Shown: positions 1-64,000 of the stretch, one piece after another | Position numbering within the stretch: the first letter of the stretch is position 1 | Layout: each line of letters begins with the position of its first letter | Source of the DNA: a virus | Taxonomy: Duplodnaviria > Caudoviricetes | DNA length: 64,000 bases | Direction: 5' to 3' (one strand) | IMG/VR virus record: IMGVR_UViG_3300035208_008180 | The notes under the pieces: model-generated | The model's database searches: none | Told to the model about the DNA's origin: nothing | The model's input: only the letters and a program-made list of their open reading frames with translations | Translations under genes and position numbers: made by a program

Positions 1-329
1 CCCATCGCTTGAATTTTATCCACCAATGTTAAATGTCCATCTGCCTCTAGGTCGGCATTGGTTTTCGATCTCCTCTCTTGCTCTTTTTTGTATTCTTCTT
101 CTAGCTTGTGAAGAATTTCCATATTATGGGCCAAAGCCTTTTGTTTCCTTAATTGTTCTTTATATGGATTTATGATAGGCATAATTTTTTCGACAGACCC
201 TGCTACATCTTTATCCAAGCTTTCATCATATTTCTTCTGTTTGCGTATTGCTTCTCGCCTACGCACAATCTTACCTTTGGCTTCTTTTTCTCGACGCTTC
301 TTTTTTCGCTCTTGCAATTTTTTATTCAT
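1..329 (-). CDS. Hypothetical basic/coiled-coil protein, runs off window start (MNKKLQERKKKRREKEAK...)
   Basis: Manually translated open frame from ATG at 329, which overlaps the stop of the upstream gene (TAATG). Confidence 0.7.
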   Translation of the reverse strand, partial: MNKKLQERKKKRREKEAKGKIVRRREAIRKQKKYDESLDKDVAGSVEKIMPIINPYKEQLRKQKALAHNMEILHKLEEEYKKEQERRSKTNADLEADGHLTLVDKIQAM

Positions 330-1129
330 TATTTTCTCCGCAAAGTTGATAAATCTGGCATATCTGTTTTAACTTGATCTCCAAACGATAATGTTGGCTC
401 AGGTCCATCACCACCCACATAAGCCGCACGGTCCTCTATAAATGCTCCATCCAAACGAGGCGGCACCACAAAGAATCTGTCACTTAATTCTCTTTGCACA
501 CCAGCATCGTCTGTTGTCATATACAACAACCCAAGCCTTGGGTCTATTCCTACTGGTTTTTCTTGAAGAATTGGATATCTTCTGCCCTTTGTAAACTTAA
601 ACCCTTTACTAAGCCCACCTAAAGTTCCTGGGGGTGGAACGCCGCCCTCTACAGGATCAAAAATCTCAAATCGTATTGGTCCTATTGGGGCGGGTTTGGA
701 ACCACCATTTTTACCTAATATTTGTTGTAATTTTGTTTTGTCCTTAGTGGTGATATTTTCTATTAAATCTAAAATATTAGGATTAGTATTCAGCAATCCC
801 AACAACTTATCCTCAACATCTGATTCATCTGTGTCTTCTGTGCTGAATTTAACCGTGCCATCAAAACTAAACTTCCGTCCCTTAATCTTTATGCCATCCT
901 CTGCCTCGATGTAATTGACTTTCTTTTTATAATATTCATAAACTTCAACGTCAGTCACTAAAATATTGCGGCGAGCTAATTGAGCAATAATCTTTCCGGC
1001 AACGTCTTCAAGTGGCGTATCTTCAAATGGCTTGCCACACTTGATTATCTTCTCTTTAGTTTCTTCCCGATTATATTCTCCCTTTACTTCAGTTTCTTCA
1101 TGATACTTTAACAAAATTTCATAACTCAT
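329..1129 (-). CDS. Hypothetical protein
   Basis: 266-aa ORF packed tightly with its neighbours. Confidence 0.75.
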   Translation of the reverse strand: MSYEILLKYHEETEVKGEYNREETKEKIIKCGKPFEDTPLEDVAGKIIAQLARRNILVTDVEVYEYYKKKVNYIEAEDGIKIKGRKFSFDGTVKFSTEDTDESDVEDKLLGLLNTNPNILDLIENITTKDKTKLQQILGKNGGSKPAPIGPIRFEIFDPVEGGVPPPGTLGGLSKGFKFTKGRRYPILQEKPVGIDPRLGLLYMTTDDAGVQRELSDRFFVVPPRLDGAFIEDRAAYVGGDGPEPTLSFGDQVKTDMPDLSTLRRK

Positions 1130-1130
1130 A

Positions 1131-1727
1131 TTATTTCCTCAACAATGCCACTCCATATCGAGTGTCCACAAATACAGGTTTTCGATTAGCTATTTTGAAG
1201 AAGTCAGGCAACACCTGCTTACAATCTCCACCATACTTAGCATGATCTATTAGCAAAAGACCATCATATGCCAAATGATTCCAAGCTGTATCGAGAACGC
1301 TACGGTAATCATCTAAAGCATAATCATCATCATTTATTATAACGAAATCAAATTCACCTGCCAAGTCCAAAATGTCATTTATAAAAGTAAATTTATTTTT
1401 ATATACAGAAAAAATATTTCTACGACCTATTAAAAAACTATAAAACTCATCCTTGATGTGTTGATAAGCAGTGAACTCCTCGACAGTCTTACAACCCTGA
1501 AGAAAACAGCCACTAACAAACCCTAATCCAAACCCTATTTCTAAAAACCTTTTGGGCTGAATTCGTTTTCCCAAATAATAGAAAAAGGGAAAATACTTGG
1601 GATCAGACATAATTTGAGCAAATTTAGAACCTTCAGAGAGAAAGCAAAATCTGCTCATCAAAATTTTGGTAGGCAGAGTAATTGCTTTATTAATGTCTGC
1701 TTCTAATTCTTTGGCCAAATTCTCCAT
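1131..1727 (-). CDS. Class I SAM-dependent methyltransferase-like protein (Methyltransf_24-like)
   Basis: FLEIGFGLG motif I; FDFVII...L..DGLLLIDH pattern. Confidence 0.6.
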   Translation of the reverse strand: MENLAKELEADINKAITLPTKILMSRFCFLSEGSKFAQIMSDPKYFPFFYYLGKRIQPKRFLEIGFGLGFVSGCFLQGCKTVEEFTAYQHIKDEFYSFLIGRRNIFSVYKNKFTFINDILDLAGEFDFVIINDDDYALDDYRSVLDTAWNHLAYDGLLLIDHAKYGGDCKQVLPDFFKIANRKPVFVDTRYGVALLRK

Positions 1728-2043
1728 ATAATCATTAGAGTTAGCTTATAAAAAAAGGCGTCCCCTAAAGTCAATAGTTAAAAACAAAGAGCCGACCCCT
1801 ATCGCTCCAGTTGAAAAAATAGAACTTGGGATCGGCTCTCTTGCACGACACGCACTAACTATCAAATTAAAGGAGATATAAAAATGAACGACATAATTAT
1901 CTCTCCTGCCTTGCTGAGACTTTTTTAGTCTCCCCATCCAGTCTTTAAGACCCATGTAGAATGGTTTTAGTGTTGCGATACGACATTTAACATGGTTAGC
2001 CGAAACCGCCACTTTTGAAACTGCATTTTCAAGGCACTTATAT

Positions 2044-2247
2044 TTATGCTTTGTCTGATAAATTTTCTGCTCGATCCTTCTTGGACTCAGCTACCAGATA
2101 CTCCATAAACACATAATTTTCCATTTCATCCAATGGTAATAAATACCAATCATCAGGCAAATAATTTTTCGTCTCTCCTGGCGTTATCTCTATTCCCTGA
2201 TTATTGAGACTTTGTGTAATTACTATTGCTATATTTTCAGTATTCAT
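2044..2247 (-). CDS. Hypothetical protein
   Basis: 67-aa ORF with 4-nt overlap to the upstream gene. Confidence 0.55.
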   Translation of the reverse strand: MNTENIAIVITQSLNNQGIEITPGETKNYLPDDWYLLPLDEMENYVFMEYLVAESKKDRAENLSDKA

Positions 2248-2738
2248 AAACTAGATTGTTCGTCATTGCTCCAATTCTCATCCTTCTCTGCCTTCTCATC
2301 TTTGTGGGTGGCTCGCAATATATCCATTATTCTCTCATCAACCCCAGGATCAGCCTTAAACCGGATATCACTATTCAATTTTTCCATTTCACGTCTGATG
2401 TTGTGTCCAAAAGATATAGCATTTGCATGATTCATGTCCCATGCTCTCAAATGACCCTTTATCTTTTTAATAGCTAATGCAAGGTCTACAACATCGGGGT
2501 TAGACCTGCATCTGGCTTCTACATATTTCTCCGTGCCGCCCTCATCCTTGTATTCAATAAATAACAAGTGATACTTTTTGTCATGCAAAGATTCCAACTC
2601 AGCTAGCTTAGCCTGCAAATAAGCACATTGCGGACCTGCTTTTTGTAGGTAGATGTTGAGATTGGATTCATTAAATGCAAACAACTTGTCATCTAAAAAA
2701 ACCTCAATACCACACACACTAATTTTTTCTTCTGCCAT
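2244..2738 (-). CDS. UvsY-like recombination mediator protein
   Basis: Size, helical character, EKYVEARC..NPDV and LRAWD...AISFGHNIRREM pattern resemble UvsY; lies downstream of the gp41-like helicase. Confidence 0.5.
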   Translation of the reverse strand: MAEEKISVCGIEVFLDDKLFAFNESNLNIYLQKAGPQCAYLQAKLAELESLHDKKYHLLFIEYKDEGGTEKYVEARCRSNPDVVDLALAIKKIKGHLRAWDMNHANAISFGHNIRREMEKLNSDIRFKADPGVDERIMDILRATHKDEKAEKDENWSNDEQSSL

Positions 2739-2740
2739 AA

Positions 2741-3622
2741 TTATTCCTTCTTATTGTATTTTAAATAGTAATCTAATAGAAATTCGCCACAACTTGCTCC
2801 CACCCCTTTTCCAGGCGGTTCATAATATTCTACCCTTTGACCAAACCGCTCAATAATTTCCATAAATGCCTGCACATGGGGGCTGGCTTTATTATCAATA
2901 GTAGGACGCTCATTGTATTGCAACAACTTTATGGGAATATCTCGGCCAAACAACAACTCACATAATCTACGGGCATCTTGGGGCGAATCATTCACCCCTT
3001 CAATCAAAGTGTAATGAACCTCTACTTTGCTGCCCCTAGTCAATTTCGACATCATCTTCTGATAAAATTCCAAGGCGGCAATGGATGATTCTATTTCTAA
3101 TGCCGCTGGCATCCATTCTTTACGTAATTTATTGTCCGTAAAGTGCAAAGATAGATGGATTTTTACATCTAAATGATAAAGTATGATTCCTTCAACCAAA
3201 TTGAAAAACTTAAACCAATTACGTTTTGGAATAAGAGTGGCAACAGCAAATCGACAAGGGGCATACTTCTTTTTGGCAGAAAGCATCACACTCACAACAC
3301 TATCATTTTCTAATGGTTCGCCACAACCCATAAAAGAAATCAACAACATCCGTCCACCAAGTTTTAAGTCTTGGTGAATAAATTCTATTTGCTCATTCAT
3401 TTCACCCATATCCAAATAATTAACATGCACCTTGCCTTGACAATCCGTTGTATGACAGAATTTACATCCCAGATCACAAGACGTGTGCGTAGATACACAA
3501 ATGATATCTTTGCCAGTATTGTTATCAATATAAGCAACCTCACTTATCAAACCACTTTCCAATTGAAAAACATATTTAATTGTCTTGTCAATTTTGGAAT
3601 GTATTTTGTCAAGTAATTTCAT
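2741..3622 (-). CDS. RlmN/Cfr-family radical SAM RNA methyltransferase-like protein (short N-terminus)
   Basis: CVSTHTSCDLGCKFC (CxxxCxxC), FMGCGEPLEN, LSLH, YTLIEGVND, ASCGE; both RlmN catalytic Cys equivalents present. Confidence 0.8.
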   Translation of the reverse strand: MKLLDKIHSKIDKTIKYVFQLESGLISEVAYIDNNTGKDIICVSTHTSCDLGCKFCHTTDCQGKVHVNYLDMGEMNEQIEFIHQDLKLGGRMLLISFMGCGEPLENDSVVSVMLSAKKKYAPCRFAVATLIPKRNWFKFFNLVEGIILYHLDVKIHLSLHFTDNKLRKEWMPAALEIESSIAALEFYQKMMSKLTRGSKVEVHYTLIEGVNDSPQDARRLCELLFGRDIPIKLLQYNERPTIDNKASPHVQAFMEIIERFGQRVEYYEPPGKGVGASCGEFLLDYYLKYNKKE

Positions 3623-5199
3623 TCTATGGGTTCCCCAGGATCACTTTTGAATTTTTTTTCGGCTTTTAATCTTTTCTTTTCATCAGTAATTTGTTGGAGT
3701 TGACTTCTCTTGTCTGTTGCTTTCTTTTGCAATTCTTCCAAATGCCGAGCAGTCACTTCCTTATTAGCCGACACTTCATTAATTCTCTTATCAAATTCTG
3801 CCTTGCTGATCTCTTGCATTCCTAAAGTACGATCTCTATCCATTTCTATCCAAAACTCAAAACGACATTCTCCAAAACGAGTTTTTACAACTGATACTCT
3901 TGCGACCTTGGCCTCATATTCTACCTTTCGCTGATTCAAACTCCACAAAGCATCTAGGGGACGTGTCTGGCCTTTAGCATCAGCCAAATTATCATCATCG
4001 ATCAATTCTCCCATGTTTACCTTGCTGCGAGAATCTCCCGTAGCCTGCATGGCGGTTAACAAACATACTTTCTCTCGACTGGCAAACCCTTTTAATGCAC
4101 GAATAATTAAAAATCGACTTTCATAGGTTTTCATACCGGCAAAATCTTTCATTTCGCCAATATAATCCACTATCACTAAATCAGGCACAAAACCACGCAT
4201 TTGCAGTTGTTTGTAATAAGCCTGCATCGTGGCCACGTCCATCTCACCGCTGGGAAAGTGTTTGATAACCAGTCGGCGTGGGTCTTCATAATCCTTTGTA
4301 TAATTCTGTAAAGATTGGAATACGATATCCTTGTTGGGAATCAAATTCTTGATACCGATTCCGTATCGATTGCCAGGATCAGCTAATTGGGCGTCAAATC
4401 GTTCAGCAACACGACTTTCATCCAATTCGGTAGAAATATACAAAACCTTCTTGCCACGATGAATGTTGGCAACCGCCGCCTTGATTAAGCAAAGGGATTT
4501 GCCAGAACCAGAGAGCCCAATCCATGACGCTATTTCGCCTCTCTGCATTCCGCCGCCTTGCATGGCGTTATCAATGGACTCAAAGCCGGAAGTGAAAATA
4601 TCACCCTCGGCAATGCTTTTAATCATCTTGTCATAACGCTGTTCATATGTTTGAAAATATTCCTCTCCAATGTCAAAATCCCGATCTACCGACAAAGCAT
4701 CCTGTAGCTTGGTTTGAATGATGCTCCACTTATCCTGGTGATTGTATTTCAATTCATCCATACAACTAAAGAACGCCGCCTTGATTGCTTGTTCTTTAGC
4801 AAAGTCTAATATTCTATCCCTTAAATAATCTCTATCTTCTACACCTGGAACGTAGTGTTCGTAGACATTGTTAATTTCGGCTCGCCAATGCATTTTTACA
4901 TCGGCTGGCTTTTCCTTAATTCTGTCGGCTATGAATTGTTCTATAAACAATCGCTTGGGCAGAACTTTATATTGGTCAAAATACTTAAACAACCAATTGG
5001 CGACTTCTTTGTGAACTTCATTGGTAAAATAAAAAGGCTTTATTAAACCAAAGCTTTGGGTGAGAAACACCGCATCATTTAAAAGAAGAGAAAGAATTGT
5101 GCGTTGAAAATTCTCTTCCCACTGATATTGTACTTCAGCTTGAACATCGGGGTCATCAAACGCCCCCTCCTCATATTTGGAAACATCAATTTCAGGCAT
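3619..5199 (-). CDS. Replicative DNA helicase, DnaB/T4 gp41-like
   Basis: Walker A GLSGSGKS, YISTEL, IVDYIGEM, TAMQ, KTRFG arginine finger. Confidence 0.9.
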   Translation of the reverse strand: MPEIDVSKYEEGAFDDPDVQAEVQYQWEENFQRTILSLLLNDAVFLTQSFGLIKPFYFTNEVHKEVANWLFKYFDQYKVLPKRLFIEQFIADRIKEKPADVKMHWRAEINNVYEHYVPGVEDRDYLRDRILDFAKEQAIKAAFFSCMDELKYNHQDKWSIIQTKLQDALSVDRDFDIGEEYFQTYEQRYDKMIKSIAEGDIFTSGFESIDNAMQGGGMQRGEIASWIGLSGSGKSLCLIKAAVANIHRGKKVLYISTELDESRVAERFDAQLADPGNRYGIGIKNLIPNKDIVFQSLQNYTKDYEDPRRLVIKHFPSGEMDVATMQAYYKQLQMRGFVPDLVIVDYIGEMKDFAGMKTYESRFLIIRALKGFASREKVCLLTAMQATGDSRSKVNMGELIDDDNLADAKGQTRPLDALWSLNQRKVEYEAKVARVSVVKTRFGECRFEFWIEMDRDRTLGMQEISKAEFDKRINEVSANKEVTARHLEELQKKATDKRSQLQQITDEKKRLKAEKKFKSDPGEPIE

Positions 5200-5373
5200 T
5201 CTATTCTTTCAAAGCTGGTTTGAGCGTTACTAAACGATCTATCATATGCTCATAAGTGGCTTGCGTAATTTCGCCTTCCTCAAACTCATGCTCAAAATAA
5301 TTCATCAAAGCAAGCCAATCATTCCATCTCATATCATCATCAAGGATGCTGCTCTTGCATTCACTGCACCTTA

Positions 5374-5784
5374 TCATATCACACTACTCCATTTCTTTAC
5401 CAGCCATTTATATGCCCCGACAATCCTTGCCCATAATATACCACCCCGTTTACAACCTTCGGGCTGGTCATCTACCCAAAATAGCACAACATATCCAGCC
5501 TTCTCACACACGTCAATCTTCCAATGACGACCACACCAAATAACATCGTCTACCCAAGCATTGTCCCCAATCAATCCTGCTTGTTCAAATACTTTAATAT
5601 CATCGGCTGTGCCTGTTCTGCTAGTTGCTACGATAAGTTTTAAACTCAAGTCTTTAGCTAACTTAGGCAAATGGGCCGCAAATATAGATGGGGAGAGGGA
5701 AATGGTATTGTCATAATCAACCGCTATTGCGAATTTCGTGAGTAAATTCAATTCCAAATAAGGAGCATAAACATATTCAGACAT
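5374..5784 (-). CDS. HAD-superfamily hydrolase-like protein
   Basis: AVDYDNT motif I, ATSR motif II, K and WVDD motifs. Confidence 0.65.
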   Translation of the reverse strand: MSEYVYAPYLELNLLTKFAIAVDYDNTISLSPSIFAAHLPKLAKDLSLKLIVATSRTGTADDIKVFEQAGLIGDNAWVDDVIWCGRHWKIDVCEKAGYVVLFWVDDQPEGCKRGGILWARIVGAYKWLVKKWSSVI

Positions 5785-6341
5785 TATTTTCCCCCAAGAT
5801 AGTCAAACTCACTTAATGAAACCGATGCTGCTCTAATTGATTTTTCCTTTGTAATCTTTTTCCCCATCGCCTTTAAACGATTCCAAGAAATGGATTTACA
5901 ATATGTTTTAAATTTGGCATCGATCTTTAAAGGGGCTTGTTTTGATGGCTGCTTCTCATCAGGCACATAAGTAGACACCAAGAGCGTCAACATTTGTTCT
6001 TGATGTGGCCCAAACTTTTGCCGACTGGCACCATGCCGAGTTTTATTATTCCATAAATTCTGAAGTTCGTCAAGAACACTCATAAGAAATCTGTCTGTAA
6101 TATGCAATTTACATATTTTTAAACATTTTTCAATATATGTTTGCCTCTTAAAATATGTTCCCGCTGTTAGCAAGGAAATTTTTAAATCTTGAACAATATC
6201 TTCTTGTTCATCAGTATGATTGTTTTTGGTATTCTTAAAATACAATTGCCAAGCCTGATAATGGCTTAATTTGCCGAAGTTATCTTCTAGCTCTTCATAC
6301 TCCTGATTTGTGACCGGAAAATTTTCAAAAATATAATTCAT
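5784..6341 (-). CDS. Hypothetical protein, weak sigma-factor region-2 resemblance
   Basis: EDIVQDLKISLL...KFKTYCKSISWNRLK resembles sigma region 2, split by an insertion. Confidence 0.4.
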   Translation of the reverse strand: MNYIFENFPVTNQEYEELEDNFGKLSHYQAWQLYFKNTKNNHTDEQEDIVQDLKISLLTAGTYFKRQTYIEKCLKICKLHITDRFLMSVLDELQNLWNNKTRHGASRQKFGPHQEQMLTLLVSTYVPDEKQPSKQAPLKIDAKFKTYCKSISWNRLKAMGKKITKEKSIRAASVSLSEFDYLGGK

Positions 6342-6353
6342 ATAACCTTTCTG

Positions 6354-6575
6354 TTAAATATCATCACATATATCTTTATAGCATTCCTTGCATAACCAAA
6401 CCTTACGCTTCGCCTCTGGACTGTCTGGATATATCTCGGCAGCAAATGGGTTTGGTCCATATATCATCCTATCTGCAACGTGTATTTTGTTACAAGAACC
6501 ACAACAATGTGTATTCTTGCCTTTGGCAAGTTGTACTGCCTCTTTACGCTTTCTCTTCGATAATATCTTGGTCAT
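6354..6575 (-). CDS. Small putative Zn-binding protein
   Basis: CGSC...CKEC. Confidence 0.55.
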   Translation of the reverse strand: MTKILSKRKRKEAVQLAKGKNTHCCGSCNKIHVADRMIYGPNPFAAEIYPDSPEAKRKVWLCKECYKDICDDI

Positions 6576-6975
6576 TGCTAAGAATTTCCTTCATAGAAAT
6601 GGGACAACAATACGATGAAGATTCATATGAAAACGACCAGGGAATATACTCAAAACCGTAATCTGAATCTGGTTCGTGCATCGGCGGGGGCATCTTTACA
6701 TCATTAAATTTCCAATATTCCATAAGCTCATTATTACCGCCATAGAGCCTTATTTCGGCTGACGTTACGAACGACACAACATCTTGATTAAATTCTTCGA
6801 AAACACAAAATTGCATAGTTCCACTAATGGGAACAATCTTGCCGCCATTTTCATCCCCAACTGCCATATAGGGAAACGCCGGTCGTTCTTCCGGCCTAAT
6901 AATAATTTCTGGAATTATTATTTTTCCATCAGCATTCTTTCCCTCAAACATCCATCGCCATTTTCTTTTTAACAT
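6544..6975 (-). CDS. Tail-tube (gp19)-like protein, divergent
   Basis: KRKWRW...LYGGNNELMEYW pattern shared with 36409..36993. Confidence 0.35.
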   Translation of the reverse strand: MLKRKWRWMFEGKNADGKIIIPEIIIRPEERPAFPYMAVGDENGGKIVPISGTMQFCVFEEFNQDVVSFVTSAEIRLYGGNNELMEYWKFNDVKMPPPMHEPDSDYGFEYIPWSFSYESSSYCCPISMKEILSNDQDIIEEKA

Positions 6976-6982
6976 TTTTTCC

Positions 6983-7294
6983 TCATATCCCTGCTAGACC
7001 AACCTTGTGATCGAATCCAAGTATCACTTCAACCCTGGTTTGGATTTCTCGGATGGAATGGCCAAGTAAGTGATAACCCTTGTGTTCTAATTCGTCCTGA
7101 GTTTTCTCCCAATCCAACCTGCGTTTTTTCTCATGTGGCAGCGGCTCCACAGGAAGATCATTGTCAGCACAAATCTGTCGAACCATTTCTTCATGAAACC
7201 GTTCCCAAAAAAGATTATATTTTGCTCTCCAAACAGAATAACGCACCTTTTGGCCACGATAAGCACAACGCTCTTTGTTCTTGACTTTCCTCAT
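6983..7294 (-). CDS. Hypothetical protein
   Basis: 103-aa ORF coupled to the polymerase-like gene. Confidence 0.6.
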   Translation of the reverse strand: MRKVKNKERCAYRGQKVRYSVWRAKYNLFWERFHEEMVRQICADNDLPVEPLPHEKKRRLDWEKTQDELEHKGYHLLGHSIREIQTRVEVILGFDHKVGLAGI

Positions 7295-8589
7295 TTCACT
7301 ACTTTCAACTGATTGAGATTTCTACCTCTATAGGCTTTAACCCGCAATCTTAAACCAGGATACAACCCATCCTCTTCCTCTAAAATGTCTTTACACAAAT
7401 TTAAAACATTTATTTCTTGCCCCACATTTGGAATTATATAATATCCATCGTGAACATGAAAGCTAATTCTTGCAATTCCCTGAATAATTTTATGTAATTT
7501 CACCAATTTGTGTAAACAAATAACAGATGCTGGGGCCTGGATGTGGAAGTTTCTTAGTTGTGTGCGATAATATTCTTCTTCAAATAAACGATTTCGCCCA
7601 TAGTAATCAATTGCCCTATTATCTTTTACGTCCTTGTTGTTCAACCAGCCCATAGCTATGGGAAACTTTTTATAAATTCGACTAATAATGGTTTTTGCCG
7701 TTTCCTCAGCTACATCATTTTTCTTGGCTAAAGTAGCCGCACCCATGCCAAATGCCACAGGCAAAAAGAACCCTTTGCACACCTTTCGCCGTGATGGAGA
7801 ACATTCGAGCCCGGTTATGGTTTCCCAAATAGACTCATACACATCTCGACTACGATTTAAGATATTGCCTAACAAAGTGTCTTTGGATAGCCATTGCAAC
7901 ACGGAAACTTCCATATTTTTGAAGTCGAAATACAAAAAATCCTTGCTATCGAAATCAGGAGTGGTTAAAAATTGCTTCTCAGATTCTTCAAGGGTATGTG
8001 GATTGAAGGACTTATTAAAAGCATCCCTGCACTTCATTCGACCATTCTTCTGCCCCTCAATCTCATAATAGGGATGTAAAATAGCCTTTTGATCGGTATG
8101 TGCCAATCCCAAGGTTTCAATCCGAGGAAGAACCTCTCGAATCAATGGAGTATATATGGTTTTATATATGGTTTTTGTCTGCTCCCAACTAGAATTACCA
8201 ACAACCCTTGCCAATCGCCCTTTGGCTTGATTAAAACTACCAGGACAGGGCTCAGAATGCCCCAGGAATGCCTCAATTAGCTTTAAATCAACGATTGATG
8301 CCGATATGCTCAATTCCTTGCCCGTAATTGCTAAAATAAAACTAAACAAATTCTTGGCATTCCAGGCAATCAACACCTTGGACTGATCTAAATAATACTT
8401 TAGCTCGCCAATAATATTAATAAGTTCCGCTGGCTTATGGCTTAAAGGAATATCCATCCTTTTATTCGGAGCCATAATTACAAGGGTAGCGGGTGCCTTT
8501 GGATTGGTAAAATCCAATACTTCGGGAGAAGTGGCAACAAAAAGGGTTTGACCAACAAGAGACTCTAGAGTTTCTGCCAATTCCGACAT
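7291..8589 (-). CDS. Family A DNA polymerase-like protein (polymerase domain, compact and divergent)
   Basis: Motif A YFDFKNMEV, motif B RRKVCKGFFLPVAFGMG, NFHIQAPAS, motif C HVHDG. Confidence 0.8.
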   Translation of the reverse strand: MSELAETLESLVGQTLFVATSPEVLDFTNPKAPATLVIMAPNKRMDIPLSHKPAELINIIGELKYYLDQSKVLIAWNAKNLFSFILAITGKELSISASIVDLKLIEAFLGHSEPCPGSFNQAKGRLARVVGNSSWEQTKTIYKTIYTPLIREVLPRIETLGLAHTDQKAILHPYYEIEGQKNGRMKCRDAFNKSFNPHTLEESEKQFLTTPDFDSKDFLYFDFKNMEVSVLQWLSKDTLLGNILNRSRDVYESIWETITGLECSPSRRKVCKGFFLPVAFGMGAATLAKKNDVAEETAKTIISRIYKKFPIAMGWLNNKDVKDNRAIDYYGRNRLFEEEYYRTQLRNFHIQAPASVICLHKLVKLHKIIQGIARISFHVHDGYYIIPNVGQEINVLNLCKDILEEEDGLYPGLRLRVKAYRGRNLNQLKVVK

Positions 8590-8622
8590 AAGATAAAGTA
8601 TACCAAAAGGAAGGTAAAAAAG

Positions 8623-10278
8623 CTAATCCTCAAAATCACCAAACTTTGTGCCAAACTTCTCGCCATGTTTTTTGAAAAACTCTTCCCTTTGTTTGATATT
8701 ATCGAGAACCCTCTTTAATTCTTCCCCATAATACTTTTGATTTAATAAATCCAACCAATCCTTTTCCTCTATGAATTTTAAGGTCTCTTGGGGTTTGGCC
8801 TTATAACATCTACTCAGAAAGTGATGTAAATTCTCGGCGGCGGGCTCTTTATACATCATTTCCAACATTTTTTCTGGCTGTTTTTCTGTTTTCCCGTAAT
8901 TACCATCATAACAATCAAAGACTTTGCGACGATTGTCGTTGTCGGGAGCATCCTCATATAATTTAAGTACGTCGTTCCAACCCTTCTGTCCAGCCAAATA
9001 AATAAATTTTTCTTTTACCAAGTAATAAGGATCAAAACTTCCTTTGGCTGTGGGGTGGAAAATTTTGGACAACTTCTCCGCAATCATTTTTACAGTTGGC
9101 TCTAATTCCTTATTGGTATAGCCACCTGCCTTCCATTTCGCTTCCGCTTCTTCATAACCTGGATCGTTGTATCTGGTTTTGCGAAATTCCCTATATCGAG
9201 TGTAGAATCTATCGAACAAAACTTCAGTATTGCGAAGTTTTAAAATAGGCTCCTTGGCGGTCAACACCATGTTGATTGTGGCATGTAAATCATTGAAATC
9301 CTCTCCCTCCACCTCAGTTCCATCTTTTTCCCAATCCTGTAGCCCACCATTCACAAATGAATTAAACAACTTTGGATCAAGTTCTCCTGTAAGTGCTTTT
9401 TTCGGAACCTTGAAATGAAAGGTGTTTTTTAGGGTGTTAGCGTCAGCCACCATCATTTCTTCTGGGGTCATGCTCTTATGCCCGCCACGGTTCGACATTG
9501 TATCAGAGATATTATACCAACCACCTTGTGGACCATTGGGACCAAAATTAGTGGGGACTGTTCCTAAAAGCAAATAAGCAACGTCAGAGGGATTGTAGAT
9601 ATGCCCCTTCTTCCAATTATCCATCACATAATCAACCCGCTCTTTTTCGTGCTCCCCAGTCAAAACTTTTAGATCACTTTGACGAATTGGGGCTCCTCCA
9701 GCACCGATACTAATAACAGGGTCTTCATCATCTTGACCTCCTTGCTGTGCCCCATAGGAAGAGAGAGGATTGGGTTTAATGGGGTCTACATAAATTCTGG
9801 ATTTATCGTGGTCAACGTAGGTAACTTTCCAATAGGGTGTCATATTTAAAGCATGATCGCCTACCTTGTCGCCTATTTGGACATCTTCTAAATTGTTGAT
9901 AGAACCAGGGTCATCTGCCCAATCATAATAATAACCCTCGATGTTGTCTTGCTTCACATTCCCAAACTTAAGTTGCCAAATACCATAGTGGGCTTTAATT
10001 TGTTGTCCTAATACCATTTTCCCAATATAAACCCGGCCTCTTTGTTGATCTATTCTTTCCACCTGAAATCGACCATCTGGACGTTCGATAGGGGTTTTTA
10101 TTTTAATTTTGGCCAGTTCATCAATCGCACCACCAGCTTGTTGAAAATCGATGTAGTAATCCCCATTCTCATCGTTTTGGATTTGTCCCCATTTCAACAA
10201 GAGGAAAGAAGGCCAAGGTCTTTTTCTTTGAGCCTCATTCAACAACAATAAATTAAAATCAAAAAAGTTCACAAACAT
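8623..10278 (-). CDS. Hypothetical 551-aa protein, possibly virion-associated
   Basis: Long ORF; N-terminus NFFDFNLLLLNE loosely resembles the head-targeting motif. Confidence 0.7.
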   Translation of the reverse strand: MFVNFFDFNLLLLNEAQRKRPWPSFLLLKWGQIQNDENGDYYIDFQQAGGAIDELAKIKIKTPIERPDGRFQVERIDQQRGRVYIGKMVLGQQIKAHYGIWQLKFGNVKQDNIEGYYYDWADDPGSINNLEDVQIGDKVGDHALNMTPYWKVTYVDHDKSRIYVDPIKPNPLSSYGAQQGGQDDEDPVISIGAGGAPIRQSDLKVLTGEHEKERVDYVMDNWKKGHIYNPSDVAYLLLGTVPTNFGPNGPQGGWYNISDTMSNRGGHKSMTPEEMMVADANTLKNTFHFKVPKKALTGELDPKLFNSFVNGGLQDWEKDGTEVEGEDFNDLHATINMVLTAKEPILKLRNTEVLFDRFYTRYREFRKTRYNDPGYEEAEAKWKAGGYTNKELEPTVKMIAEKLSKIFHPTAKGSFDPYYLVKEKFIYLAGQKGWNDVLKLYEDAPDNDNRRKVFDCYDGNYGKTEKQPEKMLEMMYKEPAAENLHHFLSRCYKAKPQETLKFIEEKDWLDLLNQKYYGEELKRVLDNIKQREEFFKKHGEKFGTKFGDFED

Positions 10279-10339
10279 ATGTAGCCAAAAAGCCTTTCAT
10301 TTTTATTGTTGTTTATTTGTTTTATTATATATTATGGCT

Positions 10340-10740
10340 TTCCCTTTAGGGGGAAATAAGTACTTAAGTAACTTACTAGACCCTAAAAGTTTTTATACTT
10401 GTGGCTAAACGTAACAGAGTCACCTTTGGCACCCCTTTTCAGGGGTAAAGCCTTATGGGTTCAGGCTGCCTTTAACGGTTCTCTCGCTTTTCACGTTTTC
10501 CCCGCCCCTATTCATAAGCTTAGGGGCAAGCGTGACCGGCAATAGGCAGACTTTTGACCTGCCTATCGTATACCACTTCTGGTATAGACGTAAATACCCA
10601 GCCATTTAACATGCATCCCAATTTCTGTAGGAATGCAAGGACGGATCAATACCGCCCCGTTGCCCGGTAGAGATTTACGTTTAGGTCCACAAATATTTTT
10701 CTGTTTAAATTGTAGTTCTTTCACGGGGTGACCGTGAATT
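10340..10740 (-). ncRNA. Candidate large structured non-coding RNA
   Basis: Within a 527-bp gap with no ORF-track gene; many hairpins, ACCCCT-GAAA-AGGGGT tetraloop on the minus strand, long-range stem 10401-10414/10675-10690, upstream promoter. Confidence 0.6.
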
Positions 10741-10746
10741 GGTTAT

Positions 10747-10775
10747 AATATAGTTTATCGCTTTTCAGGAGTCAA
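10747..10775 (-). promoter_or_regulatory. Sigma70-type promoter
   Basis: TTGACT-N17-TATATT pointing into the structured region. Confidence 0.6.
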
Positions 10776-10805
10776 CTAGATTTTTCTATTTCATGTTTTT
10801 TATGA

Positions 10806-11498
10806 ATGGTATATAATACTGCCATGAACAACTCCCGTCTAGAAGCTGTGTTAAAATACAAGATGACAAAACTCGAAGCATTGGCATTTCGGGTAGCATT
10901 GTTATGGGAGGAAGTTTCCCAAAAGGAATTTCCCAATGAACATTTTGTAAAATTGCGAATAAAAGGTGATCCTCGTAAGTCACTATTGTTTAAATATTGT
11001 TACACACTGGTCCGACAAACGCAAGGTCTTTTACAGCCCAAGGAGTATCGATTTTACATCCTGGCACAACTTCAATTAATGGCAAAAATGGGGAATGGCG
11101 AAGTTCACGCTCTGCTGGAGCCCTGTATTTTGGTTGGACCAAAAGCATGGATACGTTGGACTTGGTGGAAAAGTAAATATGAAAAAAATATGAGGCTATT
11201 AACCACCAATACAGAGGATTTGAAACTAACTCCGCAAATAGAAAATATTCAAAGGGATTTATTAAAAACCAAGAAATTTTTGGGCGATCCTTCAAAAGAG
11301 CAAGTACAACAATGGTTGGAAGAAAAAAAATTGCAAGAATGGATAACCACCAGTAAAATATCGCCTTATTACATATTGCTACACCCTTTGGTGATTGAGT
11401 GCTTATCTGGACAGTCGATCAATCAAGTGTTTGAAAGAGATTTGAGCATTTATAAAATTTCTGATGAAATAAAATCATTATTCTACACTATATTTTAG
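10806..11498 (+). CDS. Hypothetical protein
   Basis: 230-aa ORF. Confidence 0.7.
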   Translation: MVYNTAMNNSRLEAVLKYKMTKLEALAFRVALLWEEVSQKEFPNEHFVKLRIKGDPRKSLLFKYCYTLVRQTQGLLQPKEYRFYILAQLQLMAKMGNGEVHALLEPCILVGPKAWIRWTWWKSKYEKNMRLLTTNTEDLKLTPQIENIQRDLLKTKKFLGDPSKEQVQQWLEEKKLQEWITTSKISPYYILLHPLVIECLSGQSINQVFERDLSIYKISDEIKSLFYTIF

Positions 11499-11502
11499 AC
11501 AT

Positions 11503-11682
11503 ATGATAAACATAATCCTCCCAGAAACCGTGGCGGGTTTTGCCCGCCCTATATGCCCACATTGTGATAAAGAATATGATTTAGAGATTGTTGATAAAGG
11601 CCCCACTAAATGCATTGAATGTAGTAGATGGTTTAAGGTGTCGTCTAAAACCATTTACCAGTCCAGAGAAATTTTAGAATAA
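11503..11682 (+). CDS. Small Zn-ribbon protein (59 aa, below the ORF-track cutoff)
   Basis: MINIILPE...CPHC...CIEC...; fills the gap after 10806..11498. Confidence 0.65.
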   Translation: MINIILPETVAGFARPICPHCDKEYDLEIVDKGPTKCIECSRWFKVSSKTIYQSREILE

Positions 11683-12225
11683 TTTTCTTTGAGGCGGTTC
11701 GTCTGGCCATAAAGCAAACTTTTTTTGCCAAGGCTTGAATCTTAATGTTCCAATTGGCTCGGGTGCTGGTATTTCTATTGGTTTTGGTGGTATTTCTATT
11801 GGTTTTGGTGGTATTTCTATTGGTTTTGGTGGTATTTCTATTGGTTTTGGTGGCACAACGATTGGTGCTGGTTTTTCTATTGGCTTTGGTACTTCGACTG
11901 GTTCTTCCGGCTTTTCTGGCTTAAAGCCCTCTTCATCACTCAGTCTAATTCCCCCTCTTATTCTGCTTCTTTCTAATTGAGCACCAATAAGAGACAATAC
12001 TTCTTCTATACTGTCATCTTCCGCTTTTTTAAGTCTTTTTAATACTTTAGATTTAAATTCATCATAATCAAAACTATATTGATGTTTTTCATACCATCTT
12101 TCTATTGCTCTGACTGCAACTGGACCTAATTTAGAAAACTCTATATCGCCATCGATAAAATTTAAGTATAGTTCTTCTGCTCGGGACAGAGCACTTTCAG
12201 AAATTATCCATTCTTTGAAATTCAT
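11674..12225 (-). CDS. Hypothetical protein with PKPIEIP repeats and capsid-targeting-like N-terminus
   Basis: Start MNFKEWIISE; Pro-rich repeats. Confidence 0.7.
   Translation of the reverse strand: MNFKEWIISESALSRAEELYLNFIDGDIEFSKLGPVAVRAIERWYEKHQYSFDYDEFKSKVLKRLKKAEDDSIEEVLSLIGAQLERSRIRGGIRLSDEEGFKPEKPEEPVEVPKPIEKPAPIVVPPKPIEIPPKPIEIPPKPIEIPPKPIEIPAPEPIGTLRFKPWQKKFALWPDEPPQRKLF
11768..11851. repeat. 21-bp coding tandem repeat, 4 copies (GGTATTTCTATTGGTTTTGGT)
   Basis: Four perfect copies encoding (PKPIEIP)n on the minus strand. Confidence 0.9.
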
Positions 12226-12227
12226 TT

Positions 12228-13004
12228 TTAATACCAATACATCCAGTTAGAAATGCATTCAACAACTTCCTCCATCGGCTGGCTTGGGAAGAAATATAAC
12301 TCTAAATCCTGTTGTGATTGTTGCCATTCACGCCCTTTTTGCGGAGAATAAATATTAAAATTACTTAATTTAATGACGCCGTGATCTTTGTTATAATTTA
12401 GCCTTGTATGATTTTCTTCTATGCGTCTTTGTTGTCTCCACCCTTGTCCCATTCCTCGAACTGAAAAACGGATGATATATTCATCTTCATCATTTTTTCT
12501 AGTTCCTTCGAAAATAAACAATGAATTGGATGTCTTTTTTAACATATTACTCATAGAGGCTGCTAATTCTTCTAAATCTTTATAGTCATGATTGGCTGAA
12601 TCAAGTGGTTCCATATCAACTTGTTTGATAACTTCCATAATTTCTTGAGATACTGATTCTTCTTGACCGCCTGAGCCATCTTGAGGAATTTGATAAAACC
12701 TTTTACAACCCCATCGTTTCATGCCTTGTAAGTCTATATTGAGCCTTTCGACCATAACACAAAGCTTGTTTCCAATTCTTACCCTTATGGCTCCTGGGTC
12801 TTGTCCCCATTGAATTTCATTGATAAATCTGATATTGGGTTCTTTGACTCCCAAAGGATATTGTCCAAGACTGGTCATCAATCGAGTAAGACTAAATTCT
12901 TTGACTGGTTTTTCAAGTTTTTCTGGCTTAGGATCAGCATAGAGTTCTCTTTCAAACCCAAAAATATCTTTTGATTCAATCCAGCATTTAAAGGTATTTT
13001 TCAT
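12228..13004 (-). CDS. Hypothetical protein (MKNTFKCWIE start)
   Basis: 258-aa ORF. Confidence 0.75.
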   Translation of the reverse strand: MKNTFKCWIESKDIFGFERELYADPKPEKLEKPVKEFSLTRLMTSLGQYPLGVKEPNIRFINEIQWGQDPGAIRVRIGNKLCVMVERLNIDLQGMKRWGCKRFYQIPQDGSGGQEESVSQEIMEVIKQVDMEPLDSANHDYKDLEELAASMSNMLKKTSNSLFIFEGTRKNDEDEYIIRFSVRGMGQGWRQQRRIEENHTRLNYNKDHGVIKLSNFNIYSPQKGREWQQSQQDLELYFFPSQPMEEVVECISNWMYWY

Positions 13005-13240
13005 TCGGCGGCTCTCACAACTTTCTCTTTTACCATATTGTCAAAATCATCAACATAAACTTGATAAATTCTATCTGTGCGTTTGTTTTTCAAATTGTAA
13101 GAATCTCTATCTTCTGAAGGCATTACAAGATATGTTCCTTTGGGCAAGGAAATAGCTCCCCTGGCACCCGCAGGTATATTTTGAAGCACAAACACCCAAT
13201 TACCCGGTTCTGGGTAAGTAAGCCATTCACGAAATGTCAT
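13001..13240 (-). CDS. Hypothetical protein (MTFREWL start)
   Basis: 79-aa ORF preceded by CTATATA. Confidence 0.65.
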   Translation of the reverse strand: MTFREWLTYPEPGNWVFVLQNIPAGARGAISLPKGTYLVMPSEDRDSYNLKNKRTDRIYQVYVDDFDNMVKEKVVRAAE

Positions 13241-13252
13241 AAGAATATATAG

Positions 13253-13579
13253 CTATGCAGGACCACTTTCTTCTTCCCGATAACTATCAGAATCTTCGTG
13301 ATGTGTGGATATTTCTAATATTTTAGAATCTTCCAAGCCTGTAAAACGATGTTTTTGGTGCGGCTCGATTGTCTGTATGTCCATAGGCCCCATCGTTCTT
13401 ATCTGTCCATCTACCTCCATTAGGACTTTGCCATCCATAATTATAAAAGTTTCATCCTTGATATGATGACAATGTAGAGAACATTTAAACCCCTTTTTAA
13501 GATTGAGAAATTTACCACAATATTCTCTGTTTACCAACCACACTTCGTTTCCCCATACTTTTTCTACTAATTTAATCAT
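13253..13579 (-). CDS. Cupin-domain protein (sugar isomerase-like)
   Basis: KVWGNE, SLHCHHIKDETF, HRF, LEIST motifs. Confidence 0.8.
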   Translation of the reverse strand: MIKLVEKVWGNEVWLVNREYCGKFLNLKKGFKCSLHCHHIKDETFIIMDGKVLMEVDGQIRTMGPMDIQTIEPHQKHRFTGLEDSKILEISTHHEDSDSYREEESGPA

Positions 13580-13602
13580 AATTTACCTCTATATAATAAA
13601 GT

Positions 13603-13908
13603 ATGAAATTCTCTATTTGGTTAGAATCGCAGTTTAACGACGATATAGAAAAAGCTTTACTTAATTTAAAGTATACTGCACCTGATCTAGATATGAGCAG
13701 ATTTGATGATTTAATTTCTGATCTAAATGACAGGGGTTTAATTCCTGCTGGTGTCAATCCTGCACGCTTTGCAGCGGCTTTGAAATCACGCATAAAAAAC
13801 CCACCTCTGGACAAAATAGATAAAACTGGGGAACGTATCCCGCCAGAACATCGAGATGCTGTAGAGCTATCACTAAGAAAATATTGGGGAGCATATAAAA
13901 AAAGATGA
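13603..13908 (+). CDS. Hypothetical protein (MKFSIWLE start)
   Basis: 101-aa ORF preceded by CTATATAAT. Confidence 0.7.
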   Translation: MKFSIWLESQFNDDIEKALLNLKYTAPDLDMSRFDDLISDLNDRGLIPAGVNPARFAAALKSRIKNPPLDKIDKTGERIPPEHRDAVELSLRKYWGAYKKR

Positions 13909-14186
13909 AATTTTCCATTTGGCTTGAAACACGTAGTATAGAAAATCTCAAAAAAACCATATTGGTTTCTTTATTTCCCACCCTCGATAGCCATCAGCAG
14001 GAAGATAATTTGGTACTAACTATGGATACTTTAGACCAAGACCTGATTGATAGCATGTTGGATAATGGAAATGTCAAAGAGTATCTTGGCGAACGTAATC
14101 CACACCAATTCTTACAATCTAAAAAAGGGATCACTGTTCAGCAATTTGTTGATTGGTTGGCAAGTGGTCAAGCTGCTACTGTTTAA
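13905..14186 (+). CDS. Hypothetical protein (MKFSIWLE start)
   Basis: 93-aa ORF; first 8 aa identical to the upstream gene. Confidence 0.7.
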   Translation: MKFSIWLETRSIENLKKTILVSLFPTLDSHQQEDNLVLTMDTLDQDLIDSMLDNGNVKEYLGERNPHQFLQSKKGITVQQFVDWLASGQAATV

Positions 14187-14369
14187 TTTTATCAATAAGC
14201 CGCATGATTTGTGCCGCAATCCAAATAGGGATTATAATAATAAACGCAAATATAAGCCCAACAAGACCGCAGGCCAAGTATAACCAAGTGTGCCAGTCAA
14301 ACCAATTCATTTTAGGGTCTGCCATGTAAATATATATTGCATTGCTTGTCATAATAAGCTACAATAAAA

Positions 14370-15824
14370 TTGATGAATCAATTAGTTTTAGAAAATCATT
14401 ATTCCCGTTTAATAACACAAGACGACCACCTAAATCTACTTCTTTGGTCAAAACTAAGATTTAGGGATCGTGACTATTTTCATAGTCGTTTGTATAAACA
14501 AAAGAAGTGGGATGGTTTTCATAATTTTTATTCTAAAGAGACCGGCAAATTCCTGACAGGCATTCTGCCAGAGATACTGTTGGTTATGAATAAATTGAAA
14601 GTCAAATATGAAATCATTGATAATCGTAAGATGATTCAATGGCGAGTGCCCACAATCAATGACCAGTTTCTTAACTATTGGCTCACCGAATACAACGCCA
14701 GTGTCACCACAGAGGAACAACAAAAAGATTATACTTTGCGGGACTTTCAACCAGATGTAGTAAATGGAGTGTTGAAGCATTTTAGGGGATTAGTGGTTGC
14801 TCCTACTGGCACCGGCAAAACAGCCATCTTGATCTCATTAGTTAAATGTCTACCCAAACATTGTCCAACTTTAATTTTGTCAAATCGACGGGGCTTATCT
14901 GACCAACACTATTCGGACTTAAAGAACTGGGGTGTGCCTGATATTGGTAGACTATATGACAAATATAAAGACCCTAATTTTATTACCTGTGCTACTTGGC
15001 AATCAGCGGGCAAATTAGGCAAGTTGTTACCCCAAATTAAAGTTTTGCTTGTTGATGAAATTCACGAAATGATGACGGCAGGCACCCGTAAAATCTACAA
15101 TAAATTAACAGGATGTAGTGTCCGGGTTGGTATATCTGGAACGCCTTTTAAATACGATGGTAAAGACTCCAAACAGAAATGGCTTACCAAAGGATACTTT
15201 GGGCCTCCCATTCAAATAGCTTCTGCCAAAGACGGAAAACTTACGGTCAAAGAAGCTCAACAAAAGGGTATGCTTGTATCATGCAAAGCGGTTTTTTGGC
15301 CCATTCGAGAGCCGATGTTGCCTTATGATATTTACCTCGATGCCGTCACCAGAGGCATTGCTGAAAATTATGATTTTCATCATATTATTGAGAGATTGGT
15401 AAAAACTCTCAAAGGCAGGACGTTGATCCTGGTAGAAAGATTGGCTCATGGAGATATATTAAACAACATAATTCCAGGCTCTTTGTGGGTGCAAGGCAAA
15501 GACAATCTAGAAACTCGTAAACACGTAATTCGTGAATTGATGTTTGCAAAGGAATGTGTGGCGATTGCCACAAGTGGTATATTTTCAGCCGGTATCAATG
15601 TTTTTTGTCACAATTTTTTGAATGCCCAAGGAGGACAAGCAGATCATCAAATTATTCAGAGAATAGGAAGAGGATTGCGTCCTGCTGACGATAAGGATGT
15701 ATTATATTACCATGACTTCTATTTTCACATAAATGAATATCTTGAAGATCATTCTAAAAAAAGAATTAAAATTCTAAAAAAACAAGGGCACGAAGTAATT
15801 ATAAAAGATTCTATAGATTTTTGA
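14370..15824 (+). CDS. SF2 DNA helicase, UvsW-like
   Basis: LRDFQ Q-motif, APTGTGKT, DEIH, SGT, QRIGRGLR. Confidence 0.88.
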   Translation: MMNQLVLENHYSRLITQDDHLNLLLWSKLRFRDRDYFHSRLYKQKKWDGFHNFYSKETGKFLTGILPEILLVMNKLKVKYEIIDNRKMIQWRVPTINDQFLNYWLTEYNASVTTEEQQKDYTLRDFQPDVVNGVLKHFRGLVVAPTGTGKTAILISLVKCLPKHCPTLILSNRRGLSDQHYSDLKNWGVPDIGRLYDKYKDPNFITCATWQSAGKLGKLLPQIKVLLVDEIHEMMTAGTRKIYNKLTGCSVRVGISGTPFKYDGKDSKQKWLTKGYFGPPIQIASAKDGKLTVKEAQQKGMLVSCKAVFWPIREPMLPYDIYLDAVTRGIAENYDFHHIIERLVKTLKGRTLILVERLAHGDILNNIIPGSLWVQGKDNLETRKHVIRELMFAKECVAIATSGIFSAGINVFCHNFLNAQGGQADHQIIQRIGRGLRPADDKDVLYYHDFYFHINEYLEDHSKKRIKILKKQGHEVIIKDSIDF

Positions 15825-15846
15825 TAACACAAGCATAAATATATGT

Positions 15847-16545
15847 ATGAACTCAACAGAAATACATAATCAAAAAATTACAAAGATTTGTCCCCAGTGT
15901 GGAAAGACATACAAGGTCCGCAGACCAAGTGAAATGTCTATCCGAATTTTTTGCTCAAAGCAATGTGCCCATGATTCTACTAAAAAAGAAAAAACAATTG
16001 TTAGATGTGAAATTTGCGACAAAGAAATTGAGGTTTTGCCATGTTTGTTAGAACAAACAAAATATTGTTCAAAAAAATGTAAATGGATTGGAACCAGAAA
16101 AATAAGAGACGGTCTTAGTCGTCAATGCAATCAATGTAAAGAAACGAAACCTTTAGATTGTTTCGGCAGCACAGAATATAGCAGAAAGCATGAATATATT
16201 TGTAAAATTTGCAGAGCAAAATTGAGCCACGCCAGAATGCGAACAACAAAAGGACAATTTGCTGCCTGTAAACATATTGCTAAACGAAGAAAATTAGAAT
16301 GGAACATAAGCGAAGAAGAATACACAGAATTACGCAAGATGAAGTGCCACTATTGTTATGAGTCGTTAAATGAAACAGGAACTGGTCTCGACCGCAAGGA
16401 CAACAGCAAAGGCTATATATTAGACAATGTGGTGCCTTGCTGTTGTCATTGCAACAGAACCAGAAGCGACCATTTTACATATGAAGAAATGCTTCGATTA
16501 GCAGTGTTGATAAGAGAAATAAAAAGAGATAGGTTAAATGCGTAA
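15847..16545 (+). CDS. HNH-type endonuclease with Zn-binding repeats
   Basis: CxxC repeats; CHYC...GLDRKDNSKGY..DNVVPCC..CN. Confidence 0.75.
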   Translation: MNSTEIHNQKITKICPQCGKTYKVRRPSEMSIRIFCSKQCAHDSTKKEKTIVRCEICDKEIEVLPCLLEQTKYCSKKCKWIGTRKIRDGLSRQCNQCKETKPLDCFGSTEYSRKHEYICKICRAKLSHARMRTTKGQFAACKHIAKRRKLEWNISEEEYTELRKMKCHYCYESLNETGTGLDRKDNSKGYILDNVVPCCCHCNRTRSDHFTYEEMLRLAVLIREIKRDRLNA

Positions 16546-16574
16546 ACTTCACAGGCCAACCGGGGATGGCTCGA

Positions 16575-16811
16575 TCACTCAGAATCAAGTGAAATTTGAC
16601 CCAAGCCATATGTGGGAGGGTCTTTTAACGAAATCATCTCCACTCTTGTTTCTGAATTAGGTCGAGTAGGCAATACCATCACCTCATAACCATCATCTTG
16701 CAATTTTTTAAACAAATCGCCATGATCTTTTTTTGTTTTATCAACAAAAGCTTCAGCTTGAGTGGGTGCCAAGGTTCCGATATCCAGATAAATAACAAAT
16801 AAACCGTTCAT
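16575..16811 (-). CDS. Hypothetical protein
   Basis: 78-aa ORF with AGGAG Shine-Dalgarno site. Confidence 0.65.
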   Translation of the reverse strand: MNGLFVIYLDIGTLAPTQAEAFVDKTKKDHGDLFKKLQDDGYEVMVLPTRPNSETRVEMISLKDPPTYGLGQISLDSE

Positions 16812-16835
16812 ATAATCTCCTTTTTAATAAAGGAG

Positions 16836-17930
16836 TTATATTTCTGGATATTCCATAATCTTTCCTTCGAAATTTCTTAAAATAACCTTCTCTGGGGTTT
16901 GAGAGATCAAATAAGTTGGCAATATTGGAATTTTACCACCAGGAGTGTCTATCACATATTGAGGGATGGCCAAACCAGATAATCTGCCTCTTAGATGCTC
17001 CATAATCTCAATGCCCTTGGCGACCTTTGTTCGAAAGTGATTGGCACCATTCACTATATCACATTGAAATAAGTAATAAGGTCTTACCCGCATTCTGACA
17101 AGTTTGCGGCACAATTCTTCCTGAATAAACTTATCGTCATTCACGCCTTTCAATAAAACGGATTGATTATTGACAGGGATACCATTGTCGATGAGTTTTG
17201 CACAAGCTGCTTGGGACTGGGCCGTGATTTCCCGAGGATGATTGAAATGAGTGTTCACAAAAACTGGTTGGAAATCCTTGAGCGTTTCCACCAATTCGTC
17301 ATCAATTCTCATTGGTAAAACTACTGGAACTTTGGTGCCGATCCTGATGATTTGAACCGATTCAACAGCCCTGACTTGACTGAGAATAAATCGTATGTCA
17401 TATCTGTCTAATAGCAATGGATCGCCACCAGAAAGAATCACATCAGTTATCTCAGGGTGATTTTTAAGATACTCTTTAATATCAGCCACTTCACCATCGG
17501 TTAGATTGCAATAGAAAGGACTACCAACTGTTCTTTTTCTGGTGCAATAACGACAGTAAACACTGCATTGGGCTGTGCAAATAATGAGTGCCCTATCTCT
17601 ATAACGATGCACAAGATGAGGCACCGGCATTTGTTGGTCTTCTTGGAGAGGATCATCTACGCAGCAATCTCCCGATAACTCAGCTATATCAGGAACACAC
17701 ATCCTATAGATAGGATCAGATGAGTTGTATTGCTCGATGAGAGAGAGATAATAAGGCGTAATAGAGAAAGGAAATGTTTGACTGGCCTCTTGAGAAATTG
17801 GCAATCCTTTTTTTGCAGCATCTCCTACTGATTGTATCCTGTTCCTAAGCTGCCACTTCCAATCATTCCATTTACCAGGAGGCTCTTCGGCAACTTCCAT
17901 GTTACCGAATAAATTCGATTCATTATCCAT
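16836..17930 (-). CDS. kamA: Lysine 2,3-aminomutase (KamA/EpmB family radical SAM)
   Basis: WNDWKWQLRNRI, DPLQED, HRYRDR, CSVYCRYC, LSGGDPL, THFNHP, NQSVLLKGVND, PYYLFQCD, GGKIP (PLP lysine). Confidence 0.88.
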   Translation of the reverse strand: MDNESNLFGNMEVAEEPPGKWNDWKWQLRNRIQSVGDAAKKGLPISQEASQTFPFSITPYYLSLIEQYNSSDPIYRMCVPDIAELSGDCCVDDPLQEDQQMPVPHLVHRYRDRALIICTAQCSVYCRYCTRKRTVGSPFYCNLTDGEVADIKEYLKNHPEITDVILSGGDPLLLDRYDIRFILSQVRAVESVQIIRIGTKVPVVLPMRIDDELVETLKDFQPVFVNTHFNHPREITAQSQAACAKLIDNGIPVNNQSVLLKGVNDDKFIQEELCRKLVRMRVRPYYLFQCDIVNGANHFRTKVAKGIEIMEHLRGRLSGLAIPQYVIDTPGGKIPILPTYLISQTPEKVILRNFEGKIMEYPEI

Positions 17931-18049
17931 TTTTGTCTTGTGTGTTTCCTTGTAAAAACAATATTTATAAATAATAAAGTAGTTTGTGTCAAGTGAAAAA
18001 TTTTTGGTTGAGAAAAATAGATAAGTTGTCCAACCAATAAAGGAAAATC

Positions 18050-18235
18050 ATGGTCAGCAAAAGAAAAATGAAACCAGCACCAAAGCCGATGCCAGTGCCA
18101 ACGCCAGCACCAAAACCAGCACCAAAGCCTGCACCAGTGCCAGCACCAAAGCCTGCACCAAAGCCTGCACCAGTGCCAGCACCAGTGCCAGCAAAACCTG
18201 CACCAGCACCAGTGACAACGCCAACTAAGGAATAG
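18050..18235 (+). CDS. Small basic Pro/Ala-rich repeat protein
   Basis: AAGGAAA Shine-Dalgarno site; (PAPK/PVPA)n repeats. Confidence 0.6.
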   Translation: MVSKRKMKPAPKPMPVPTPAPKPAPKPAPVPAPKPAPKPAPVPAPVPAKPAPAPVTTPTKE

Positions 18236-18241
18236 CCAGAC

Positions 18242-18658
18242 TCAACTTGTTTGAAATTCTGGATAAGGACTTATAATATTTACCGCTTTTGGAGAAATGG
18301 TTTCTTCTAAATAAACGAAGCCATTCTCCAAAGCGGTTTTTAAAGAGATCATCCCGAAATTATCCAAAAGCATCTGTACGGCGGCAAAATTTGGCATATG
18401 TTCTGGATTAGAACTCTCGACAGAAATCGACATGTGTTTGCACCAACCAAATGGCTGCTGCTCAATAGTGAAAACAACTCGAAAGCCCATTGGAATTTCA
18501 ATGTCGAAACCAACATTTCCGGGGGCATCCATTGTGCCTTCCAGTATTTTCACTAATGCCTCTAAAGGCATGGGATGTGCTTCCGCAAACTCTATCAGAG
18601 TTTTGATTTTGGCTTCTATACTTTCGTCAATGATGAGTGCCGTCATGATGCTCTCCAA
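18242..18658 (-). CDS. Hypothetical protein
   Basis: 138-aa ORF with HMSISV motif. Confidence 0.7.
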   Translation of the reverse strand: MESIMTALIIDESIEAKIKTLIEFAEAHPMPLEALVKILEGTMDAPGNVGFDIEIPMGFRVVFTIEQQPFGWCKHMSISVESSNPEHMPNFAAVQMLLDNFGMISLKTALENGFVYLEETISPKAVNIISPYPEFQTS

Positions 18659-18855
18659 ACTTTGAGTGTAAATTGCTTTATTTCATCGCCATAACTGACA
18701 ATTATTTCAATCTTATCAATATCAAGTTTAAATGATTCAACAACAATCTGGTCGCCTTGTTCCAACTCACCAAATTCGGTAAGTGGACCTGATTGCAAAA
18801 GTATTATTTCAGCAATCTGTGCCATTTGTGGACTAATAGACAATAGATCAATCAT
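18643..18855 (-). CDS. Hypothetical protein
   Basis: Start reassigned to the ATG overlapping the upstream stop. Confidence 0.55.
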   Translation of the reverse strand: MIDLLSISPQMAQIAEIILLQSGPLTEFGELEQGDQIVVESFKLDIDKIEIIVSYGDEIKQFTLKVWRAS

Positions 18856-20057
18856 AGCTTTTTCTCTGGATTGTCCCAAACTAATCGTTCTTTGGGAGCA
18901 TTGATAGATTCGCACAAAAAGGGCGTGGGGTCGGCAATATAATCATGCTTCGGTTGTCCTAGCTTCCAAGACTTAGAGGCAGATTTTGTGCCGTGTTTGT
19001 AAAGCTCAATATGCAGCATTGCTCTACTATGACCTGGGATGTCAGGTCGTTCTTTGCCTTCTTTTAGCACCGGAATCACTTCGCCAAGGGGTTGTCCTCT
19101 TACAATGATGTCCCCAACCGAAAACGTATATGGCTTAATTTCACCATAACAAACCACTCCTGATCGGCCTTCAACCAAAAGGCAATCAGTGTTATTCCAC
19201 CAGGGAGATTCATCCTGCTCGCCAGTAAAATGCTCAGTGGCTACCACTCTGCCAGATTCTACCGCATGGGCAATAGTGCAATTTTCTCTTGACCGAATAT
19301 GATGATGAACCTCTGATACATAAAATCGGGGTGTATACAAATCGACTCCAGTATGATTGGATTGGCGGCGAGGGAATGCAAAAGCCCCAGGATGGTAATT
19401 GATGGGAATACCAGGACAATGTTCAATGGGGAATTGCCACTTCATAAGCCATTTTAGTTTTTCCACAATGAGTGAAATATCAGCCATTGCCCCTTTGCCC
19501 TCATCCCCACATGCCAACATCTTTTTCTGAGGAGGAATAACTTGGAATTGATCCCCAAATAATTTGACAAGTTTGAATAAATGATCTTCGGTAAATGGAC
19601 TCTCCCACATACGAGTATTCATAGCGGGAGCAACAATCACTGGTTTCGCCCAATCCCAAGCTCGAAAAACGCTGGTCAAAAGATTGTCGCAAAGACCATT
19701 CGCCATTTTGGCCAAAGTATTAGCCGACAAGGGGGCGATTACAAAAACATCAGCCCAGTCACGTAGATTGATGTGAACAACTGGGTCATCTTTCTTCCAT
19801 ACATCGGATATTGCCGCAGCCTGCGACGGTGGCGGCTGTGGAGCAGGTCGGCTCCATTGCCATTCATCGATGTCTCTCCACAATCTGCAATTTAACAGAT
19901 CGAACCCAGTAATATCTTCTTTGTCGATAAAATGCATTGCCGATTCAGTGGAAACAATTTCGACATTGCCAATTTCCGAAAGTTGTTGGCACATTTTCTT
20001 TACCAAAACTGTAGCAACCGAACCAGTGATCCCTAAGAGAATGTTTGGTTTATTCAT
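18852..20057 (-). CDS. coaC: Phosphopantothenoylcysteine decarboxylase (HFCD flavoprotein) fused to a C-terminal M23 peptidase-like domain
   Basis: GITGSVA, HINLRDWAD, APLSANTLAK, PAMNT, LACGDEGKG; then HTGVDL...VGDIIVRGQPLG...LHIEL. Confidence 0.8.
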   Translation of the reverse strand: MNKPNILLGITGSVATVLVKKMCQQLSEIGNVEIVSTESAMHFIDKEDITGFDLLNCRLWRDIDEWQWSRPAPQPPPSQAAAISDVWKKDDPVVHINLRDWADVFVIAPLSANTLAKMANGLCDNLLTSVFRAWDWAKPVIVAPAMNTRMWESPFTEDHLFKLVKLFGDQFQVIPPQKKMLACGDEGKGAMADISLIVEKLKWLMKWQFPIEHCPGIPINYHPGAFAFPRRQSNHTGVDLYTPRFYVSEVHHHIRSRENCTIAHAVESGRVVATEHFTGEQDESPWWNNTDCLLVEGRSGVVCYGEIKPYTFSVGDIIVRGQPLGEVIPVLKEGKERPDIPGHSRAMLHIELYKHGTKSASKSWKLGQPKHDYIADPTPFLCESINAPKERLVWDNPEKKL

Positions 20058-20314
20058 TATTCATCTCCTCTGCCTGGAAGGCCATATCCACCACCTAAAT
20101 CAAAAGGAATTTCTGGATAATCTTCTATGGGAGTTGGCATTGGTAGCTTACTCCATTTTTTTAGTTCCGCAGTTAGAAGCTTGATGGTTTCAACATCGTC
20201 ATCACAGATTTTTTTGTATTCTTTGCACAACCGTGACCAAAAAATAGTTTGCAGAAAATTGCCGATCACGGCAGCAACGAACAATATTGCAAACAAAATA
20301 GCAAGAAATGTCAT
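20057..20314 (-). CDS. Small membrane-anchored protein
   Basis: Hydrophobic N-terminus. Confidence 0.6.
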   Translation of the reverse strand: MTFLAILFAILFVAAVIGNFLQTIFWSRLCKEYKKICDDDVETIKLLTAELKKWSKLPMPTPIEDYPEIPFDLGGGYGLPGRGDE

Positions 20315-20667
20315 TTTTGTATCCCCACAATTTCAAATGTTGCTAGTAAACAACAAAAATGGGCGAATTGATCGAAGCCAATGATATTGAAAAAAAGCCT
20401 ACAAGGACCATGCTTTCTCCATGCCCAGGATGTCAGACGACTTGAAGAAAAATCCAGTAAAAAATGCAATAGAAAAGTTATGCAAAAATAGAATGCAATC
20501 GATGCGGACCAAAAGAAACTGGCCCAAAATGTCATGCCCACACTATAAATGAAACAATGAACTCCCAAAGGGATGTATAAATGGTGTTTGTTCGTCGCCA
20601 TCCAATTGGATTGTGCTAGGAAATCAAACAAATAATGGCACCACATCATACTAATTAATAACCACAT
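20311..20667 (-). CDS. DUF3307-like membrane protein
   Basis: HYLFDF.AQ, H...H..LD, GFDQFAH. Confidence 0.7.
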   Translation of the reverse strand: MWLLISMMWCHYLFDFLAQSNWMATNKHHLYIPLGVHCFIYSVGMTFWASFFWSASIAFYFCITFLLHFLLDFSSSRLTSWAWRKHGPCRLFFNIIGFDQFAHFCCLLATFEIVGIQK

Positions 20668-21443
20668 TTTTCCGCCTTGAGTAACGCCAATGACTCGGCA
20701 ACAACTACACTGGGCAAATAATGCAAAGACCCAGAATGATATTCAGAGGTAATGAAACTCTTGTCACTTTTATTCCAGCGGACAAGTCGCAACGTGTGAT
20801 CGTTGTTTTTGATGTCACGCAAATCATTGGCCACCACCAAATCACAACCATTGGTTTCAATGCTTCTACAAGCGGCTTGAAACAACTCATTACTGGTGCT
20901 GTTGACCAACAGTTTGAATCCTACCAGTTTACAGCCTGGATGCCATCGCTTGATTTTACTAATCAGTTTCTCGGCAGGAGCAAGCTGAATGGATAAAGCA
21001 TCGCTTGACCGTACTTTGCCTTCTGTGGGATTGGATACCAAGTAATCACTAACAGCCGCTGCCAGAACCACAATGTCGGGCTTTTGGTCCCTGATAATCA
21101 TTTCCAATTTCAGGGAATATTCATCATAGTTGCGATAATACACTTGATGGCAGCGATGACGAACTTTTTGACACCAAAAATAAAAGTCCCAAAACCTATT
21201 GATTGATCTTTGATCGTCAGGATGCATATGAAACTGTTCTGCATCCGAGGTAAAATCCACATCTATTTTGAATGGACGACAACCATCCTGGGAGCCTAAA
21301 TACCACACTTCGATATCGTGATCGGTTCTATCGAGAAATGCCCGACAAATTTTTGCCCCAAAAGTCCCTTTGGACATATTGGTAATATCCCGTACAGCAT
21401 CAATGGGAACCTTGGTTCCACCACTAGTGACAAGTATTTTCAT
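20655..21443 (-). CDS. coaB: Phosphopantothenate-cysteine ligase
   Basis: ILVTSGGT.VPIDAVR.ITNMSKGTFG, LAAAVSDY, LVGFKL, VVAND. Confidence 0.85.
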   Translation of the reverse strand: MKILVTSGGTKVPIDAVRDITNMSKGTFGAKICRAFLDRTDHDIEVWYLGSQDGCRPFKIDVDFTSDAEQFHMHPDDQRSINRFWDFYFWCQKVRHRCHQVYYRNYDEYSLKLEMIIRDQKPDIVVLAAAVSDYLVSNPTEGKVRSSDALSIQLAPAEKLISKIKRWHPGCKLVGFKLLVNSTSNELFQAACRSIETNGCDLVVANDLRDIKNNDHTLRLVRWNKSDKSFITSEYHSGSLHYLPSVVVAESLALLKAEKCGY

Positions 21444-22236
21444 CGCAAGCCCTTTCCAGGTTTACATGCAACTCTGCCAATCTGAACAATAACTTGTTCA
21501 TTTCATCTGCCAAATCTTCTCGCCGCCACTTTTCTATCAAATCTTTACCACGCTGTGCCAATGCCTTTTCTCTTTCTAATTCTTTCTCTAGCTCATTGAT
21601 TTTCAATTGAGAATATTCAGCACCACCGCCAGCTATAGCGATGAAAGGCACAATTACAGCCATCATATACCAACCAACATAAACAGCAAATAAACTAAAG
21701 AGAGCAGAAGTCACACAACTGCCAATAAAAGAAATTTTCGTGGCTTTTTCCAGCGGTAGCCAACGAGCTAAGCTCGATCTTATGACTCTACCACCATCAA
21801 GCGGAAACACAGGAACGAAAAGATTAAAAGCGGCCCACATCAAATTGAGCTTTCCTAAACCAAAATCAGAATCATCAAAATATAGTAAAATTAGACCCAG
21901 CACCAACGAAATAAAAGGCCCAGTAATGGCAATTAACAATTCTTGATTTGGGTTTTTGCCCCAATCGCCGTCGATATAAGCGGCGGCACCAAATGGATAC
22001 CACACAATTTTGGTGGTGCGGAAGCCAAAATGCTGTGCCACTAGGGAGTGTCCGAGTTCGTGAGCGGTAATACAAATGAACACAAGGAGCAACATACACA
22101 AGACGGCAAATGATTCAAGAAAACTCCCGCAAAAAAGAGGAATAAGCAGCATTGGCCCGAAAAAGCACCACCAAAAAATGCTGGTTTTAATTGGGATGTT
22201 ACATAATTTTGCCAAATATAGATTTTTCAATTTCAT
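21424..22236 (-). CDS. Site-2 (M50) intramembrane zinc protease
   Basis: HELGH, GP, FNL..PVFPLDGGR; multiple transmembrane segments. Confidence 0.88.
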   Translation of the reverse strand: MKLKNLYLAKLCNIPIKTSIFWWCFFGPMLLIPLFCGSFLESFAVLCMLLLVFICITAHELGHSLVAQHFGFRTTKIVWYPFGAAAYIDGDWGKNPNQELLIAITGPFISLVLGLILLYFDDSDFGLGKLNLMWAAFNLFVPVFPLDGGRVIRSSLARWLPLEKATKISFIGSCVTSALFSLFAVYVGWYMMAVIVPFIAIAGGGAEYSQLKINELEKELEREKALAQRGKDLIEKWRREDLADEMNKLLFRLAELHVNLERACDENTCH

Positions 22237-22508
22237 GTTTTGAAAGTTCCTTTAGGCACATCAGAAGCTTTGCGATGATCCCTGTGTACCCGATGGTGTT
22301 CTACTAAATCACTATCTTCGCAAGAAGTTCCCACTCCGGTTACAAGCCAACCATCCTCCCAATCCCCGGCCCCATCCCTGATTTTCAGAATCATGCCTTT
22401 GATAGCAAATTTTGAGGGAATCCAAGCAATTTGATGCCGGGAGGAAGTTTCATCTATTTTCTTTTCTAACGAACATTGATTATACATTGTTTTATGATAA
22501 AAAAACAC
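22233..22508 (-). CDS. Hypothetical protein
   Basis: ORF coupled to the protease gene. Confidence 0.55.
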   Translation of the reverse strand: MFFYHKTMYNQCSLEKKIDETSSRHQIAWIPSKFAIKGMILKIRDGAGDWEDGWLVTGVGTSCEDSDLVEHHRVHRDHRKASDVPKGTFKT

Positions 22509-22551
22509 CCTCCACGAAGCATGGCAACGTGGAGGGTTGGTGAGCCAAATA

Positions 22552-22842
22552 CTAAGCTGCCAAGAGTTTCAGTTGCCGTTTCTTGGGAGTAATGTGGGAT
22601 TGAGCATAGTTTTCAGCCTGTGCTGTCAAACCGGAACGCCAATCCATTACTTTGATGCCGTTTCGTTGCAAACATGAGGAAATACACCTTGTGTCATTTG
22701 GTGTAACCCTTTTCAAAGGCTTGTCGAATACAAGCGAAGCAATGAATCGGTGTGCAAATCCCCCGAATCGACCTAGTTGACAAACCTTCCAAATTTGGAG
22801 CTTGTCGAGACGATTCTTGCGTCTGGCTTTCTTTTTCTCCAC
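22552..22842 (-). CDS. Hypothetical basic protein
   Basis: 96-aa ORF, GTG start. Confidence 0.55.
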   Translation of the reverse strand: MEKKKARRKNRLDKLQIWKVCQLGRFGGFAHRFIASLVFDKPLKRVTPNDTRCISSCLQRNGIKVMDWRSGLTAQAENYAQSHITPKKRQLKLLAA

Positions 22843-22852
22843 AGGAGTCTCC

Positions 22853-23170
22853 TTAGAGTAGGGTTGCGATTACTGCACGTAATTTTTGAATTTCCCGTCG
22901 TGCCAATTCCAACTCCACAGATTCAGAAATGGTCGATTCGGGCTTGGAAATCTTGCGACATGAACGCTTGACCTTCCTTTTGGATTTCTTGACACCAGGA
23001 ACTAGACCCTGTTCCGTCATGCGGCTTTTAGTGTCATAGAAATTAGCGGCATTGATTTCAACACCACTTTTCGCCAATGCAGCCACTGCTTGCTTGGCGT
23101 TAAAATCCGGGTGTTTTGTAAGAACAGCCCGAATCGCCTCAGCCTTAGTAGGCTCGTTCTTCTTTGGCAT
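22853..23170 (-). CDS. Putative small DNA-binding protein
   Basis: TKAEAIRAVL...helix-turn-helix-like, basic. Confidence 0.55.
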   Translation of the reverse strand: MPKKNEPTKAEAIRAVLTKHPDFNAKQAVAALAKSGVEINAANFYDTKSRMTEQGLVPGVKKSKRKVKRSCRKISKPESTISESVELELARREIQKLRAVIATLL

Positions 23171-23191
23171 ATATGCCCTTTCAAAAAAGAG

Positions 23192-23416
23192 TTACATCTT
23201 CACACAGTTGTCGTTCAAAAAGTTTACCAGCCATTCTTCAACAGCGATTTGTCTTGCGGTCGAATAAACATGTCCTTCTGTCACAAGAACTTGTGTCCTT
23301 TGAAGAATTAATTGTCGATCTTCAAAACTTTCTTGCCCCTCATCCGTCAAAGCCTCTACATGTGAGAGGAAATCATTTCTCAACAGCCTTTCTATTCGTT
23401 GAGCTATTTGTCGCAT
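23192..23416 (-). CDS. Hypothetical protein
   Basis: 74-aa ORF in operon. Confidence 0.5.
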   Translation of the reverse strand: MRQIAQRIERLLRNDFLSHVEALTDEGQESFEDRQLILQRTQVLVTEGHVYSTARQIAVEEWLVNFLNDNCVKM

Positions 23417-23696
23417 CTTCGCACTCCTTTTGGCGGTAGATTTCTACGTCATCGGGTCCATTGTAAATGATTGTATACTTCATTCCGTGAATAGTTATGG
23501 GAATTGCTTCCCCACTCTTCGGACTATCTATAACAGATCGAGACACAGGAGCAACAGGCATATGTGTAATGGATGGCTCTTTTGATTTTCCATTGATGAC
23601 AGCAAAAATGACCGGCACCAACAACGCAAGCAAAATGCCAGCAATAGTAATTACTACCAACAATTCAACTAACGTAAATGCTTTTCTACTCTTCAT
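23373..23696 (-). CDS. Prepilin-type N-terminal cleavage/methylation domain protein
   Basis: MKSRKA|FTLVELLVVITIAGILLALLVP; start reassigned to ATG 23696. Confidence 0.8.
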   Translation of the reverse strand: MKSRKAFTLVELLVVITIAGILLALLVPVIFAVINGKSKEPSITHMPVAPVSRSVIDSPKSGEAIPITIHGMKYTIIYNGPDDVEIYRQKECEDATNSSTNRKAVEK

Positions 23697-24213
23697 TGGT
23701 AAACTCGTAGGTTCGGTTCCATACTGAGCCTTTGACGATCCAAACGTCATCGGGGTTATCTCGGTTACGCACAATGTAATCGCCACTGTGCCCTGTTTGA
23801 CGGAATGAGCCATCAGCTTGGCGGTCGCCCCACAATGCCTTGATGTAGAATTCGCCCGTCTCATTCAACTCAATATAACAGGCGTCTCGAATAGCCTCAG
23901 GCTTGGGCTCAAAGGTCGTCCACCCCTCTTCGTCAACATGGGTCGGAACATAAGACTTGTGGAGAGTGGCATTATCTTGCTGCCACACATCATTACAGGG
24001 TCCAAGGCAGACCATAGAATTAGCCTTGAGCATCTGAGTGCCTTCCAGAGTATCCAAGAGAAACTTGGTGATTACCCTGGGATCAGTGAGCAATGCCCTC
24101 ATGGGCTTTGCCTGCAACGATTTGGTTTTCTTAGCCGTTTTGAAAGACAGACTGGATGGGTCTATTGTTTCACCCACATCTGCCGAATAGGCAGCAGCTT
24201 CAAGCTCAAGCAT
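23686..24213 (-). CDS. Hypothetical protein with duplicated PGDYG-like motif
   Basis: GDYIV...DVWIV...RTY repeat pattern. Confidence 0.65.
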   Translation of the reverse strand: MLELEAAAYSADVGETIDPSSLSFKTAKKTKSLQAKPMRALLTDPRVITKFLLDTLEGTQMLKANSMVCLGPCNDVWQQDNATLHKSYVPTHVDEEGWTTFEPKPEAIRDACYIELNETGEFYIKALWGDRQADGSFRQTGHSGDYIVRNRDNPDDVWIVKGSVWNRTYEFTNEE

Positions 24214-24249
24214 GATTTTTCTCCGTAAAAGGCTTCTTTAACCACCCCC

Positions 24250-24277
24250 ATTATACTTCAGAAAACGGGGTTGTAAA
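24250..24277 (-). promoter_or_regulatory. Phage early-type sigma70 promoter
   Basis: TTTACA-N16-TATAAT with CTGAAG before the -10; motif recurs at 49311, 55045 and 57155. Confidence 0.65.
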
Positions 24278-24321
24278 CTACCCATAGCGGAAAAATTGCC
24301 GTATGAAAGGGGGGTGTGATC

Positions 24322-24816
24322 CTATGGAAACGGAATGACTTCATGCCGATCATGCCTATACCAGTATTGCCCCAAAGCTTCTTCAAAACCTCCACAGACT
24401 CGCCATTTTTCATTAGCCCACGTTAATGATACGCTATCAACTGGCGGTTTTTTTCTGGCCTTGTCGGCAAATGGCAAAAGATACTTGGGCAGTTTTTTAT
24501 TTCTTCTGGCAAGTACGTCGTTTACATAACCAGGAAGCCTGCCTTCAAAGTCACGCACAAAATCAGTTTCTCCTGGTCTTGGTTCATATACGCTGTATAT
24601 TCCAATGATTTTGTTATATCGCTTTACCAAATATATTTTCGCCCCATCTTTGGGATCGATTCCCTCCACAGAAATAGTGAAGCCATACTTTTGTTCCAAG
24701 TATTTAGAAAAATTTTCTGCACCGGGCAATTCTATTTTATTGGTCTTTGGACCAATCGCACCAGATGCTTTCCATATTTTTTTAAATCTGTTGTCGTTTG
24801 CTTTGCTTGTGTTCAT
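24322..24816 (-). CDS. Hypothetical protein
   Basis: 164-aa ORF. Confidence 0.65.
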   Translation of the reverse strand: MNTSKANDNRFKKIWKASGAIGPKTNKIELPGAENFSKYLEQKYGFTISVEGIDPKDGAKIYLVKRYNKIIGIYSVYEPRPGETDFVRDFEGRLPGYVNDVLARRNKKLPKYLLPFADKARKKPPVDSVSLTWANEKWRVCGGFEEALGQYWYRHDRHEVIPFP

Positions 24817-25012
24817 TGAGCTTCCTACATACGTTGATAAGCGTATTTAAAGAGGCAGAGCGGTGATACCCTCCGCAGTATTTACACTTGTAAACTGTCT
24901 GATTTTTGCAAATAGCCGCTTCTTCAGTGGTGTATCTTTTTTTGCGGCCACAAGCCCGAAGACGACGATTATTTTGTTTGGCTATTTCTGCAAAATGAGC
25001 ATATTTATTCAT
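24782..25012 (-). CDS. Small basic Zn-ribbon protein
   Basis: C..KKRY...YKCKYCGGYH. Confidence 0.6.
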   Translation of the reverse strand: MNKYAHFAEIAKQNNRRLRACGRKKRYTTEEAAICKNQTVYKCKYCGGYHRSASLNTLINVCRKLNEHKQSKRQQI

Positions 25013-25917
25013 AAATCTACCATTACATCTACTCGTTGGCCGGGAAGTAAATTACAATTTTTTAAAGAGAGCCAAAATTCTCTGGTCTTTGTATCTGTTT
25101 TTTCAGAGGGCATATCAGAAAATAATACCTTTCTTCCTAAAAAAGGTGCTGCCTGAGTTACAATTGCTTTTATTGGTTGGAAATTATCAAATGTAATTTT
25201 AGCAGATTGTCCTACTTTTATTAAAGAGGCATCAAGTTCATCAACATAAGCCCTGACTCGTAATTCTGAAATATCTGCCATTATAATTAATGGCATTTGA
25301 GAGGTGGCAATTTCTCCAATTCTGGCATCTATTTTTAGAATTTTGCCATCTATTGGTGCTTCTATTTTTGTGTGGTCTAATTTTATTTGTGCCAATTGTA
25401 TTTGGGATTTTGATATTTCTATTTGTGACTTGGCAACATCAATCTCTGCCCTCAAAGAATCGTAGGAACATTTTAATATGTCCATACCCTCTTCAGACAA
25501 TACTTTCTTCTTGTTTAATATAATCCCTCTTTCCAAATTCAACTTTGCCAACTTTAGTTGTGCCTCTTTAGCCTGTAACAATCCTTTGTTTGCTAATTCC
25601 TGAACTATAGCCAACTCTTTCTCGAAAAAATATTGTCTGGCATCTATTTCTAGTAAAACATCTCCTTTTTTTACTAATTGATTTTCCCGAACAGGAATGC
25701 TTTTTATCTGCCCGGAGATTAGGACACACAAATATGTGTTCTCCGTTTTTCCTTCGATTCTGCCTGAAGCAAAAACACATTGTTTTTGTGGTAGCGGCGG
25801 TCTCACAATAGCAGGGCTGCTATTGTGATCTATTAAAAATGCTATACCTAATATGACGCCAATACATAAAACAAAAAAAGCAATTATTTTACCACGCATG
25901 GTCAATAATTCATCCAA
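25009..25917 (-). CDS. HlyD-family membrane fusion/periplasmic adaptor protein
   Basis: N-terminal TM, V.ENQLVKKGDVLL lipoyl half, coiled coil, IEAPIDG, VDELD...IKVGQ. Confidence 0.85.
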   Translation of the reverse strand: MDELLTMRGKIIAFFVLCIGVILGIAFLIDHNSSPAIVRPPLPQKQCVFASGRIEGKTENTYLCVLISGQIKSIPVRENQLVKKGDVLLEIDARQYFFEKELAIVQELANKGLLQAKEAQLKLAKLNLERGIILNKKKVLSEEGMDILKCSYDSLRAEIDVAKSQIEISKSQIQLAQIKLDHTKIEAPIDGKILKIDARIGEIATSQMPLIIMADISELRVRAYVDELDASLIKVGQSAKITFDNFQPIKAIVTQAAPFLGRKVLFSDMPSEKTDTKTREFWLSLKNCNLLPGQRVDVMVDL

Positions 25918-26693
25918 AGATTTTCAGTTACTACTGTTTTTTTACGAGTAGCAGCACCCTTTAGTTCCGCACCCCTGCCAATTGACAATTTTTTGTAGCC
26001 TTTTAGCTCTTTGGCATAAAGGTCCGTTTCATAACCACTAAGAGCCCATCTGAAAGACACACTCTTTAACATCAATAATAACACAGAATGATCGATTTGT
26101 CCATAATACTCATCCGATGTTTCGTGATAGGGCGGATCAAGATAAACAAAATCTTTGGGACCATAGGTAGTCCAGGGAAGATTTTGCCAATGAAGAGAGG
26201 TAATTTTCACGCCCTGAGCAGACAGCAATTCCTTTGCCATTGCAGCACGGGGAATATATTTGTCTCTAGTAAAAGGTGGATGTGACCCCATTTTGCCTTC
26301 TGGAGCTTCATACCCCAAATTAGCACCAGCCGACCAACCTTTTCCACCCCATGTAATTTCAGGCTCCAAAACAACACCAAGAGGGTTTTCTTTCTCTGCT
26401 TGTTTTTGCCAATGCTGAAAACTTTTTTTAGACGTAATAGATTTAGGGAGTTTTTCCAAGTCAGCGGCTAAAAGAGAGTTGAAAAAGTTTCCCCGCAAGT
26501 CATTGATATGCCATTCTTGGAAATCTAATTCCTGCTTGGCTTTGAAAAACACATTACCCCGCCCAGCAAAAGGCTCTACATAAATTCTTCCTTCTTTAGG
26601 GAAATGGGCAAGCAACCAATTGCGTAATCGACTTTTGCCCCCTACTGTGCGAAATGACGGTGTTTTCATTCCCATCCATTGTTTAAAATCCAT
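25902..26693 (-). CDS. DNA adenine methyltransferase (Dam/D12 class)
   Basis: GGKSRL, YVEPFAGRG, IND, YLDPPY. Confidence 0.88.
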   Translation of the reverse strand: MDFKQWMGMKTPSFRTVGGKSRLRNWLLAHFPKEGRIYVEPFAGRGNVFFKAKQELDFQEWHINDLRGNFFNSLLAADLEKLPKSITSKKSFQHWQKQAEKENPLGVVLEPEITWGGKGWSAGANLGYEAPEGKMGSHPPFTRDKYIPRAAMAKELLSAQGVKITSLHWQNLPWTTYGPKDFVYLDPPYHETSDEYYGQIDHSVLLLMLKSVSFRWALSGYETDLYAKELKGYKKLSIGRGAELKGAATRKKTVVTENLWMNY

Positions 26694-26708
26694 ATTTTAT
26701 ATAGTAAA

Positions 26709-27692
26709 TTATCGCAATTTACTGGATCGGAAACTCTCCTTTGCTATATCATGGTTATAGATTATTGTTATTTGGGGGTTTTGTGGCGTATATCGGGAAT
26801 GATACTGACACCAAGCCCCATGATAGGCATTGGGAATAAACCCCCACCCAGAGGATGATGAGTAAATAGCAATTGGATGTGTGAATACTACCTGATAACC
26901 GCCACCATTACGAGTGTATACTTTTTCATTTGGAAACATTTCGTGAACGGCAGCATAACAATATGACCAGAACTCATTGTGAGATTGGCAGCAATATACT
27001 GTGCAATCACAAGAATGAGATCGATGTTTCTGAACGTAGTTTTTCCACCACTCTGCCCAAACGTCTCTTTGCTGAACCACCGCCTTTATAGGCTTTGGCT
27101 TGATAGGCTGAAGTTTTGGCAACTCCACACGGGGAGTTTCCTTGGCTCGCTGTTTTATTTCGCCATCAATTTTTTTGTGCCATTTTTCAATATCCTTGAC
27201 AGCAATCTCGGCAGCCTCTTGCTGGCTCAACGATCTGGCAATGCCTTCTTCGGGCAAAGTAGGTGCGTCGATAAACTTCTTTACCTCATCCTCTCTCGCC
27301 TTGCGATGTGCTTCAAAAACATCTTGATTTACCACATGTCGCAAATATTCTGCCTCTTTCTTGGCCTTCTTAATACAAACATCTACTTGATGTAACTCGC
27401 TGGCCAAGTATCTGGCTACTTCGTCTTTGCCAAGGTCTTCAATGGATTTAAAACCTTTGGCTTCAAAAGTACGTATGAGTGTTTCTCGATCAATTTCCAA
27501 TTTTTTAATCAATTGGACCACATCCTCCAACTTTTGATTGGAAGATTTTTCCACCGGAGCAACACATTTGGTTGCAGGGGGCGGATCATGCGTCGTCTGC
27601 ATTTTCTGGCAAGGAAGTCTCCAATCCTGGTCGCAACCCACCGCAAATACACAAAGCACAATCAAGCAAAAACGTTTCATGGTTTTCTCCAA
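26709..27692 (-). CDS. Putative lipoprotein
   Basis: MKR + hydrophobic stretch + AVGC lipobox. Confidence 0.6.
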   Translation of the reverse strand: MEKTMKRFCLIVLCVFAVGCDQDWRLPCQKMQTTHDPPPATKCVAPVEKSSNQKLEDVVQLIKKLEIDRETLIRTFEAKGFKSIEDLGKDEVARYLASELHQVDVCIKKAKKEAEYLRHVVNQDVFEAHRKAREDEVKKFIDAPTLPEEGIARSLSQQEAAEIAVKDIEKWHKKIDGEIKQRAKETPRVELPKLQPIKPKPIKAVVQQRDVWAEWWKNYVQKHRSHSCDCTVYCCQSHNEFWSYCYAAVHEMFPNEKVYTRNGGGYQVVFTHPIAIYSSSSGWGFIPNAYHGAWCQYHSRYTPQNPQITIIYNHDIAKESFRSSKLR

Positions 27693-27819
27693 AAAAATAT
27701 CCGCAACTCTGGGGTAGAGCAGCGGAACCTATTTCACCCAATATTCAATGTAATACATTCCGCCCAATTGTCAATAGTTGCTCGGAAAACACTTCCGCAA
27801 CATATTGACACAAAAGGAC

Positions 27820-28344
27820 TTACTTCCAAACCCCCCTGTGGTTTTTCTGAGCTTCTTTTTGAGCAGCGGCAAAATCTTTTCGATTTACCGTGGTTTTTGC
27901 CAATCCTGCTCGCAATTGTTCTATGCAGCAATTGTTACCGTTTTCAGCATAGACAATACCAGCATACCTTCCCCAGCTTTCAAGGACTTCGACTCGCACA
28001 TCATCATTGGGAGAAACAATTTTAGAAAGATTTTCTTGAGCCTGTTTGCCAACTGTAGGAGGTATTTCGAGACCATAGAGATACAAATCACTTTCTCTAC
28101 GGCCAAACAATCCAGCCCTCACAGTTAGATGATTGCCTCCCTCTACACTCACAACTGCTTCTGTGCCAATAAGTGTTTCTTCTTTGTGTCTGCTAAAAAT
28201 GCGATTAGAACAAGCGGCCCACCCCAAGATGAAGCAGAAAATGTATGGAAAGGATTTTCTGGCATAAGGATAAACGAATTTTACAAATGACCAGCACCAG
28301 CCAGCGATTGTAAGAACTAGATTGACAATAGATACCCAACCCAT
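27820..28344 (-). CDS. Membrane-anchored thermonuclease (SNase)-like protein
   Basis: V.GGNHL, LYGLEIP, QLRAGLA, AQKEAQKNHRGVW. Confidence 0.7.
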   Translation of the reverse strand: MGWVSIVNLVLTIAGWCWSFVKFVYPYARKSFPYIFCFILGWAACSNRIFSRHKEETLIGTEAVVSVEGGNHLTVRAGLFGRRESDLYLYGLEIPPTVGKQAQENLSKIVSPNDDVRVEVLESWGRYAGIVYAENGNNCCIEQLRAGLAKTTVNRKDFAAAQKEAQKNHRGVWK

Positions 28345-28356
28345 AATTCACCTCAT

Positions 28357-28387
28357 AAAAAAAAAGCCATCCCAAGGAATGGCTTTG
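28357..28387 (-). terminator. Intrinsic terminator
   Basis: AAAGCCATTCCTTGGGATGGCTTTTTTTTT on the minus strand. Confidence 0.7.
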
Positions 28388-28537
28388 TATTTTCAAAAAA
28401 TAAGGGCCAGTGTTTAATTCCCTTGTTCGACACAGTGCTTTTCCCTCCTGGCCCTTGCCCATTGCTAAATAGCAAATCTGGGCTCTTTATTAGTTCGGGA
28501 TTGCATACCATGTCAGGTTATACACTATATATGCGGC

Positions 28538-28756
28538 TCAGCCCCCTTTCGCTTGCCAATAAAAAGCAATCAGCGTACAAACACCAGTTGCAACAGCTAT
28601 AACAGGCAACAGAAGGACAGCACAACCCGATAATACTGTTAGGGTTACAATAAAATCCTTGTCCTGCTTTTGTTTTTGTTTAAAATACCACCAAAGATAG
28701 GTAGTAACCAAACAAATAACCAATGATACGATTCCTACGCCTTGGAGCATCGTCAT
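28538..28756 (-). CDS. Small two-TM membrane protein
   Basis: Two hydrophobic segments. Confidence 0.6.
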   Translation of the reverse strand: MTMLQGVGIVSLVICLVTTYLWWYFKQKQKQDKDFIVTLTVLSGCAVLLLPVIAVATGVCTLIAFYWQAKGG

Positions 28757-29388
28757 TTAGCACCCCCTTCTTCTGTTTCCTTAGTTTTCTTTTTTGCCCA
28801 AATACCTCTGTGTGCTTTTTGGGCTTCTTTTTGGGCTGCTAAGAGTGCGTTATTATCTTTCTCCACAGAGACTTTGGCCAATCCAGCTTTCAATTGTTCC
28901 AAACAACAATTCTCGCCACTCTTAGAATATGGCAATCCTGAAATATCTCCAAATTTATCCTCTACCCACCCTTCAGCACCTTCTTTAATTTCCACACGAA
29001 TTTCATCATCAGCAGAAATTAATTGTTCCAAATTAACTTTTGCTTCTTTTTCCACCTCTGCCGGTATGGATATTCCCCAAAGCGTACAATTTTTGGTTCG
29101 CCGTGAACGATCACGTATTCCAGCTTTTAACTTGATAACATTACCACTATCTACAGTGACAACAACCTCAGTTTTTGTCACTGTTTTTCCAAAAAACTTA
29201 TCAATAGTGTTCCTGATTTTATGGCAACCCCACATCCCAAAAAGCAAACTGGCCAGGGAGATTAGAATTGGTGCCAACACCAACAGGGATATAAATTGTT
29301 TTTGAGCCCTTCTTCGCTTATAATCCCAAACTGCCCAACCAACTAGAAAGGCAATAAACAAAAGAACTAAAACGTCATAAATACTCAT
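28753..29388 (-). CDS. Membrane-anchored thermonuclease (SNase)-like protein, paralog of 27820..28344
   Basis: VDSGNVI, LWGISIP, QLKAGLA, AQKEAQKAHRGIW. Confidence 0.7.
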   Translation of the reverse strand: MSIYDVLVLLFIAFLVGWAVWDYKRRRAQKQFISLLVLAPILISLASLLFGMWGCHKIRNTIDKFFGKTVTKTEVVVTVDSGNVIKLKAGIRDRSRRTKNCTLWGISIPAEVEKEAKVNLEQLISADDEIRVEIKEGAEGWVEDKFGDISGLPYSKSGENCCLEQLKAGLAKVSVEKDNNALLAAQKEAQKAHRGIWAKKKTKETEEGGAK

Positions 29389-29735
29389 TACCAGCCTCCT
29401 TCCGACCTTATTTGTGATTTCAAAATCACTGTTTCTGGGCTACAGCGATCTGTTAAATTTCGACCATACAAACTGAACAACAAAGCGGCGGCGTCTTCGC
29501 CAAAATCACGAAAATCATTGAACATAATGGTGTAAAATTCAGTTTCAAAAGTGTTTTTAGCATCCAATAACTTGGTGTTCTTTTGAATTTCTTTCACCAT
29601 TTCGTCTCTGCCATCCCACTCAAACAGCGATTTTACAGCCTCATCTGGCAGATATTCCTTATCGGATAATATCTGCCAGATGATCGTAAAACTTGCTGAG
29701 CTTGAATTAGACACAAAGCCTGTTCTAATTTTCAT
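29388..29735 (-). CDS. FVSNSS-family protein 1
   Basis: MKIRTGFVSNSSSASF N-terminus. Confidence 0.8.
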   Translation of the reverse strand: MKIRTGFVSNSSSASFTIIWQILSDKEYLPDEAVKSLFEWDGRDEMVKEIQKNTKLLDAKNTFETEFYTIMFNDFRDFGEDAAALLFSLYGRNLTDRCSPETVILKSQIRSEGGW

Positions 29736-30109
29736 TAATAATCTTCTTCCTGATAGTATGTATCCTTTTGTTTGCGAACTTTACTGATATACTCCCCGAT
29801 TAGCTCGCCAGCAAAATATGTGATATCTTCAGCGAATTCAAGCTTTTCAGATGCATCAAATGCTGCCTGTAAAGCTTTTGCTTTAAACATATCAGCTATC
29901 CACTCATCGCCACCCTCGCCAGAAATGTAATTGAGTACAATGGCATCTTGTCCCAATACTTTTCTTTTTTTCAAGCCACTATAGCCTGACATTGCCTTGG
30001 CTTTTAATTCGCCAAGTTTTTCAAGTGCCGCTGCGTGGCTAGTTGGGGTAGTAATAACCAAAAAACTTGTCGTACTGCTGTTGGACACAAATCCTGTTCT
30101 AAATTTCAT
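29735..30109 (-). CDS. FVSNSS-family protein 2
   Basis: MKFRTGFVSNSSTTSF. Confidence 0.8.
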   Translation of the reverse strand: MKFRTGFVSNSSTTSFLVITTPTSHAAALEKLGELKAKAMSGYSGLKKRKVLGQDAIVLNYISGEGGDEWIADMFKAKALQAAFDASEKLEFAEDITYFAGELIGEYISKVRKQKDTYYQEEDY

Positions 30110-30118
30110 GATATTCTC

Positions 30119-30478
30119 CTAATCGTGATAGGCTTCTTGATGAGTTTCACATTCAACTTTCTTGCCGCACATTTTTTCCACAAGGGCTTCTACACGATCT
30201 TTGAATTGTCTACCTGTTTCATTATCGTCCACGTCGCTCCAAGACTTTCCAATATAACAAGGCCAGTCACTATCAGGATGGTGATATTCTAGTCCTAATT
30301 CTTGAGTTTTCTTTTCCAAAATTTCATAAAGCTCATCACCATAATCATCTTCGTCGTAATTTTCTTCCTGATCCTTGTTCAGAAACATAGCCTCCAAAAC
30401 ATCGCAATCTATGGCTGCACCATAAATACAAAAACTGCTGGTTGAACTGTTAGACACAAATCCCATTCGTAATTTCAT
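30119..30478 (-). CDS. FVSNSS-family protein 3
   Basis: MKLRMGFVSNSSTSSF. Confidence 0.8.
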   Translation of the reverse strand: MKLRMGFVSNSSTSSFCIYGAAIDCDVLEAMFLNKDQEENYDEDDYGDELYEILEKKTQELGLEYHHPDSDWPCYIGKSWSDVDDNETGRQFKDRVEALVEKMCGKKVECETHQEAYHD

Positions 30479-30493
30479 TTTAATTATCCTTGT

Positions 30494-30790
30494 TTAACCA
30501 TTATACCAAGCGTCTATATGAGTTGCACATGCAACTTTTTTACCGCATAAGTTTTCTATAAGGGCTTCGACACGGGCTTTAAATTGATTTCCTGTTTCAT
30601 CGCCACCAATATCTGCCCAACATAATCCGACATAATAATTATCATATGGTCGATAACATTCAAGCCCAGCTTCTTCCGCTGCTGCGTAGACATCATCATC
30701 CTCGGGCAAATCTTTTTTGTCTACCCTGGCACCATAAATGCAAAAACTGCTCGTAGAGCTATTGGATACAAACCCCATTCGTAATTTCAT
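30494..30790 (-). CDS. FVSNSS-family protein 4
   Basis: MKLRMGFVSNSSTSSF; close paralog of protein 3. Confidence 0.8.
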   Translation of the reverse strand: MKLRMGFVSNSSTSSFCIYGARVDKKDLPEDDDVYAAAEEAGLECYRPYDNYYVGLCWADIGGDETGNQFKARVEALIENLCGKKVACATHIDAWYNG

Positions 30791-31110
30791 TTTTGTTTCT
30801 CCACTTTCATTTTTGTTTCCACCCCATCTCCTATCGAAGTATGGGTGATGGTTAAATATTTTGGATGATAGTAAATTTTGTTTACAACCCCTAATTTTAA
30901 ATTAATGGGAATATTGTAATAACAACGTAGTTTGGTAATGCGGCCATCATCAAAATAAAAAAACACTGCTGTGACTGAGTTATCCTCAGGCACACACTGT
31001 ATTTTTTCTAATTTGCCTTCGCACATCGAGTCTTCGGTTATTGATGGCGAAACGCTACCCGATTTGCAACCAACTAATAGCACAAGAGCCAAAAGACTAA
31101 ATCTCCACAT
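30787..31110 (-). CDS. Putative lipoprotein
   Basis: LVGC lipobox. Confidence 0.6.
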   Translation of the reverse strand: MWRFSLLALVLLVGCKSGSVSPSITEDSMCEGKLEKIQCVPEDNSVTAVFFYFDDGRITKLRCYYNIPINLKLGVVNKIYYHPKYLTITHTSIGDGVETKMKVEKQK

Positions 31111-32212
31111 TTTGACTATCCTTACATGCTGTTACATTAAATACCGGACATGATCTGCATTGTTTAACAAATTTACAATTACAACCACAAGAGGATGTTG
31201 TAATTGTTGCTCGCCATTGAATGGCCTTTTTGGCAAACCACACATCTTTGAGAAAGTCTTGACAATTTAATACATCAAGACCTTCTTCCCATCCTTTTTC
31301 GCCTTCGCAGAAAGAGCAAGCAAAATATTTCCCTTCACAATTGATATATGAGGAAAAGAGCCCCGATTCACACGGCTCAGCCAGGATAAGCATTTGTTCT
31401 TCATCAGCTTGTCCTTCTACAGTTTTGAAAAACAAAGGGGCGGAACAGGAATCGAACCCCGCACCAACACCCTTGTCTTTGGAGTAAGCAATTAACTTTT
31501 TGTATTTTTTGACTGTTGAAATAGGATGAAATGCGTCAGTATTATGACCCTTGGGCTTATATTGCAGATAAACTATGGCATTGACTTTTTTAAGCCGAGG
31601 ATCAGAAGCAACATCATCAATAATATTAAATGCTTTTTCCCATGTTTCTTCTGACAACATGAAGTGAATGTTTACTGCATTAAGTGTGTTTCCAGGTTTG
31701 CCAATTTCATCAGTGAATAATTTTATAGCATCATAGCTTTTTTCTTTATTCACAATGCTAACAGCTAAGGCTCCACAAAGTCTACCGGCAAGCTCAGCAA
31801 CCACAGGCGTTACATCTTGTCCTGATGTGGTAAAATTGGGAATTATTCCTTTGCTTCTAGCATACATTGCCATTTTAAAGAAGTCAGGATTGCTATGCAT
31901 ATCGCATAACCCAAAAGCAATTTGCGTGAGGACTTTCGGCATTTTGTCCAAAATAATTTTGAACTGCTCGAAAGTCATATTGACTTCTTCTTCATTGGGG
32001 CCGTTTCGCTTATAACAGAATTTGCAGCCGCTTTTGCACTTGCCAGAAGAAATCTCCAAATCTAAAATTTCTGGACCATAGGGCGAAAAAGCAGGATCAT
32101 CATCTAAGTTAGTGCCCCATCTTACAAACAATCCATTTTCTTTATGGAAGGTATAGTTATACCCTGAAGAACGCACCATTTTCATCTTAACCGTGTCTTT
32201 AATCTGCATCAT
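31097..32212 (-). CDS. Radical SAM protein with SPASM/twitch-like C-terminus
   Basis: CKSGCKFC; C-terminal CESG...YINCEG..FACSF...C..CRSC. Confidence 0.85.
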   Translation of the reverse strand: MMQIKDTVKMKMVRSSGYNYTFHKENGLFVRWGTNLDDDPAFSPYGPEILDLEISSGKCKSGCKFCYKRNGPNEEEVNMTFEQFKIILDKMPKVLTQIAFGLCDMHSNPDFFKMAMYARSKGIIPNFTTSGQDVTPVVAELAGRLCGALAVSIVNKEKSYDAIKLFTDEIGKPGNTLNAVNIHFMLSEETWEKAFNIIDDVASDPRLKKVNAIVYLQYKPKGHNTDAFHPISTVKKYKKLIAYSKDKGVGAGFDSCSAPLFFKTVEGQADEEQMLILAEPCESGLFSSYINCEGKYFACSFCEGEKGWEEGLDVLNCQDFLKDVWFAKKAIQWRATITTSSCGCNCKFVKQCRSCPVFNVTACKDSQNVEI

Positions 32213-32217
32213 GCTTC

Positions 32218-32445
32218 CTACAGAACTGATCTAATTGCCAAAACAAAACAACAAATCGTCCCAGCCGCAGATGAGAATGTCAAAAACCAAAGAAGGATGA
32301 TGACTGCCCATTCTTTTGCGGTAATATATCCTTTATCGCTTGCCATAAAAGATAAGCAAGAAACGACGAAAAGACAATAGGTAAAAAATCCCATTGCCAC
32401 CATACACACCAAATAATACAAGAGCCAAAGAAACCACATTGTCAA
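32218..32445 (-). CDS. Small membrane protein
   Basis: Two hydrophobic segments. Confidence 0.55.
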   Translation of the reverse strand: MTMWFLWLLYYLVCMVAMGFFTYCLFVVSCLSFMASDKGYITAKEWAVIILLWFLTFSSAAGTICCFVLAIRSVL

Positions 32446-32738
32446 TAAGTGGGGTTAATATCCATTACTTGTCTCAAATCCGCATTGGATACGCATACGT
32501 TGTGCCCTAGTTTCAAATCGGGAGCAGAAAGCCTAACCGTTGATTTGTTGTTTTCTAAATCTTCTCCCAACACTGTTACTAACAACCATCCTGCCTGGAT
32601 AGGGCTATCCTTCACAGCCACAACGTCCCAATAGGGCACATTTATGCTAAAGGATGTGCCATCCATTAGTTTGCCCATTACAACTCGCATGCTGCTGGTT
32701 TCTTTGATGATTTGACACGCCAAATATTTTTCACTCAT
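32442..32738 (-). CDS. Hypothetical protein
   Basis: 98-aa ORF. Confidence 0.65.
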   Translation of the reverse strand: MSEKYLACQIIKETSSMRVVMGKLMDGTSFSINVPYWDVVAVKDSPIQAGWLLVTVLGEDLENNKSTVRLSAPDLKLGHNVCVSNADLRQVMDINPTY

Positions 32739-32751
32739 TATTTTCTACCTT

Positions 32752-33366
32752 TCATGCCGATAGTTTACCACATTTACTTTTTAAATAAAAGACCAATTTT
32801 TTCTTCAAATGCGTGTGCTGCGAATAAACTCTCCAGATTAACAAATCGAGTTTTGCCGGGGGTTTGTCAACCAGTTTGCACAATCTGAGGAAACTTGCCT
32901 CTATTTCCTTGTACTTTTTTTTACTTCCTGGTGTAGCATTGGGCACATTCATTCCCAAATCCTGTAAAAATTTTAAGATATGCACATCCAAACCAGCACA
33001 ATCAGCATCTTTCCTGCTGTGCATAATAAAGCATCGAGAAGTTTTTCTTCCCAATCCCCAAACACTCTCTAAATCATCTACGGTACAAGTACGGAGATTG
33101 AGATTGCTACGAGCCAATAAATACAAAGTCTTGGCTTTTTGATTAAAACAACCAATGCCACATTTTTTTAACTTGTTGGCAATTCTTTTTTGCCCAAGTT
33201 TTCGCAATACCTCGAAAGGATTGCCAAGAGTGCCCGTCCAGAATTTTTCGAGAGCAACAGAAATTGTAGAGGCTTTTTTGCCCGCTACACATATCCAAAA
33301 AACAAGATGTTCCTCTAATTGTTTGTTGGATAAATTGTATTTTGTAATATCATTAGGATCAACCAT
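32752..33366 (-). CDS. HhH DNA glycosylase/AP lyase, 8-oxoguanine glycosylase (OGG2-like)
   Basis: GLGRKTSRCF HhH with catalytic Lys, LDVHILK, Y.EIE..F, LDLLIW. Confidence 0.75.
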   Translation of the reverse strand: MVDPNDITKYNLSNKQLEEHLVFWICVAGKKASTISVALEKFWTGTLGNPFEVLRKLGQKRIANKLKKCGIGCFNQKAKTLYLLARSNLNLRTCTVDDLESVWGLGRKTSRCFIMHSRKDADCAGLDVHILKFLQDLGMNVPNATPGSKKKYKEIEASFLRLCKLVDKPPAKLDLLIWRVYSQHTHLKKKLVFYLKSKCGKLSA

Positions 33367-33386
33367 GTAGGGATTTTATCATAAAT

Positions 33387-34016
33387 TTAAAATTTACGCA
33401 AGTAAATTGCTTCTTCATTGCTCATTGGAACGTTTGTGTATATGGGCAATGTTCTAAAAGTCTCTTCATTTATAAAATCTGTTACTGTTGGTCCTTTTTT
33501 CATTACAACACTACAAAGAAAACTTCCTAAGTAATGAATTTCAAGTCTTAAAGTATTAACTAATAATTCATATCCATTCAATCTAGATAATTCTGCAAAG
33601 AAAGCAGGTCTGTAATAATAACACTCTTTGTGTCCATCGAAATACGGCTGGCCAGGAAGTTCATGCAGAAATAACCCTCCTGGCTTCACTAAATCATGTG
33701 CATTTTTAAAAAGATGATATTGATTAGACACATGCTCTCCAAACCCAATATCAGTCAATACGTCAAAATTTAATTTTAAATACGAGTGCGAGTCTGGAAT
33801 TGGCTGAGACATATCTAACGGTAATGCACCTCCCTTTCCATTGATATCAATAGAAGTATGATCTATACCAGCTAGTTCAAAAAAGCTCTTTATCCAATGA
33901 TAGGATAATTCATGTCCTACATAAATTTCTTGATCTCCAAGTTCAATCATTTTTAAACCTGGATACAACACCAAGTTGCGATTAAAAAACTCTAATACAC
34001 CAGCAGTAATTCCCAT
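33387..34016 (-). CDS. Class I SAM-dependent methyltransferase-like protein
   Basis: IELGDQ, IDING, FDV..IGFGEHV, VKPGGLF. Confidence 0.7.
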   Translation of the reverse strand: MGITAGVLEFFNRNLVLYPGLKMIELGDQEIYVGHELSYHWIKSFFELAGIDHTSIDINGKGGALPLDMSQPIPDSHSYLKLNFDVLTDIGFGEHVSNQYHLFKNAHDLVKPGGLFLHELPGQPYFDGHKECYYYRPAFFAELSRLNGYELLVNTLRLEIHYLGSFLCSVVMKKGPTVTDFINEETFRTLPIYTNVPMSNEEAIYLRKF

Positions 34017-34664
34017 TTATATCTCCATAATTTCTGAAACTTCTGGATATACTTGTCCTAATTCAAAATCTAAATATTTTGTAAATACATAAGCTATTTT
34101 TTCTCTCTTTTTACCATACTGATCCCATCCTATGACGTTTTTATTTCTTAACTCAGCCTCCTTTATACCGGGCAAAGGAGCTTTAAGACGAAATCTTAAA
34201 TTCAAATAAGGCTCTTTGTGATGTTTGGCTATTTCTCCCTTCCAAGGTGAATCACCAGTTGCAACTAAAGGTTCGGTTGTTACTAAATCTTTGCCAGCCC
34301 CTTCTATAAATTGTTGCCAAACTCTTTTGGCATCTGCGTTTATTTCTCTGGCAACTCGATTGGGAATTAAACCATTGGGGGATCGATGCATTAGCAACAA
34401 ATAAAGCAATGGTCCATAACCATGCTGACTAGCTATTCCTGTGCTTTCATTGGCATTATGGATACTATTTTTGCGGAAAGAAGCCGCTCCCACAATAGTC
34501 TTCATCATTTCTTGCCAATCGCCTTTTTCTAAAGCAATTTTCATAGCATCGGCGTTGTAGAGTCCCACTAAACGGGCATCATTAAATAGTGCCACATTAG
34601 AAAGGCCCTGCATAGCCATTTCCAAATATTGTTCTTCTCGGTATTCTTGAAATGTTTTAATCAT
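34017..34664 (-). CDS. Hypothetical protein with capsid-targeting-like N-terminus, weak GNAT resemblance
   Basis: MIKTFQEYREE; QHGYGPLLY resembles a GNAT acetyl-CoA motif. Confidence 0.65.
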   Translation of the reverse strand: MIKTFQEYREEQYLEMAMQGLSNVALFNDARLVGLYNADAMKIALEKGDWQEMMKTIVGAASFRKNSIHNANESTGIASQHGYGPLLYLLLMHRSPNGLIPNRVAREINADAKRVWQQFIEGAGKDLVTTEPLVATGDSPWKGEIAKHHKEPYLNLRFRLKAPLPGIKEAELRNKNVIGWDQYGKKREKIAYVFTKYLDFELGQVYPEVSEIMEI

Positions 34665-34951
34665 TTTCCACAACTAAAAGCTAAAATAAATCCAGCCAAA
34701 CAAGCCGCTGGGAGTATCAACCCCCACAGCCAACGTAAACTGCCTCTATATGCACCAATAAGGCTCAATATCCACGCTATGATCCAAGCTGGTATCCATA
34801 ATAAAATGCAATCAACAGCTAAATACGCTGTCCAGTCCGCATATGGACTATCCAATAGCATGGCAGAAAACAATGCTGGCAATATATCAAGCCCAATAGC
34901 CAAAACAGCTATTACACCTACAGCTTCACAGGCTTTTTTTGATTTTTCCAT
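34661..34951 (-). CDS. Membrane protein
   Basis: Three hydrophobic segments. Confidence 0.6.
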   Translation of the reverse strand: MEKSKKACEAVGVIAVLAIGLDILPALFSAMLLDSPYADWTAYLAVDCILLWIPAWIIAWILSLIGAYRGSLRWLWGLILPAACLAGFILAFSCGK

Positions 34952-34965
34952 AACTCTATATATCT

Positions 34966-35580
34966 TTGATGAATCGACTTATCTTTATTATAATTATACT
35001 GAATCAGATATTAATGGCAACTCTTGTTCATTGCAAAAGATATCCTGTGCCGGAAAGTTTTATGATACAAAACTTCCCCACCATTACACAACCAGATGAT
35101 ATTTCTTGTGGACCCACAAGTTGTGTAATGGTTGCTGAATATTATGGCAAAAAACTAACGGTTGTAGAAGCAAAAAAACTCGGGAAAACTATCTGGGGAA
35201 CATATAAAGGAAAAGAAATAGGCATGACATCTCCAGATTATGTTCCTGTTATTTTGCAAAAAGTGGGTTTATCTATCACGTTAGAAAAAGGTAATCTAAA
35301 TAAATTGCAGCATTATGTCTCCCTCAATAAGCCAATTATGGTGCTTGTGCGTACTGGGGATAAATTTTGGCATTATGTAGTAGTTATTGGCTATAATCAA
35401 GATAAAATCTTTATTTCTGACCCTGGTTTTGGCGAAATTTACAGCATATCGAATAAAGATTTCTTGTCCGCATGGAGTTTTTCTGGTACTTTGCGTGGCG
35501 AAAAAATACCAACAAATTTGTATGGAATGATAGTAGAATGGGCAGATGTTAAAGGAAATTTAATGTTTGTCCCTAAATAA
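34966..35580 (+). CDS. C39-like cysteine peptidase with signal/anchor
   Basis: QPDDISCGPTS, HYVVVIGY, SDPG. Confidence 0.85.
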   Translation: MMNRLIFIIIILNQILMATLVHCKRYPVPESFMIQNFPTITQPDDISCGPTSCVMVAEYYGKKLTVVEAKKLGKTIWGTYKGKEIGMTSPDYVPVILQKVGLSITLEKGNLNKLQHYVSLNKPIMVLVRTGDKFWHYVVVIGYNQDKIFISDPGFGEIYSISNKDFLSAWSFSGTLRGEKIPTNLYGMIVEWADVKGNLMFVPK

Positions 35581-35584
35581 TAAT

Positions 35585-36328
35585 ATGAATTTCAAACAAT
35601 GGCTAGAATCAGTAGGAATTATAGGCTCTGTACCCGAAGCTTTAAGCACTTTGGGGCTAAAACCAGGGGCATCTAAAGAAGAAATTGCAAAAGCATTTAG
35701 AGCAATGTCTATGCGACACCATTCTGATGTAGGCGGCTCTGATACTATACAAAAACGACTTAATGCTGCATTTGACCTGTTAAAGAGTCGTGATTTTCAG
35801 ACGGCTGGCGGTAGAGGACCAGAGTGGAATCCACCTGAACCTCCTAGATGGGATGGAAGCAATGGGCCGGGAGCACGTTGGGCTGCTTATCAACAAAGAA
35901 GAAATAATGATTTGCCACCTTGGCAAACAGACGAAAGATCATCTAATAACTCAGTTGGCGGCAGTCGCAAAAACATTAATTATTGCTTGAAGGAAATATA
36001 TGAAAAAGCAATGGAAAATGGCGGCAATGTTAAAAAATATACTTTTGACGCTTTTGATGGAAGATTTTTCAGAGGAATATTCACTGCTTATTGCAACCCA
36101 CAAACATTAGGCTTTGCTGGCGAAGTAATGGATGATTGGAATAGTAAGGGAGCTAATTCATACGAAACTTATGCGGTACTAGCATCAAGAGACAATTCTG
36201 CACTTCTTGTTCGGTTACGAGGAAAAGATGTGTCAAATATGCATATGGGCTGGGAATTTTCCAATGAAGATAGAAATAGTGAGCATTGGAGAAGAGAATT
36301 TAAAAAAGAATTAGATGAAATTCAATAG
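35585..36328 (+). CDS. J-domain (DnaJ-like) protein with HSD in place of HPD
   Basis: LGLKPGASKEEIAKAFR....HHSDVGG....LNAAFDLL; start MNFKQWLE. Confidence 0.75.
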   Translation: MNFKQWLESVGIIGSVPEALSTLGLKPGASKEEIAKAFRAMSMRHHSDVGGSDTIQKRLNAAFDLLKSRDFQTAGGRGPEWNPPEPPRWDGSNGPGARWAAYQQRRNNDLPPWQTDERSSNNSVGGSRKNINYCLKEIYEKAMENGGNVKKYTFDAFDGRFFRGIFTAYCNPQTLGFAGEVMDDWNSKGANSYETYAVLASRDNSALLVRLRGKDVSNMHMGWEFSNEDRNSEHWRREFKKELDEIQ

Positions 36329-36408
36329 TTCATACTACATTAAATTTACATTCCGGTGAAATATTCAATTTCACCACTTATCACACCTTTTTATAAATCG
36401 GAGGTTCT

Positions 36409-36993
36409 ATGTCTCAGAGTATGGGCATTGGTGCTCTTGGCGGCGGCGACGTAACATTCGCCAGAAAGTTTCGTTGGATACTTTCAAGTAAAGAAATTCC
36501 TTTAGAGATTATAACACAAACCGTTCATGTAGATTTTATTAATAAGTTTTTAAAACTTGATATAATGATGGTTTATTGCGAAAACAAGGATGTAATGGTC
36601 GATGAATGGCTAGGAAAAATAATTGACAAAACGATTAGAGAAAAACTTTGTCTCACCACATATGACGGATGTGGCAATGCTTTAGATCAATATACATTTG
36701 ATATTGACGACGTGAAAGAACAAGCAATGGATTTCGATTACGCCAGCAACGATGTTCTTAATATGAATGTAGTCTTGTCATTTAGACAATATGGGCGTCA
36801 GTTTTGCCTTAGGAAAAAACTTGGCGACAAACTTGAAGCAACGAAATGCTCGACAACACTGCCGCCACCGGGCGAGCTTAAAAGACTTAAAGATTTAAAT
36901 GGGACTTTTGAAGAAACAACAGTCCATCACTTAAATGGCTCAGTCGTATTGCCAGGAAGGTTTATAAACAAAAATGAACTATCAAGACAATAA
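36409..36993 (+). CDS. Tail-tube (gp19)-like protein
   Basis: RKFRW, YDGCGNALD, FDYASND patterns; GGAGG Shine-Dalgarno site. Confidence 0.5.
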   Translation: MSQSMGIGALGGGDVTFARKFRWILSSKEIPLEIITQTVHVDFINKFLKLDIMMVYCENKDVMVDEWLGKIIDKTIREKLCLTTYDGCGNALDQYTFDIDDVKEQAMDFDYASNDVLNMNVVLSFRQYGRQFCLRKKLGDKLEATKCSTTLPPPGELKRLKDLNGTFEETTVHHLNGSVVLPGRFINKNELSRQ

Positions 36994-37165
36994 TTTGGGG
37001 AATAGCAAACCCCAGAGTTGCAAAACCCAGATTGCGTAGTGATTTTTTCCAATACTTGTCCCAGGAAGAACCATCAGCCCGTTTGAAAATTAAGCCTGTG
37101 CCGAATATTAGCACAACTATAAATACATATAGGGCTGCTACCACCCAATAATTTGGAAGACTCAT
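36962..37165 (-). CDS. Small membrane protein
   Basis: Two hydrophobic segments. Confidence 0.55.
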   Translation of the reverse strand: MSLPNYWVVAALYVFIVVLIFGTGLIFKRADGSSWDKYWKKSLRNLGFATLGFAIPQIIVLIVHFCL

Positions 37166-37473
37166 AAGGACTCAACGGTAATGGTGATGCGATAAGATTT
37201 ATTACGTCCCACTTTTAATTTCTTCATGATGTCATCGGGGTAAAGACGGGCAAGAGTTGCCTTGGCCATTCTAATGGAGGTTTTGTGATATTCCTCTAGC
37301 CCGTCTTCTACCTCTTCATTCTCGCAAGTTTGCACTGCACGTAAAAAATCTACATCCATAGCATGTGATTTTTTACCAACGATAGCCTTTCGTTGGTCCA
37401 CGGGAACATCATCCCAACAGAAACATTCTGAATCGCCACTTTGACGACCTATAAATGATATACTACGGCTCAT
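37162..37473 (-). CDS. Hypothetical protein
   Basis: Start reassigned to the coupled ATG. Confidence 0.6.
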   Translation of the reverse strand: MSRSISFIGRQSGDSECFCWDDVPVDQRKAIVGKKSHAMDVDFLRAVQTCENEEVEDGLEEYHKTSIRMAKATLARLYPDDIMKKLKVGRNKSYRITITVESL

Positions 37474-37661
37474 CCCGTTCGCTCCCTTCCGCATTTTGCA
37501 CAACGAAAAGGCCCTGTGTAAAGAAACCCTTCAAGTCTTGTGAGATTTGGTGGAGGAACTGGTTTCATTCCTTTTGGGAATGGAATCCTCTCACGAAGAA
37601 CATCTTCATAATAGTCGCAATCACAAATGACTGGACGATTTGCAGAACGATCTTCAGGCAT
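37470..37661 (-). CDS. Small Cys-containing protein
   Basis: MPEDRSANR...CAKC; follows csrA. Confidence 0.55.
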   Translation of the reverse strand: MPEDRSANRPVICDCDYYEDVLRERIPFPKGMKPVPPPNLTRLEGFLYTGPFRCAKCGRERTG

Positions 37662-37662
37662 A

Positions 37663-37842
37663 TTATTCCTGCGGAGCGGGCTCTCTATGGATAGCGTCGA
37701 ACACTTCACGGCGATGGACGGGCACCTCCTTGGGGGCCTCGACACCCAATCGTACCTTGTCACCTCTAATCTCCACTACAGTGATTGTAATATCGTCGTT
37801 GATTACAATCGATTCGTTTTTCTTGCGGCTAAGTACCAGCAT
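37663..37842 (-). CDS. csrA: Carbon storage regulator CsrA (59 aa, missed by the ORF track)
   Basis: [59 protein letters not shown]; AAGGAG Shine-Dalgarno site. Confidence 0.95.
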
Positions 37843-37877
37843 GATACACTCCTTTGTTGAAGAAAGTAACTAAACTA

Positions 37878-37906
37878 AGTATAGCAACTTGAAGGTCAAC
37901 TGTCAA
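37878..37906 (-). promoter_or_regulatory. Near-consensus sigma70 promoter for csrA
   Basis: TTGACA-N17-TATACT. Confidence 0.8.
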
Positions 37907-38227
37907 TTACACTTTAAAGGATAGCTCGCTGCCTGGACTCGCTTCATCGATCTCTATAACCCTATAATTACATATGCCCGAGACCAAATAGCCTATTACA
38001 GCTTGTTGTCGGCTATCAAGTTGTCTTTTCAAATCAGCAATGTCATCCAACATTTGGTCAGGACAGTCTCCAAAATCAGCAAACTCTTCCGCCATTTGAA
38101 CCACTAAATCAATGCATTTCTTATATGGTTTTGGACCTTTTTTACAAGGTGTTTTGATTGCTGTTTTTTTCTTTGGTGTTTTTTTCACTGATGTTTTTTT
38201 ATTCATAATTTTCCTTATTTTTAACAT
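37907..38227 (-). CDS. Hypothetical protein
   Basis: Lys-rich N-terminus; ORF in operon. Confidence 0.6.
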   Translation of the reverse strand: MLKIRKIMNKKTSVKKTPKKKTAIKTPCKKGPKPYKKCIDLVVQMAEEFADFGDCPDQMLDDIADLKRQLDSRQQAVIGYLVSGICNYRVIEIDEASPGSELSFKV

Positions 38228-38667
38228 GCATATTCTCCTGTGAAAAAATCTGCCTCCCTTCCAAAGAGAGCCATCATTTTTTCATTCACTTCTTTAAGCT
38301 CATCTAATCGATTCACAGCAGCCCTTTTGCCGCCTCGTCCTTTTAGATTATTACCTATATAGACACCATCACCCAAATCCGTTTCAGAATACAACACCCA
38401 ACCAAGCTCATTGAGTTTTTCTTCTCTTTCTTCATAGTCGGGGGCTTTGTGTCCACGTACTGTGCGATACGACTTTACGCCACACTCAGGACAGAATTTC
38501 ATATTGCCCCGATTAAATTCATGTTTGCAATTGGGCACCTGTGTGTCGGGTTCTGGTTTGAAATCGGGAAACAAAACTTTGGTTAACTCATCCCAAGTAG
38601 TTTGCACCCCAAAAATAGAAAAAGAACTGCTACTGCTGTTAGACACAAATCCCAAACGAACTTTCAT
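38221..38667 (-). CDS. FVSNSS-family protein 5 with Zn-ribbon insert
   Basis: MKVRLGFVSNSSSSSF; CKH...FCPECG. Confidence 0.8.
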   Translation of the reverse strand: MKVRLGFVSNSSSSSFSIFGVQTTWDELTKVLFPDFKPEPDTQVPNCKHEFNRGNMKFCPECGVKSYRTVRGHKAPDYEEREEKLNELGWVLYSETDLGDGVYIGNNLKGRGGKRAAVNRLDELKEVNEKMMALFGREADFFTGEYAC

Positions 38668-38676
38668 GGTTTTCTC

Positions 38677-38883
38677 CTAATGGTCAGATAATTCGTGCCA
38701 AGGCACCCAATTGTCGGGTACTTCTACTGGTTCTCTAAACTGATAATTGTGTTGCTCACCATCTTCCTGAGCAGATTCCTTTGTGTCGAAAGGCCCTCTG
38801 GGAATCCAATTATGGTCACATCTAAAATACCAGTAAACCCATTTCATAGAGCCTCTTATACCATAAAGTTTATGATTGTGCAA
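38677..38883 (-). CDS. Hypothetical protein
   Basis: Small ORF with RGPFDTKE motif. Confidence 0.5.
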   Translation of the reverse strand: MHNHKLYGIRGSMKWVYWYFRCDHNWIPRGPFDTKESAQEDGEQHNYQFREPVEVPDNWVPWHELSDH

Positions 38884-38910
38884 GGTATATAGAAATAGGA
38901 GGACAAAACA

Positions 38911-39105
38911 ATGTTAGCATTACTTTGTGTTATTGTGGGGGCTTTTCTTTTAGGCAAAGCATTTGCCAAGAAGAATAATCAAGAAAAGGGTATTGTCGTT
39001 ATTTTGGGCGGAACTCTTTTACTAATCTACTTTTTCCCTGGGATTGCACTATTGATTCTGGGATTAGTATTATTGTCGTTCTTTGGGGTGAGTTTTGGAT
39101 TTTAA
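38911..39105 (+). CDS. Small membrane protein
   Basis: AGGAGG Shine-Dalgarno site; hydrophobic. Confidence 0.6.
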   Translation: MLALLCVIVGAFLLGKAFAKKNNQEKGIVVILGGTLLLIYFFPGIALLILGLVLLSFFGVSFGF

Positions 39106-39309
39106 AGTTACAATAATAGCTCCTAAATTCCAATCATTTTCCACCGCATAAGAAAAATTATGTCGATCTAGCACATCTTTGACTAATTGCTGCATTATTG
39201 GGCTGTTGCCCGTTATTATCCGAGCAGGCAGATTTTTGAGAAAAACAAAATTCTCAACCAATCTGTCTACTTGATGATGCCTAACACTATGTAGGTCTAA
39301 TTCATCCAT
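39070..39309 (-). CDS. Stand-alone Smr-domain-like protein
   Basis: LDLHSVR...IITGNS...N.GAIIV; start moved to 39309 because the upstream part is a tRNA. Confidence 0.7.
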   Translation of the reverse strand: MDELDLHSVRHHQVDRLVENFVFLKNLPARIITGNSPIMQQLVKDVLDRHNFSYAVENDWNLGAIIVTLKSKTHPKERQ

Positions 39310-39311
39310 AG

Positions 39312-39401
39312 CGGAGACTAAAGGAATCGAACCTTCACCGGGGTTTAAGCCGGGCTTGTTTTCGAAACAAGTGCGACAAAGCCAATATTCGCCTAATCTC
39401 C
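39312..39401 (-). tRNA. tRNA-Ser(CGA)
   Basis: Cloverleaf, CTTGT-TTCGAAA-ACAAG, long variable arm, G73. Confidence 0.9.
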
Positions 39402-39839
39402 ATTTTTTGTCAATTCGTTCCAAGAACCAATTCTTTTCCAATGAACACTGCCTTTGGAAAGTTTATTGAAAAACGCCTGTGTTATACAAACCTCACAATT
39501 TTGTATAAACATCTCTCCTTCTTCTGCTTTTAAAGGATCGTTCCATCTATTTCCATCAAACAGAGCTATTAGAACAAAAGTCTCACTGGCCACCTGTGCC
39601 AGTATCCAATAGCCATGTTCATTATGAAATATATCACCACTTTTATACATCATTGGTGGTAATCTACAGAGCGTTGGTTTGCCCAAGGGAATTTCAGCAC
39701 AGGGATTTTGCACTTTGGATCGAACCTTTGGTTCCAATGGAATTTCACTGTAATAGTCCCAATTACGATTCTGTCCATATTGTTCTTCCAACCACTTATT
39801 ATAGCATTCTTCGTCTTCAATGTATGGATTGGAATACAT
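39393..39839 (-). CDS. Hypothetical protein
   Basis: 148-aa ORF. Confidence 0.6.
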   Translation of the reverse strand: MYSNPYIEDEECYNKWLEEQYGQNRNWDYYSEIPLEPKVRSKVQNPCAEIPLGKPTLCRLPPMMYKSGDIFHNEHGYWILAQVASETFVLIALFDGNRWNDPLKAEEGEMFIQNCEVCITQAFFNKLSKGSVHWKRIGSWNELTKNGD

Positions 39840-39841
39840 GC

Positions 39842-40405
39842 TTATTTTTTCACAAATGAGAAACCAGCAAGGTCTTCATTTTGGCTTTCTCTGTCTTGGT
39901 CGAAACCATGAAAAAGATGATCCAATATTGCTTTGCTGTCTACCAATCCACAATGCTTGTAATGTACCACTTTCTCTCCACCATGTCGCACCACAACAAT
40001 TATTGCTTTGATTCTAATGAGCCAATCTACCACATGCTTATAAAGCAATGCATCCATTCCCTTATCTGTCATTTCTTCTATTGTTAGTAATTCGTATTCC
40101 TTATAATAACCACGAGGGGTTATGATAAAACCACAACGATCAGGACGGAGGTTGGCTGCTAATTTCTTGTTTCGTAGCCATGTGCATTTATAATCTCTGC
40201 ACAACTGGGGACGGGTTTCATAACAATCACAACCCCCACCCTCTCTTATGTATGCACACATTGCTTTTGCAGGTTTGTCCCCTTGTTCAAAAAGAAAACA
40301 ACAGGCATAACAATCACCACAACTATGTGGACGATCTCGAAATAATTGCTGCTTTTTATTCCGCTCAGCAGCTTTCTTTTTCTTTTTTTCTAGCTTTTTA
40401 TTCAT
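39842..40405 (-). CDS. YkgJ-like Cys-cluster (CxxCxxCC) protein
   Basis: CGDCYACC...C..YETRPQLCRDY.C; start moved out of the tRNA. Confidence 0.7.
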   Translation of the reverse strand: MNKKLEKKKKKAAERNKKQQLFRDRPHSCGDCYACCFLFEQGDKPAKAMCAYIREGGGCDCYETRPQLCRDYKCTWLRNKKLAANLRPDRCGFIITPRGYYKEYELLTIEEMTDKGMDALLYKHVVDWLIRIKAIIVVVRHGGEKVVHYKHCGLVDSKAILDHLFHGFDQDRESQNEDLAGFSFVKK

Positions 40406-40407
40406 AG

Positions 40408-40490
40408 TGCCCAGGACAGGAGTCGAACCTGCACGGGATTGCTCCCGCCAGCCCCTCAAGCTGGTGCGGCTGCCATTTCGCCACCTGGGC
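40408..40490 (-). tRNA. tRNA-Leu(GAG), long variable arm
   Basis: CCAGC-TTGAGGG-GCTGG; GTTCGAC T-loop. Confidence 0.92.
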
Positions 40491-41111
40491 TTACAAATGT
40501 TGCTTATCTATCCAACCCCTGCTTTTTCTTCCTTTGCCACGATTTCTTCCAGCGAAGGTAGGCAATTGCATATCGCAGTTACCACAAACCAACCTTACAT
40601 TTTCTAATCTATGGTCTTCGGGATCGCCGTTGATGTGATCCAAAATAAGCGGGATAGGTTTTCCCATCCATTCGCTATTATTGCAGATTTCACATTGCCT
40701 TCCTCTAGTTTCAGCTAAATACTTTTTCGCCATGCTCGGATTATATCCGTAACCACAATTGGTTGGCAACAAAGCATTACTACTCTCGATCAATTCCTTC
40801 TTTTTCTTCCATTTCGATTCATTATTGCAGGCGTAGGAACAGTATTTTTTGTTCGTGGTTAAAGAGCCACAATTTAAACACTTGCAAAGTACCGGGCTTT
40901 GGGTGTTCCTCGCCACTCCTTTGTTGTTGAAGCTTGCCGAACAGCCACTACTACAGAAGTCATTCCTTCTTTTCTCATACGCTATTGTGAGTCCACAATT
41001 TTTACATAATTTAGGCTTCAGCAAGTACCGATCAAGGCATCTTTTGTGCTTTTCTCGCTGATAATGTCTGTTTTTTAATCCGCCTAATCTTCCACATTCG
41101 CTTTTATTCAT
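40491..41111 (-). CDS. HNH homing endonuclease
   Basis: CEIC...LDHINGD...NVRLVCGNCD; abuts a tRNA. Confidence 0.8.
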   Translation of the reverse strand: MNKSECGRLGGLKNRHYQREKHKRCLDRYLLKPKLCKNCGLTIAYEKRRNDFCSSGCSASFNNKGVARNTQSPVLCKCLNCGSLTTNKKYCSYACNNESKWKKKKELIESSNALLPTNCGYGYNPSMAKKYLAETRGRQCEICNNSEWMGKPIPLILDHINGDPEDHRLENVRLVCGNCDMQLPTFAGRNRGKGRKSRGWIDKQHL

Positions 41112-41191
41112 TGCTACCTCTGTTTCTTGAAAATAATTATAAGATTATATAGTAATCCTACATTCATTTTTCGAGAAACAAATTTGGCAAG

Positions 41192-41263
41192 AGCTACTTA
41201 TTGGAATTACACCAATGCCTTCGCATTACGAGTGCGATATACTGCTGACTATACGAAAGTAGC
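41192..41263 (-). tRNA. tRNA-Thr(CGT), atypical T-loop
   Basis: GCTACTT/AAGTAGC acceptor; TCGCA-CTCGTAA-TGCGA; T-loop TGTAATT. Confidence 0.8.
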
Positions 41264-41268
41264 ATAAG

Positions 41269-41354
41269 CGGAAGGTGTGGGAGTCGAACCCACAAGGCTT
41301 TTTACACTCGTCCGCTTTCCAAGCGGGTGCCGTCGCCAATCGGCTAGACCTTCC
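41269..41354 (-). tRNA. tRNA-Ser(GGA)
   Basis: CCGC-TTGGAAA-GCGG; long variable arm; G73. Confidence 0.9.
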
Positions 41355-41661
41355 TTTTAAACAACTCTGGATTTTCTGCTACAATGCGTTTTGTTTCTTC
41401 GTGACGCAACCGCCAATCCTCTTCTTCCTGGGCCATATCACGAATCAACTGCCCAGTAGCCAGAAATTTGTCCACACAATCATCACAGATGCCGAAAATA
41501 AATCGTTCTAAATCATGTCTCGACCCATAGCCAGCCATGAAACCATCCACGTTAGCATCATCCCAGCAACTGCTTTGCGGCGTGCCATCCGACGTTTCGG
41601 GGTAGGGTTGCAATTGCTTGCAACAGCCTATACAGAGGATTTTAACATCTTTTGCCTTCAT
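41344..41661 (-). CDS. Hypothetical Zn-binding protein
   Basis: CIGC...ICDDC; start at MKAKD. Confidence 0.6.
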   Translation of the reverse strand: MKAKDVKILCIGCCKQLQPYPETSDGTPQSSCWDDANVDGFMAGYGSRHDLERFIFGICDDCVDKFLATGQLIRDMAQEEEDWRLRHEETKRIVAENPELFKRKV

Positions 41662-41673
41662 TACAATCTCCAG

Positions 41674-41756
41674 CGGAAGCGACAGGATTCGAACCTGCAA
41701 CCCGTCTTAGGGGCAACGGTTTTCAAGACCGCCCGCTAACCATTCGCCTCGCTTCC
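41674..41756 (-). tRNA. tRNA-Ser(TGA)
   Basis: GCGGT-CTTGAAA-ACCGT; G73. Confidence 0.9.
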
Positions 41757-42022
41757 TAATGAGCCTCAAATCCCTTCTTCTCAATATCCTGTTTAATTTG
41801 TTCTATTACCTTAGTTCTGTTCACATAAGATTGGATCACGTATTGTCTGCCACTTGATGTAGTCAATTCGTTTGTTTCCTCATCAAAAACTTTAGGTGTA
41901 GAAACAAACACCGATTTTCCATCTTCAAAATTAGGATGCCCATAGACTTGCCCAGATAGCCTCCAAACATCCATCCCACAACCTAATTCCATTTCGTATT
42001 TTGCATTTTCTAATATAACCAT
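41756..42022 (-). CDS. Hypothetical phage protein
   Basis: LSGQVYGHPNFEDG...TSSGRQY. Confidence 0.7.
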   Translation of the reverse strand: MVILENAKYEMELGCGMDVWRLSGQVYGHPNFEDGKSVFVSTPKVFDEETNELTTSSGRQYVIQSYVNRTKVIEQIKQDIEKKGFEAH

Positions 42023-42447
42023 TAAAAATTTCCTTCTGTCATGGCTTTGACAAATGCTTTTGCCATCACCATCCCGCCAGTTGTGGGAACAAATCTCGCA
42101 ATTGGTGAATAAAAATCAGGATTGTTGGAAAAATGTGGATCAATACTACCTTGTGCCAATAAATCCGCCACTGTTCCCTCAGCATAGACCAAGATTTTTA
42201 CACCCTCAAAGTTTGTGCAATCAGGATATTTAATCCTGACAATCAAAAATTCTCCAATTTGTTCCGAATATAAAATCTCAAAATTCTTTGGATTAGGATT
42301 CGGAAATTTCTTTTTTGCCTTCCTCCTCCCCTGTGTTTGCACCTGACAAGTCTCTGGTGATTGCTGCTGGTTACAATTGCAATATACAACCGTTGGCTTA
42401 TCGTATGAAGAAGAACTGCCACCAAAACCAAGTCCCATGATTAGCAT
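42022..42447 (-). CDS. Hypothetical phage protein
   Basis: PNPNP.NF, YPDCTNFEG.KILVY, IDPHF. Confidence 0.7.
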   Translation of the reverse strand: MLIMGLGFGGSSSSYDKPTVVYCNCNQQQSPETCQVQTQGRRKAKKKFPNPNPKNFEILYSEQIGEFLIVRIKYPDCTNFEGVKILVYAEGTVADLLAQGSIDPHFSNNPDFYSPIARFVPTTGGMVMAKAFVKAMTEGNF

Positions 42448-43865
42448 GCCTCCTTTTGTAATTTAGCATCCCTGCGAGCTTTCTTTAATCTATTCGAACA
42501 ACTTACAGAGCAGGTTTCGTGAGTTGCTTTGCGTTTGGTGTACACTTTTTTACACACCAAACAACGAGCCGTTTTTTTTGCCACTGAAGCTTTGAAACAT
42601 TCTTGGCTGCAAAATCTTGATTGGGCTTTTGTTCTTGCATGAAACTTTTGACGACAAAATTCACAACAGTAAATTGGCCACGATTGTTTTCGACATTCTT
42701 CACTGCAATACTTGGCACCATTTGATTGTTTGGAAAGAATCTTAAATATATTGCCACAAATTTTGCATTTCTTTTTTGTCAAAAGTCCTTTTGCCGATGC
42801 CTCTACATTCTCTTTCTTTAACTGTTGGATTTTATAATAATCAGTGTTCCAACACTTTTTACTGCAATACATTTGTGTGGCATAATTTACGCCAAATTCT
42901 TTTTTGCAACAAATGCAAATTCTTTTGTTTTTTCCACGTTTTCTGTGTTTTTCTGCCCACCAAGCATTACAACATTTTTTTGAGCAAAATAATGAAATAT
43001 AGGATTTTGGCTTAAATATATTCCCACAATTCTTGCAGGGACGTGGATTCAGCAGTTCTGGGAACTTTCGCCTCACCAAGCTTTTGCATTTTACACTACA
43101 ATATATCTTTCTAGAGGTTGGTACATCAAACACGTTTCCACAAATACATATCCTGCGTTGCTCTAGCCACCGCAACACTTTTTTCAAACGTATGCGAATT
43201 GCTTCTTTGGTTAGTCCTAATTCATCGCCTATCTCTTTAAGGGTCATTCTGCGACCCTTCAAACCGTAATATCGAAAAAGGACATCTCTGTATTTTTTAG
43301 GTATTTGTTTACGACGCACTAAAGACAACACTTCGTCAACCTGTTTTGCAACTTCGCTTTGTTGTCCTCTGTTAATATTATCAATTGGCTCTAAGGTTTT
43401 GTCTTCTTCAATACAACAACTAAAAGACCCAACAGTTTTTACTTTATTTATTTGTTGAAGAAGGGCTTCGTCTTTTGAAGATATTTCTTCTTTATCTTGA
43501 GATAGCCGAAATGCTCTTTTGTTTGCCCATTGCGGGATATAAATAATTTTTTTCTGAGCACGGGCATCATTTATAGCATGTTCAACCGCTGTGCTGACAT
43601 AAGTTGACAGCTTTGCTGTGATTCCATCCCAATGATCTACAGCACGACATATGGCTATGCTGGCTTCTGTTAAAAACTCATCATCTATTTCTTTGCCCTT
43701 ACAGGCGTCTCTTACTTTGCTAAACGCTAGACGCAAACAAGATTCGATGAGCTTGTGTCTTGCTTCTTGGTTGCCTGCCTTTGCTTTTGGAAGCAATTCC
43801 AAACACTCTTGATGACTTAGTATTTTGACATGTTTTAAATCATTTAAATAAGCATCAATATCCAC
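42441..43865 (-). CDS. Sigma70-family RNA polymerase sigma factor fused to six CxxC..CSxxC Zn-binding repeats
   Basis: YLND...LS..E, ARHKLIESCLRL, RAVDHWD...LSTY, MTLKEIGDELGLTKEAIR; GTG start at 43865. Confidence 0.85.
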   Translation of the reverse strand: MDIDAYLNDLKHVKILSHQECLELLPKAKAGNQEARHKLIESCLRLAFSKVRDACKGKEIDDEFLTEASIAICRAVDHWDGITAKLSTYVSTAVEHAINDARAQKKIIYIPQWANKRAFRLSQDKEEISSKDEALLQQINKVKTVGSFSCCIEEDKTLEPIDNINRGQQSEVAKQVDEVLSLVRRKQIPKKYRDVLFRYYGLKGRRMTLKEIGDELGLTKEAIRIRLKKVLRWLEQRRICICGNVFDVPTSRKIYCSVKCKSLVRRKFPELLNPRPCKNCGNIFKPKSYISLFCSKKCCNAWWAEKHRKRGKNKRICICCKKEFGVNYATQMYCSKKCWNTDYYKIQQLKKENVEASAKGLLTKKKCKICGNIFKILSKQSNGAKYCSEECRKQSWPIYCCEFCRQKFHARTKAQSRFCSQECFKASVAKKTARCLVCKKVYTKRKATHETCSVSCSNRLKKARRDAKLQKEAC

Positions 43866-43900
43866 AATAAACTTCCTTGTGTTTGTATCATCTTGCAGAG

Positions 43901-43976
43901 TAGCACCAGGGGGATTCGAACCCACCACTACCCAGTGTTTAAAACTGGTGACTTCTGCCAATTGGTCTATGGTGCC
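43901..43976 (-). tRNA. tRNA-Leu(TAA), short variable region
   Basis: CCAGT-TTTAAAC-ACTGG; 76 nt; A73. Confidence 0.85.
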
Positions 43977-43981
43977 ATGAG

Positions 43982-44055
43982 TAGCGAGGAGGGGATTCGA
44001 ACCCCTACTGTCTGGTTCCTAAGACCAGTGCCGCTGCCAATTGGGCTACCTCGCC
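43982..44055 (-). tRNA. tRNA-Leu(TAG), short variable region
   Basis: CTGGT-CTTAGGA-ACCAG; variable region ACAGT. Confidence 0.88.
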
Positions 44056-44057
44056 AT

Positions 44058-44375
44058 TTATGATTGTTCTATATCCTGAACATCAACTCTTTTCCTAAGT
44101 TCTTTGAAAATTTCGTGTGCAGCTTCTTTTCCAGTTGTTGCAGCATCAAGCTTCTTTATCAATTCTGTTGTGCCTAATTTCCACACAGCATATTCTTCAT
44201 CGGTTTCACAGAGTATTAAATTCAGTTTACCAAACCGAACTACAGTCGAATGAGGATTGTCAGACAACCTTCGTAACGATTGTGCTGTTCCTGTGTTGAC
44301 TCGGATAACAAGGTCTACATCTGAGTTTGCGTTTGGCTTGCCGTAAGCTCTACTGCCCGTAATAAATGCGTTCAT
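44058..44375 (-). CDS. Minimal nucleotidyltransferase (MNT, pol-beta superfamily)
   Basis: ITGSRAYG.....SDVDL. Confidence 0.8.
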   Translation of the reverse strand: MNAFITGSRAYGKPNANSDVDLVIRVNTGTAQSLRRLSDNPHSTVVRFGKLNLILCETDEEYAVWKLGTTELIKKLDAATTGKEAAHEIFKELRKRVDVQDIEQS

Positions 44376-44650
44376 TTTTTTACCTTGTCATCGTTCACTG
44401 GCCAATGCTTTCTGCCTTCTGAAACATGCTCTAATGCTTCTCGGATTATTTCAGGTGATTCCTCAATCTCAACAAAAGCCCACCCTGGCGGGCAATTGCC
44501 TACATTTTTCTTGGGAGATACCATCACCCCCAAGTGTTCGCCACAAGTTGCTAGCCCGCCACCAATCGATTTGAGAAATTCCGCATAACTGAGATTATCT
44601 GGAACTTCCAAATCATTCCCATGTTCATCCTTGCGACCAATGACTTTCAT
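44372..44650 (-). CDS. Hypothetical protein
   Basis: GGAG Shine-Dalgarno site + MKVIG start. Confidence 0.6.
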   Translation of the reverse strand: MKVIGRKDEHGNDLEVPDNLSYAEFLKSIGGGLATCGEHLGVMVSPKKNVGNCPPGWAFVEIEESPEIIREALEHVSEGRKHWPVNDDKVKK

Positions 44651-44662
44651 TTTTTCTCCAAG

Positions 44663-44748
44663 CGGAAACGGAGGGAGTCGAACCCCCAAGGCTTTTTACA
44701 CTCATCTGTTTTCAGAACAGGTTTCGTCACCAATCGATTTGCGTTTCC
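44663..44748 (-). tRNA. tRNA-Ser(TGA), atypical (C33)
   Basis: Ser-type body similar to Ser(GGA); loop TCTGAAA. Confidence 0.75.
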
Positions 44749-44753
44749 GAAAG

Positions 44754-44827
44754 TAGCACCAGAAGGATTCGAACCTTCACTGAACAGTGTTTGAAACTGT
44801 TGCCGCTGCCAATTGGGCTATGGTGCC
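44754..44827 (-). tRNA. tRNA-Leu(CAA), short variable region
   Basis: ACAGT-TTCAAAC-ACTGT; variable region TCAGT. Confidence 0.88.
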
Positions 44828-44832
44828 ATAAG

Positions 44833-44906
44833 TAGCATCGGTGGGATTCGAACCCACAACCTCTACATTTTGAGTGTAGCGACTCTGCCAGTTGGTCTAC
44901 GATGCC
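44833..44906 (-). tRNA. tRNA-Leu(CAA), short variable region
   Basis: CTACA-CTCAAAA-TGTAG; variable region AGGTT. Confidence 0.88.
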
Positions 44907-44912
44907 AAAATA

Positions 44913-45608
44913 TCAAACAACCCCTAGTTGTGTCAGGATTGTCGCATGTTGCTCAGTCATGGTTGTCAGTTGTGTATTGAGGGATGCAAGTGATGCTTCC
45001 AAATCCGACTTCTCTGCCAGTATTACAGCATGCTGTTCTGTCAAGACTGCTAATTGTGCATTTAAAGATTCAAGAGATGCTTCCAAATCTGCTTTTTCTA
45101 TCAACAGTTCTTCCGCTGGTGTTTCTCCACTTGCATCAATGCCCGCATTTACAACCACCAGTCTTTCAGTCTTTGTTAGTATGTCAGCATTTATCAGGTC
45201 AATAGATGCTCCACTTGCATCAACGCTCGCACTTACAACTGCCAGTCTTTCAGTATTTGTTTGTATGCCAGGATTTATCGCATTTATTGCGGCAACAAGT
45301 TGTCGCAATTGATATTCTAATGAAAACAGTAATGCCATGCCCCCAACAACTTGAGCAGCTAAAGGGTGAGTATAAACCAATTCCCAAATATTATCAAAAA
45401 ATTCAACTTTGTCCTGATCTGCACCCGGATATAGTTGTTTTGTGGTGTAATTGTAGGGTCTAAAAACAATTGTCAATGGTTGTTTTGTAGCATCAACGTT
45501 TATCGTTTGCACGTTAAATGCCACAATATAAAGCTCGTTATACACAGCCTCAACAGTGGCAGGAACTATTAGTGGGCTTGGATTAGGAATCAGAGGTAAA
45601 TCAGCCAT
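44913..45608 (-). CDS. Hypothetical protein with internally duplicated coiled coil
   Basis: TERL.VV.A..DASG x2; EK.DLEASL.SLN.QL...TEQHA.IL x2. Confidence 0.7.
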   Translation of the reverse strand: MADLPLIPNPSPLIVPATVEAVYNELYIVAFNVQTINVDATKQPLTIVFRPYNYTTKQLYPGADQDKVEFFDNIWELVYTHPLAAQVVGGMALLFSLEYQLRQLVAAINAINPGIQTNTERLAVVSASVDASGASIDLINADILTKTERLVVVNAGIDASGETPAEELLIEKADLEASLESLNAQLAVLTEQHAVILAEKSDLEASLASLNTQLTTMTEQHATILTQLGVV

Positions 45609-45622
45609 ATTTTTTCCTTTGT

Positions 45623-45844
45623 TTAATTCAAATGTACTGTACCACGACCTTTGGTGGTTCTTACGATTTTTGTTATACCATCTTTTTCAACTTTTACAAT
45701 ACGAAGTGGATCACTTGGATACAAAGAGTCAAATGCGTCTACATAACCATCGCAATAAGCTCTTGTTTTATGCTCTATAAAAGATACTTTACGCCATCCA
45801 AGATCGCCACTGTTTCTCTCTACGTAATACATTTTTTTCTCCAA
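45623..45844 (-). CDS. Hypothetical protein
   Basis: ORF between tRNAs. Confidence 0.55.
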   Translation of the reverse strand: MEKKMYYVERNSGDLGWRKVSFIEHKTRAYCDGYVDAFDSLYPSDPLRIVKVEKDGITKIVRTTKGRGTVHLN

Positions 45845-45845
45845 G

Positions 45846-45920
45846 TGCCACGAGCGAGATTCGAACTCGCACTGTCTAGTATCTCGGACTAGCGACTCCT
45901 ACCAATTGGTCTACCGTGGC
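45846..45920 (-). tRNA. tRNA-Leu(GAG), short variable region, C33
   Basis: CTAGT-CCGAGAT-ACTAG. Confidence 0.8.
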
Positions 45921-46104
45921 GTACATCACATATAATGATCTTGATCTTTTTCTCGCCAATATTCATCCTCTTTTTGCCGATACTCAGCATACTCTGCGTT
46001 TGTATAGTATTGATACGATCCACAGGCACACGGATTACAATTACATATTCTGCATACTGCTGCATTATCTATATCATTCATTATTATTTCTCGGGTGTGT
46101 AAAG

Positions 46105-46178
46105 TAGCGAGGAGGGGATTCGAACCCCTACTGGATAGTTCCTGAAACTATTGCCGCTGCCAATTGGGCTACCTCGCC
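46105..46178 (-). tRNA. tRNA-Leu(CAG), short variable region
   Basis: ATAGT-TTCAGGA-ACTAT; body nearly identical to Leu(TAG) at 43982. Confidence 0.88.
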
Positions 46179-46184
46179 ATAAAG

Positions 46185-46262
46185 TGGCTGTGGCGGGTCT
46201 CGAAGCCGCAAAACATCACAAAGTTCTGGACTTTGCCGCTTTTCCGATTTGCGTACACAGCC
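46185..46262 (-). tRNA. Atypical tRNA, anticodon CAG (Leu), possibly degenerate
   Basis: GGCTGTG/CACAGCC acceptor; CAAAG-TCCAGAA-CTTTG; T-stem mismatch. Confidence 0.6.
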
Positions 46263-46267
46263 ATAAG

Positions 46268-46350
46268 TGCCCAAGGAGGGACTTGAACCCTCAAGAGATT
46301 TCTCTCGCCAGATTTTGAGTCTGGTGCGGTTGCCATTTCGCCACCTGGGC
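46268..46350 (-). tRNA. tRNA-Leu(CAA), long variable arm
   Basis: CCAGA-CTCAAAA-TCTGG. Confidence 0.92.
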
Positions 46351-46355
46351 ATAAG

Positions 46356-46427
46356 TGGAGCAGGTGGGTATCGCACCCACGTCTACAGCTTTTCAGACTG
46401 TCACTAATCTACCTCAGTTACTGCTCC
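46356..46427 (-). tRNA. tRNA-Phe(GAA), atypical T-loop
   Basis: ACAGT-CTGAAAA-GCTGT; T-loop TGCGATA. Confidence 0.8.
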
Positions 46428-46432
46428 ATAAG

Positions 46433-46505
46433 TGGTAGGGGTCGGAGTCGAACCGACACTTCCACGTTTTCAGCGTGGCACTCAGACCAGCTAAGTTACC
46501 CTACC
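46433..46505 (-). tRNA. tRNA-Phe(GAA)
   Basis: CCACG-CTGAAAA-CGTGG. Confidence 0.9.
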
Positions 46506-46956
46506 TCATTCCATCATGTATTTCTCTATGACAATTACTACAAACAAGCACACATTTTTTTACTTCTTCGATAAGTTTGTCCCAACGTGCTAACATTCCT
46601 TTGCTGGAAAATCCAAAACTTTTTTCTTGTTTTTCATCCATGTTTTTGTGATGAAACTCAAGAGCCTTCATACAACGATTATACCCACATTCTGAACAAG
46701 CACCGCCACACATTTTGACTAATTCAATCTTTCTGTTCTTTCTGGCTTTTCTTTGCCATTTTTTATATTTTTCATTATCACGCTTTCTTTTTTCTTCAGT
46801 TGTTAGCGGGATATGTTGAATTTCTAGTTTTTTTGTGTTGCCACAACCAAAAGGCGAACATTCAAGGCAATATTTGCGATTGTGCAGGTTTCTTATTTTT
46901 CCATCTATTTTAAGTTTTGATGGGAACTTTTTTTTACATAATTTACATAATGGCAT
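46501..46956 (-). CDS. HNH endonuclease
   Basis: CSECGY...LEFHH...KCVLVCSNCHREIH. Confidence 0.8.
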   Translation of the reverse strand: MPLCKLCKKKFPSKLKIDGKIRNLHNRKYCLECSPFGCGNTKKLEIQHIPLTTEEKRKRDNEKYKKWQRKARKNRKIELVKMCGGACSECGYNRCMKALEFHHKNMDEKQEKSFGFSSKGMLARWDKLIEEVKKCVLVCSNCHREIHDGMR

Positions 46957-47030
46957 AGTTTTTCTCCTATGCTATTATGTAGTAAAGTAGTATCAAAAAA
47001 TCCAACTTTTTTAGGCTACTTTTTCCTCAG

Positions 47031-47123
47031 TGGGAAGTGACGGAATCGAACCGCTCAAAGTCATACCACCCCAAATTCTTTAACGACTAACAGATTTACA
47101 GTCTGCCTTGGGGAACACCTCCC
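47031..47123 (-). tRNA. D-armless tRNA-Tyr(GTA)-like RNA with extended variable arm
   Basis: GGGAGGT/ACTTCCC-A acceptor, GCAGA-CTGTAAA-TCTGT, TTCGATT T-loop; only 10 nt in place of the D-arm. Confidence 0.75.
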
Positions 47124-47127
47124 ATTT

Positions 47128-47284
47128 TGGTTCTCAGTGTGTTATTACACCAAAGGCAAGAGCGACAATACACACTCTTTGCGACACCCAGTATTGTTCT
47201 TTCCAGGTGATTGCTTTTCGCCACGCAGCTAACGCTACCACTCTTTAAATGCTGGACACTCCTAATCCCACATCCTGAGAACCA
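47128..47284 (-). ncRNA. Unknown structured RNA inside the tRNA array
   Basis: Terminal inverted repeat TTGGTTCTCAG/CTGAGAACCAA; spaced like a tRNA between two tRNA-Tyr genes. Confidence 0.55.
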
Positions 47285-47286
47285 AG

Positions 47287-47368
47287 TGTGCCGAGCCGGA
47301 ATTGAACCGACAAGTCCCGAAGGAGTCTCGTTTACAGCGAGGTGGGCCTGCCAATGCCCAATCGACAC
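47287..47368 (-). tRNA. tRNA-Tyr(GTA)
   Basis: CTCG-CTGTAAA-CGAG; variable arm TCC-TTCG-GGA. Confidence 0.88.
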
Positions 47369-47370
47369 AT

Positions 47371-47733
47371 TTATTTTTCTTTCAAGTAACCTTTTTCCTG
47401 TGCGTGTTTGTCACATAGGGTTTTAACCCAACCATTTTTGTTCGTGTGCCTACATCCTTGTTCACCACAAACTTCGCAAATATGATATGAATCTCTTTCT
47501 GCCTGTTCAATTAAATTTAGAACAGAATGAACATCCCCGCCACCAGTGTCAATTGAGTAGTAGAACCTAAGTCCTCCAAATTTTTCTTTTATTTGCAGAA
47601 CTTTTAAATCCACCTTATTGGCACGAATCGCCGTAAACAATCGATCTACAAGATCATTCCAACCTTCCGCTATGGCAATTTCCACATAGCCTGTTGCTGG
47701 GAAAAACTCAGGATATTTTTCCTTGAAATTCAT
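47371..47733 (-). CDS. Conserved hypothetical phage protein
   Basis: QIKEKFGGLRFY...ICEVCG...TLC. Confidence 0.7.
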   Translation of the reverse strand: MNFKEKYPEFFPATGYVEIAIAEGWNDLVDRLFTAIRANKVDLKVLQIKEKFGGLRFYYSIDTGGGDVHSVLNLIEQAERDSYHICEVCGEQGCRHTNKNGWVKTLCDKHAQEKGYLKEK

Positions 47734-48044
47734 TTCTTTTTACCAAAAATTTTCTTGTGGGCTTGCATGTATTTGTTTGTTCTCTCTGCCCAATCTTTTA
47801 TGATTGCTTCAATTTTATTTTGTGAAACCCTTGTTCCAATCAACGCATCCGTTCCCTTGTATTGGCCAGCATAACGATGGTGTTTCGTAAGCATATTTGC
47901 TAGTTCATCTGCCAAAAGTGTAGCATCATCCAAATCCTCTCTACAACCAGCCGCCTCTATTTTACCATTAGTATGAACCGCATAAGCATAATAAAGTGGC
48001 GGGCATTGTTTATCAACATACACTTGTGGGTTCCAACGGGGCAT
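47730..48044 (-). CDS. Hypothetical protein
   Basis: 104-aa ORF. Confidence 0.6.
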   Translation of the reverse strand: MPRWNPQVYVDKQCPPLYYAYAVHTNGKIEAAGCREDLDDATLLADELANMLTKHHRYAGQYKGTDALIGTRVSQNKIEAIIKDWAERTNKYMQAHKKIFGKKK

Positions 48045-48047
48045 TTT

Positions 48048-48365
48048 CTATTCCTGTATTTGCTTGATAACCATGAAATGTTGTTTTTTGCCGATTCGAA
48101 TTATTCCCCATCCTGGCCAAATGAATTTAACCAGCGATTCAGGATCGGTTACTTTTTCGCCATTCCAAGACAAAGAACCTTCTTTAACTTTGCGTCTAAC
48201 TTCACTGATGCTTGGTAAGGCACCGCCATCAACACAAATCTGTGCTATTTTTCCATCCTGCACTGTTTTAGGACGCATCCACCACCACATGCTGGCAAAT
48301 GTTTCTTGACAAACAGCCTTGGGCTTGTTTAGTATTTCCCATAATTCATCAAATGTCAACATCAT
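48048..48365 (-). CDS. Stand-alone S4-like RNA-binding protein resembling the TyrRS C-terminal domain
   Basis: PSISEVRRKVKEGSLSWNGEKVTD...IIRIGKKQHF. Confidence 0.75.
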   Translation of the reverse strand: MMLTFDELWEILNKPKAVCQETFASMWWWMRPKTVQDGKIAQICVDGGALPSISEVRRKVKEGSLSWNGEKVTDPESLVKFIWPGWGIIRIGKKQHFMVIKQIQE

Positions 48366-48379
48366 AATTTCTCCAAAAG

Positions 48380-48468
48380 CGGAAGTGACTAGAATCGAAC
48401 TAGCACTGGCTTTGACACCAGAACGGTTTAGCAAACCGCCGCAACAAACCAATATTTGCCTCACTTCC
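48380..48468 (-). tRNA. tRNA-Ser(GCT)
   Basis: GCGGT-TTGCTAA-ACCGT; G73. Confidence 0.9.
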
Positions 48469-48482
48469 GAAGGCGTTTTTCA

Positions 48483-48495
48483 ATTGTCAAAGAAC
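48483..48495 (-). promoter_or_regulatory. boxA-like antitermination element
   Basis: GTTCTTTGACAAT right after the first tRNA of the locus. Confidence 0.45.
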
Positions 48496-48503
48496 TCTCA
48501 CAG

Positions 48504-48587
48504 TGGTCTCGGCGGGAGTCGAACCCGCACGGGCATTACACCCAGGAGATTTTAAGTCTCCATTGTCTACCATTCCAACACGAGACC
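48504..48587 (-). tRNA. tRNA-Leu(TAA), long variable arm
   Basis: GGAGA-CTTAAAA-TCTCC. Confidence 0.92.
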
Positions 48588-48613
48588 GTTCATAATATTC
48601 CTGCGGCCAAACA

Positions 48614-49084
48614 TTATCCATTTTTTATTTTTGCCCAGTTTACAAACTGTTCAAAGACCCATTGCATGGTGCCTTTGCTCACAAGTTCTGTTTGTTTACC
48701 CTCATCAGTTTGCCTAAATTCCTCCACATCTTTTTCCAACCTTTCAAGATAATCTTTTTTCATTCCTTCCAACATCATTGGCAGCACAATTTCATCCATC
48801 ATCAAGCCACCAGGGCTTTCATCCCATTCGACTTTATCCATTGGAACGCCGATTTTTTCCAAAAAGGCTTCCATATCAAAGTTATCCATCCATGTTTCGC
48901 CGCCAATCATTTCATCATTACTGCGAATCGTCCAGGCATCTTCCTCAGCCCAAGACATACCCATTTCTTTTCCAATAATTGCGTGGTCTGCAATCTTGCC
49001 TATTTGATCTTCGGACAAATATTTTTTTAGGATAGCGAAGCTTGAGCTTGAGCTATTGGACACAAATGTAGTTCTTATTTTCAT
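48614..49084 (-). CDS. FVSNSS-family protein 6; first gene after the attenuator
   Basis: MKIRTTFVSNSSSSSF; GAGGTG Shine-Dalgarno site. Confidence 0.8.
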   Translation of the reverse strand: MKIRTTFVSNSSSSSFAILKKYLSEDQIGKIADHAIIGKEMGMSWAEEDAWTIRSNDEMIGGETWMDNFDMEAFLEKIGVPMDKVEWDESPGGLMMDEIVLPMMLEGMKKDYLERLEKDVEEFRQTDEGKQTELVSKGTMQWVFEQFVNWAKIKNG

Positions 49085-49124
49085 ATTTCACCTCATGCAC
49101 ACATTATATCATATTTCAGGCAAT

Positions 49125-49160
49125 AAAAAAAGCCCGCTGACGGTTGACCGCCAGCGGGCT
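49125..49160 (-). terminator. Intrinsic terminator of the putative attenuator
   Basis: AGCCCGCTGGCGG-TCAA-CCGTCAGCGGGCT-TTTTTT. Confidence 0.9.
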
Positions 49161-49178
49161 TTTTGAAATGATCCTAGA

Positions 49179-49259
49179 TCAGCCCAGGGCGGTCCATACG
49201 CTCGTAAATAAATACGAGAGTGACAAGAGACTGCTCAGACTGGAATAGGACTTTTTCAT
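49179..49259 (-). CDS. Putative attenuator leader peptide MKKSYSSLSSLLSLSYLFTSVWTALG
   Basis: 26 codons; codons 4-20 are all Ser/Leu/Tyr/Phe/Thr; 3' end GACCGCCCTGGGCT is complementary to the terminator 5' arm. Confidence 0.85.
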   Translation of the reverse strand: MKKSYSSLSSLLSLSYLFTSVWTALG

Positions 49260-49310
49260 TTGTTCTCAACCTTATATACGCTTCTCGCAACAATTCTGTT
49301 CAACATCCCT

Positions 49311-49339
49311 ATTATACTTCAGTTTTTTTGAATTGTAAA
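49311..49339 (-). promoter_or_regulatory. Sigma70-type promoter of the leader/tRNA locus
   Basis: TTTACA-N17-TATAAT. Confidence 0.75.
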
Positions 49340-49351
49340 GAGGGAAAACAG

Positions 49352-49391
49352 AAAAATTTCACCCGCCCCCATTTATAGGGGGCAGATGAAA
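49352..49391 (-). terminator. Terminator-like hairpin insulating the tRNA-locus promoter
   Basis: TTTCATCTGCCCCC...GGGGGCGGGTGAAA followed by a T-run on the minus strand. Confidence 0.55.
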
Positions 49392-49402
49392 TCAGATCGG
49401 TA

Positions 49403-49984
49403 TTATTTACCGCAACCGCACCCGCCATCGCAATTGGCTTTACGGTATGGAGGCAAAACAGCCTTTACGGCCTTGCCTGCGACTTTTACAGATTTACGCA
49501 CTGGTTGAGCCGCAACAACGGCTTTCACCGGACCAGCAACGGCTGCACAAGCTGCCGGGGCACAAGCCTTGACAGGGGCACAAGCTGCTGGAGTATTTTC
49601 GCAACAACGTCTTCCCAAAAGCGGTCGCTCCACTCTTACTCGAACGACTCGGACTTTTTGGGTGGCAACAGGAGCACACGCTGCTACTGGGGCACACGCT
49701 GCTGGAGCACACGCCTTTGGTGTACAAGTCTTCGGGGTACGTACTTTTTTCACCCGAACAACTTCCTTCACTACCACTCTCTGACAAACCGCTGGGGCAC
49801 ACGCCTTGACGGCTTCACAAGCCTTAGGGGTAACCACCACCGGAGCGACTGGCGTACAAGCTGCTGGGGCACATGCCTTGACAGGCTCACAAGCCCCGCC
49901 AGTCCTGACTCTTGATGCCTGTGCAACCGAGCACATAGCAACCAAAGCCACAACACAAACTAAAGCGATAAAACGCTTCATCAC
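49403..49984 (-). CDS. Secreted Cys/Ala/Pro-rich repeat protein
   Basis: Signal peptide (VAQA), (ACAPA/ACEPVK)n repeats; AAGGAGG Shine-Dalgarno site. Confidence 0.75.
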   Translation of the reverse strand: MMKRFIALVCVVALVAMCSVAQASRVRTGGACEPVKACAPAACTPVAPVVVTPKACEAVKACAPAVCQRVVVKEVVRVKKVRTPKTCTPKACAPAACAPVAACAPVATQKVRVVRVRVERPLLGRRCCENTPAACAPVKACAPAACAAVAGPVKAVVAAQPVRKSVKVAGKAVKAVLPPYRKANCDGGCGCGK

Positions 49985-50021
49985 ACACCTCCTTGGTTAA
50001 AGGGTTTCTCAAACAGAAAAT

Positions 50022-50324
50022 CTATTCTAACATACTCTTCTTCTTTTGTCTACCCCGCTTTTCAGATTTTTGACCGACTTTTTGGAATCTTGCGGCATAA
50101 TCTCTTAGCCCAATTTCCTTAAAAACTGTCAATTTCCACCTTTGTTTACATTCGGGGCACCTACGACGCAACACACAAGCTATCTTATCGAGAGGAATTT
50201 GTTTCAATCCCGCTCCACAGCCACAATAAAGTGTGAGACCTTTTCCCTCTTTGAAGGCTTCGGCCAACGTTTCGTTTTGATGTGTGAATGCGTGTTGTAA
50301 CATAATATATGCTTCCTGAATCAA
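50022..50324 (-). CDS. Hypothetical Zn-ribbon protein
   Basis: CGC...CPEC. Confidence 0.55.
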   Translation of the reverse strand: MIQEAYIMLQHAFTHQNETLAEAFKEGKGLTLYCGCGAGLKQIPLDKIACVLRRRCPECKQRWKLTVFKEIGLRDYAARFQKVGQKSEKRGRQKKKSMLE

Positions 50325-50327
50325 TTT

Positions 50328-51074
50328 TTAGCGAACGTATGGCGGGTCTTCTGCCACTATCTGAGACTGCGGTTTAGTCTTTTTTTCCGGCTTTGGCGGC
50401 ACTTGCAGATTTATTTCAATGCCGTGGAAAATCCAATCGGAAATCCAGTTGTAGAAACCAGCAGTCCAACGTTGCAACCTTGCATAGAAGCCCATAATGA
50501 AGCCACTGCAAAGCCACCAGAACATGCTGGGAATCCACCAGAACATATCACGGGTAATATCGACTTTGAAATCCCGTGCTCGCAATTTAATGCGTGGAGT
50601 ATATGTGCGGTCGGATCGATCACCATAGGTGCCATCACAATCACACCATCGATATTTACCACGCATATCGGAGCGATTGCATAAGTATTCCAACCAGTCC
50701 CTCATTTTTTCAGGTGGTGGAACCTTCAAATTCGTGTCAAGATGATTCATTTCTAGCCAATTGGCCAACAAATCTTGATATGCATGTTTGCGACTAAAAC
50801 AACGGATGATCCAGTGAATCGTTGCCCATACTACACCGCAAGCAACAAATTCAAGCACATGCCAGAGCACGTTGTAGGGATGCTCTATGGACCAAGACAC
50901 CACATCCTTGCCGTTTCCGAAAAAATAAACCAAGGCACAGAAACCGGCCAACAGAATGGTGGCTACAAAGCCTTTTTCCCAATCGACTGCCCACACAATA
51001 AAACCAAACACGACGGCAGTCAAAATCCAAAAGATTGGATTAGTGACTATCAATAAAGTCCACACAGCTTCCAT
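50328..51074 (-). CDS. Membrane protein
   Basis: Several TM segments. Confidence 0.7.
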   Translation of the reverse strand: MEAVWTLLIVTNPIFWILTAVVFGFIVWAVDWEKGFVATILLAGFCALVYFFGNGKDVVSWSIEHPYNVLWHVLEFVACGVVWATIHWIIRCFSRKHAYQDLLANWLEMNHLDTNLKVPPPEKMRDWLEYLCNRSDMRGKYRWCDCDGTYGDRSDRTYTPRIKLRARDFKVDITRDMFWWIPSMFWWLCSGFIMGFYARLQRWTAGFYNWISDWIFHGIEINLQVPPKPEKKTKPQSQIVAEDPPYVR

Positions 51075-51230
51075 TTTCTTACCCTTTCATATTAGACTTC
51101 AAGAACCACACAGGTTTCCAACTCAGTATCGACTTCGAGGGTGCAACATTCACCCCATTGAAACCATCTTTTAAGAAGCTCCATTATTTTTTCTTCCTGA
51201 TCTTCTGGCAATTCCACATGAGCGAGAGCA

Positions 51231-51785
51231 TCAGGGGTTTTCATGTGAATTCTTAGCTTCATTTTTTCTTTCCTTTTCTTTGGCGGCTGCTACTGAAGCA
51301 TATGCAAATGCTTGATGTACTTCCGCATCCATTGTATTCTCTGGTAGTGCTTCCATTTCGGCATCCCAAGCACCATCAATTTTCATATCTCTTTCCACTG
51401 GTTTTTGTGGCTTTTGATTTCTCTTTTTACAACACCACTTCACAATTCCCCATTTTTCATTTTTTATTTTGTAAATGGCGGCAAGATCATCAAACATCAA
51501 TGGTTCGGAATCTGCACAAGCCCAGGCAAATACATCACTGCAATTTATGTGTATATTAACTAATCCTTCTTTGTTGCCAAACACCAAAAACTGATCTGTG
51601 TCCAGAAGCTCCTTTAATGCCACTACTTCATCGCAACACTCTTCTCCACCCACATCAAAAATCGCACTTTCCTCTTTTTCTGACGGATGTTGCGACTCCC
51701 AATCATCAAGCATATCCGAGATATTGTGAACAGATTCTCCCGCCGATGTAAGTAGTTCCCGCCATTCTTGCGGTGTGCGGCTCAT
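51231..51785 (-). CDS. Hypothetical protein
   Basis: INCSDVFAWACADSE motif; 184 aa. Confidence 0.7.
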   Translation of the reverse strand: MSRTPQEWRELLTSAGESVHNISDMLDDWESQHPSEKEESAIFDVGGEECCDEVVALKELLDTDQFLVFGNKEGLVNIHINCSDVFAWACADSEPLMFDDLAAIYKIKNEKWGIVKWCCKKRNQKPQKPVERDMKIDGAWDAEMEALPENTMDAEVHQAFAYASVAAAKEKERKNEAKNSHENP

Positions 51786-52189
51786 TTAATCGTGCCTTTT
51801 GAAAACAAAGCAGCTTCTTCGTCCATTTCTTGAAGTGCTTGCATCAAACCAAAACATTGAAATTGGTCTTCATAAGCTACATCGGCAGAGACAACTCCTC
51901 CACCACTTTCCTGCATATATGAAATAATTTCTTTTTTGTCGTCTTCACTTAATTTAGGTGAAATCACCCCATCTACGGTCAAATCCAATACAAATGAAGC
52001 TGCCGAGAAAATTCTACTTGTCATAAGATGTGAATCTTTCTCGAAGTCCACTGTTTTCACATCAAAAAATCCGCATCTTCTATCCAGAGTTTCTGGAGAA
52101 ATATTTTTTTTGGTTCTGGCATCACGCACCGCATCCACCAGATTTTTTTGCATTTGTTCCCAGCTACCGTAATATTTTAACATTTTCAT
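51782..52189 (-). CDS. Putative XRE-like HTH protein
   Basis: VRDARTKKNISPETLDRRCG resembles an XRE N-terminus. Confidence 0.45.
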   Translation of the reverse strand: MKMLKYYGSWEQMQKNLVDAVRDARTKKNISPETLDRRCGFFDVKTVDFEKDSHLMTSRIFSAASFVLDLTVDGVISPKLSEDDKKEIISYMQESGGGVVSADVAYEDQFQCFGLMQALQEMDEEAALFSKGTIK

Positions 52190-52767
52190 GATTGTTCCTC
52201 GCAGGTCTTTTTGTTTTTATCAACATACCTACTGATTTTATGGAAATTTTTTGCCTCTTTTGCAAGATCGGGCAATTGTTGTTTCTCCATATGTTCTAAC
52301 ACTCGTCGTAGTTCTATTGTTGTTGCATCACTCTTGATGGTGTTCGCACGATGGGATATTACCTGAACATTTCCCTTCACATAACCATATTGTGGATTGA
52401 TTCTATCTAACGATGGTGAATTTGGCGATGGATGACCTGTGCCTATTATAAGAGGAATTCCTAAGATAGGACATTTCTCTGGGATCACTATGTCTTTGTG
52501 AGTTAAATTAAAAGGAATACCTCTTTTTTTTGCCCTGCTTTTTACATTCCATAACATATATGCTATGGGATTTTTTCTGATAGATTCCCTTTTTTTTGCA
52601 TTTGTCTTTACCCTATCTTTGTTGATGTTTTTTTTCGCTCTTGCGATTTCTTGCTCTCTGTGTGTTTTATAATATTCTTGACACTTCTTGTAGCACTCTC
52701 TGCATTTCAATTTTCCGTGAATGAAATCATCTGGGCTTTTGTCTACTTTACATCTGTTGCAAATCAT
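52186..52767 (-). CDS. HNH-like endonuclease
   Basis: CPILGIP...SPSLDRINP..GYVKGNVQVIS.RAN.IK. Confidence 0.8.
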   Translation of the reverse strand: MICNRCKVDKSPDDFIHGKLKCRECYKKCQEYYKTHREQEIARAKKNINKDRVKTNAKKRESIRKNPIAYMLWNVKSRAKKRGIPFNLTHKDIVIPEKCPILGIPLIIGTGHPSPNSPSLDRINPQYGYVKGNVQVISHRANTIKSDATTIELRRVLEHMEKQQLPDLAKEAKNFHKISRYVDKNKKTCEEQS

Positions 52768-52825
52768 TTTTTCTCCATTGCCGAATACCTATCATTATAT
52801 AGTATTTCGGCAATGGAAATTTTAA

Positions 52826-53764
52826 TTATTTGAAAAATTCTTCTGGTTTTGCAAATTCCATACCCAATCGGGTGGCAAAAGTTCTGTCGCTGGTAGAATC
52901 TCCGACAAAAATGCATTTTTGTGGGTTGAGTTTCCAACTCTCGATTAGTTGCACCCCCATCCCACTCGCTGGCTTTCTGCAATAGCAAGTCGGCGGCACA
53001 TAATGTGGGCAAATAACCGTTTCAGCAATCACCCCATCCAACAATTTATTGGTGCGTTCAATTGCTGCCAATGCGTTCGCTGCCGTGACCGTTCCTTTTG
53101 CGATTCCCGATTGGTTACTGGCAGCCAGCACCATATAACCATCTTTTTTGTATTTTTGCAATACCTCTTTTCGCTTTGGAAGAATCACAACCTCCTCTGG
53201 AGAGGTAGGGTATGGCTCGGGACTTCCAGAGGGAGTGGATCGCACCGTATCATCCAAATCACAAATAATCGCCTTACCAGCGTAGGCTGATGAGCGACGA
53301 ACAAAAGGAATTTTTTTGACACTGGTAAATCCCTCACCAGTGGTCGGTTTTTGCAATTCTTTGCGGTATCGGAAAAACACAGCAATGGGAAACATATTAG
53401 GGTCTTTAACATCCTTCAAAGACTCAGGCGTTAAAAATAATTTTCCATAACGCTCCCACATGCGATGCAACGCATTGATAATTGCATCTTCAATACTGGT
53501 GCTCATCCATTGACAATGAATATCTGCCCCATGTTTTTTAGCAGCGACAATAAAAGGTGCCCTGCCCAATTCTGTGGCAAATAAATTGTCAATAACGATA
53601 TTTTGTTTGGCTTGCAAGGCTGCCTCGAAGGCAGGCAACAGGTCTATGACCTTGCCACCGGCTTTGTCCCGATTCAAATAAGTATATCCCTTGTCGGCAA
53701 AGCCTTTGGAAACCGTGCTTTTGCCTGATGCTGGACAACCACAAACCAAAACCACTTCTGACAT
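52826..53764 (-). CDS. Polynucleotide kinase / 3'-phosphatase (PNKP-like, P-loop + HAD)
   Basis: GCPASGKST, VIDN; DLDDT, SNQSG, CRKP, VGDS. Confidence 0.85.
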   Translation of the reverse strand: MSEVVLVCGCPASGKSTVSKGFADKGYTYLNRDKAGGKVIDLLPAFEAALQAKQNIVIDNLFATELGRAPFIVAAKKHGADIHCQWMSTSIEDAIINALHRMWERYGKLFLTPESLKDVKDPNMFPIAVFFRYRKELQKPTTGEGFTSVKKIPFVRRSSAYAGKAIICDLDDTVRSTPSGSPEPYPTSPEEVVILPKRKEVLQKYKKDGYMVLAASNQSGIAKGTVTAANALAAIERTNKLLDGVIAETVICPHYVPPTCYCRKPASGMGVQLIESWKLNPQKCIFVGDSTSDRTFATRLGMEFAKPEEFFK

Positions 53765-53928
53765 TTATTATTCCTCCGAAAAAATCCAATAGATACAATA
53801 AAGCCAGCCCAGCAGGAACGCAATGATAGCCCAAATAATATCTTTATTACGTTTCCAAGACAACAGTGCAGCAATAATGTTGCCAACACCAATATACAAC
53901 ATCGGATTTTCAATGGTAATCGATGGCA

Positions 53929-54156
53929 TCAGTCTACCTTTTTATATTTAACTGCGACTCTTAATTGTTTTCCAATTTCTGTGTGATCTATTGTTTTGTT
54001 TTTTGCAACCCACACAACAAATGCGTCTCTTGAATCCAAGCATTTAAATTGAAAAATATCGTGATTTTGAAGGGGGAAAATCATTTCACCTTTCAACGAG
54101 GCGGCTTTTTCTCGTATTTTTTCTCGACGTTGTTCGTCAAAATTATGCTTGGCCAT
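53929..54156 (-). CDS. Hypothetical protein
   Basis: 75-aa ORF. Confidence 0.55.
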   Translation of the reverse strand: MAKHNFDEQRREKIREKAASLKGEMIFPLQNHDIFQFKCLDSRDAFVVWVAKNKTIDHTEIGKQLRVAVKYKKVD

Positions 54157-54834
54157 TTAGTTGACTGCCTCCAATTCTTTTTGGGCTTGTTCCCTGATGG
54201 CAGGCTCAACACAAATATCATAAACAGCGACAAAGCTGGAAAGGGTCTTCCAGTCAAAAGTCTCCTGTCGTTCGTCCGTCAATGTCTTGAAACCTTTTTC
54301 TCGACGGCAATGATCGCACACCAAAAATATTTTGTCGCCAAGCATTTGTCCCGCCATCTGAATTAGCTCATACACTCGCTTGGGAACGGTAATTTTTGTG
54401 TTTTCTTTATCCCATCTAGCATACCAGAGAACGGTTTCACCCATCAATGACCCGGCAGATTCTTTTATTTCTTCGGGATCAAACATGTTGTGTGAACGAC
54501 CATGAACAATCTCGAATTTTTTTTGTTCGATCAAAAGCCGAGAGAAAAAGTCATCTTGTTTCATTCCTTGCCGGTGACAAATCCAACAACGGGGCTTGAG
54601 AGGTTCTACAGGTGTTGGCTCTGCTGGATACCAATCTTCTCTACGCCAAGTAGCTTTCTTCCACTTTTCTTTTTCTTTTTCTTTGGCAAATTTCTCACCA
54701 GCCCGCATATCCTCAGCAGCAGCTTGTGTTTCAGAATGTTTGCGGCATGCCCGTTTGCCATCACCCAAATGCAATGTTTGGCGATGAGTAACCGTTTCAC
54801 CACAGACCGAACAGACTACGGTTTTTACGGGCAT
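54157..54834 (-). CDS. Hypothetical Zn-binding protein
   Basis: CSVC...CRKH; CWIC...CDHC. Confidence 0.65.
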   Translation of the reverse strand: MPVKTVVCSVCGETVTHRQTLHLGDGKRACRKHSETQAAAEDMRAGEKFAKEKEKEKWKKATWRREDWYPAEPTPVEPLKPRCWICHRQGMKQDDFFSRLLIEQKKFEIVHGRSHNMFDPEEIKESAGSLMGETVLWYARWDKENTKITVPKRVYELIQMAGQMLGDKIFLVCDHCRREKGFKTLTDERQETFDWKTLSSFVAVYDICVEPAIREQAQKELEAVN

Positions 54835-55046
54835 TGTACAACTTCCTTTATTTCAAACACATAATCTTCTGGCGAAATCATTTTAAGTCGTTGAAGAGTC
54901 ATTTCTAATCTTGCTCTATCTAGCCCAATCACATCCCTTCGTTCGCCACGGGGAAGAAAATACTCCAAATAATCCTTCAACAGAAGGGTTGTTGGGCCAC
55001 TTTTCGCTGGATATGTGCAGACAATTTCGTAAAGCATTAGCCTCAT
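54825..55046 (-). CDS. Hypothetical protein
   Basis: First ORF after a promoter. Confidence 0.5.
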   Translation of the reverse strand: MRLMLYEIVCTYPAKSGPTTLLLKDYLEYFLPRGERRDVIGLDRARLEMTLQRLKMISPEDYVFEIKEVVQCP

Positions 55047-55072
55047 TATACTTCAGAAATGAAGGATGTAAA
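55045..55072 (-). promoter_or_regulatory. Phage early-type promoter
   Basis: TTTACA-N16-TATAAT with TTTCTGAAG. Confidence 0.65.
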
Positions 55073-55129
55073 CTCCAAAAAATAAGGGGAATTGGGCTTT
55101 ACGCACAATTCCCCTTATATCCCAAGAGT

Positions 55130-55972
55130 TTACGACTTCCAGGCAGCTTTAGCTCCTGTGCTGAAAACAGCAGCACCACCAGTAGAACACGATACAGCGG
55201 GGGTATCGACATCAATGGATTTATCCAAATCTGCGGAATCAGCACTTGCATAATCTGCAAGGCATTCATCCGAATCAGAATACATGTTTTTGCAAGATGA
55301 GCCACCGATGCCACGTACCATATTCAACGCAGCAGCATATACTCGTTTACTGCTATTTCTGTGACCTGTTCTTGCACCCTTGACAGTTTTATTGTCCCAA
55401 AGAGCCACGTTTGCCATTGGAACATTCAAAGCGGCAGCAGCCTCAGTGAGGTAATGTCGGTCGCAACCCATAAAACTAAATGTCCAGCGACCACTGGCTT
55501 CCAATGGCTTCATGAGTTCATCCAACGGAAGTCGAGGATCAGGCTTTTGTCCAGCCTTGATTTGTGCCTCGGTCAGATGTTCCTGCACCCATTTGTAGTG
55601 CGATGATTTATTTTCTTGGCCATCGGTGACAATCACAAAAATATAGTTATTGTCAGGATCGTTGTAATTAGTGGTTTCACGGAGTTTTTCGATGGAGTAT
55701 CCGATGCCATCGAGCATAGCCGTCCAACCATCGGCATTAAAATCTCCTTGTTTGCATTCTTGGAGATCGGAAGCTGGCACTTCCCACAGGTGTTCAAAAA
55801 CTTCTGTGGCAAAAGTAATCAGGGATACTTTGACTTCTGCGGTGCCTGCTGTTTCTTCTGCCATTTTCTTGAACAAACGAACTTGATCGTTGTAATTATT
55901 TACAGCTTCTTCGGCTGTGGACGACATCGACCCTGAGCGGTCGATTACAAAAACGACATGAGTAGTCTTCAT
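55130..55972 (-). CDS. vWA-domain protein
   Basis: MIDAS VIDRSGSM, T.MLD, VTDGQEN. Confidence 0.85.
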   Translation of the reverse strand: MKTTHVVFVIDRSGSMSSTAEEAVNNYNDQVRLFKKMAEETAGTAEVKVSLITFATEVFEHLWEVPASDLQECKQGDFNADGWTAMLDGIGYSIEKLRETTNYNDPDNNYIFVIVTDGQENKSSHYKWVQEHLTEAQIKAGQKPDPRLPLDELMKPLEASGRWTFSFMGCDRHYLTEAAAALNVPMANVALWDNKTVKGARTGHRNSSKRVYAAALNMVRGIGGSSCKNMYSDSDECLADYASADSADLDKSIDVDTPAVSCSTGGAAVFSTGAKAAWKS

Positions 55973-56046
55973 TATATTTTTCCTTGTTGGTGAATTGTAA
56001 AAAAGCAGGCACCCCGGCAATACACCGGGGGCCTGTGATTACGGAT

Positions 56047-57090
56047 TTAGCCGTTCCAATGACGGGCTCGCACCGCATGTCCCCAAACGCCTGTACCTTG
56101 CGGAGTTGGAGAATAATAATTGGCATACGGCACAGGCTGTTGCCAAGCTACCTGTGCCCCTCCATCAAAAGGGTTTGGAGTTTTCCCCTGTGGAGCCGGT
56201 TGTCCAAGTGCAATCTGCAAATCGGGCAATTTGTTGTGGCTCTTCAATTCGTCAAACTTCACCTTGGTTGTGCCGTAGCGTTTGCACAATCTATCCCAGG
56301 CATCAGGCAACAAAGCCATATCCAAGAAAGAATGAGCATCTTCGATGCGAGTGATTTTAATTTCACCCGCCTGCAAACCGACACGGAGAAATTGACGGAC
56401 TGCCAGAAGCACACCAGCCCAACTACGATTGGTTTGGTCGCAGGTTCCATCAGGACGGAGGGGACGACCCGGATAGAGCGGATTTTCTTCCGCAAAATTT
56501 TCCGGCAGATAGCCGATTGGATAAGCGGGTTTCGTGGTTCCACGCACATCCACAATGGCCCATACTTCTCCCTTGGCTTGTGGACGTGGCGGATATTTCC
56601 GCTTGAGTTCATCCACCAAAGAATATGTGGCATCCACATCTACTACTCGACTGCCGGGCTTGTCGAATACAATGCAGGGACTTCTCCCCACAATTCCCTG
56701 AAGTCGTTTGCCCACTTCGCTTTCGGGCTCTTCGGGGTCGAAATGTTCTACCAATTGGCGAACAGTCATCTGACGAACTTTTTTCGGACCCACATAACTG
56801 GGCTTGTCGGATGTGTCAGCTTCATCCGATTTGTTGCGGAAAATATCGGCAATATCTTTTGCCAATTGTTCCGGTTTCACTGGGCAATCGACAATGAGAG
56901 CATTGCCGAGACACATGGAAATTTGTTCCCACTTCAGGGAACCAAGGGCTGCCTCGGTTGTTCCACCAAGAGCCTTAAGAAATGTGGCAAACTTACCAAT
57001 GTCAACCGTTCCAGGGTTGCCAGTTCCCACAACCTCATTGTGCTTCTCAATAAGCACAACAGCAGCATCAACACGATCCTGATACGACAT
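56047..57090 (-). CDS. Hypothetical protein
   Basis: 347-aa ORF with GAGG Shine-Dalgarno site, after a promoter. Confidence 0.7.
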   Translation of the reverse strand: MSYQDRVDAAVVLIEKHNEVVGTGNPGTVDIGKFATFLKALGGTTEAALGSLKWEQISMCLGNALIVDCPVKPEQLAKDIADIFRNKSDEADTSDKPSYVGPKKVRQMTVRQLVEHFDPEEPESEVGKRLQGIVGRSPCIVFDKPGSRVVDVDATYSLVDELKRKYPPRPQAKGEVWAIVDVRGTTKPAYPIGYLPENFAEENPLYPGRPLRPDGTCDQTNRSWAGVLLAVRQFLRVGLQAGEIKITRIEDAHSFLDMALLPDAWDRLCKRYGTTKVKFDELKSHNKLPDLQIALGQPAPQGKTPNPFDGGAQVAWQQPVPYANYYSPTPQGTGVWGHAVRARHWNG

Positions 57091-57154
57091 AAAACACCTC
57101 TGCTTTCTTCTATGGTGGTCTTGACAGCGGCACCACCATCTAACCGCTACCCAT

Positions 57155-57183
57155 ATTATAGTGTCAGAACATTGATTTGTAAA
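57155..57183 (-). promoter_or_regulatory. Phage early-type promoter
   Basis: TTTACA-N17-TATAAT. Confidence 0.65.
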
Positions 57184-57240
57184 GTGGATTCCAAAAAAAT
57201 TTTTTTGGAGCTAAGAAGCCCCACTAATGGGGCATTATGA

Positions 57241-58257
57241 CTAAGACAATATTCTGTTCGCTTCCCTTATGTTGTTAAATATCCAATCTTCCATTTTGGG
57301 AAAATTAGTAAAACATACGCCATCCACATCGGCATATACGGAAACAGGGGCACAAATCAAGCCTTCCAACCCCAATTGTTTTGCTTTATGTGCATTTTCT
57401 ATGACATGTTTTGGACCCTCGGCTCCAGTATACGTGGGGCAAATTTTTGCTTGAGCAGCAGCTATGTTTGTCCACCAATCATTGCCAAAAGCAGAAAAAA
57501 GAATTGTTTTTAAACCATCTTTATTTTCTAATATTACATTTTCACACCCAACATTACCAAATACATTATTGTTGGGATCATTATAATAGGGCACATATTG
57601 CAACCATTTTTCTTGGTATAAATTTATTCTTTCTTTTGAAATTCTCGAAAGTTCTCCCACAATCCATTCTTCCGATGGTTTGCCAGATTCTTGGCATTTT
57701 TGCTGAGCAAAAGAATCAAACCACCAAGGCGAATCATGTATGTTTACCTTTTCCCGGCCATCCGACGACATAAAACAAGTTGCTGGAAATAAATATTCAC
57801 CACACTGTCCTATTGATGAAATGCAAACAGCATGCTTTAAAACTTCTCGTAGTTTCTTGATATATGTTTGAACATAATTTTCTGCGACTTGGTTCCAATA
57901 GCTAAATATCCTCCCAGCCAGCACAAGAATGTGACTGAATGAAATGGAATCTTTAGCATTATACAATTTTGCATAACTGGAAAAATTATTTTTTTCTCCA
58001 CAACAATTCGACAAATACCAAGATGGATCGTCAGCCCAAAATGGCACTCCAATGGGCGTTTGAATCAATAGTTTTACCCCATGTCTGTTTAACATATCTT
58101 CATAAGCCAACCAATCACCAAAATCATAAACACCAGGGGAAGGTTCAGTTTGCCACCACCAATCAAACGCCACAATTGTTTTTGTTCCAGCATCAGCAAA
58201 TTTCTTTATATCTTCTTCTTGGAAGTTTCGATTATAATCCAAAAGCATAATATCCAT
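57241..58257 (-). CDS. Glycoside-hydrolase-like TIM barrel (GH14/GH42-like), paralog A
   Basis: DWWWQTEPSPGVYDF, IGQCGEYLFP, GAEG. Confidence 0.5.
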   Translation of the reverse strand: MDIMLLDYNRNFQEEDIKKFADAGTKTIVAFDWWWQTEPSPGVYDFGDWLAYEDMLNRHGVKLLIQTPIGVPFWADDPSWYLSNCCGEKNNFSSYAKLYNAKDSISFSHILVLAGRIFSYWNQVAENYVQTYIKKLREVLKHAVCISSIGQCGEYLFPATCFMSSDGREKVNIHDSPWWFDSFAQQKCQESGKPSEEWIVGELSRISKERINLYQEKWLQYVPYYNDPNNNVFGNVGCENVILENKDGLKTILFSAFGNDWWTNIAAAQAKICPTYTGAEGPKHVIENAHKAKQLGLEGLICAPVSVYADVDGVCFTNFPKMEDWIFNNIREANRILS

Positions 58258-58262
58258 GATGC

Positions 58263-59000
58263 TTAACCTATGGTGGGGCGTTGTTTAATGTTATCATATT
58301 TCCAACCATCTTCCATATTGATTAAACATGATTTTGCAAGCATTTCCACAATGTCCTGGGGGGTGTAACCATCATTTCTGCAATCAGCAATTTTGAAGTT
58401 GCCTGCTGTTTTACTTACATCTGACAAATCTGTTATGACATTGTTTTTTTGTTGCATCAATTTAGGAAGAAAATACAATGCGGGAATAGGAATGTCTAAC
58501 AATGTGCAAAAATGACAATACAAACTATATTCAGACAATAAATCCTCGCCACGAATGATTGTATTACATCCTTCCCTGCAATCTTGAACTACTTTGATTG
58601 CTGTGAGATAAGGAACATATGGATAAGGTCGATCTATGCTTTTGATATGAAGATGTTCATAGTGAGCAAAATGAGCCGAATCTGGATTCCCATCACCAAT
58701 ATCTGGGTCTATACCTCGCATACCCCGCAAATATGACTCATTTTCTTTTTTTTCTTTGCTTTCATAGGAATATAAATCTGGAACAATGCCCATCCATTCC
58801 AAATCTTCTTTGATAAGTTGACAATATTCTTCTATTTTTTCTATTCCAATGTTTTTGATCCAATAGGATTGATCGTCGTCAAACCTTACAATAAATTTAC
58901 CACCAGTAGATTTGGCAGTATGATAATTTACTAGTATTAAATAAAGATGGCCTAAATGAAGGCGACCATTTGCGGTGGGATTAAACCTTGTAGTTTTCAT
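58263..59000 (-). CDS. Glutamyl-tRNA synthetase-like catalytic domain only (Glu-Q-RS-like)
   Basis: TRFNPTANGRLHLGH (HIGH), VRFDD, DLEWMG, IIRGEDL, DVSKT (KMSKS-like); no anticodon domain. Confidence 0.8.
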   Translation of the reverse strand: MKTTRFNPTANGRLHLGHLYLILVNYHTAKSTGGKFIVRFDDDQSYWIKNIGIEKIEEYCQLIKEDLEWMGIVPDLYSYESKEKKENESYLRGMRGIDPDIGDGNPDSAHFAHYEHLHIKSIDRPYPYVPYLTAIKVVQDCREGCNTIIRGEDLLSEYSLYCHFCTLLDIPIPALYFLPKLMQQKNNVITDLSDVSKTAGNFKIADCRNDGYTPQDIVEMLAKSCLINMEDGWKYDNIKQRPTIG

Positions 59001-59003
59001 ATT

Positions 59004-60023
59004 CTATGATAGTAACCATATCTTGTTTGCCTTTTTTACATTATCAAATACCCAATTTTCCAAGTGAACGGAATTGACCAAACCACAATGCATAATATTC
59101 ATAGTGCCACAAATTAAACCACGAAAGCCCAGATTTTTTGCCTTGTGTGCGTTTTCTACAACATTTTCTGCCCCTTCCGCCCCTGCATATGTGGGACAAA
59201 TTCTTGCCTGAGCAGTAGCCATGCTTAGCCAATTAGGCATATCGTAGAAGGCCGAAAATAAAATTGTGGTCAAATCTTCTTTGTTTTCTAATATTACATT
59301 TTCGCACCCAACATTGCCCCAATTCATAGCTGGTCCGAAACTACCATTGTTATAATAGGGCACATATTGCAACCATTTTTCTTGGTATAAATTTATTCTT
59401 TCTTTTGAAATTCTCGAAAGTTCTCCCACAATCCATTCTTCTGCTACTTTGCCAGATTCTTGGCATTTTTGTTGAGCAAAAGAATCAAACCACCAAGGCG
59501 TTGGATATACGCATGCCCCCATCATGCCAGCAATTGGAGGAAATAAAAATTCTCCACACTCTCCTATAGAAGGAATACAAGTGGAATATTTTAATGTTTC
59601 TCTTATTTTCCTAATATATTTCCTAACATAATCTTCAGCTTCAGGATTCCAGTAACTGAATATCCTTCCGCACAATATAAAAAAATGGCAAAAGGGCATA
59701 GGGTCTTTAATATTGTATAATTTTGTCCATTGAGCAAAATCATTTTTTTGGTTATAATAATTTGATAAATACCAAGCAGGATCATTAGCCCAAAATGGAG
59801 TTCCCATTGGTGTTTGAATAAGTAGTTTTACCCCATTCCTTTTTAACATATCTTCATAATGCAACCAATCATCAAAATCGTAAACGCCAGGAGAAGGTTC
59901 TGTTTTCCACCACCAATCAAAGGCTAAAATCGTATCAACCCCAGAATCAACAAATTTTTTAACATCTTCTTCTTTAAAATTTTTGTTATAATCTAAGACA
60001 ATTATATTTGAAGTGGAACTCAT
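59004..60023 (-). CDS. Glycoside-hydrolase-like TIM barrel (GH14/GH42-like), paralog B
   Basis: DWWWKTEPSPGVYDF, IGECGEFLFP, GAEG. Confidence 0.5.
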   Translation of the reverse strand: MSSTSNIIVLDYNKNFKEEDVKKFVDSGVDTILAFDWWWKTEPSPGVYDFDDWLHYEDMLKRNGVKLLIQTPMGTPFWANDPAWYLSNYYNQKNDFAQWTKLYNIKDPMPFCHFFILCGRIFSYWNPEAEDYVRKYIRKIRETLKYSTCIPSIGECGEFLFPPIAGMMGACVYPTPWWFDSFAQQKCQESGKVAEEWIVGELSRISKERINLYQEKWLQYVPYYNNGSFGPAMNWGNVGCENVILENKEDLTTILFSAFYDMPNWLSMATAQARICPTYAGAEGAENVVENAHKAKNLGFRGLICGTMNIMHCGLVNSVHLENWVFDNVKKANKIWLLS

Positions 60024-60057
60024 AAATATTATATAGTCAATTTAAAAGAAATGAATT

Positions 60058-60666
60058 ATGATAAATTTAAATGTAGTAAACGGTGCTGATGCTCTTTTGT
60101 TGAAATATGCTCAATTTTTGACAGAAAAAATAAAGGATATTCCTTTAATTGGTGCTGAGCTAGGAATCGCCTATGGAGGTGGAGTAGAAGCAATTGGGAA
60201 GATGTGGAAAGATTGCGGCGGCACCATTTATGGTTTAGATACTTTTTCTGGACATCCGAAACAATTATCAAGCTCACCAGACAATTTTGAAGCAACGTGT
60301 ATGGACGGATGGTATCAAAATTACGGGATAGAGGCCCTAGAATATGACTATCAAAGAAAAACTTTAGATGAGCAAAATTTATCGAATGTAATCCTGATAA
60401 AAGGGCTTATCAATTCGCAGAGTTTAGCGAATGTTCCGTATTTGCACTATGCCTTGCTTGATATGGATTTAATTGCTTCTATGACCGTGGGATGGGAGAT
60501 TGTGCGACCACTTATGAAAAAAGGTGGATATCTTTGCCTTCATGATGTGGTGCCAAGAGGGCATATAACTGGTTTGTGGGAATTATATCAAGAAATATTG
60601 GCACAAGGCTACAAAGTAGTTGAAGAAGCTCCCTCTTCATATTTGGCTGTATTAGAGAAAACTTAA
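60058..60666 (+). CDS. TylF/NovP-like O-methyltransferase
   Basis: AELGIAYGG, GLDTFSG, LIKG, LDMDL, GG.LCLHD. Confidence 0.7.
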   Translation: MINLNVVNGADALLLKYAQFLTEKIKDIPLIGAELGIAYGGGVEAIGKMWKDCGGTIYGLDTFSGHPKQLSSSPDNFEATCMDGWYQNYGIEALEYDYQRKTLDEQNLSNVILIKGLINSQSLANVPYLHYALLDMDLIASMTVGWEIVRPLMKKGGYLCLHDVVPRGHITGLWELYQEILAQGYKVVEEAPSSYLAVLEKT

Positions 60667-61625
60667 AATCCCAATGTCGAAAGTGTCCACTTGTCGCCAA
60701 AATATTTTTTTATATACAACCTAAGCTCGGCAGCATCATTTGCTGTTTGCAAGGTTTTCAGTGGCTCATCATTACTGCCACTCGTGAAATCAGGGTATTT
60801 CTTGGACTCTTCGCACAACTTGACGGCTCTTGCAATTTGCCACTGCATAAATGCTTTAAAATCAACATCCTTGGAGTCCACCTTGTAAATGAGACAGAGT
60901 GCCAAATTGTTAAATTCCATCATAAACTGCACAGTGTCTGCTCTCCGTCCCCAATTCCACTTACCAGTAGCCGCTAAATCTATTCCTGTTTCTGATCCAT
61001 TAGTGTATGCTACAAATTCATCTATTAAGTAAAGTGGTTCATTATTCCAGCCGCCACCACGCAACATTTTGCTACACAAGGTTTTGCAGACGCCAAGCTT
61101 GGGGTCTGGCTTCATCATTGCAACTTTTTTGGACTGCATGTTGATAACGTAGTTCTTGTACATCAATCCACGTAGTGATTTTGGCACTACTTTGGCTATT
61201 TCGGACAAGGTGGTACTCGGCTCAGGCAGAACTACAGCTTTGTTGTCAAAACAATAAAATGCATTTATTTTGCCCTGGCTGGAGTACTTCATTCTAACAT
61301 ATGAATTAATTCCGTGGGTATCTTCATGGGCATTGGTGACACGATCAGAATCGCCGTAGGGGTGTCCTTTAGGCAAGTGGCTCTCAAGATCATTCAATTT
61401 ACCCTCACGATTGGTGACTTGCCTGACTGGGGGATATTCTACCCATTTTGGCGTTATTTCTACTATTGGTTCTGGCTTCGGCGGCACTGGCTCTACATGA
61501 ATATTGGCTGGTTGCAAATAAAAATATACACCAACACCGCACAGCAATAATACAGCCACAACGACCACAAGAATACCAATTAGTTTATTCATAATTTGCC
61601 CCTGTATCTTATTTAGATGGATCAA
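60663..61625 (-). CDS. Membrane-anchored protein with HExxH zinc-metalloprotease-like motif
   Basis: N-terminal TM; AHEDTHG; downstream DEFVAY. Confidence 0.55.
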   Translation of the reverse strand: MIHLNKIQGQIMNKLIGILVVVVAVLLLCGVGVYFYLQPANIHVEPVPPKPEPIVEITPKWVEYPPVRQVTNREGKLNDLESHLPKGHPYGDSDRVTNAHEDTHGINSYVRMKYSSQGKINAFYCFDNKAVVLPEPSTTLSEIAKVVPKSLRGLMYKNYVINMQSKKVAMMKPDPKLGVCKTLCSKMLRGGGWNNEPLYLIDEFVAYTNGSETGIDLAATGKWNWGRRADTVQFMMEFNNLALCLIYKVDSKDVDFKAFMQWQIARAVKLCEESKKYPDFTSGSNDEPLKTLQTANDAAELRLYIKKYFGDKWTLSTLGF

Positions 61626-61651
61626 AATAAATATCAGACATCTATATATTA

Positions 61652-62056
61652 ATGATGAAAACGTTTAAAGATTATGTAATATTGCTTGAGCAAGACCCGA
61701 TGGGCGGCATGGGTGGTGCCCCTGGTGGAATGCCGGGAATGCCTCCAGGTGGCGGCATGGGTGGTCCACCGGGAATGGACCCAGGAATGGGCGGCGGTAT
61801 GGGTGGTCCACCACCAATGGGCGGCGGTATGGGTGGTCCACCTGGAATGGACCCAATGGGCGGCGGTATGGGTGGTCCACAACAGCAGCCTCCACCAAGT
61901 CAGCCCGCTGCATTGACTGCTAAGCCAAAAACAGTCTGGGAAGCGATGGAATCACTTTTGCAGAAAACTCCAAATCAACCCGTGGTTCAACAACAGCAAC
62001 AACAGCAAAACCCAAGACCTCAATTGAGTTTCTTAAAAGGCGTGCCAGGAATGTAA
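61652..62056 (+). CDS. Gly/Met/Pro/Gln-rich low-complexity protein with capsid-targeting-like N-terminus
   Basis: MKTFKDYVILLE; (GGGMGGPPGMDP)n. Confidence 0.7.
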   Translation: MMKTFKDYVILLEQDPMGGMGGAPGGMPGMPPGGGMGGPPGMDPGMGGGMGGPPPMGGGMGGPPGMDPMGGGMGGPQQQPPPSQPAALTAKPKTVWEAMESLLQKTPNQPVVQQQQQQQNPRPQLSFLKGVPGM

Positions 62057-62281
62057 TGGATAAACCAATAGAAAAATATCCCGTCAACGGCTGTTTAACC
62101 ATTATAATAACTATCTTTTTAATGTATTTGCTTTTGAGAGCTTGCAATTCATTAACATTTCCTTGGTACTAGGCTTGACTGTTTTTCGGTAATTGTGTAT
62201 AAATTAGGAGACAGGGACGAACATTCATTTCCATTCATATTCATCATATGTCCCTGTCTTTCTTTTTTATATGAGGTATTT

Positions 62282-63370
62282 GTGAGTAAAATATTATTGG
62301 TTGCCGACGCCCATATCCATCCACACAAAAATTCCGACGAGCGGTTGAAAGACTGCATCAAGGCTCTAGACTGGGTATTTGAAACCGCACATGCCCACAA
62401 CATAGATAATATCTGTTTTTTGGGAGATTTATTTCATAGTCGCCAAAAAATCGGTGTCAGTGTCTATCAATGGACTTTTGAAGTTTTCAGCAAATGGATG
62501 CAAAATAAAAAGAGTTGGCCGAATGTTTATTTGTTGGTTGGCAACCATGATATGGTGCATAAATTCACAACAGACGTTTGCAGCATTAAGCCATTAAATG
62601 TTATTGATGGTGTTGTTGTTGTAGACAAACCCGTTGTGCTTCAAATTGACGAACATTCCGTTGCTTTTTTACCTTATACGGAAAATCCTCTTGAATCCTT
62701 GGGAATTTTGAAAGATGCTCCCAAGGATTTGTTACTAGGGCACATTGCTTTAGACGGGGCTATTTTAAATTCGCTGCATCAAACACATTCAGAAGTTGTG
62801 GTTGAACATGATGGCGACATGACTGTGGTGGATGCTGATGTTTTCAAAGATTGGAAACAAGTGTTTTTAGGACATTATCATGGCGAACAAAAAGTAAGGG
62901 CAAATGTTGAATATGTTGGATCGCCACTTCAATTGAGCTTTGGAGAGACCAAACAGGACAAGCATCTAATCATATATGATCTGGACACGCATGAGAAGGA
63001 ATATGTGATAAATGATTTTAGTCCCAAACATTTTATTATCTCTCAAGAGGATATCGGCAAATTCGATTTGACAAATAATTTTGTAAGAATTATTGTGGAT
63101 GATATTTCGTCCGCTGAGTTAATAGAATTTCGCAACGATGTACTATCCAAGAATGTTGGCAGTTTAGACATCCGACAAAAACCCAAGAAAGAGGAAGATG
63201 GAGAAGCTGTAGATGTGGCCTTGGCAGCAGTATTGCAAAATGACTTGGTAATAGAAAAATACGTGGAATACAAGGATGAATTTGATGAATTAAATGGACT
63301 TGATAAAGTCGAATTATTATCAATAGGCAATAAAATTATTGAAACGGCAACTAATCAAATCAATCAATGA
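62282..63370 (+). CDS. Mre11/SbcD (T4 gp47-like) nuclease
   Basis: ADAHIH, LGDLFH, VGNHD, LGHYH, YVGSP; GTG start after GAGG. Confidence 0.9.
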   Translation: MSKILLVADAHIHPHKNSDERLKDCIKALDWVFETAHAHNIDNICFLGDLFHSRQKIGVSVYQWTFEVFSKWMQNKKSWPNVYLLVGNHDMVHKFTTDVCSIKPLNVIDGVVVVDKPVVLQIDEHSVAFLPYTENPLESLGILKDAPKDLLLGHIALDGAILNSLHQTHSEVVVEHDGDMTVVDADVFKDWKQVFLGHYHGEQKVRANVEYVGSPLQLSFGETKQDKHLIIYDLDTHEKEYVINDFSPKHFIISQEDIGKFDLTNNFVRIIVDDISSAELIEFRNDVLSKNVGSLDIRQKPKKEEDGEAVDVALAAVLQNDLVIEKYVEYKDEFDELNGLDKVELLSIGNKIIETATNQINQ

Positions 63371-64000
63371 AAAACCTAAAATTTAAATATTTCTCAGCTA
63401 AAAATTTCGTTTGCTTCGGTCCAGAAGGTATTGAAATTGATCTCACGAAAAAGGGGAATGTTATCCTTGTTCGTGGAGAAAATCTGGATGTTATAGATGA
63501 AGAAGAGAAGGAAGGTGACGAGCGAGTTGCTTCTAATGGCATAGGCAAAAGCACCATCCCCGATATTCTTGTCTATGGCCTCTTCGGCAAACCTCTCAAA
63601 CATCCCTCTAAGATCAAGCATGAGGATGTAATCAATAATCGCATTCGTAAAGATATGCGAATAGAAGTTCGTTGGGATGACTACAGAGTAGTTAGACAAC
63701 GAAGCCCAAATAAGCTGCGTTTTTGGCAAAGCAGCAATGAAGATTGGAACAAAGATACGGAACTAACTTTGGGCGGCATGCCAGATACACAGAATTTGAT
63801 TGAGCAACATTTGGGATTAAATTATGAGACATTCCTAAATCTTATGGTATTTGCCGACCAAGGGCATTGCACTTTCTTGGAATGCACCAATCCTCAAAAA
63901 CGAACGGTTGTTGAGGATTTAATGGCTTTGCAAGTTTTTCGCATTTATTCAGATGTCGCTAAAGAAGAGAAAAACAACTTAAAGAATAAAATAAAGCTAC
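63367..64000 (+). CDS. Rad50/SbcC (T4 gp46-like) ATPase, runs off window end
   Basis: Manually translated MKNLKFKYFSAKNFVCFG...SNGIGKSTI Walker A; coupled to the gp47-like gene. Confidence 0.88.
   Translation, partial: MKNLKFKYFSAKNFVCFGPEGIEIDLTKKGNVILVRGENLDVIDEEEKEGDERVASNGIGKSTIPDILVYGLFGKPLKHPSKIKHEDVINNRIRKDMRIEVRWDDYRVVRQRSPNKLRFWQSSNEDWNKDTELTLGGMPDTQNLIEQHLGLNYETFLNLMVFADQGHCTFLECTNPQKRTVVEDLMALQVFRIYSDVAKEEKNNLKNKIKL

Follow-up and report, generated by a model that had tools for sequence, protein, structure and literature searches.

Leader 3 and the tRNA genes below it

The window analysed here is a stretch of 64,000 nucleotides, part of a 340-kb phage contig with a GC content of 40%; the source is a giant phage. 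The contig carries about 70 tRNA genes, which are arranged in three clusters and sorted by amino acid. Cluster 3 comprises 10 Leu, 5 Ser, 2 Phe, 1 Tyr, and 1 Thr-cgt tRNAs, interspersed with HNH endonuclease genes and one sigma-factor gene. With default settings, ARAGORN reported 17 of these tRNAs, and a relaxed threshold together with Rfam added two more, Thr(cgt) plus another Ser(tga). The initial annotation had counted 20 downstream tRNAs, of which 19 were detected with confidence by ARAGORN and Rfam. The twentieth could be a weak match to RF01852, the selenocysteine-tRNA model, at 47032-47123 on the minus strand (24.6 bits, E 0.35 in Rfam); no anticodon was read from it, and it is perhaps the second Tyr tRNA of that annotation.

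Upstream of cluster 3, a promoter, a short ORF (leader 3), and an intrinsic terminator follow one another on the minus strand (Table 1). Each of these elements had been put forward in the initial annotation, and each was borne out by the sequence. The promoter, TTTACA-N17-TATAAT, matches the consensus at 11 of 12 positions, the best score in the region. The ORF has its ATG, 26 codons, and TGA where they had been placed, and codons 4-20 are indeed 17 consecutive Ser, Leu, Tyr, Phe, or Thr codons made up of 12 distinct triplets. The last leader codons (GACCGCC and TGGGCT) are complementary to AGCCCG and GGCGGTC in the 5' arm of the terminator, which combines a 13-bp GC-rich stem with a T7 run and, at -25.2 kcal/mol, is the strongest terminator-like hairpin detected on the contig.

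The pattern TTTACA-N11-13-GRAGTATAAT occurs 21 times on the contig, in 21 of 21 cases on the minus strand, and the leader 3 promoter belongs to this conserved class of near-identical phage promoters. It is the sole copy of the pattern between the cluster and the next upstream gene block, and transcription from it would start at about 49304. The GAGAACAAATG context of leader 3 is also found in front of a long ORF downstream of the promoter at C200 267178, whose ribosome-binding site the weak one of leader 3 resembles.

Table 1. Coordinates of the leader 3 unit and of the features below it
Feature	Positions	Strand	Details
Promoter	49311..49339	minus	-35 TTTACA 49339-49334; -10 TATAAT 49316-49311
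5' untranslated leader	49260..49304	minus	weak ribosome-binding site: AAGG 49273-49270, GAGAA 49267-49263
Leader ORF	49179..49259	minus	ATG at 49259; 26 codons and TGA stop (49181-49179)
Regulatory block	49200..49250	minus	codons 4-20
1:2 hairpin	49164..49258	minus	spans the ORF; core CTCGTA 49218-49213 paired with TACGAG 49206-49201
Segment 2 (antiterminator 5' strand)	49181..49194	minus	last leader codons
Intrinsic terminator	49125..49160	minus	5' arm (segment 3) 49160-49148; loop 49147-49144; 3' arm 49143-49131; T-run to 49125
Possible internal promoter	49103..49111	minus	extended -10 TGATATAAT, shortly after the terminator
First gene below the attenuator	48614..49084	minus	156-aa protein, no function assigned
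boxA-like 14-mer	48482..48495	minus	GTTCTTTGACAATT, directly 3' of the first tRNA
tRNA cluster 3	39311..48587	minus	19 tRNAs

The TATAAT that had been noted at 49108-49103 is real and lies within an extended -10. This possible promoter is a caveat, outside the switch itself; at the same position the relative L008 has a different promoter-like site and the relative L010 has none. Cluster 3 itself contains several further sites that resemble promoters and, at 44493-44478, a weaker terminator-like site. The family of the 156-aa protein recurs near phage tRNA genes. Copies of the boxA-like 14-mer are found in all three clusters (C200 38101, 74259, and 240495) and one is kept in the relative L101; the element may have a role in antitermination.

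Codon match between leaders and clusters

The initial annotation had proposed looking upstream of tRNA arrays for short ORFs followed by terminators. In a blind scan of the contig for such pairs, leaders 1 and 2 were found, and each of the other two clusters has a unit of its own. Leader 2 (L015:5798-5863:-) precedes an Ile/Lys/Gln/Cys/Trp/His cluster, and leader 1 (L016:5582-5683:-) precedes a Gly/Thr/Arg/Pro/Ala/Glu/Ile(ATA)/Val/Asp/Asn cluster. Together, the three units cover every amino acid but Met. Rfam gave no matching family for leaders 1 and 2 or for the structured RNAs that lie 5' of leader 1.

The codons of each leader were compared with the tRNAs of all three clusters. The resulting leader-by-cluster matrix is diagonal: 18 of 25 codons in leader 3, 15 of 21 in leader 2, and 27 of 33 in leader 1 are readable by the leader's own cluster, and only 1-4 codons per leader are readable by the other clusters. 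Conversely, 12/12, 8/8, and 19/22 anticodon types of clusters 3, 2, and 1, respectively, have a codon in their own leader. For leader 3, a figure of 11 of 12 had been claimed at the outset; the count rises to 12 of 12 when wobble is allowed and falls to 9 of 12 under strict Watson-Crick pairing. Two codons of leader 1, CGT and GCC, can be read by none of the phage tRNAs detected.

Scanning all six frames of the 340 kb singled out these leaders as the longest runs. For cluster-1 codons, leader 1 comes first (18 codons; next, 15), and for cluster-2 codons, leader 2 does (15; next, 9); for cluster-3 codons, leader 3 comes first among the non-repeat runs (17, with one tie). At a background of 0.28 per codon for cluster-3 codons, the estimated chance expectation is about 3e-4 such 17-codon runs.

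Two amino acids are divided between clusters, and in both cases the placement of codons tracks the anticodon. For Thr, leader 3 has ACG and cluster 3 has Thr(cgt), and leader 1 has ACA and ACC, matching the Thr(tgt, ggt) of its cluster; likewise, for Ile, leader 1 has ATA and its cluster Ile(tat), and leader 2 has ATT and its cluster Ile(gat). Resampling of synonymous codons gave P = 0.036 for leader 3, 0.49 for leader 2, and 0.046 for leader 1. Beyond amino-acid identity, the proposal that the phage samples each isoacceptor has modest support, from leaders 3 and 1; leader 2 shows no excess at the codon level.

Predicted folding and recurrence in other phages

The whole leader 3 transcript folds at -67.5 kcal/mol (z = -5.5), and in simulation the long 1:2 hairpin forms without a ribosome. 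Equilibrium folding was then simulated with the ribosome position masked along the leader ORF, and position-dependent switching was obtained for leaders 3 and 1, in line with the fold proposed in the initial annotation. In leader 3, a stall at codons 1-18 leads to the antiterminator (terminator 5' arm paired 0.50-0.66), and the arm is free with the ribosome at codons 19-stop (0.00-0.35) or with no ribosome (0.18). In leader 1, a stall at codons 1-31 leads to the antiterminator (0.80), and the arm is free for codons 32-stop (0.04-0.28). These two leaders are thus predicted to follow trp/his-type logic. Leader 2 showed no switch with ribosome position under equilibrium folding; its putative switching is argued from the order of folding and from four mutually exclusive helices that are about equally strong.

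The antiterminator of leader 3 has 13 bp and a stability of -19.5 kcal/mol (z = -2.9), which was equalled by 4 of 500 shuffles. When 59 terminator-like sites on the contig were ranked by upstream complementarity to the 5' arm, the three leader terminators took ranks 1, 4, and 5, and per nucleotide they took ranks 1, 2, and 3. Against dinucleotide shuffles, the antiterminator complementarity of seven leaders gave z values from -2.1 to -4.0.

The region and its neighbouring protein had no relatives by BLAST against 50,697 phage records, and protein and pattern scans of IMG/VR returned nothing or chance matches only. The one match to the leader 3 core among GTDB genomes was dismissed as chance; it falls within a protein gene of a Taishania MAG, and there are no tRNAs nearby. 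Several contigs with homologues were left aside as too short or because the homologue has a different genic setting. The three leaders do recur in diverged relatives. The leader 3 ORF is kept in L008/L009 and in L010-L013. In L010, whose neighbouring protein is 50% identical, every change in the regulatory block stays inside the five-amino-acid set; the terminator sequence differs and the 3' end of the leader is altered to match, so that the antiterminator (z = -4.0) is built from different sequence. Leader 2 is present in L100, where the neighbouring protein is 54% identical, between tRNA-Met and tRNA-Ile. Leader 1 is present in L101, with residues that are reordered yet remain inside the cluster-1 set. 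For 3/3 leaders, the relatives thus differ in sequence and keep both complementarity and amino-acid set, and the pattern of substitution preserves the reading frame as well.

Similar arrangements were found beyond these relatives. LR745206.1 carries four sorted tRNA arrays, each with a matching leader and terminator (binomial P for the leader-array match = 0.011, 0.005, 8e-6, and 9e-4), and its regulatory blocks stop where the permissive stall window stops. In the metagenome contig L085, four consecutive leader codons (Arg, Asp, Pro, Glu) correspond to its four downstream tRNAs, and in simulation the antiterminator arises only from stalls at codons 9-14. LR745206.1 and L085 share the design and belong to unrelated lineages; in all, it is present in at least three unrelated phage lineages. 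The array of Gordonia phage Sixama is a mixture of all amino acids, and that of Prevotella phage Lak-B1 is a mixture of most of them; the codon-match test carries no information in either.

A candidate attenuator of tRNA genes and its relation to known systems

Collectively, the three units, the fold switching, the complementarity, the conservation, and the recurrence in other lineages support the attenuator reading of the initial annotation, in which the leader codons are those of the downstream tRNAs. We consider it probable, at roughly 85%, that the unit is a ribosome-mediated transcription attenuator that gates transcription from the phage promoter into tRNA cluster 3. RNA polymerase would start at the promoter and transcribe the 26-codon leader. 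If codons 4-20 were decoded fast, the ribosome would reach the end of the ORF and cover segment 2, the terminator would form, and transcription would stop. If an aminoacyl-tRNA were scarce, a Ser, Leu, Tyr, Phe, or Thr codon would be read slowly and the ribosome would stall within the leader's 5' half, breaking the 1:2 hairpin and freeing segment 2, which could then pair with the 5' arm of the terminator as the antiterminator, and the polymerase would read through into the tRNA genes. The tRNA products that read those codons would relieve the stall, an end-product feedback on tRNA supply. In this scheme, translation of the leader, the kinetics of the switch, and the natural cause of slow decoding are inferred. 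The phage thus probably makes each tRNA set only when its codons are read slowly. The earlier wording, that replacements are expressed only when host tRNAs are cleaved or uncharged, was too strong in view of the possible promoter below the terminator and the promoter-like sites inside the cluster; given these sites, the attenuator may control only part of the tRNA output.

The same switch might have host immunity as its natural trigger, with tRNA-cleaving nucleases or phage-induced decay of host tRNAs as the cause of the stall, a special case of the attenuator reading. Replacement of host tRNAs cleaved during infection is a role that has been proposed for phage tRNAs and that fits such a trigger. 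So does the leader, in which almost all isoacceptors of the cluster have a codon; in leaders 3 and 1, this coverage is somewhat above random synonymous choice. However, leader 2 lacks this codon-level excess, no sequence feature favours cleavage over scarcity or uncharged tRNA, and no defence or counter-defence gene was linked to the unit in this analysis. A phage with 40% GC and about 70 tRNAs also has a supply problem without any defence. Plain supply-and-demand feedback is simpler than an anticodon-nuclease trigger and equally consistent, and we regard the immune trigger as rather doubtful.

Control that is directed mainly at protein genes (the 156-aa ORF, the HNH endonucleases, and the sigma factor), with the tRNAs made from internal promoters, is improbable. 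The gene that comes after the terminator in the window is an ORF and not a tRNA, and the promoter-like sites below the terminator and inside the cluster could serve the tRNAs. In L100, however, the homologous terminator of leader 2 is followed directly by tRNAs, the first being tRNA-Ile, with no ORF between; in our contig, the first ORF below leader 2 had no relative except itself in a protein search, yet the leader is kept in L100 with no ORF behind its terminator. In 4/4 arrays of LR745206.1, tRNAs come within about 20-100 nt downstream of the terminator, and the composition of the leaders follows the tRNA set. A functional small peptide, such as a Ser/Leu-rich membrane peptide whose match to the cluster is a coincidence, would account for the basic N-terminus and the hydrophobic Ser/Leu-rich stretch of leader 3. 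It would hardly account for three peptides of mutually complementary composition, each before its matching cluster, for an antiterminator pairing that overlaps the ORF ends, or for a design that recurs in unrelated phages; nor does the reordering of residues within one set, seen in leader 1 and its relative, resemble the evolution of a functional peptide. We consider this very improbable. The chances are slimmer still for a stand-alone small RNA of about 185 nt from promoter to terminator, or a chance arrangement, with a spurious ORF. The unit does have its own promoter, a strong terminator, and a good fold, and attenuator-derived transcripts can act as small RNAs in other bacteria. Nevertheless, the substitutions in relatives preserve frame and amino-acid set, the contig-wide statistics of codon runs speak against chance, and no Rfam family reached threshold for leader 3. 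The small membrane peptide gene, the stand-alone small RNA, and the chance ORF were rejected on composition, conservation, run statistics, and recurrence.

The attenuator reading bears on what tRNA genes do for a phage and on how their expression is controlled. The benefits proposed include compensation for codon usage, substitution for host tRNAs that have been degraded, and evasion of tRNA-cleaving immunity. If the leader measures decoding speed for just the codons that its array serves, phage tRNA production would be demand-driven and feedback-controlled. This would explain the sorting of tRNA genes by amino acid in some huge phages, would extend classical attenuation to tRNAs as a new kind of regulated product, and, if the unit works, would provide a compact, programmable sensor for the supply of chosen tRNAs. 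We tentatively entertain the broader possibility that codon-matched attenuators are a general control layer of tRNA-rich phages, with arrays sorted per sensor, and act as an inducible counter-defence that re-supplies depleted isoacceptors. The recurrence suggests a widespread element missed by annotation pipelines, since the leader ORFs have only 16 to 38 codons. In the literature, we found neither a published account of leader-peptide control of tRNA genes nor a report of phage arrays sorted by amino acid behind codon-matched leaders.

To our knowledge, the leader-peptide attenuators described all regulate amino-acid biosynthesis or synthetase genes. Below the leader 3 attenuator lie tRNA, HNH endonuclease, and sigma-factor genes and no biosynthesis or synthetase genes; the unit is a probable leader-peptide attenuator, novel in that it would regulate tRNA genes. 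Among known systems, the his operon attenuator (hisL; RF00514) likewise uses a chain of mutually exclusive helices, and leaders 1 and 2 add a further hairpin pair, as in the his series A:B / B:C / C:D / D:E / E:F. RF00514 His_leader is also the best Rfam match of leader 3, over the full model length, with 31.7 bits against a gathering threshold of 49, a score driven largely by the terminator (Thr_leader, 21.7; Trp_leader, 12.7). With a score below threshold, leader 3 is no member of RF00514, and unlike hisL the phage leader lacks a run of a single codon. The T-box riboswitch, too, is a transcription attenuator that reads tRNA status through alternative terminator and antiterminator structures, but it binds uncharged tRNA directly via a specifier codon, does not need translation, and targets synthetase and amino-acid genes rather than tRNA genes. 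T-box families were absent from the Rfam matches with E up to 10 in 49050-49420 and E up to 1 in 38000-51000. The pheST attenuator of E. coli is a parallel in that leader-peptide attenuation controls a gene of the translation apparatus and senses the supply of charged tRNA-Phe; it differs in regulating a synthetase, in sensing one amino acid, and in residing on a bacterial chromosome. The tRNA arrays of T5-like and huge phages resemble the present clusters in having HNH endonuclease genes among the tRNA genes, and they are presumed to supplement or replace host tRNAs.

The thr leader (Thr and Ile codons) and the ilvGMEDA leader (Ile, Leu, and Val codons) likewise place several amino acids in one short translated leader. 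They and the phage leader alike have 1:2, 2:3, and 3:4 helices, with an intrinsic terminator ahead of the genes under control, and in all of them a stalled ribosome favours the antiterminator, as predicted here for the phage. In contrast to thr and ilvGMEDA, which regulate biosynthetic enzymes and repeat one or two codons, the phage unit would regulate tRNA genes and has 12 triplets in 17 positions; moreover, it is phage-borne, and three such units in one genome divide the genetic code among themselves.

Three tRNA clusters and their leaders

The candidate attenuator (leader 3) lies on C200, a contig of 340,072 bp with 40.5% GC, whose positions 192001-256000 are the window. In the same assembly, about 70% GC is found in seven of the ten longest contigs; C200 was read as a jumbo phage genome binned with a bacterium. 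ARAGORN detected 65 tRNA genes in C200 by default and 74 with a relaxed threshold, all on the minus strand and most of them grouped by amino acid into three clusters. C200 also encodes HNH homing endonucleases and one sigma-factor gene.

The promoter, ORF, terminator and antiterminator pairing of the last leader codons with the terminator 5' arm, as described in the initial annotation, were all found in place. C200 was then scanned blind for short ORFs followed by an intrinsic terminator, combined with reading of the sequence, and the arrangement proposed for cluster 3 was also present at clusters 1 and 2 (leaders 1 and 2).

Coordinates of the features (window coordinates unless a contig or locus is named; L015, L016 and L101 are fetched loci)
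Feature	Position	Strand	Remarks
Cluster 1	C200 13-38 kb	-	Ile(tat), Thr, Arg, Gly, Glu, Val, Asn, Asp, Ala, Pro
Cluster 2	C200 70-76 kb	-	Met, Ile(gat), Lys, Gln, Cys, Trp, His
Cluster 3	39311-48587; C200 231-241 kb	-	Leu, Ser, Phe, Tyr, Thr(cgt)
Leader 1	L016:5582-5683	-	34 codons; before cluster 1
Leader 2	L015:5798-5863	-	22 codons; after two tRNA-Met genes, before rest of cluster 2
Leader 3 promoter	49339-49311	-	
Leader 3 ORF	49259-49179	-	26 codons
Last codons in antiterminator	49194-49181	-	
Leader 3 terminator	49160-49125	-	13-bp stem, T7 run
Possible extended -10 promoter	49111-49103		below leader 3 terminator
156-aa protein	48614-49084	-	below attenuator
14-mer GWTCTTTGACAATT	48482-48495; C200 38088-38101, 74246-74259, 334614-334627	-	
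14-mer GWTCTTTGACAATT	L101 2062-2075		
Short Leu-anticodon tRNAs	43900-46262	-	
Sigma-70/HNH-like frame	42441-43961	-	inside tRNA cluster
Promoter-class examples	C200 241311, 216250, 78746, 38971	-	
Structured stretches	C200 ~39277-39010, 38971-38835	-	upstream of leader 1
tmRNA gene	C200 132589-132933	-	tag peptide ANDYVALAA; one consensus promoter ahead
LR745206.1 leaders (L114-L117)	342380-342472, 365029-365112, 387700-387813, 406703-406795	+	

The leader codons were compared with the three clusters under standard wobble rules, and the resulting matrix was diagonal. Leader 2 has only Lys, Gln, Trp, His, Cys and Ile at codons 3-17, and leader 1 only Gly, Thr, Arg, Pro, Ala, Glu, Ile, Val, Asp and Asn from codon 7. 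When all six frames of the 340 kb were scanned, no run of cluster-1 codons was longer than leader 1 (18, next 15) and no run of cluster-2 codons longer than leader 2 (15, next 9). Among non-repetitive runs of cluster-3 codons, leader 3 was the longest (17 codons, 12 distinct triplets, one tie), exceeded by simple Ser repeats only. For amino acids whose tRNAs are divided between clusters, the leaders go by anticodon: unit 3 combines ACG with Thr(cgt) and unit 1 ACA/ACC with Thr(tgt, ggt); likewise, unit 1 combines ATA with Ile(tat) and unit 2 ATT with Ile(gat).

Leader codons read by the tRNAs of each leader's own cluster or array
Leader	Own codons	Other clusters	Own anticodon types covered	Background	P
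C200 leader 1	27/33	1, 3	19/22		
C200 leader 2	15/21	3, 3	8/8		
C200 leader 3	18/25	4, 3	12/12		
LR745206.1 leader I	12/30			0.21	0.011
LR745206.1 leader II	11/27			0.18	0.005
LR745206.1 leader III	28/37			0.40	8e-6
LR745206.1 leader IV	9/30			0.09	9e-4

The initial annotation had further proposed that each isoacceptor is sampled. With the peptides held fixed, isoacceptor coverage was only moderately better than under random synonymous choice (P = 0.036, 0.49 and 0.046 for the three leaders). The match is therefore overwhelming at the level of amino acids, and one codon per isoacceptor is only suggestive.

Predicted switching by ribosome position

Each transcript was folded up to the terminator loop, with the ribosome footprint masked at each codon in turn. 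In the absence of a ribosome, leader 3 formed a long hairpin over the ORF and the terminator arm was free (0.18 paired upstream). Simulated stalls at codons 1-18 gave the antiterminator (0.50-0.66), which was blocked by a ribosome on codon 19 to the stop (0.00-0.35), the expected switch in silico. The permissive stall window nearly coincides with the regulatory block, the run of cluster-3 codons in the leader (codons 4-20). For leader 1, which has an extra hairpin pair as in the his leader, stalls at codons 1-31 gave the antiterminator (0.80); with the ribosome on codon 32 to the stop, a freed intermediate strand captured the antiterminator strand and left the terminator arm free (0.04-0.28). 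Leader 2 has four consecutive mutually exclusive helices (-16.7, -19.9, -18.9 and -20.3 kcal/mol). Since equilibrium folding of leader 2 showed no switch with ribosome position, the argument for its switching rests on folding order.

Among 59 terminator-like sites of C200, the three leader terminators ranked 1, 4 and 5 for 5'-arm complementarity to the 70 nt upstream, and 1, 2 and 3 when this was counted per nucleotide. Against dinucleotide shuffles, the antiterminators of seven leaders gave z = -2.1 to -4.0.

The leader 3 promoter is one of 21 copies of TTTACA-N11-13-GRAGTATAAT on C200, all on the minus strand, and the sole member of this class upstream of cluster 3. Most copies stand directly before genes, and three or four precede non-coding RNAs. 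Below the terminator there is a possible extended -10 promoter, and promoter-like sites and a weaker terminator-like site occur inside cluster 3. The highly conserved phage promoter, found on one strand only, reads roughly GTTTACAA-N10-TTCTGAAGTATAAT, and many copies have a start codon within about 7-10 nt downstream. Two consensus promoters upstream of leader 1 each lead into a structured non-coding stretch; neither stretch matches an Rfam family, and the second ends in a tRNA-like T-arm.

The 14-mer GWTCTTTGACAATT occurs once per tRNA cluster, below each attenuator, with an extra copy near a small tRNA group at C200 334 kb. Since there is no usable -10 box after it, the 14-mer is unlikely to be a promoter. 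It resembles the rrn boxA element, and may be a processive antitermination signal for untranslated tRNA operons.

Several other features in and next to cluster 3 were observed. Ten tRNAs have Leu anticodons; seven of these, with anticodons TAA, TAG, CAA, GAG and CAG, belong to a single paralogous family, measure only 75-79 nt and are without the long variable arm that a bacterial tRNA-Leu should have. An open frame joins sigma-70 regions 2 and 4 (residues ~40-267) to HNH-endonuclease-like repeats (~270-500), a candidate fusion or two genes. The 156-aa protein matched no Pfam or PHROG family. Its N-terminal domain (~90 residues, Ser-rich and MDNFDM motifs) is widespread, and relatives (loci L017-L096 among them) are encoded on at least 112 metagenome stretches, some adjoining phage tRNA genes.

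Leaders in related and unrelated phages

Relatives of leader 3 were reached, in readable contigs, through homologues of the 156-aa protein just below the terminator. In L008/L009 (protein 77% identical), the sequence starts exactly at the leader ATG, and of three codon changes one is in the block (codon 20, Ser to Lys); the antiterminator pairing is kept. In L010-L013 (50% identical), leader 3 is kept with block substitutions that are synonymous or within the five-amino-acid set, and Thr(cgt) is again among the following tRNAs. Their terminator stem differs in sequence, and the leader 3' end is altered with it, leaving 13 bp of complementarity in a shifted register. In L100, an NCBI MAG contig whose neighbouring protein is 54% identical, leader 2 stands between tRNA-Met and tRNA-Ile(gat) with the same helix chain, and its terminator is directly followed by Ile, Lys, Gln, Trp and His tRNAs. 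In L101/L102 (neighbouring protein 74% identical), leader 1 is kept with changed residue order and new codons including AGG; from the Gly codon on, its block still holds cluster-1 amino acids only. Such changes are as expected if selection acts on codon membership and on RNA pairing rather than on the function of a peptide.

A generic scan for a short ORF, a terminator and downstream tRNAs covered C200 and about 100 fetched loci. The three C200 leaders came out on top, followed by their relatives, and the scan also gave a candidate in the unrelated locus L085. Here codons 9-12 of a 16-codon ORF (Arg, Asp, Pro, Glu) correspond to the four following tRNAs, and only simulated stalls at codons 9-14 gave the antiterminator.

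LR745206.1, an unrelated, uncultured 635-kb phage with Bacteroidota-type promoter motifs, was reached by tRNA-level BLAST. Its 61 tRNAs form four sorted arrays, each preceded by a short ORF and terminator, the second likewise after the first tRNA-Met. The 3' parts of leaders I-III include stretches complementary to the terminator 5' arm, which in I and III copy part of the 3' arm. Each regulatory block ends at, or at most two codons from, the final codon where stalling in the simulation still yields the antiterminator. The four leaders share an upstream module (a Bacteroidota-type promoter motif and a short hairpin before the ATG) and resemble one another in their first residues (M, T/N/K, T, ...), pointing to an origin of these units by duplication.

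Proposed function and known attenuators

The unit is most likely a decoding-speed sensor gating its own tRNA cluster. It would gauge how fast ribosomes decode codons read by that cluster's tRNAs, and slow decoding would admit RNA polymerase into the cluster. Because the tRNA products would relieve the stall, the result would be end-product feedback on tRNA supply. The unit alone cannot tell low tRNA abundance from cleavage or lack of charging; depletion by an anticodon nuclease is a possible trigger.

Full-text searches of the literature turned up no paper on tRNA genes controlled by leader-peptide attenuation, whether in phages or in any other setting. The best Rfam match of leader 3 was His_leader (full model, 31.7 bits against a threshold of 49), which is a resemblance and not membership. 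The mechanism is of a textbook kind. What is new is the product under control, the sampling of many codons and the splitting of phage tRNA genes among several sensors, and the units are therefore classed as a variant of leader-peptide attenuation.
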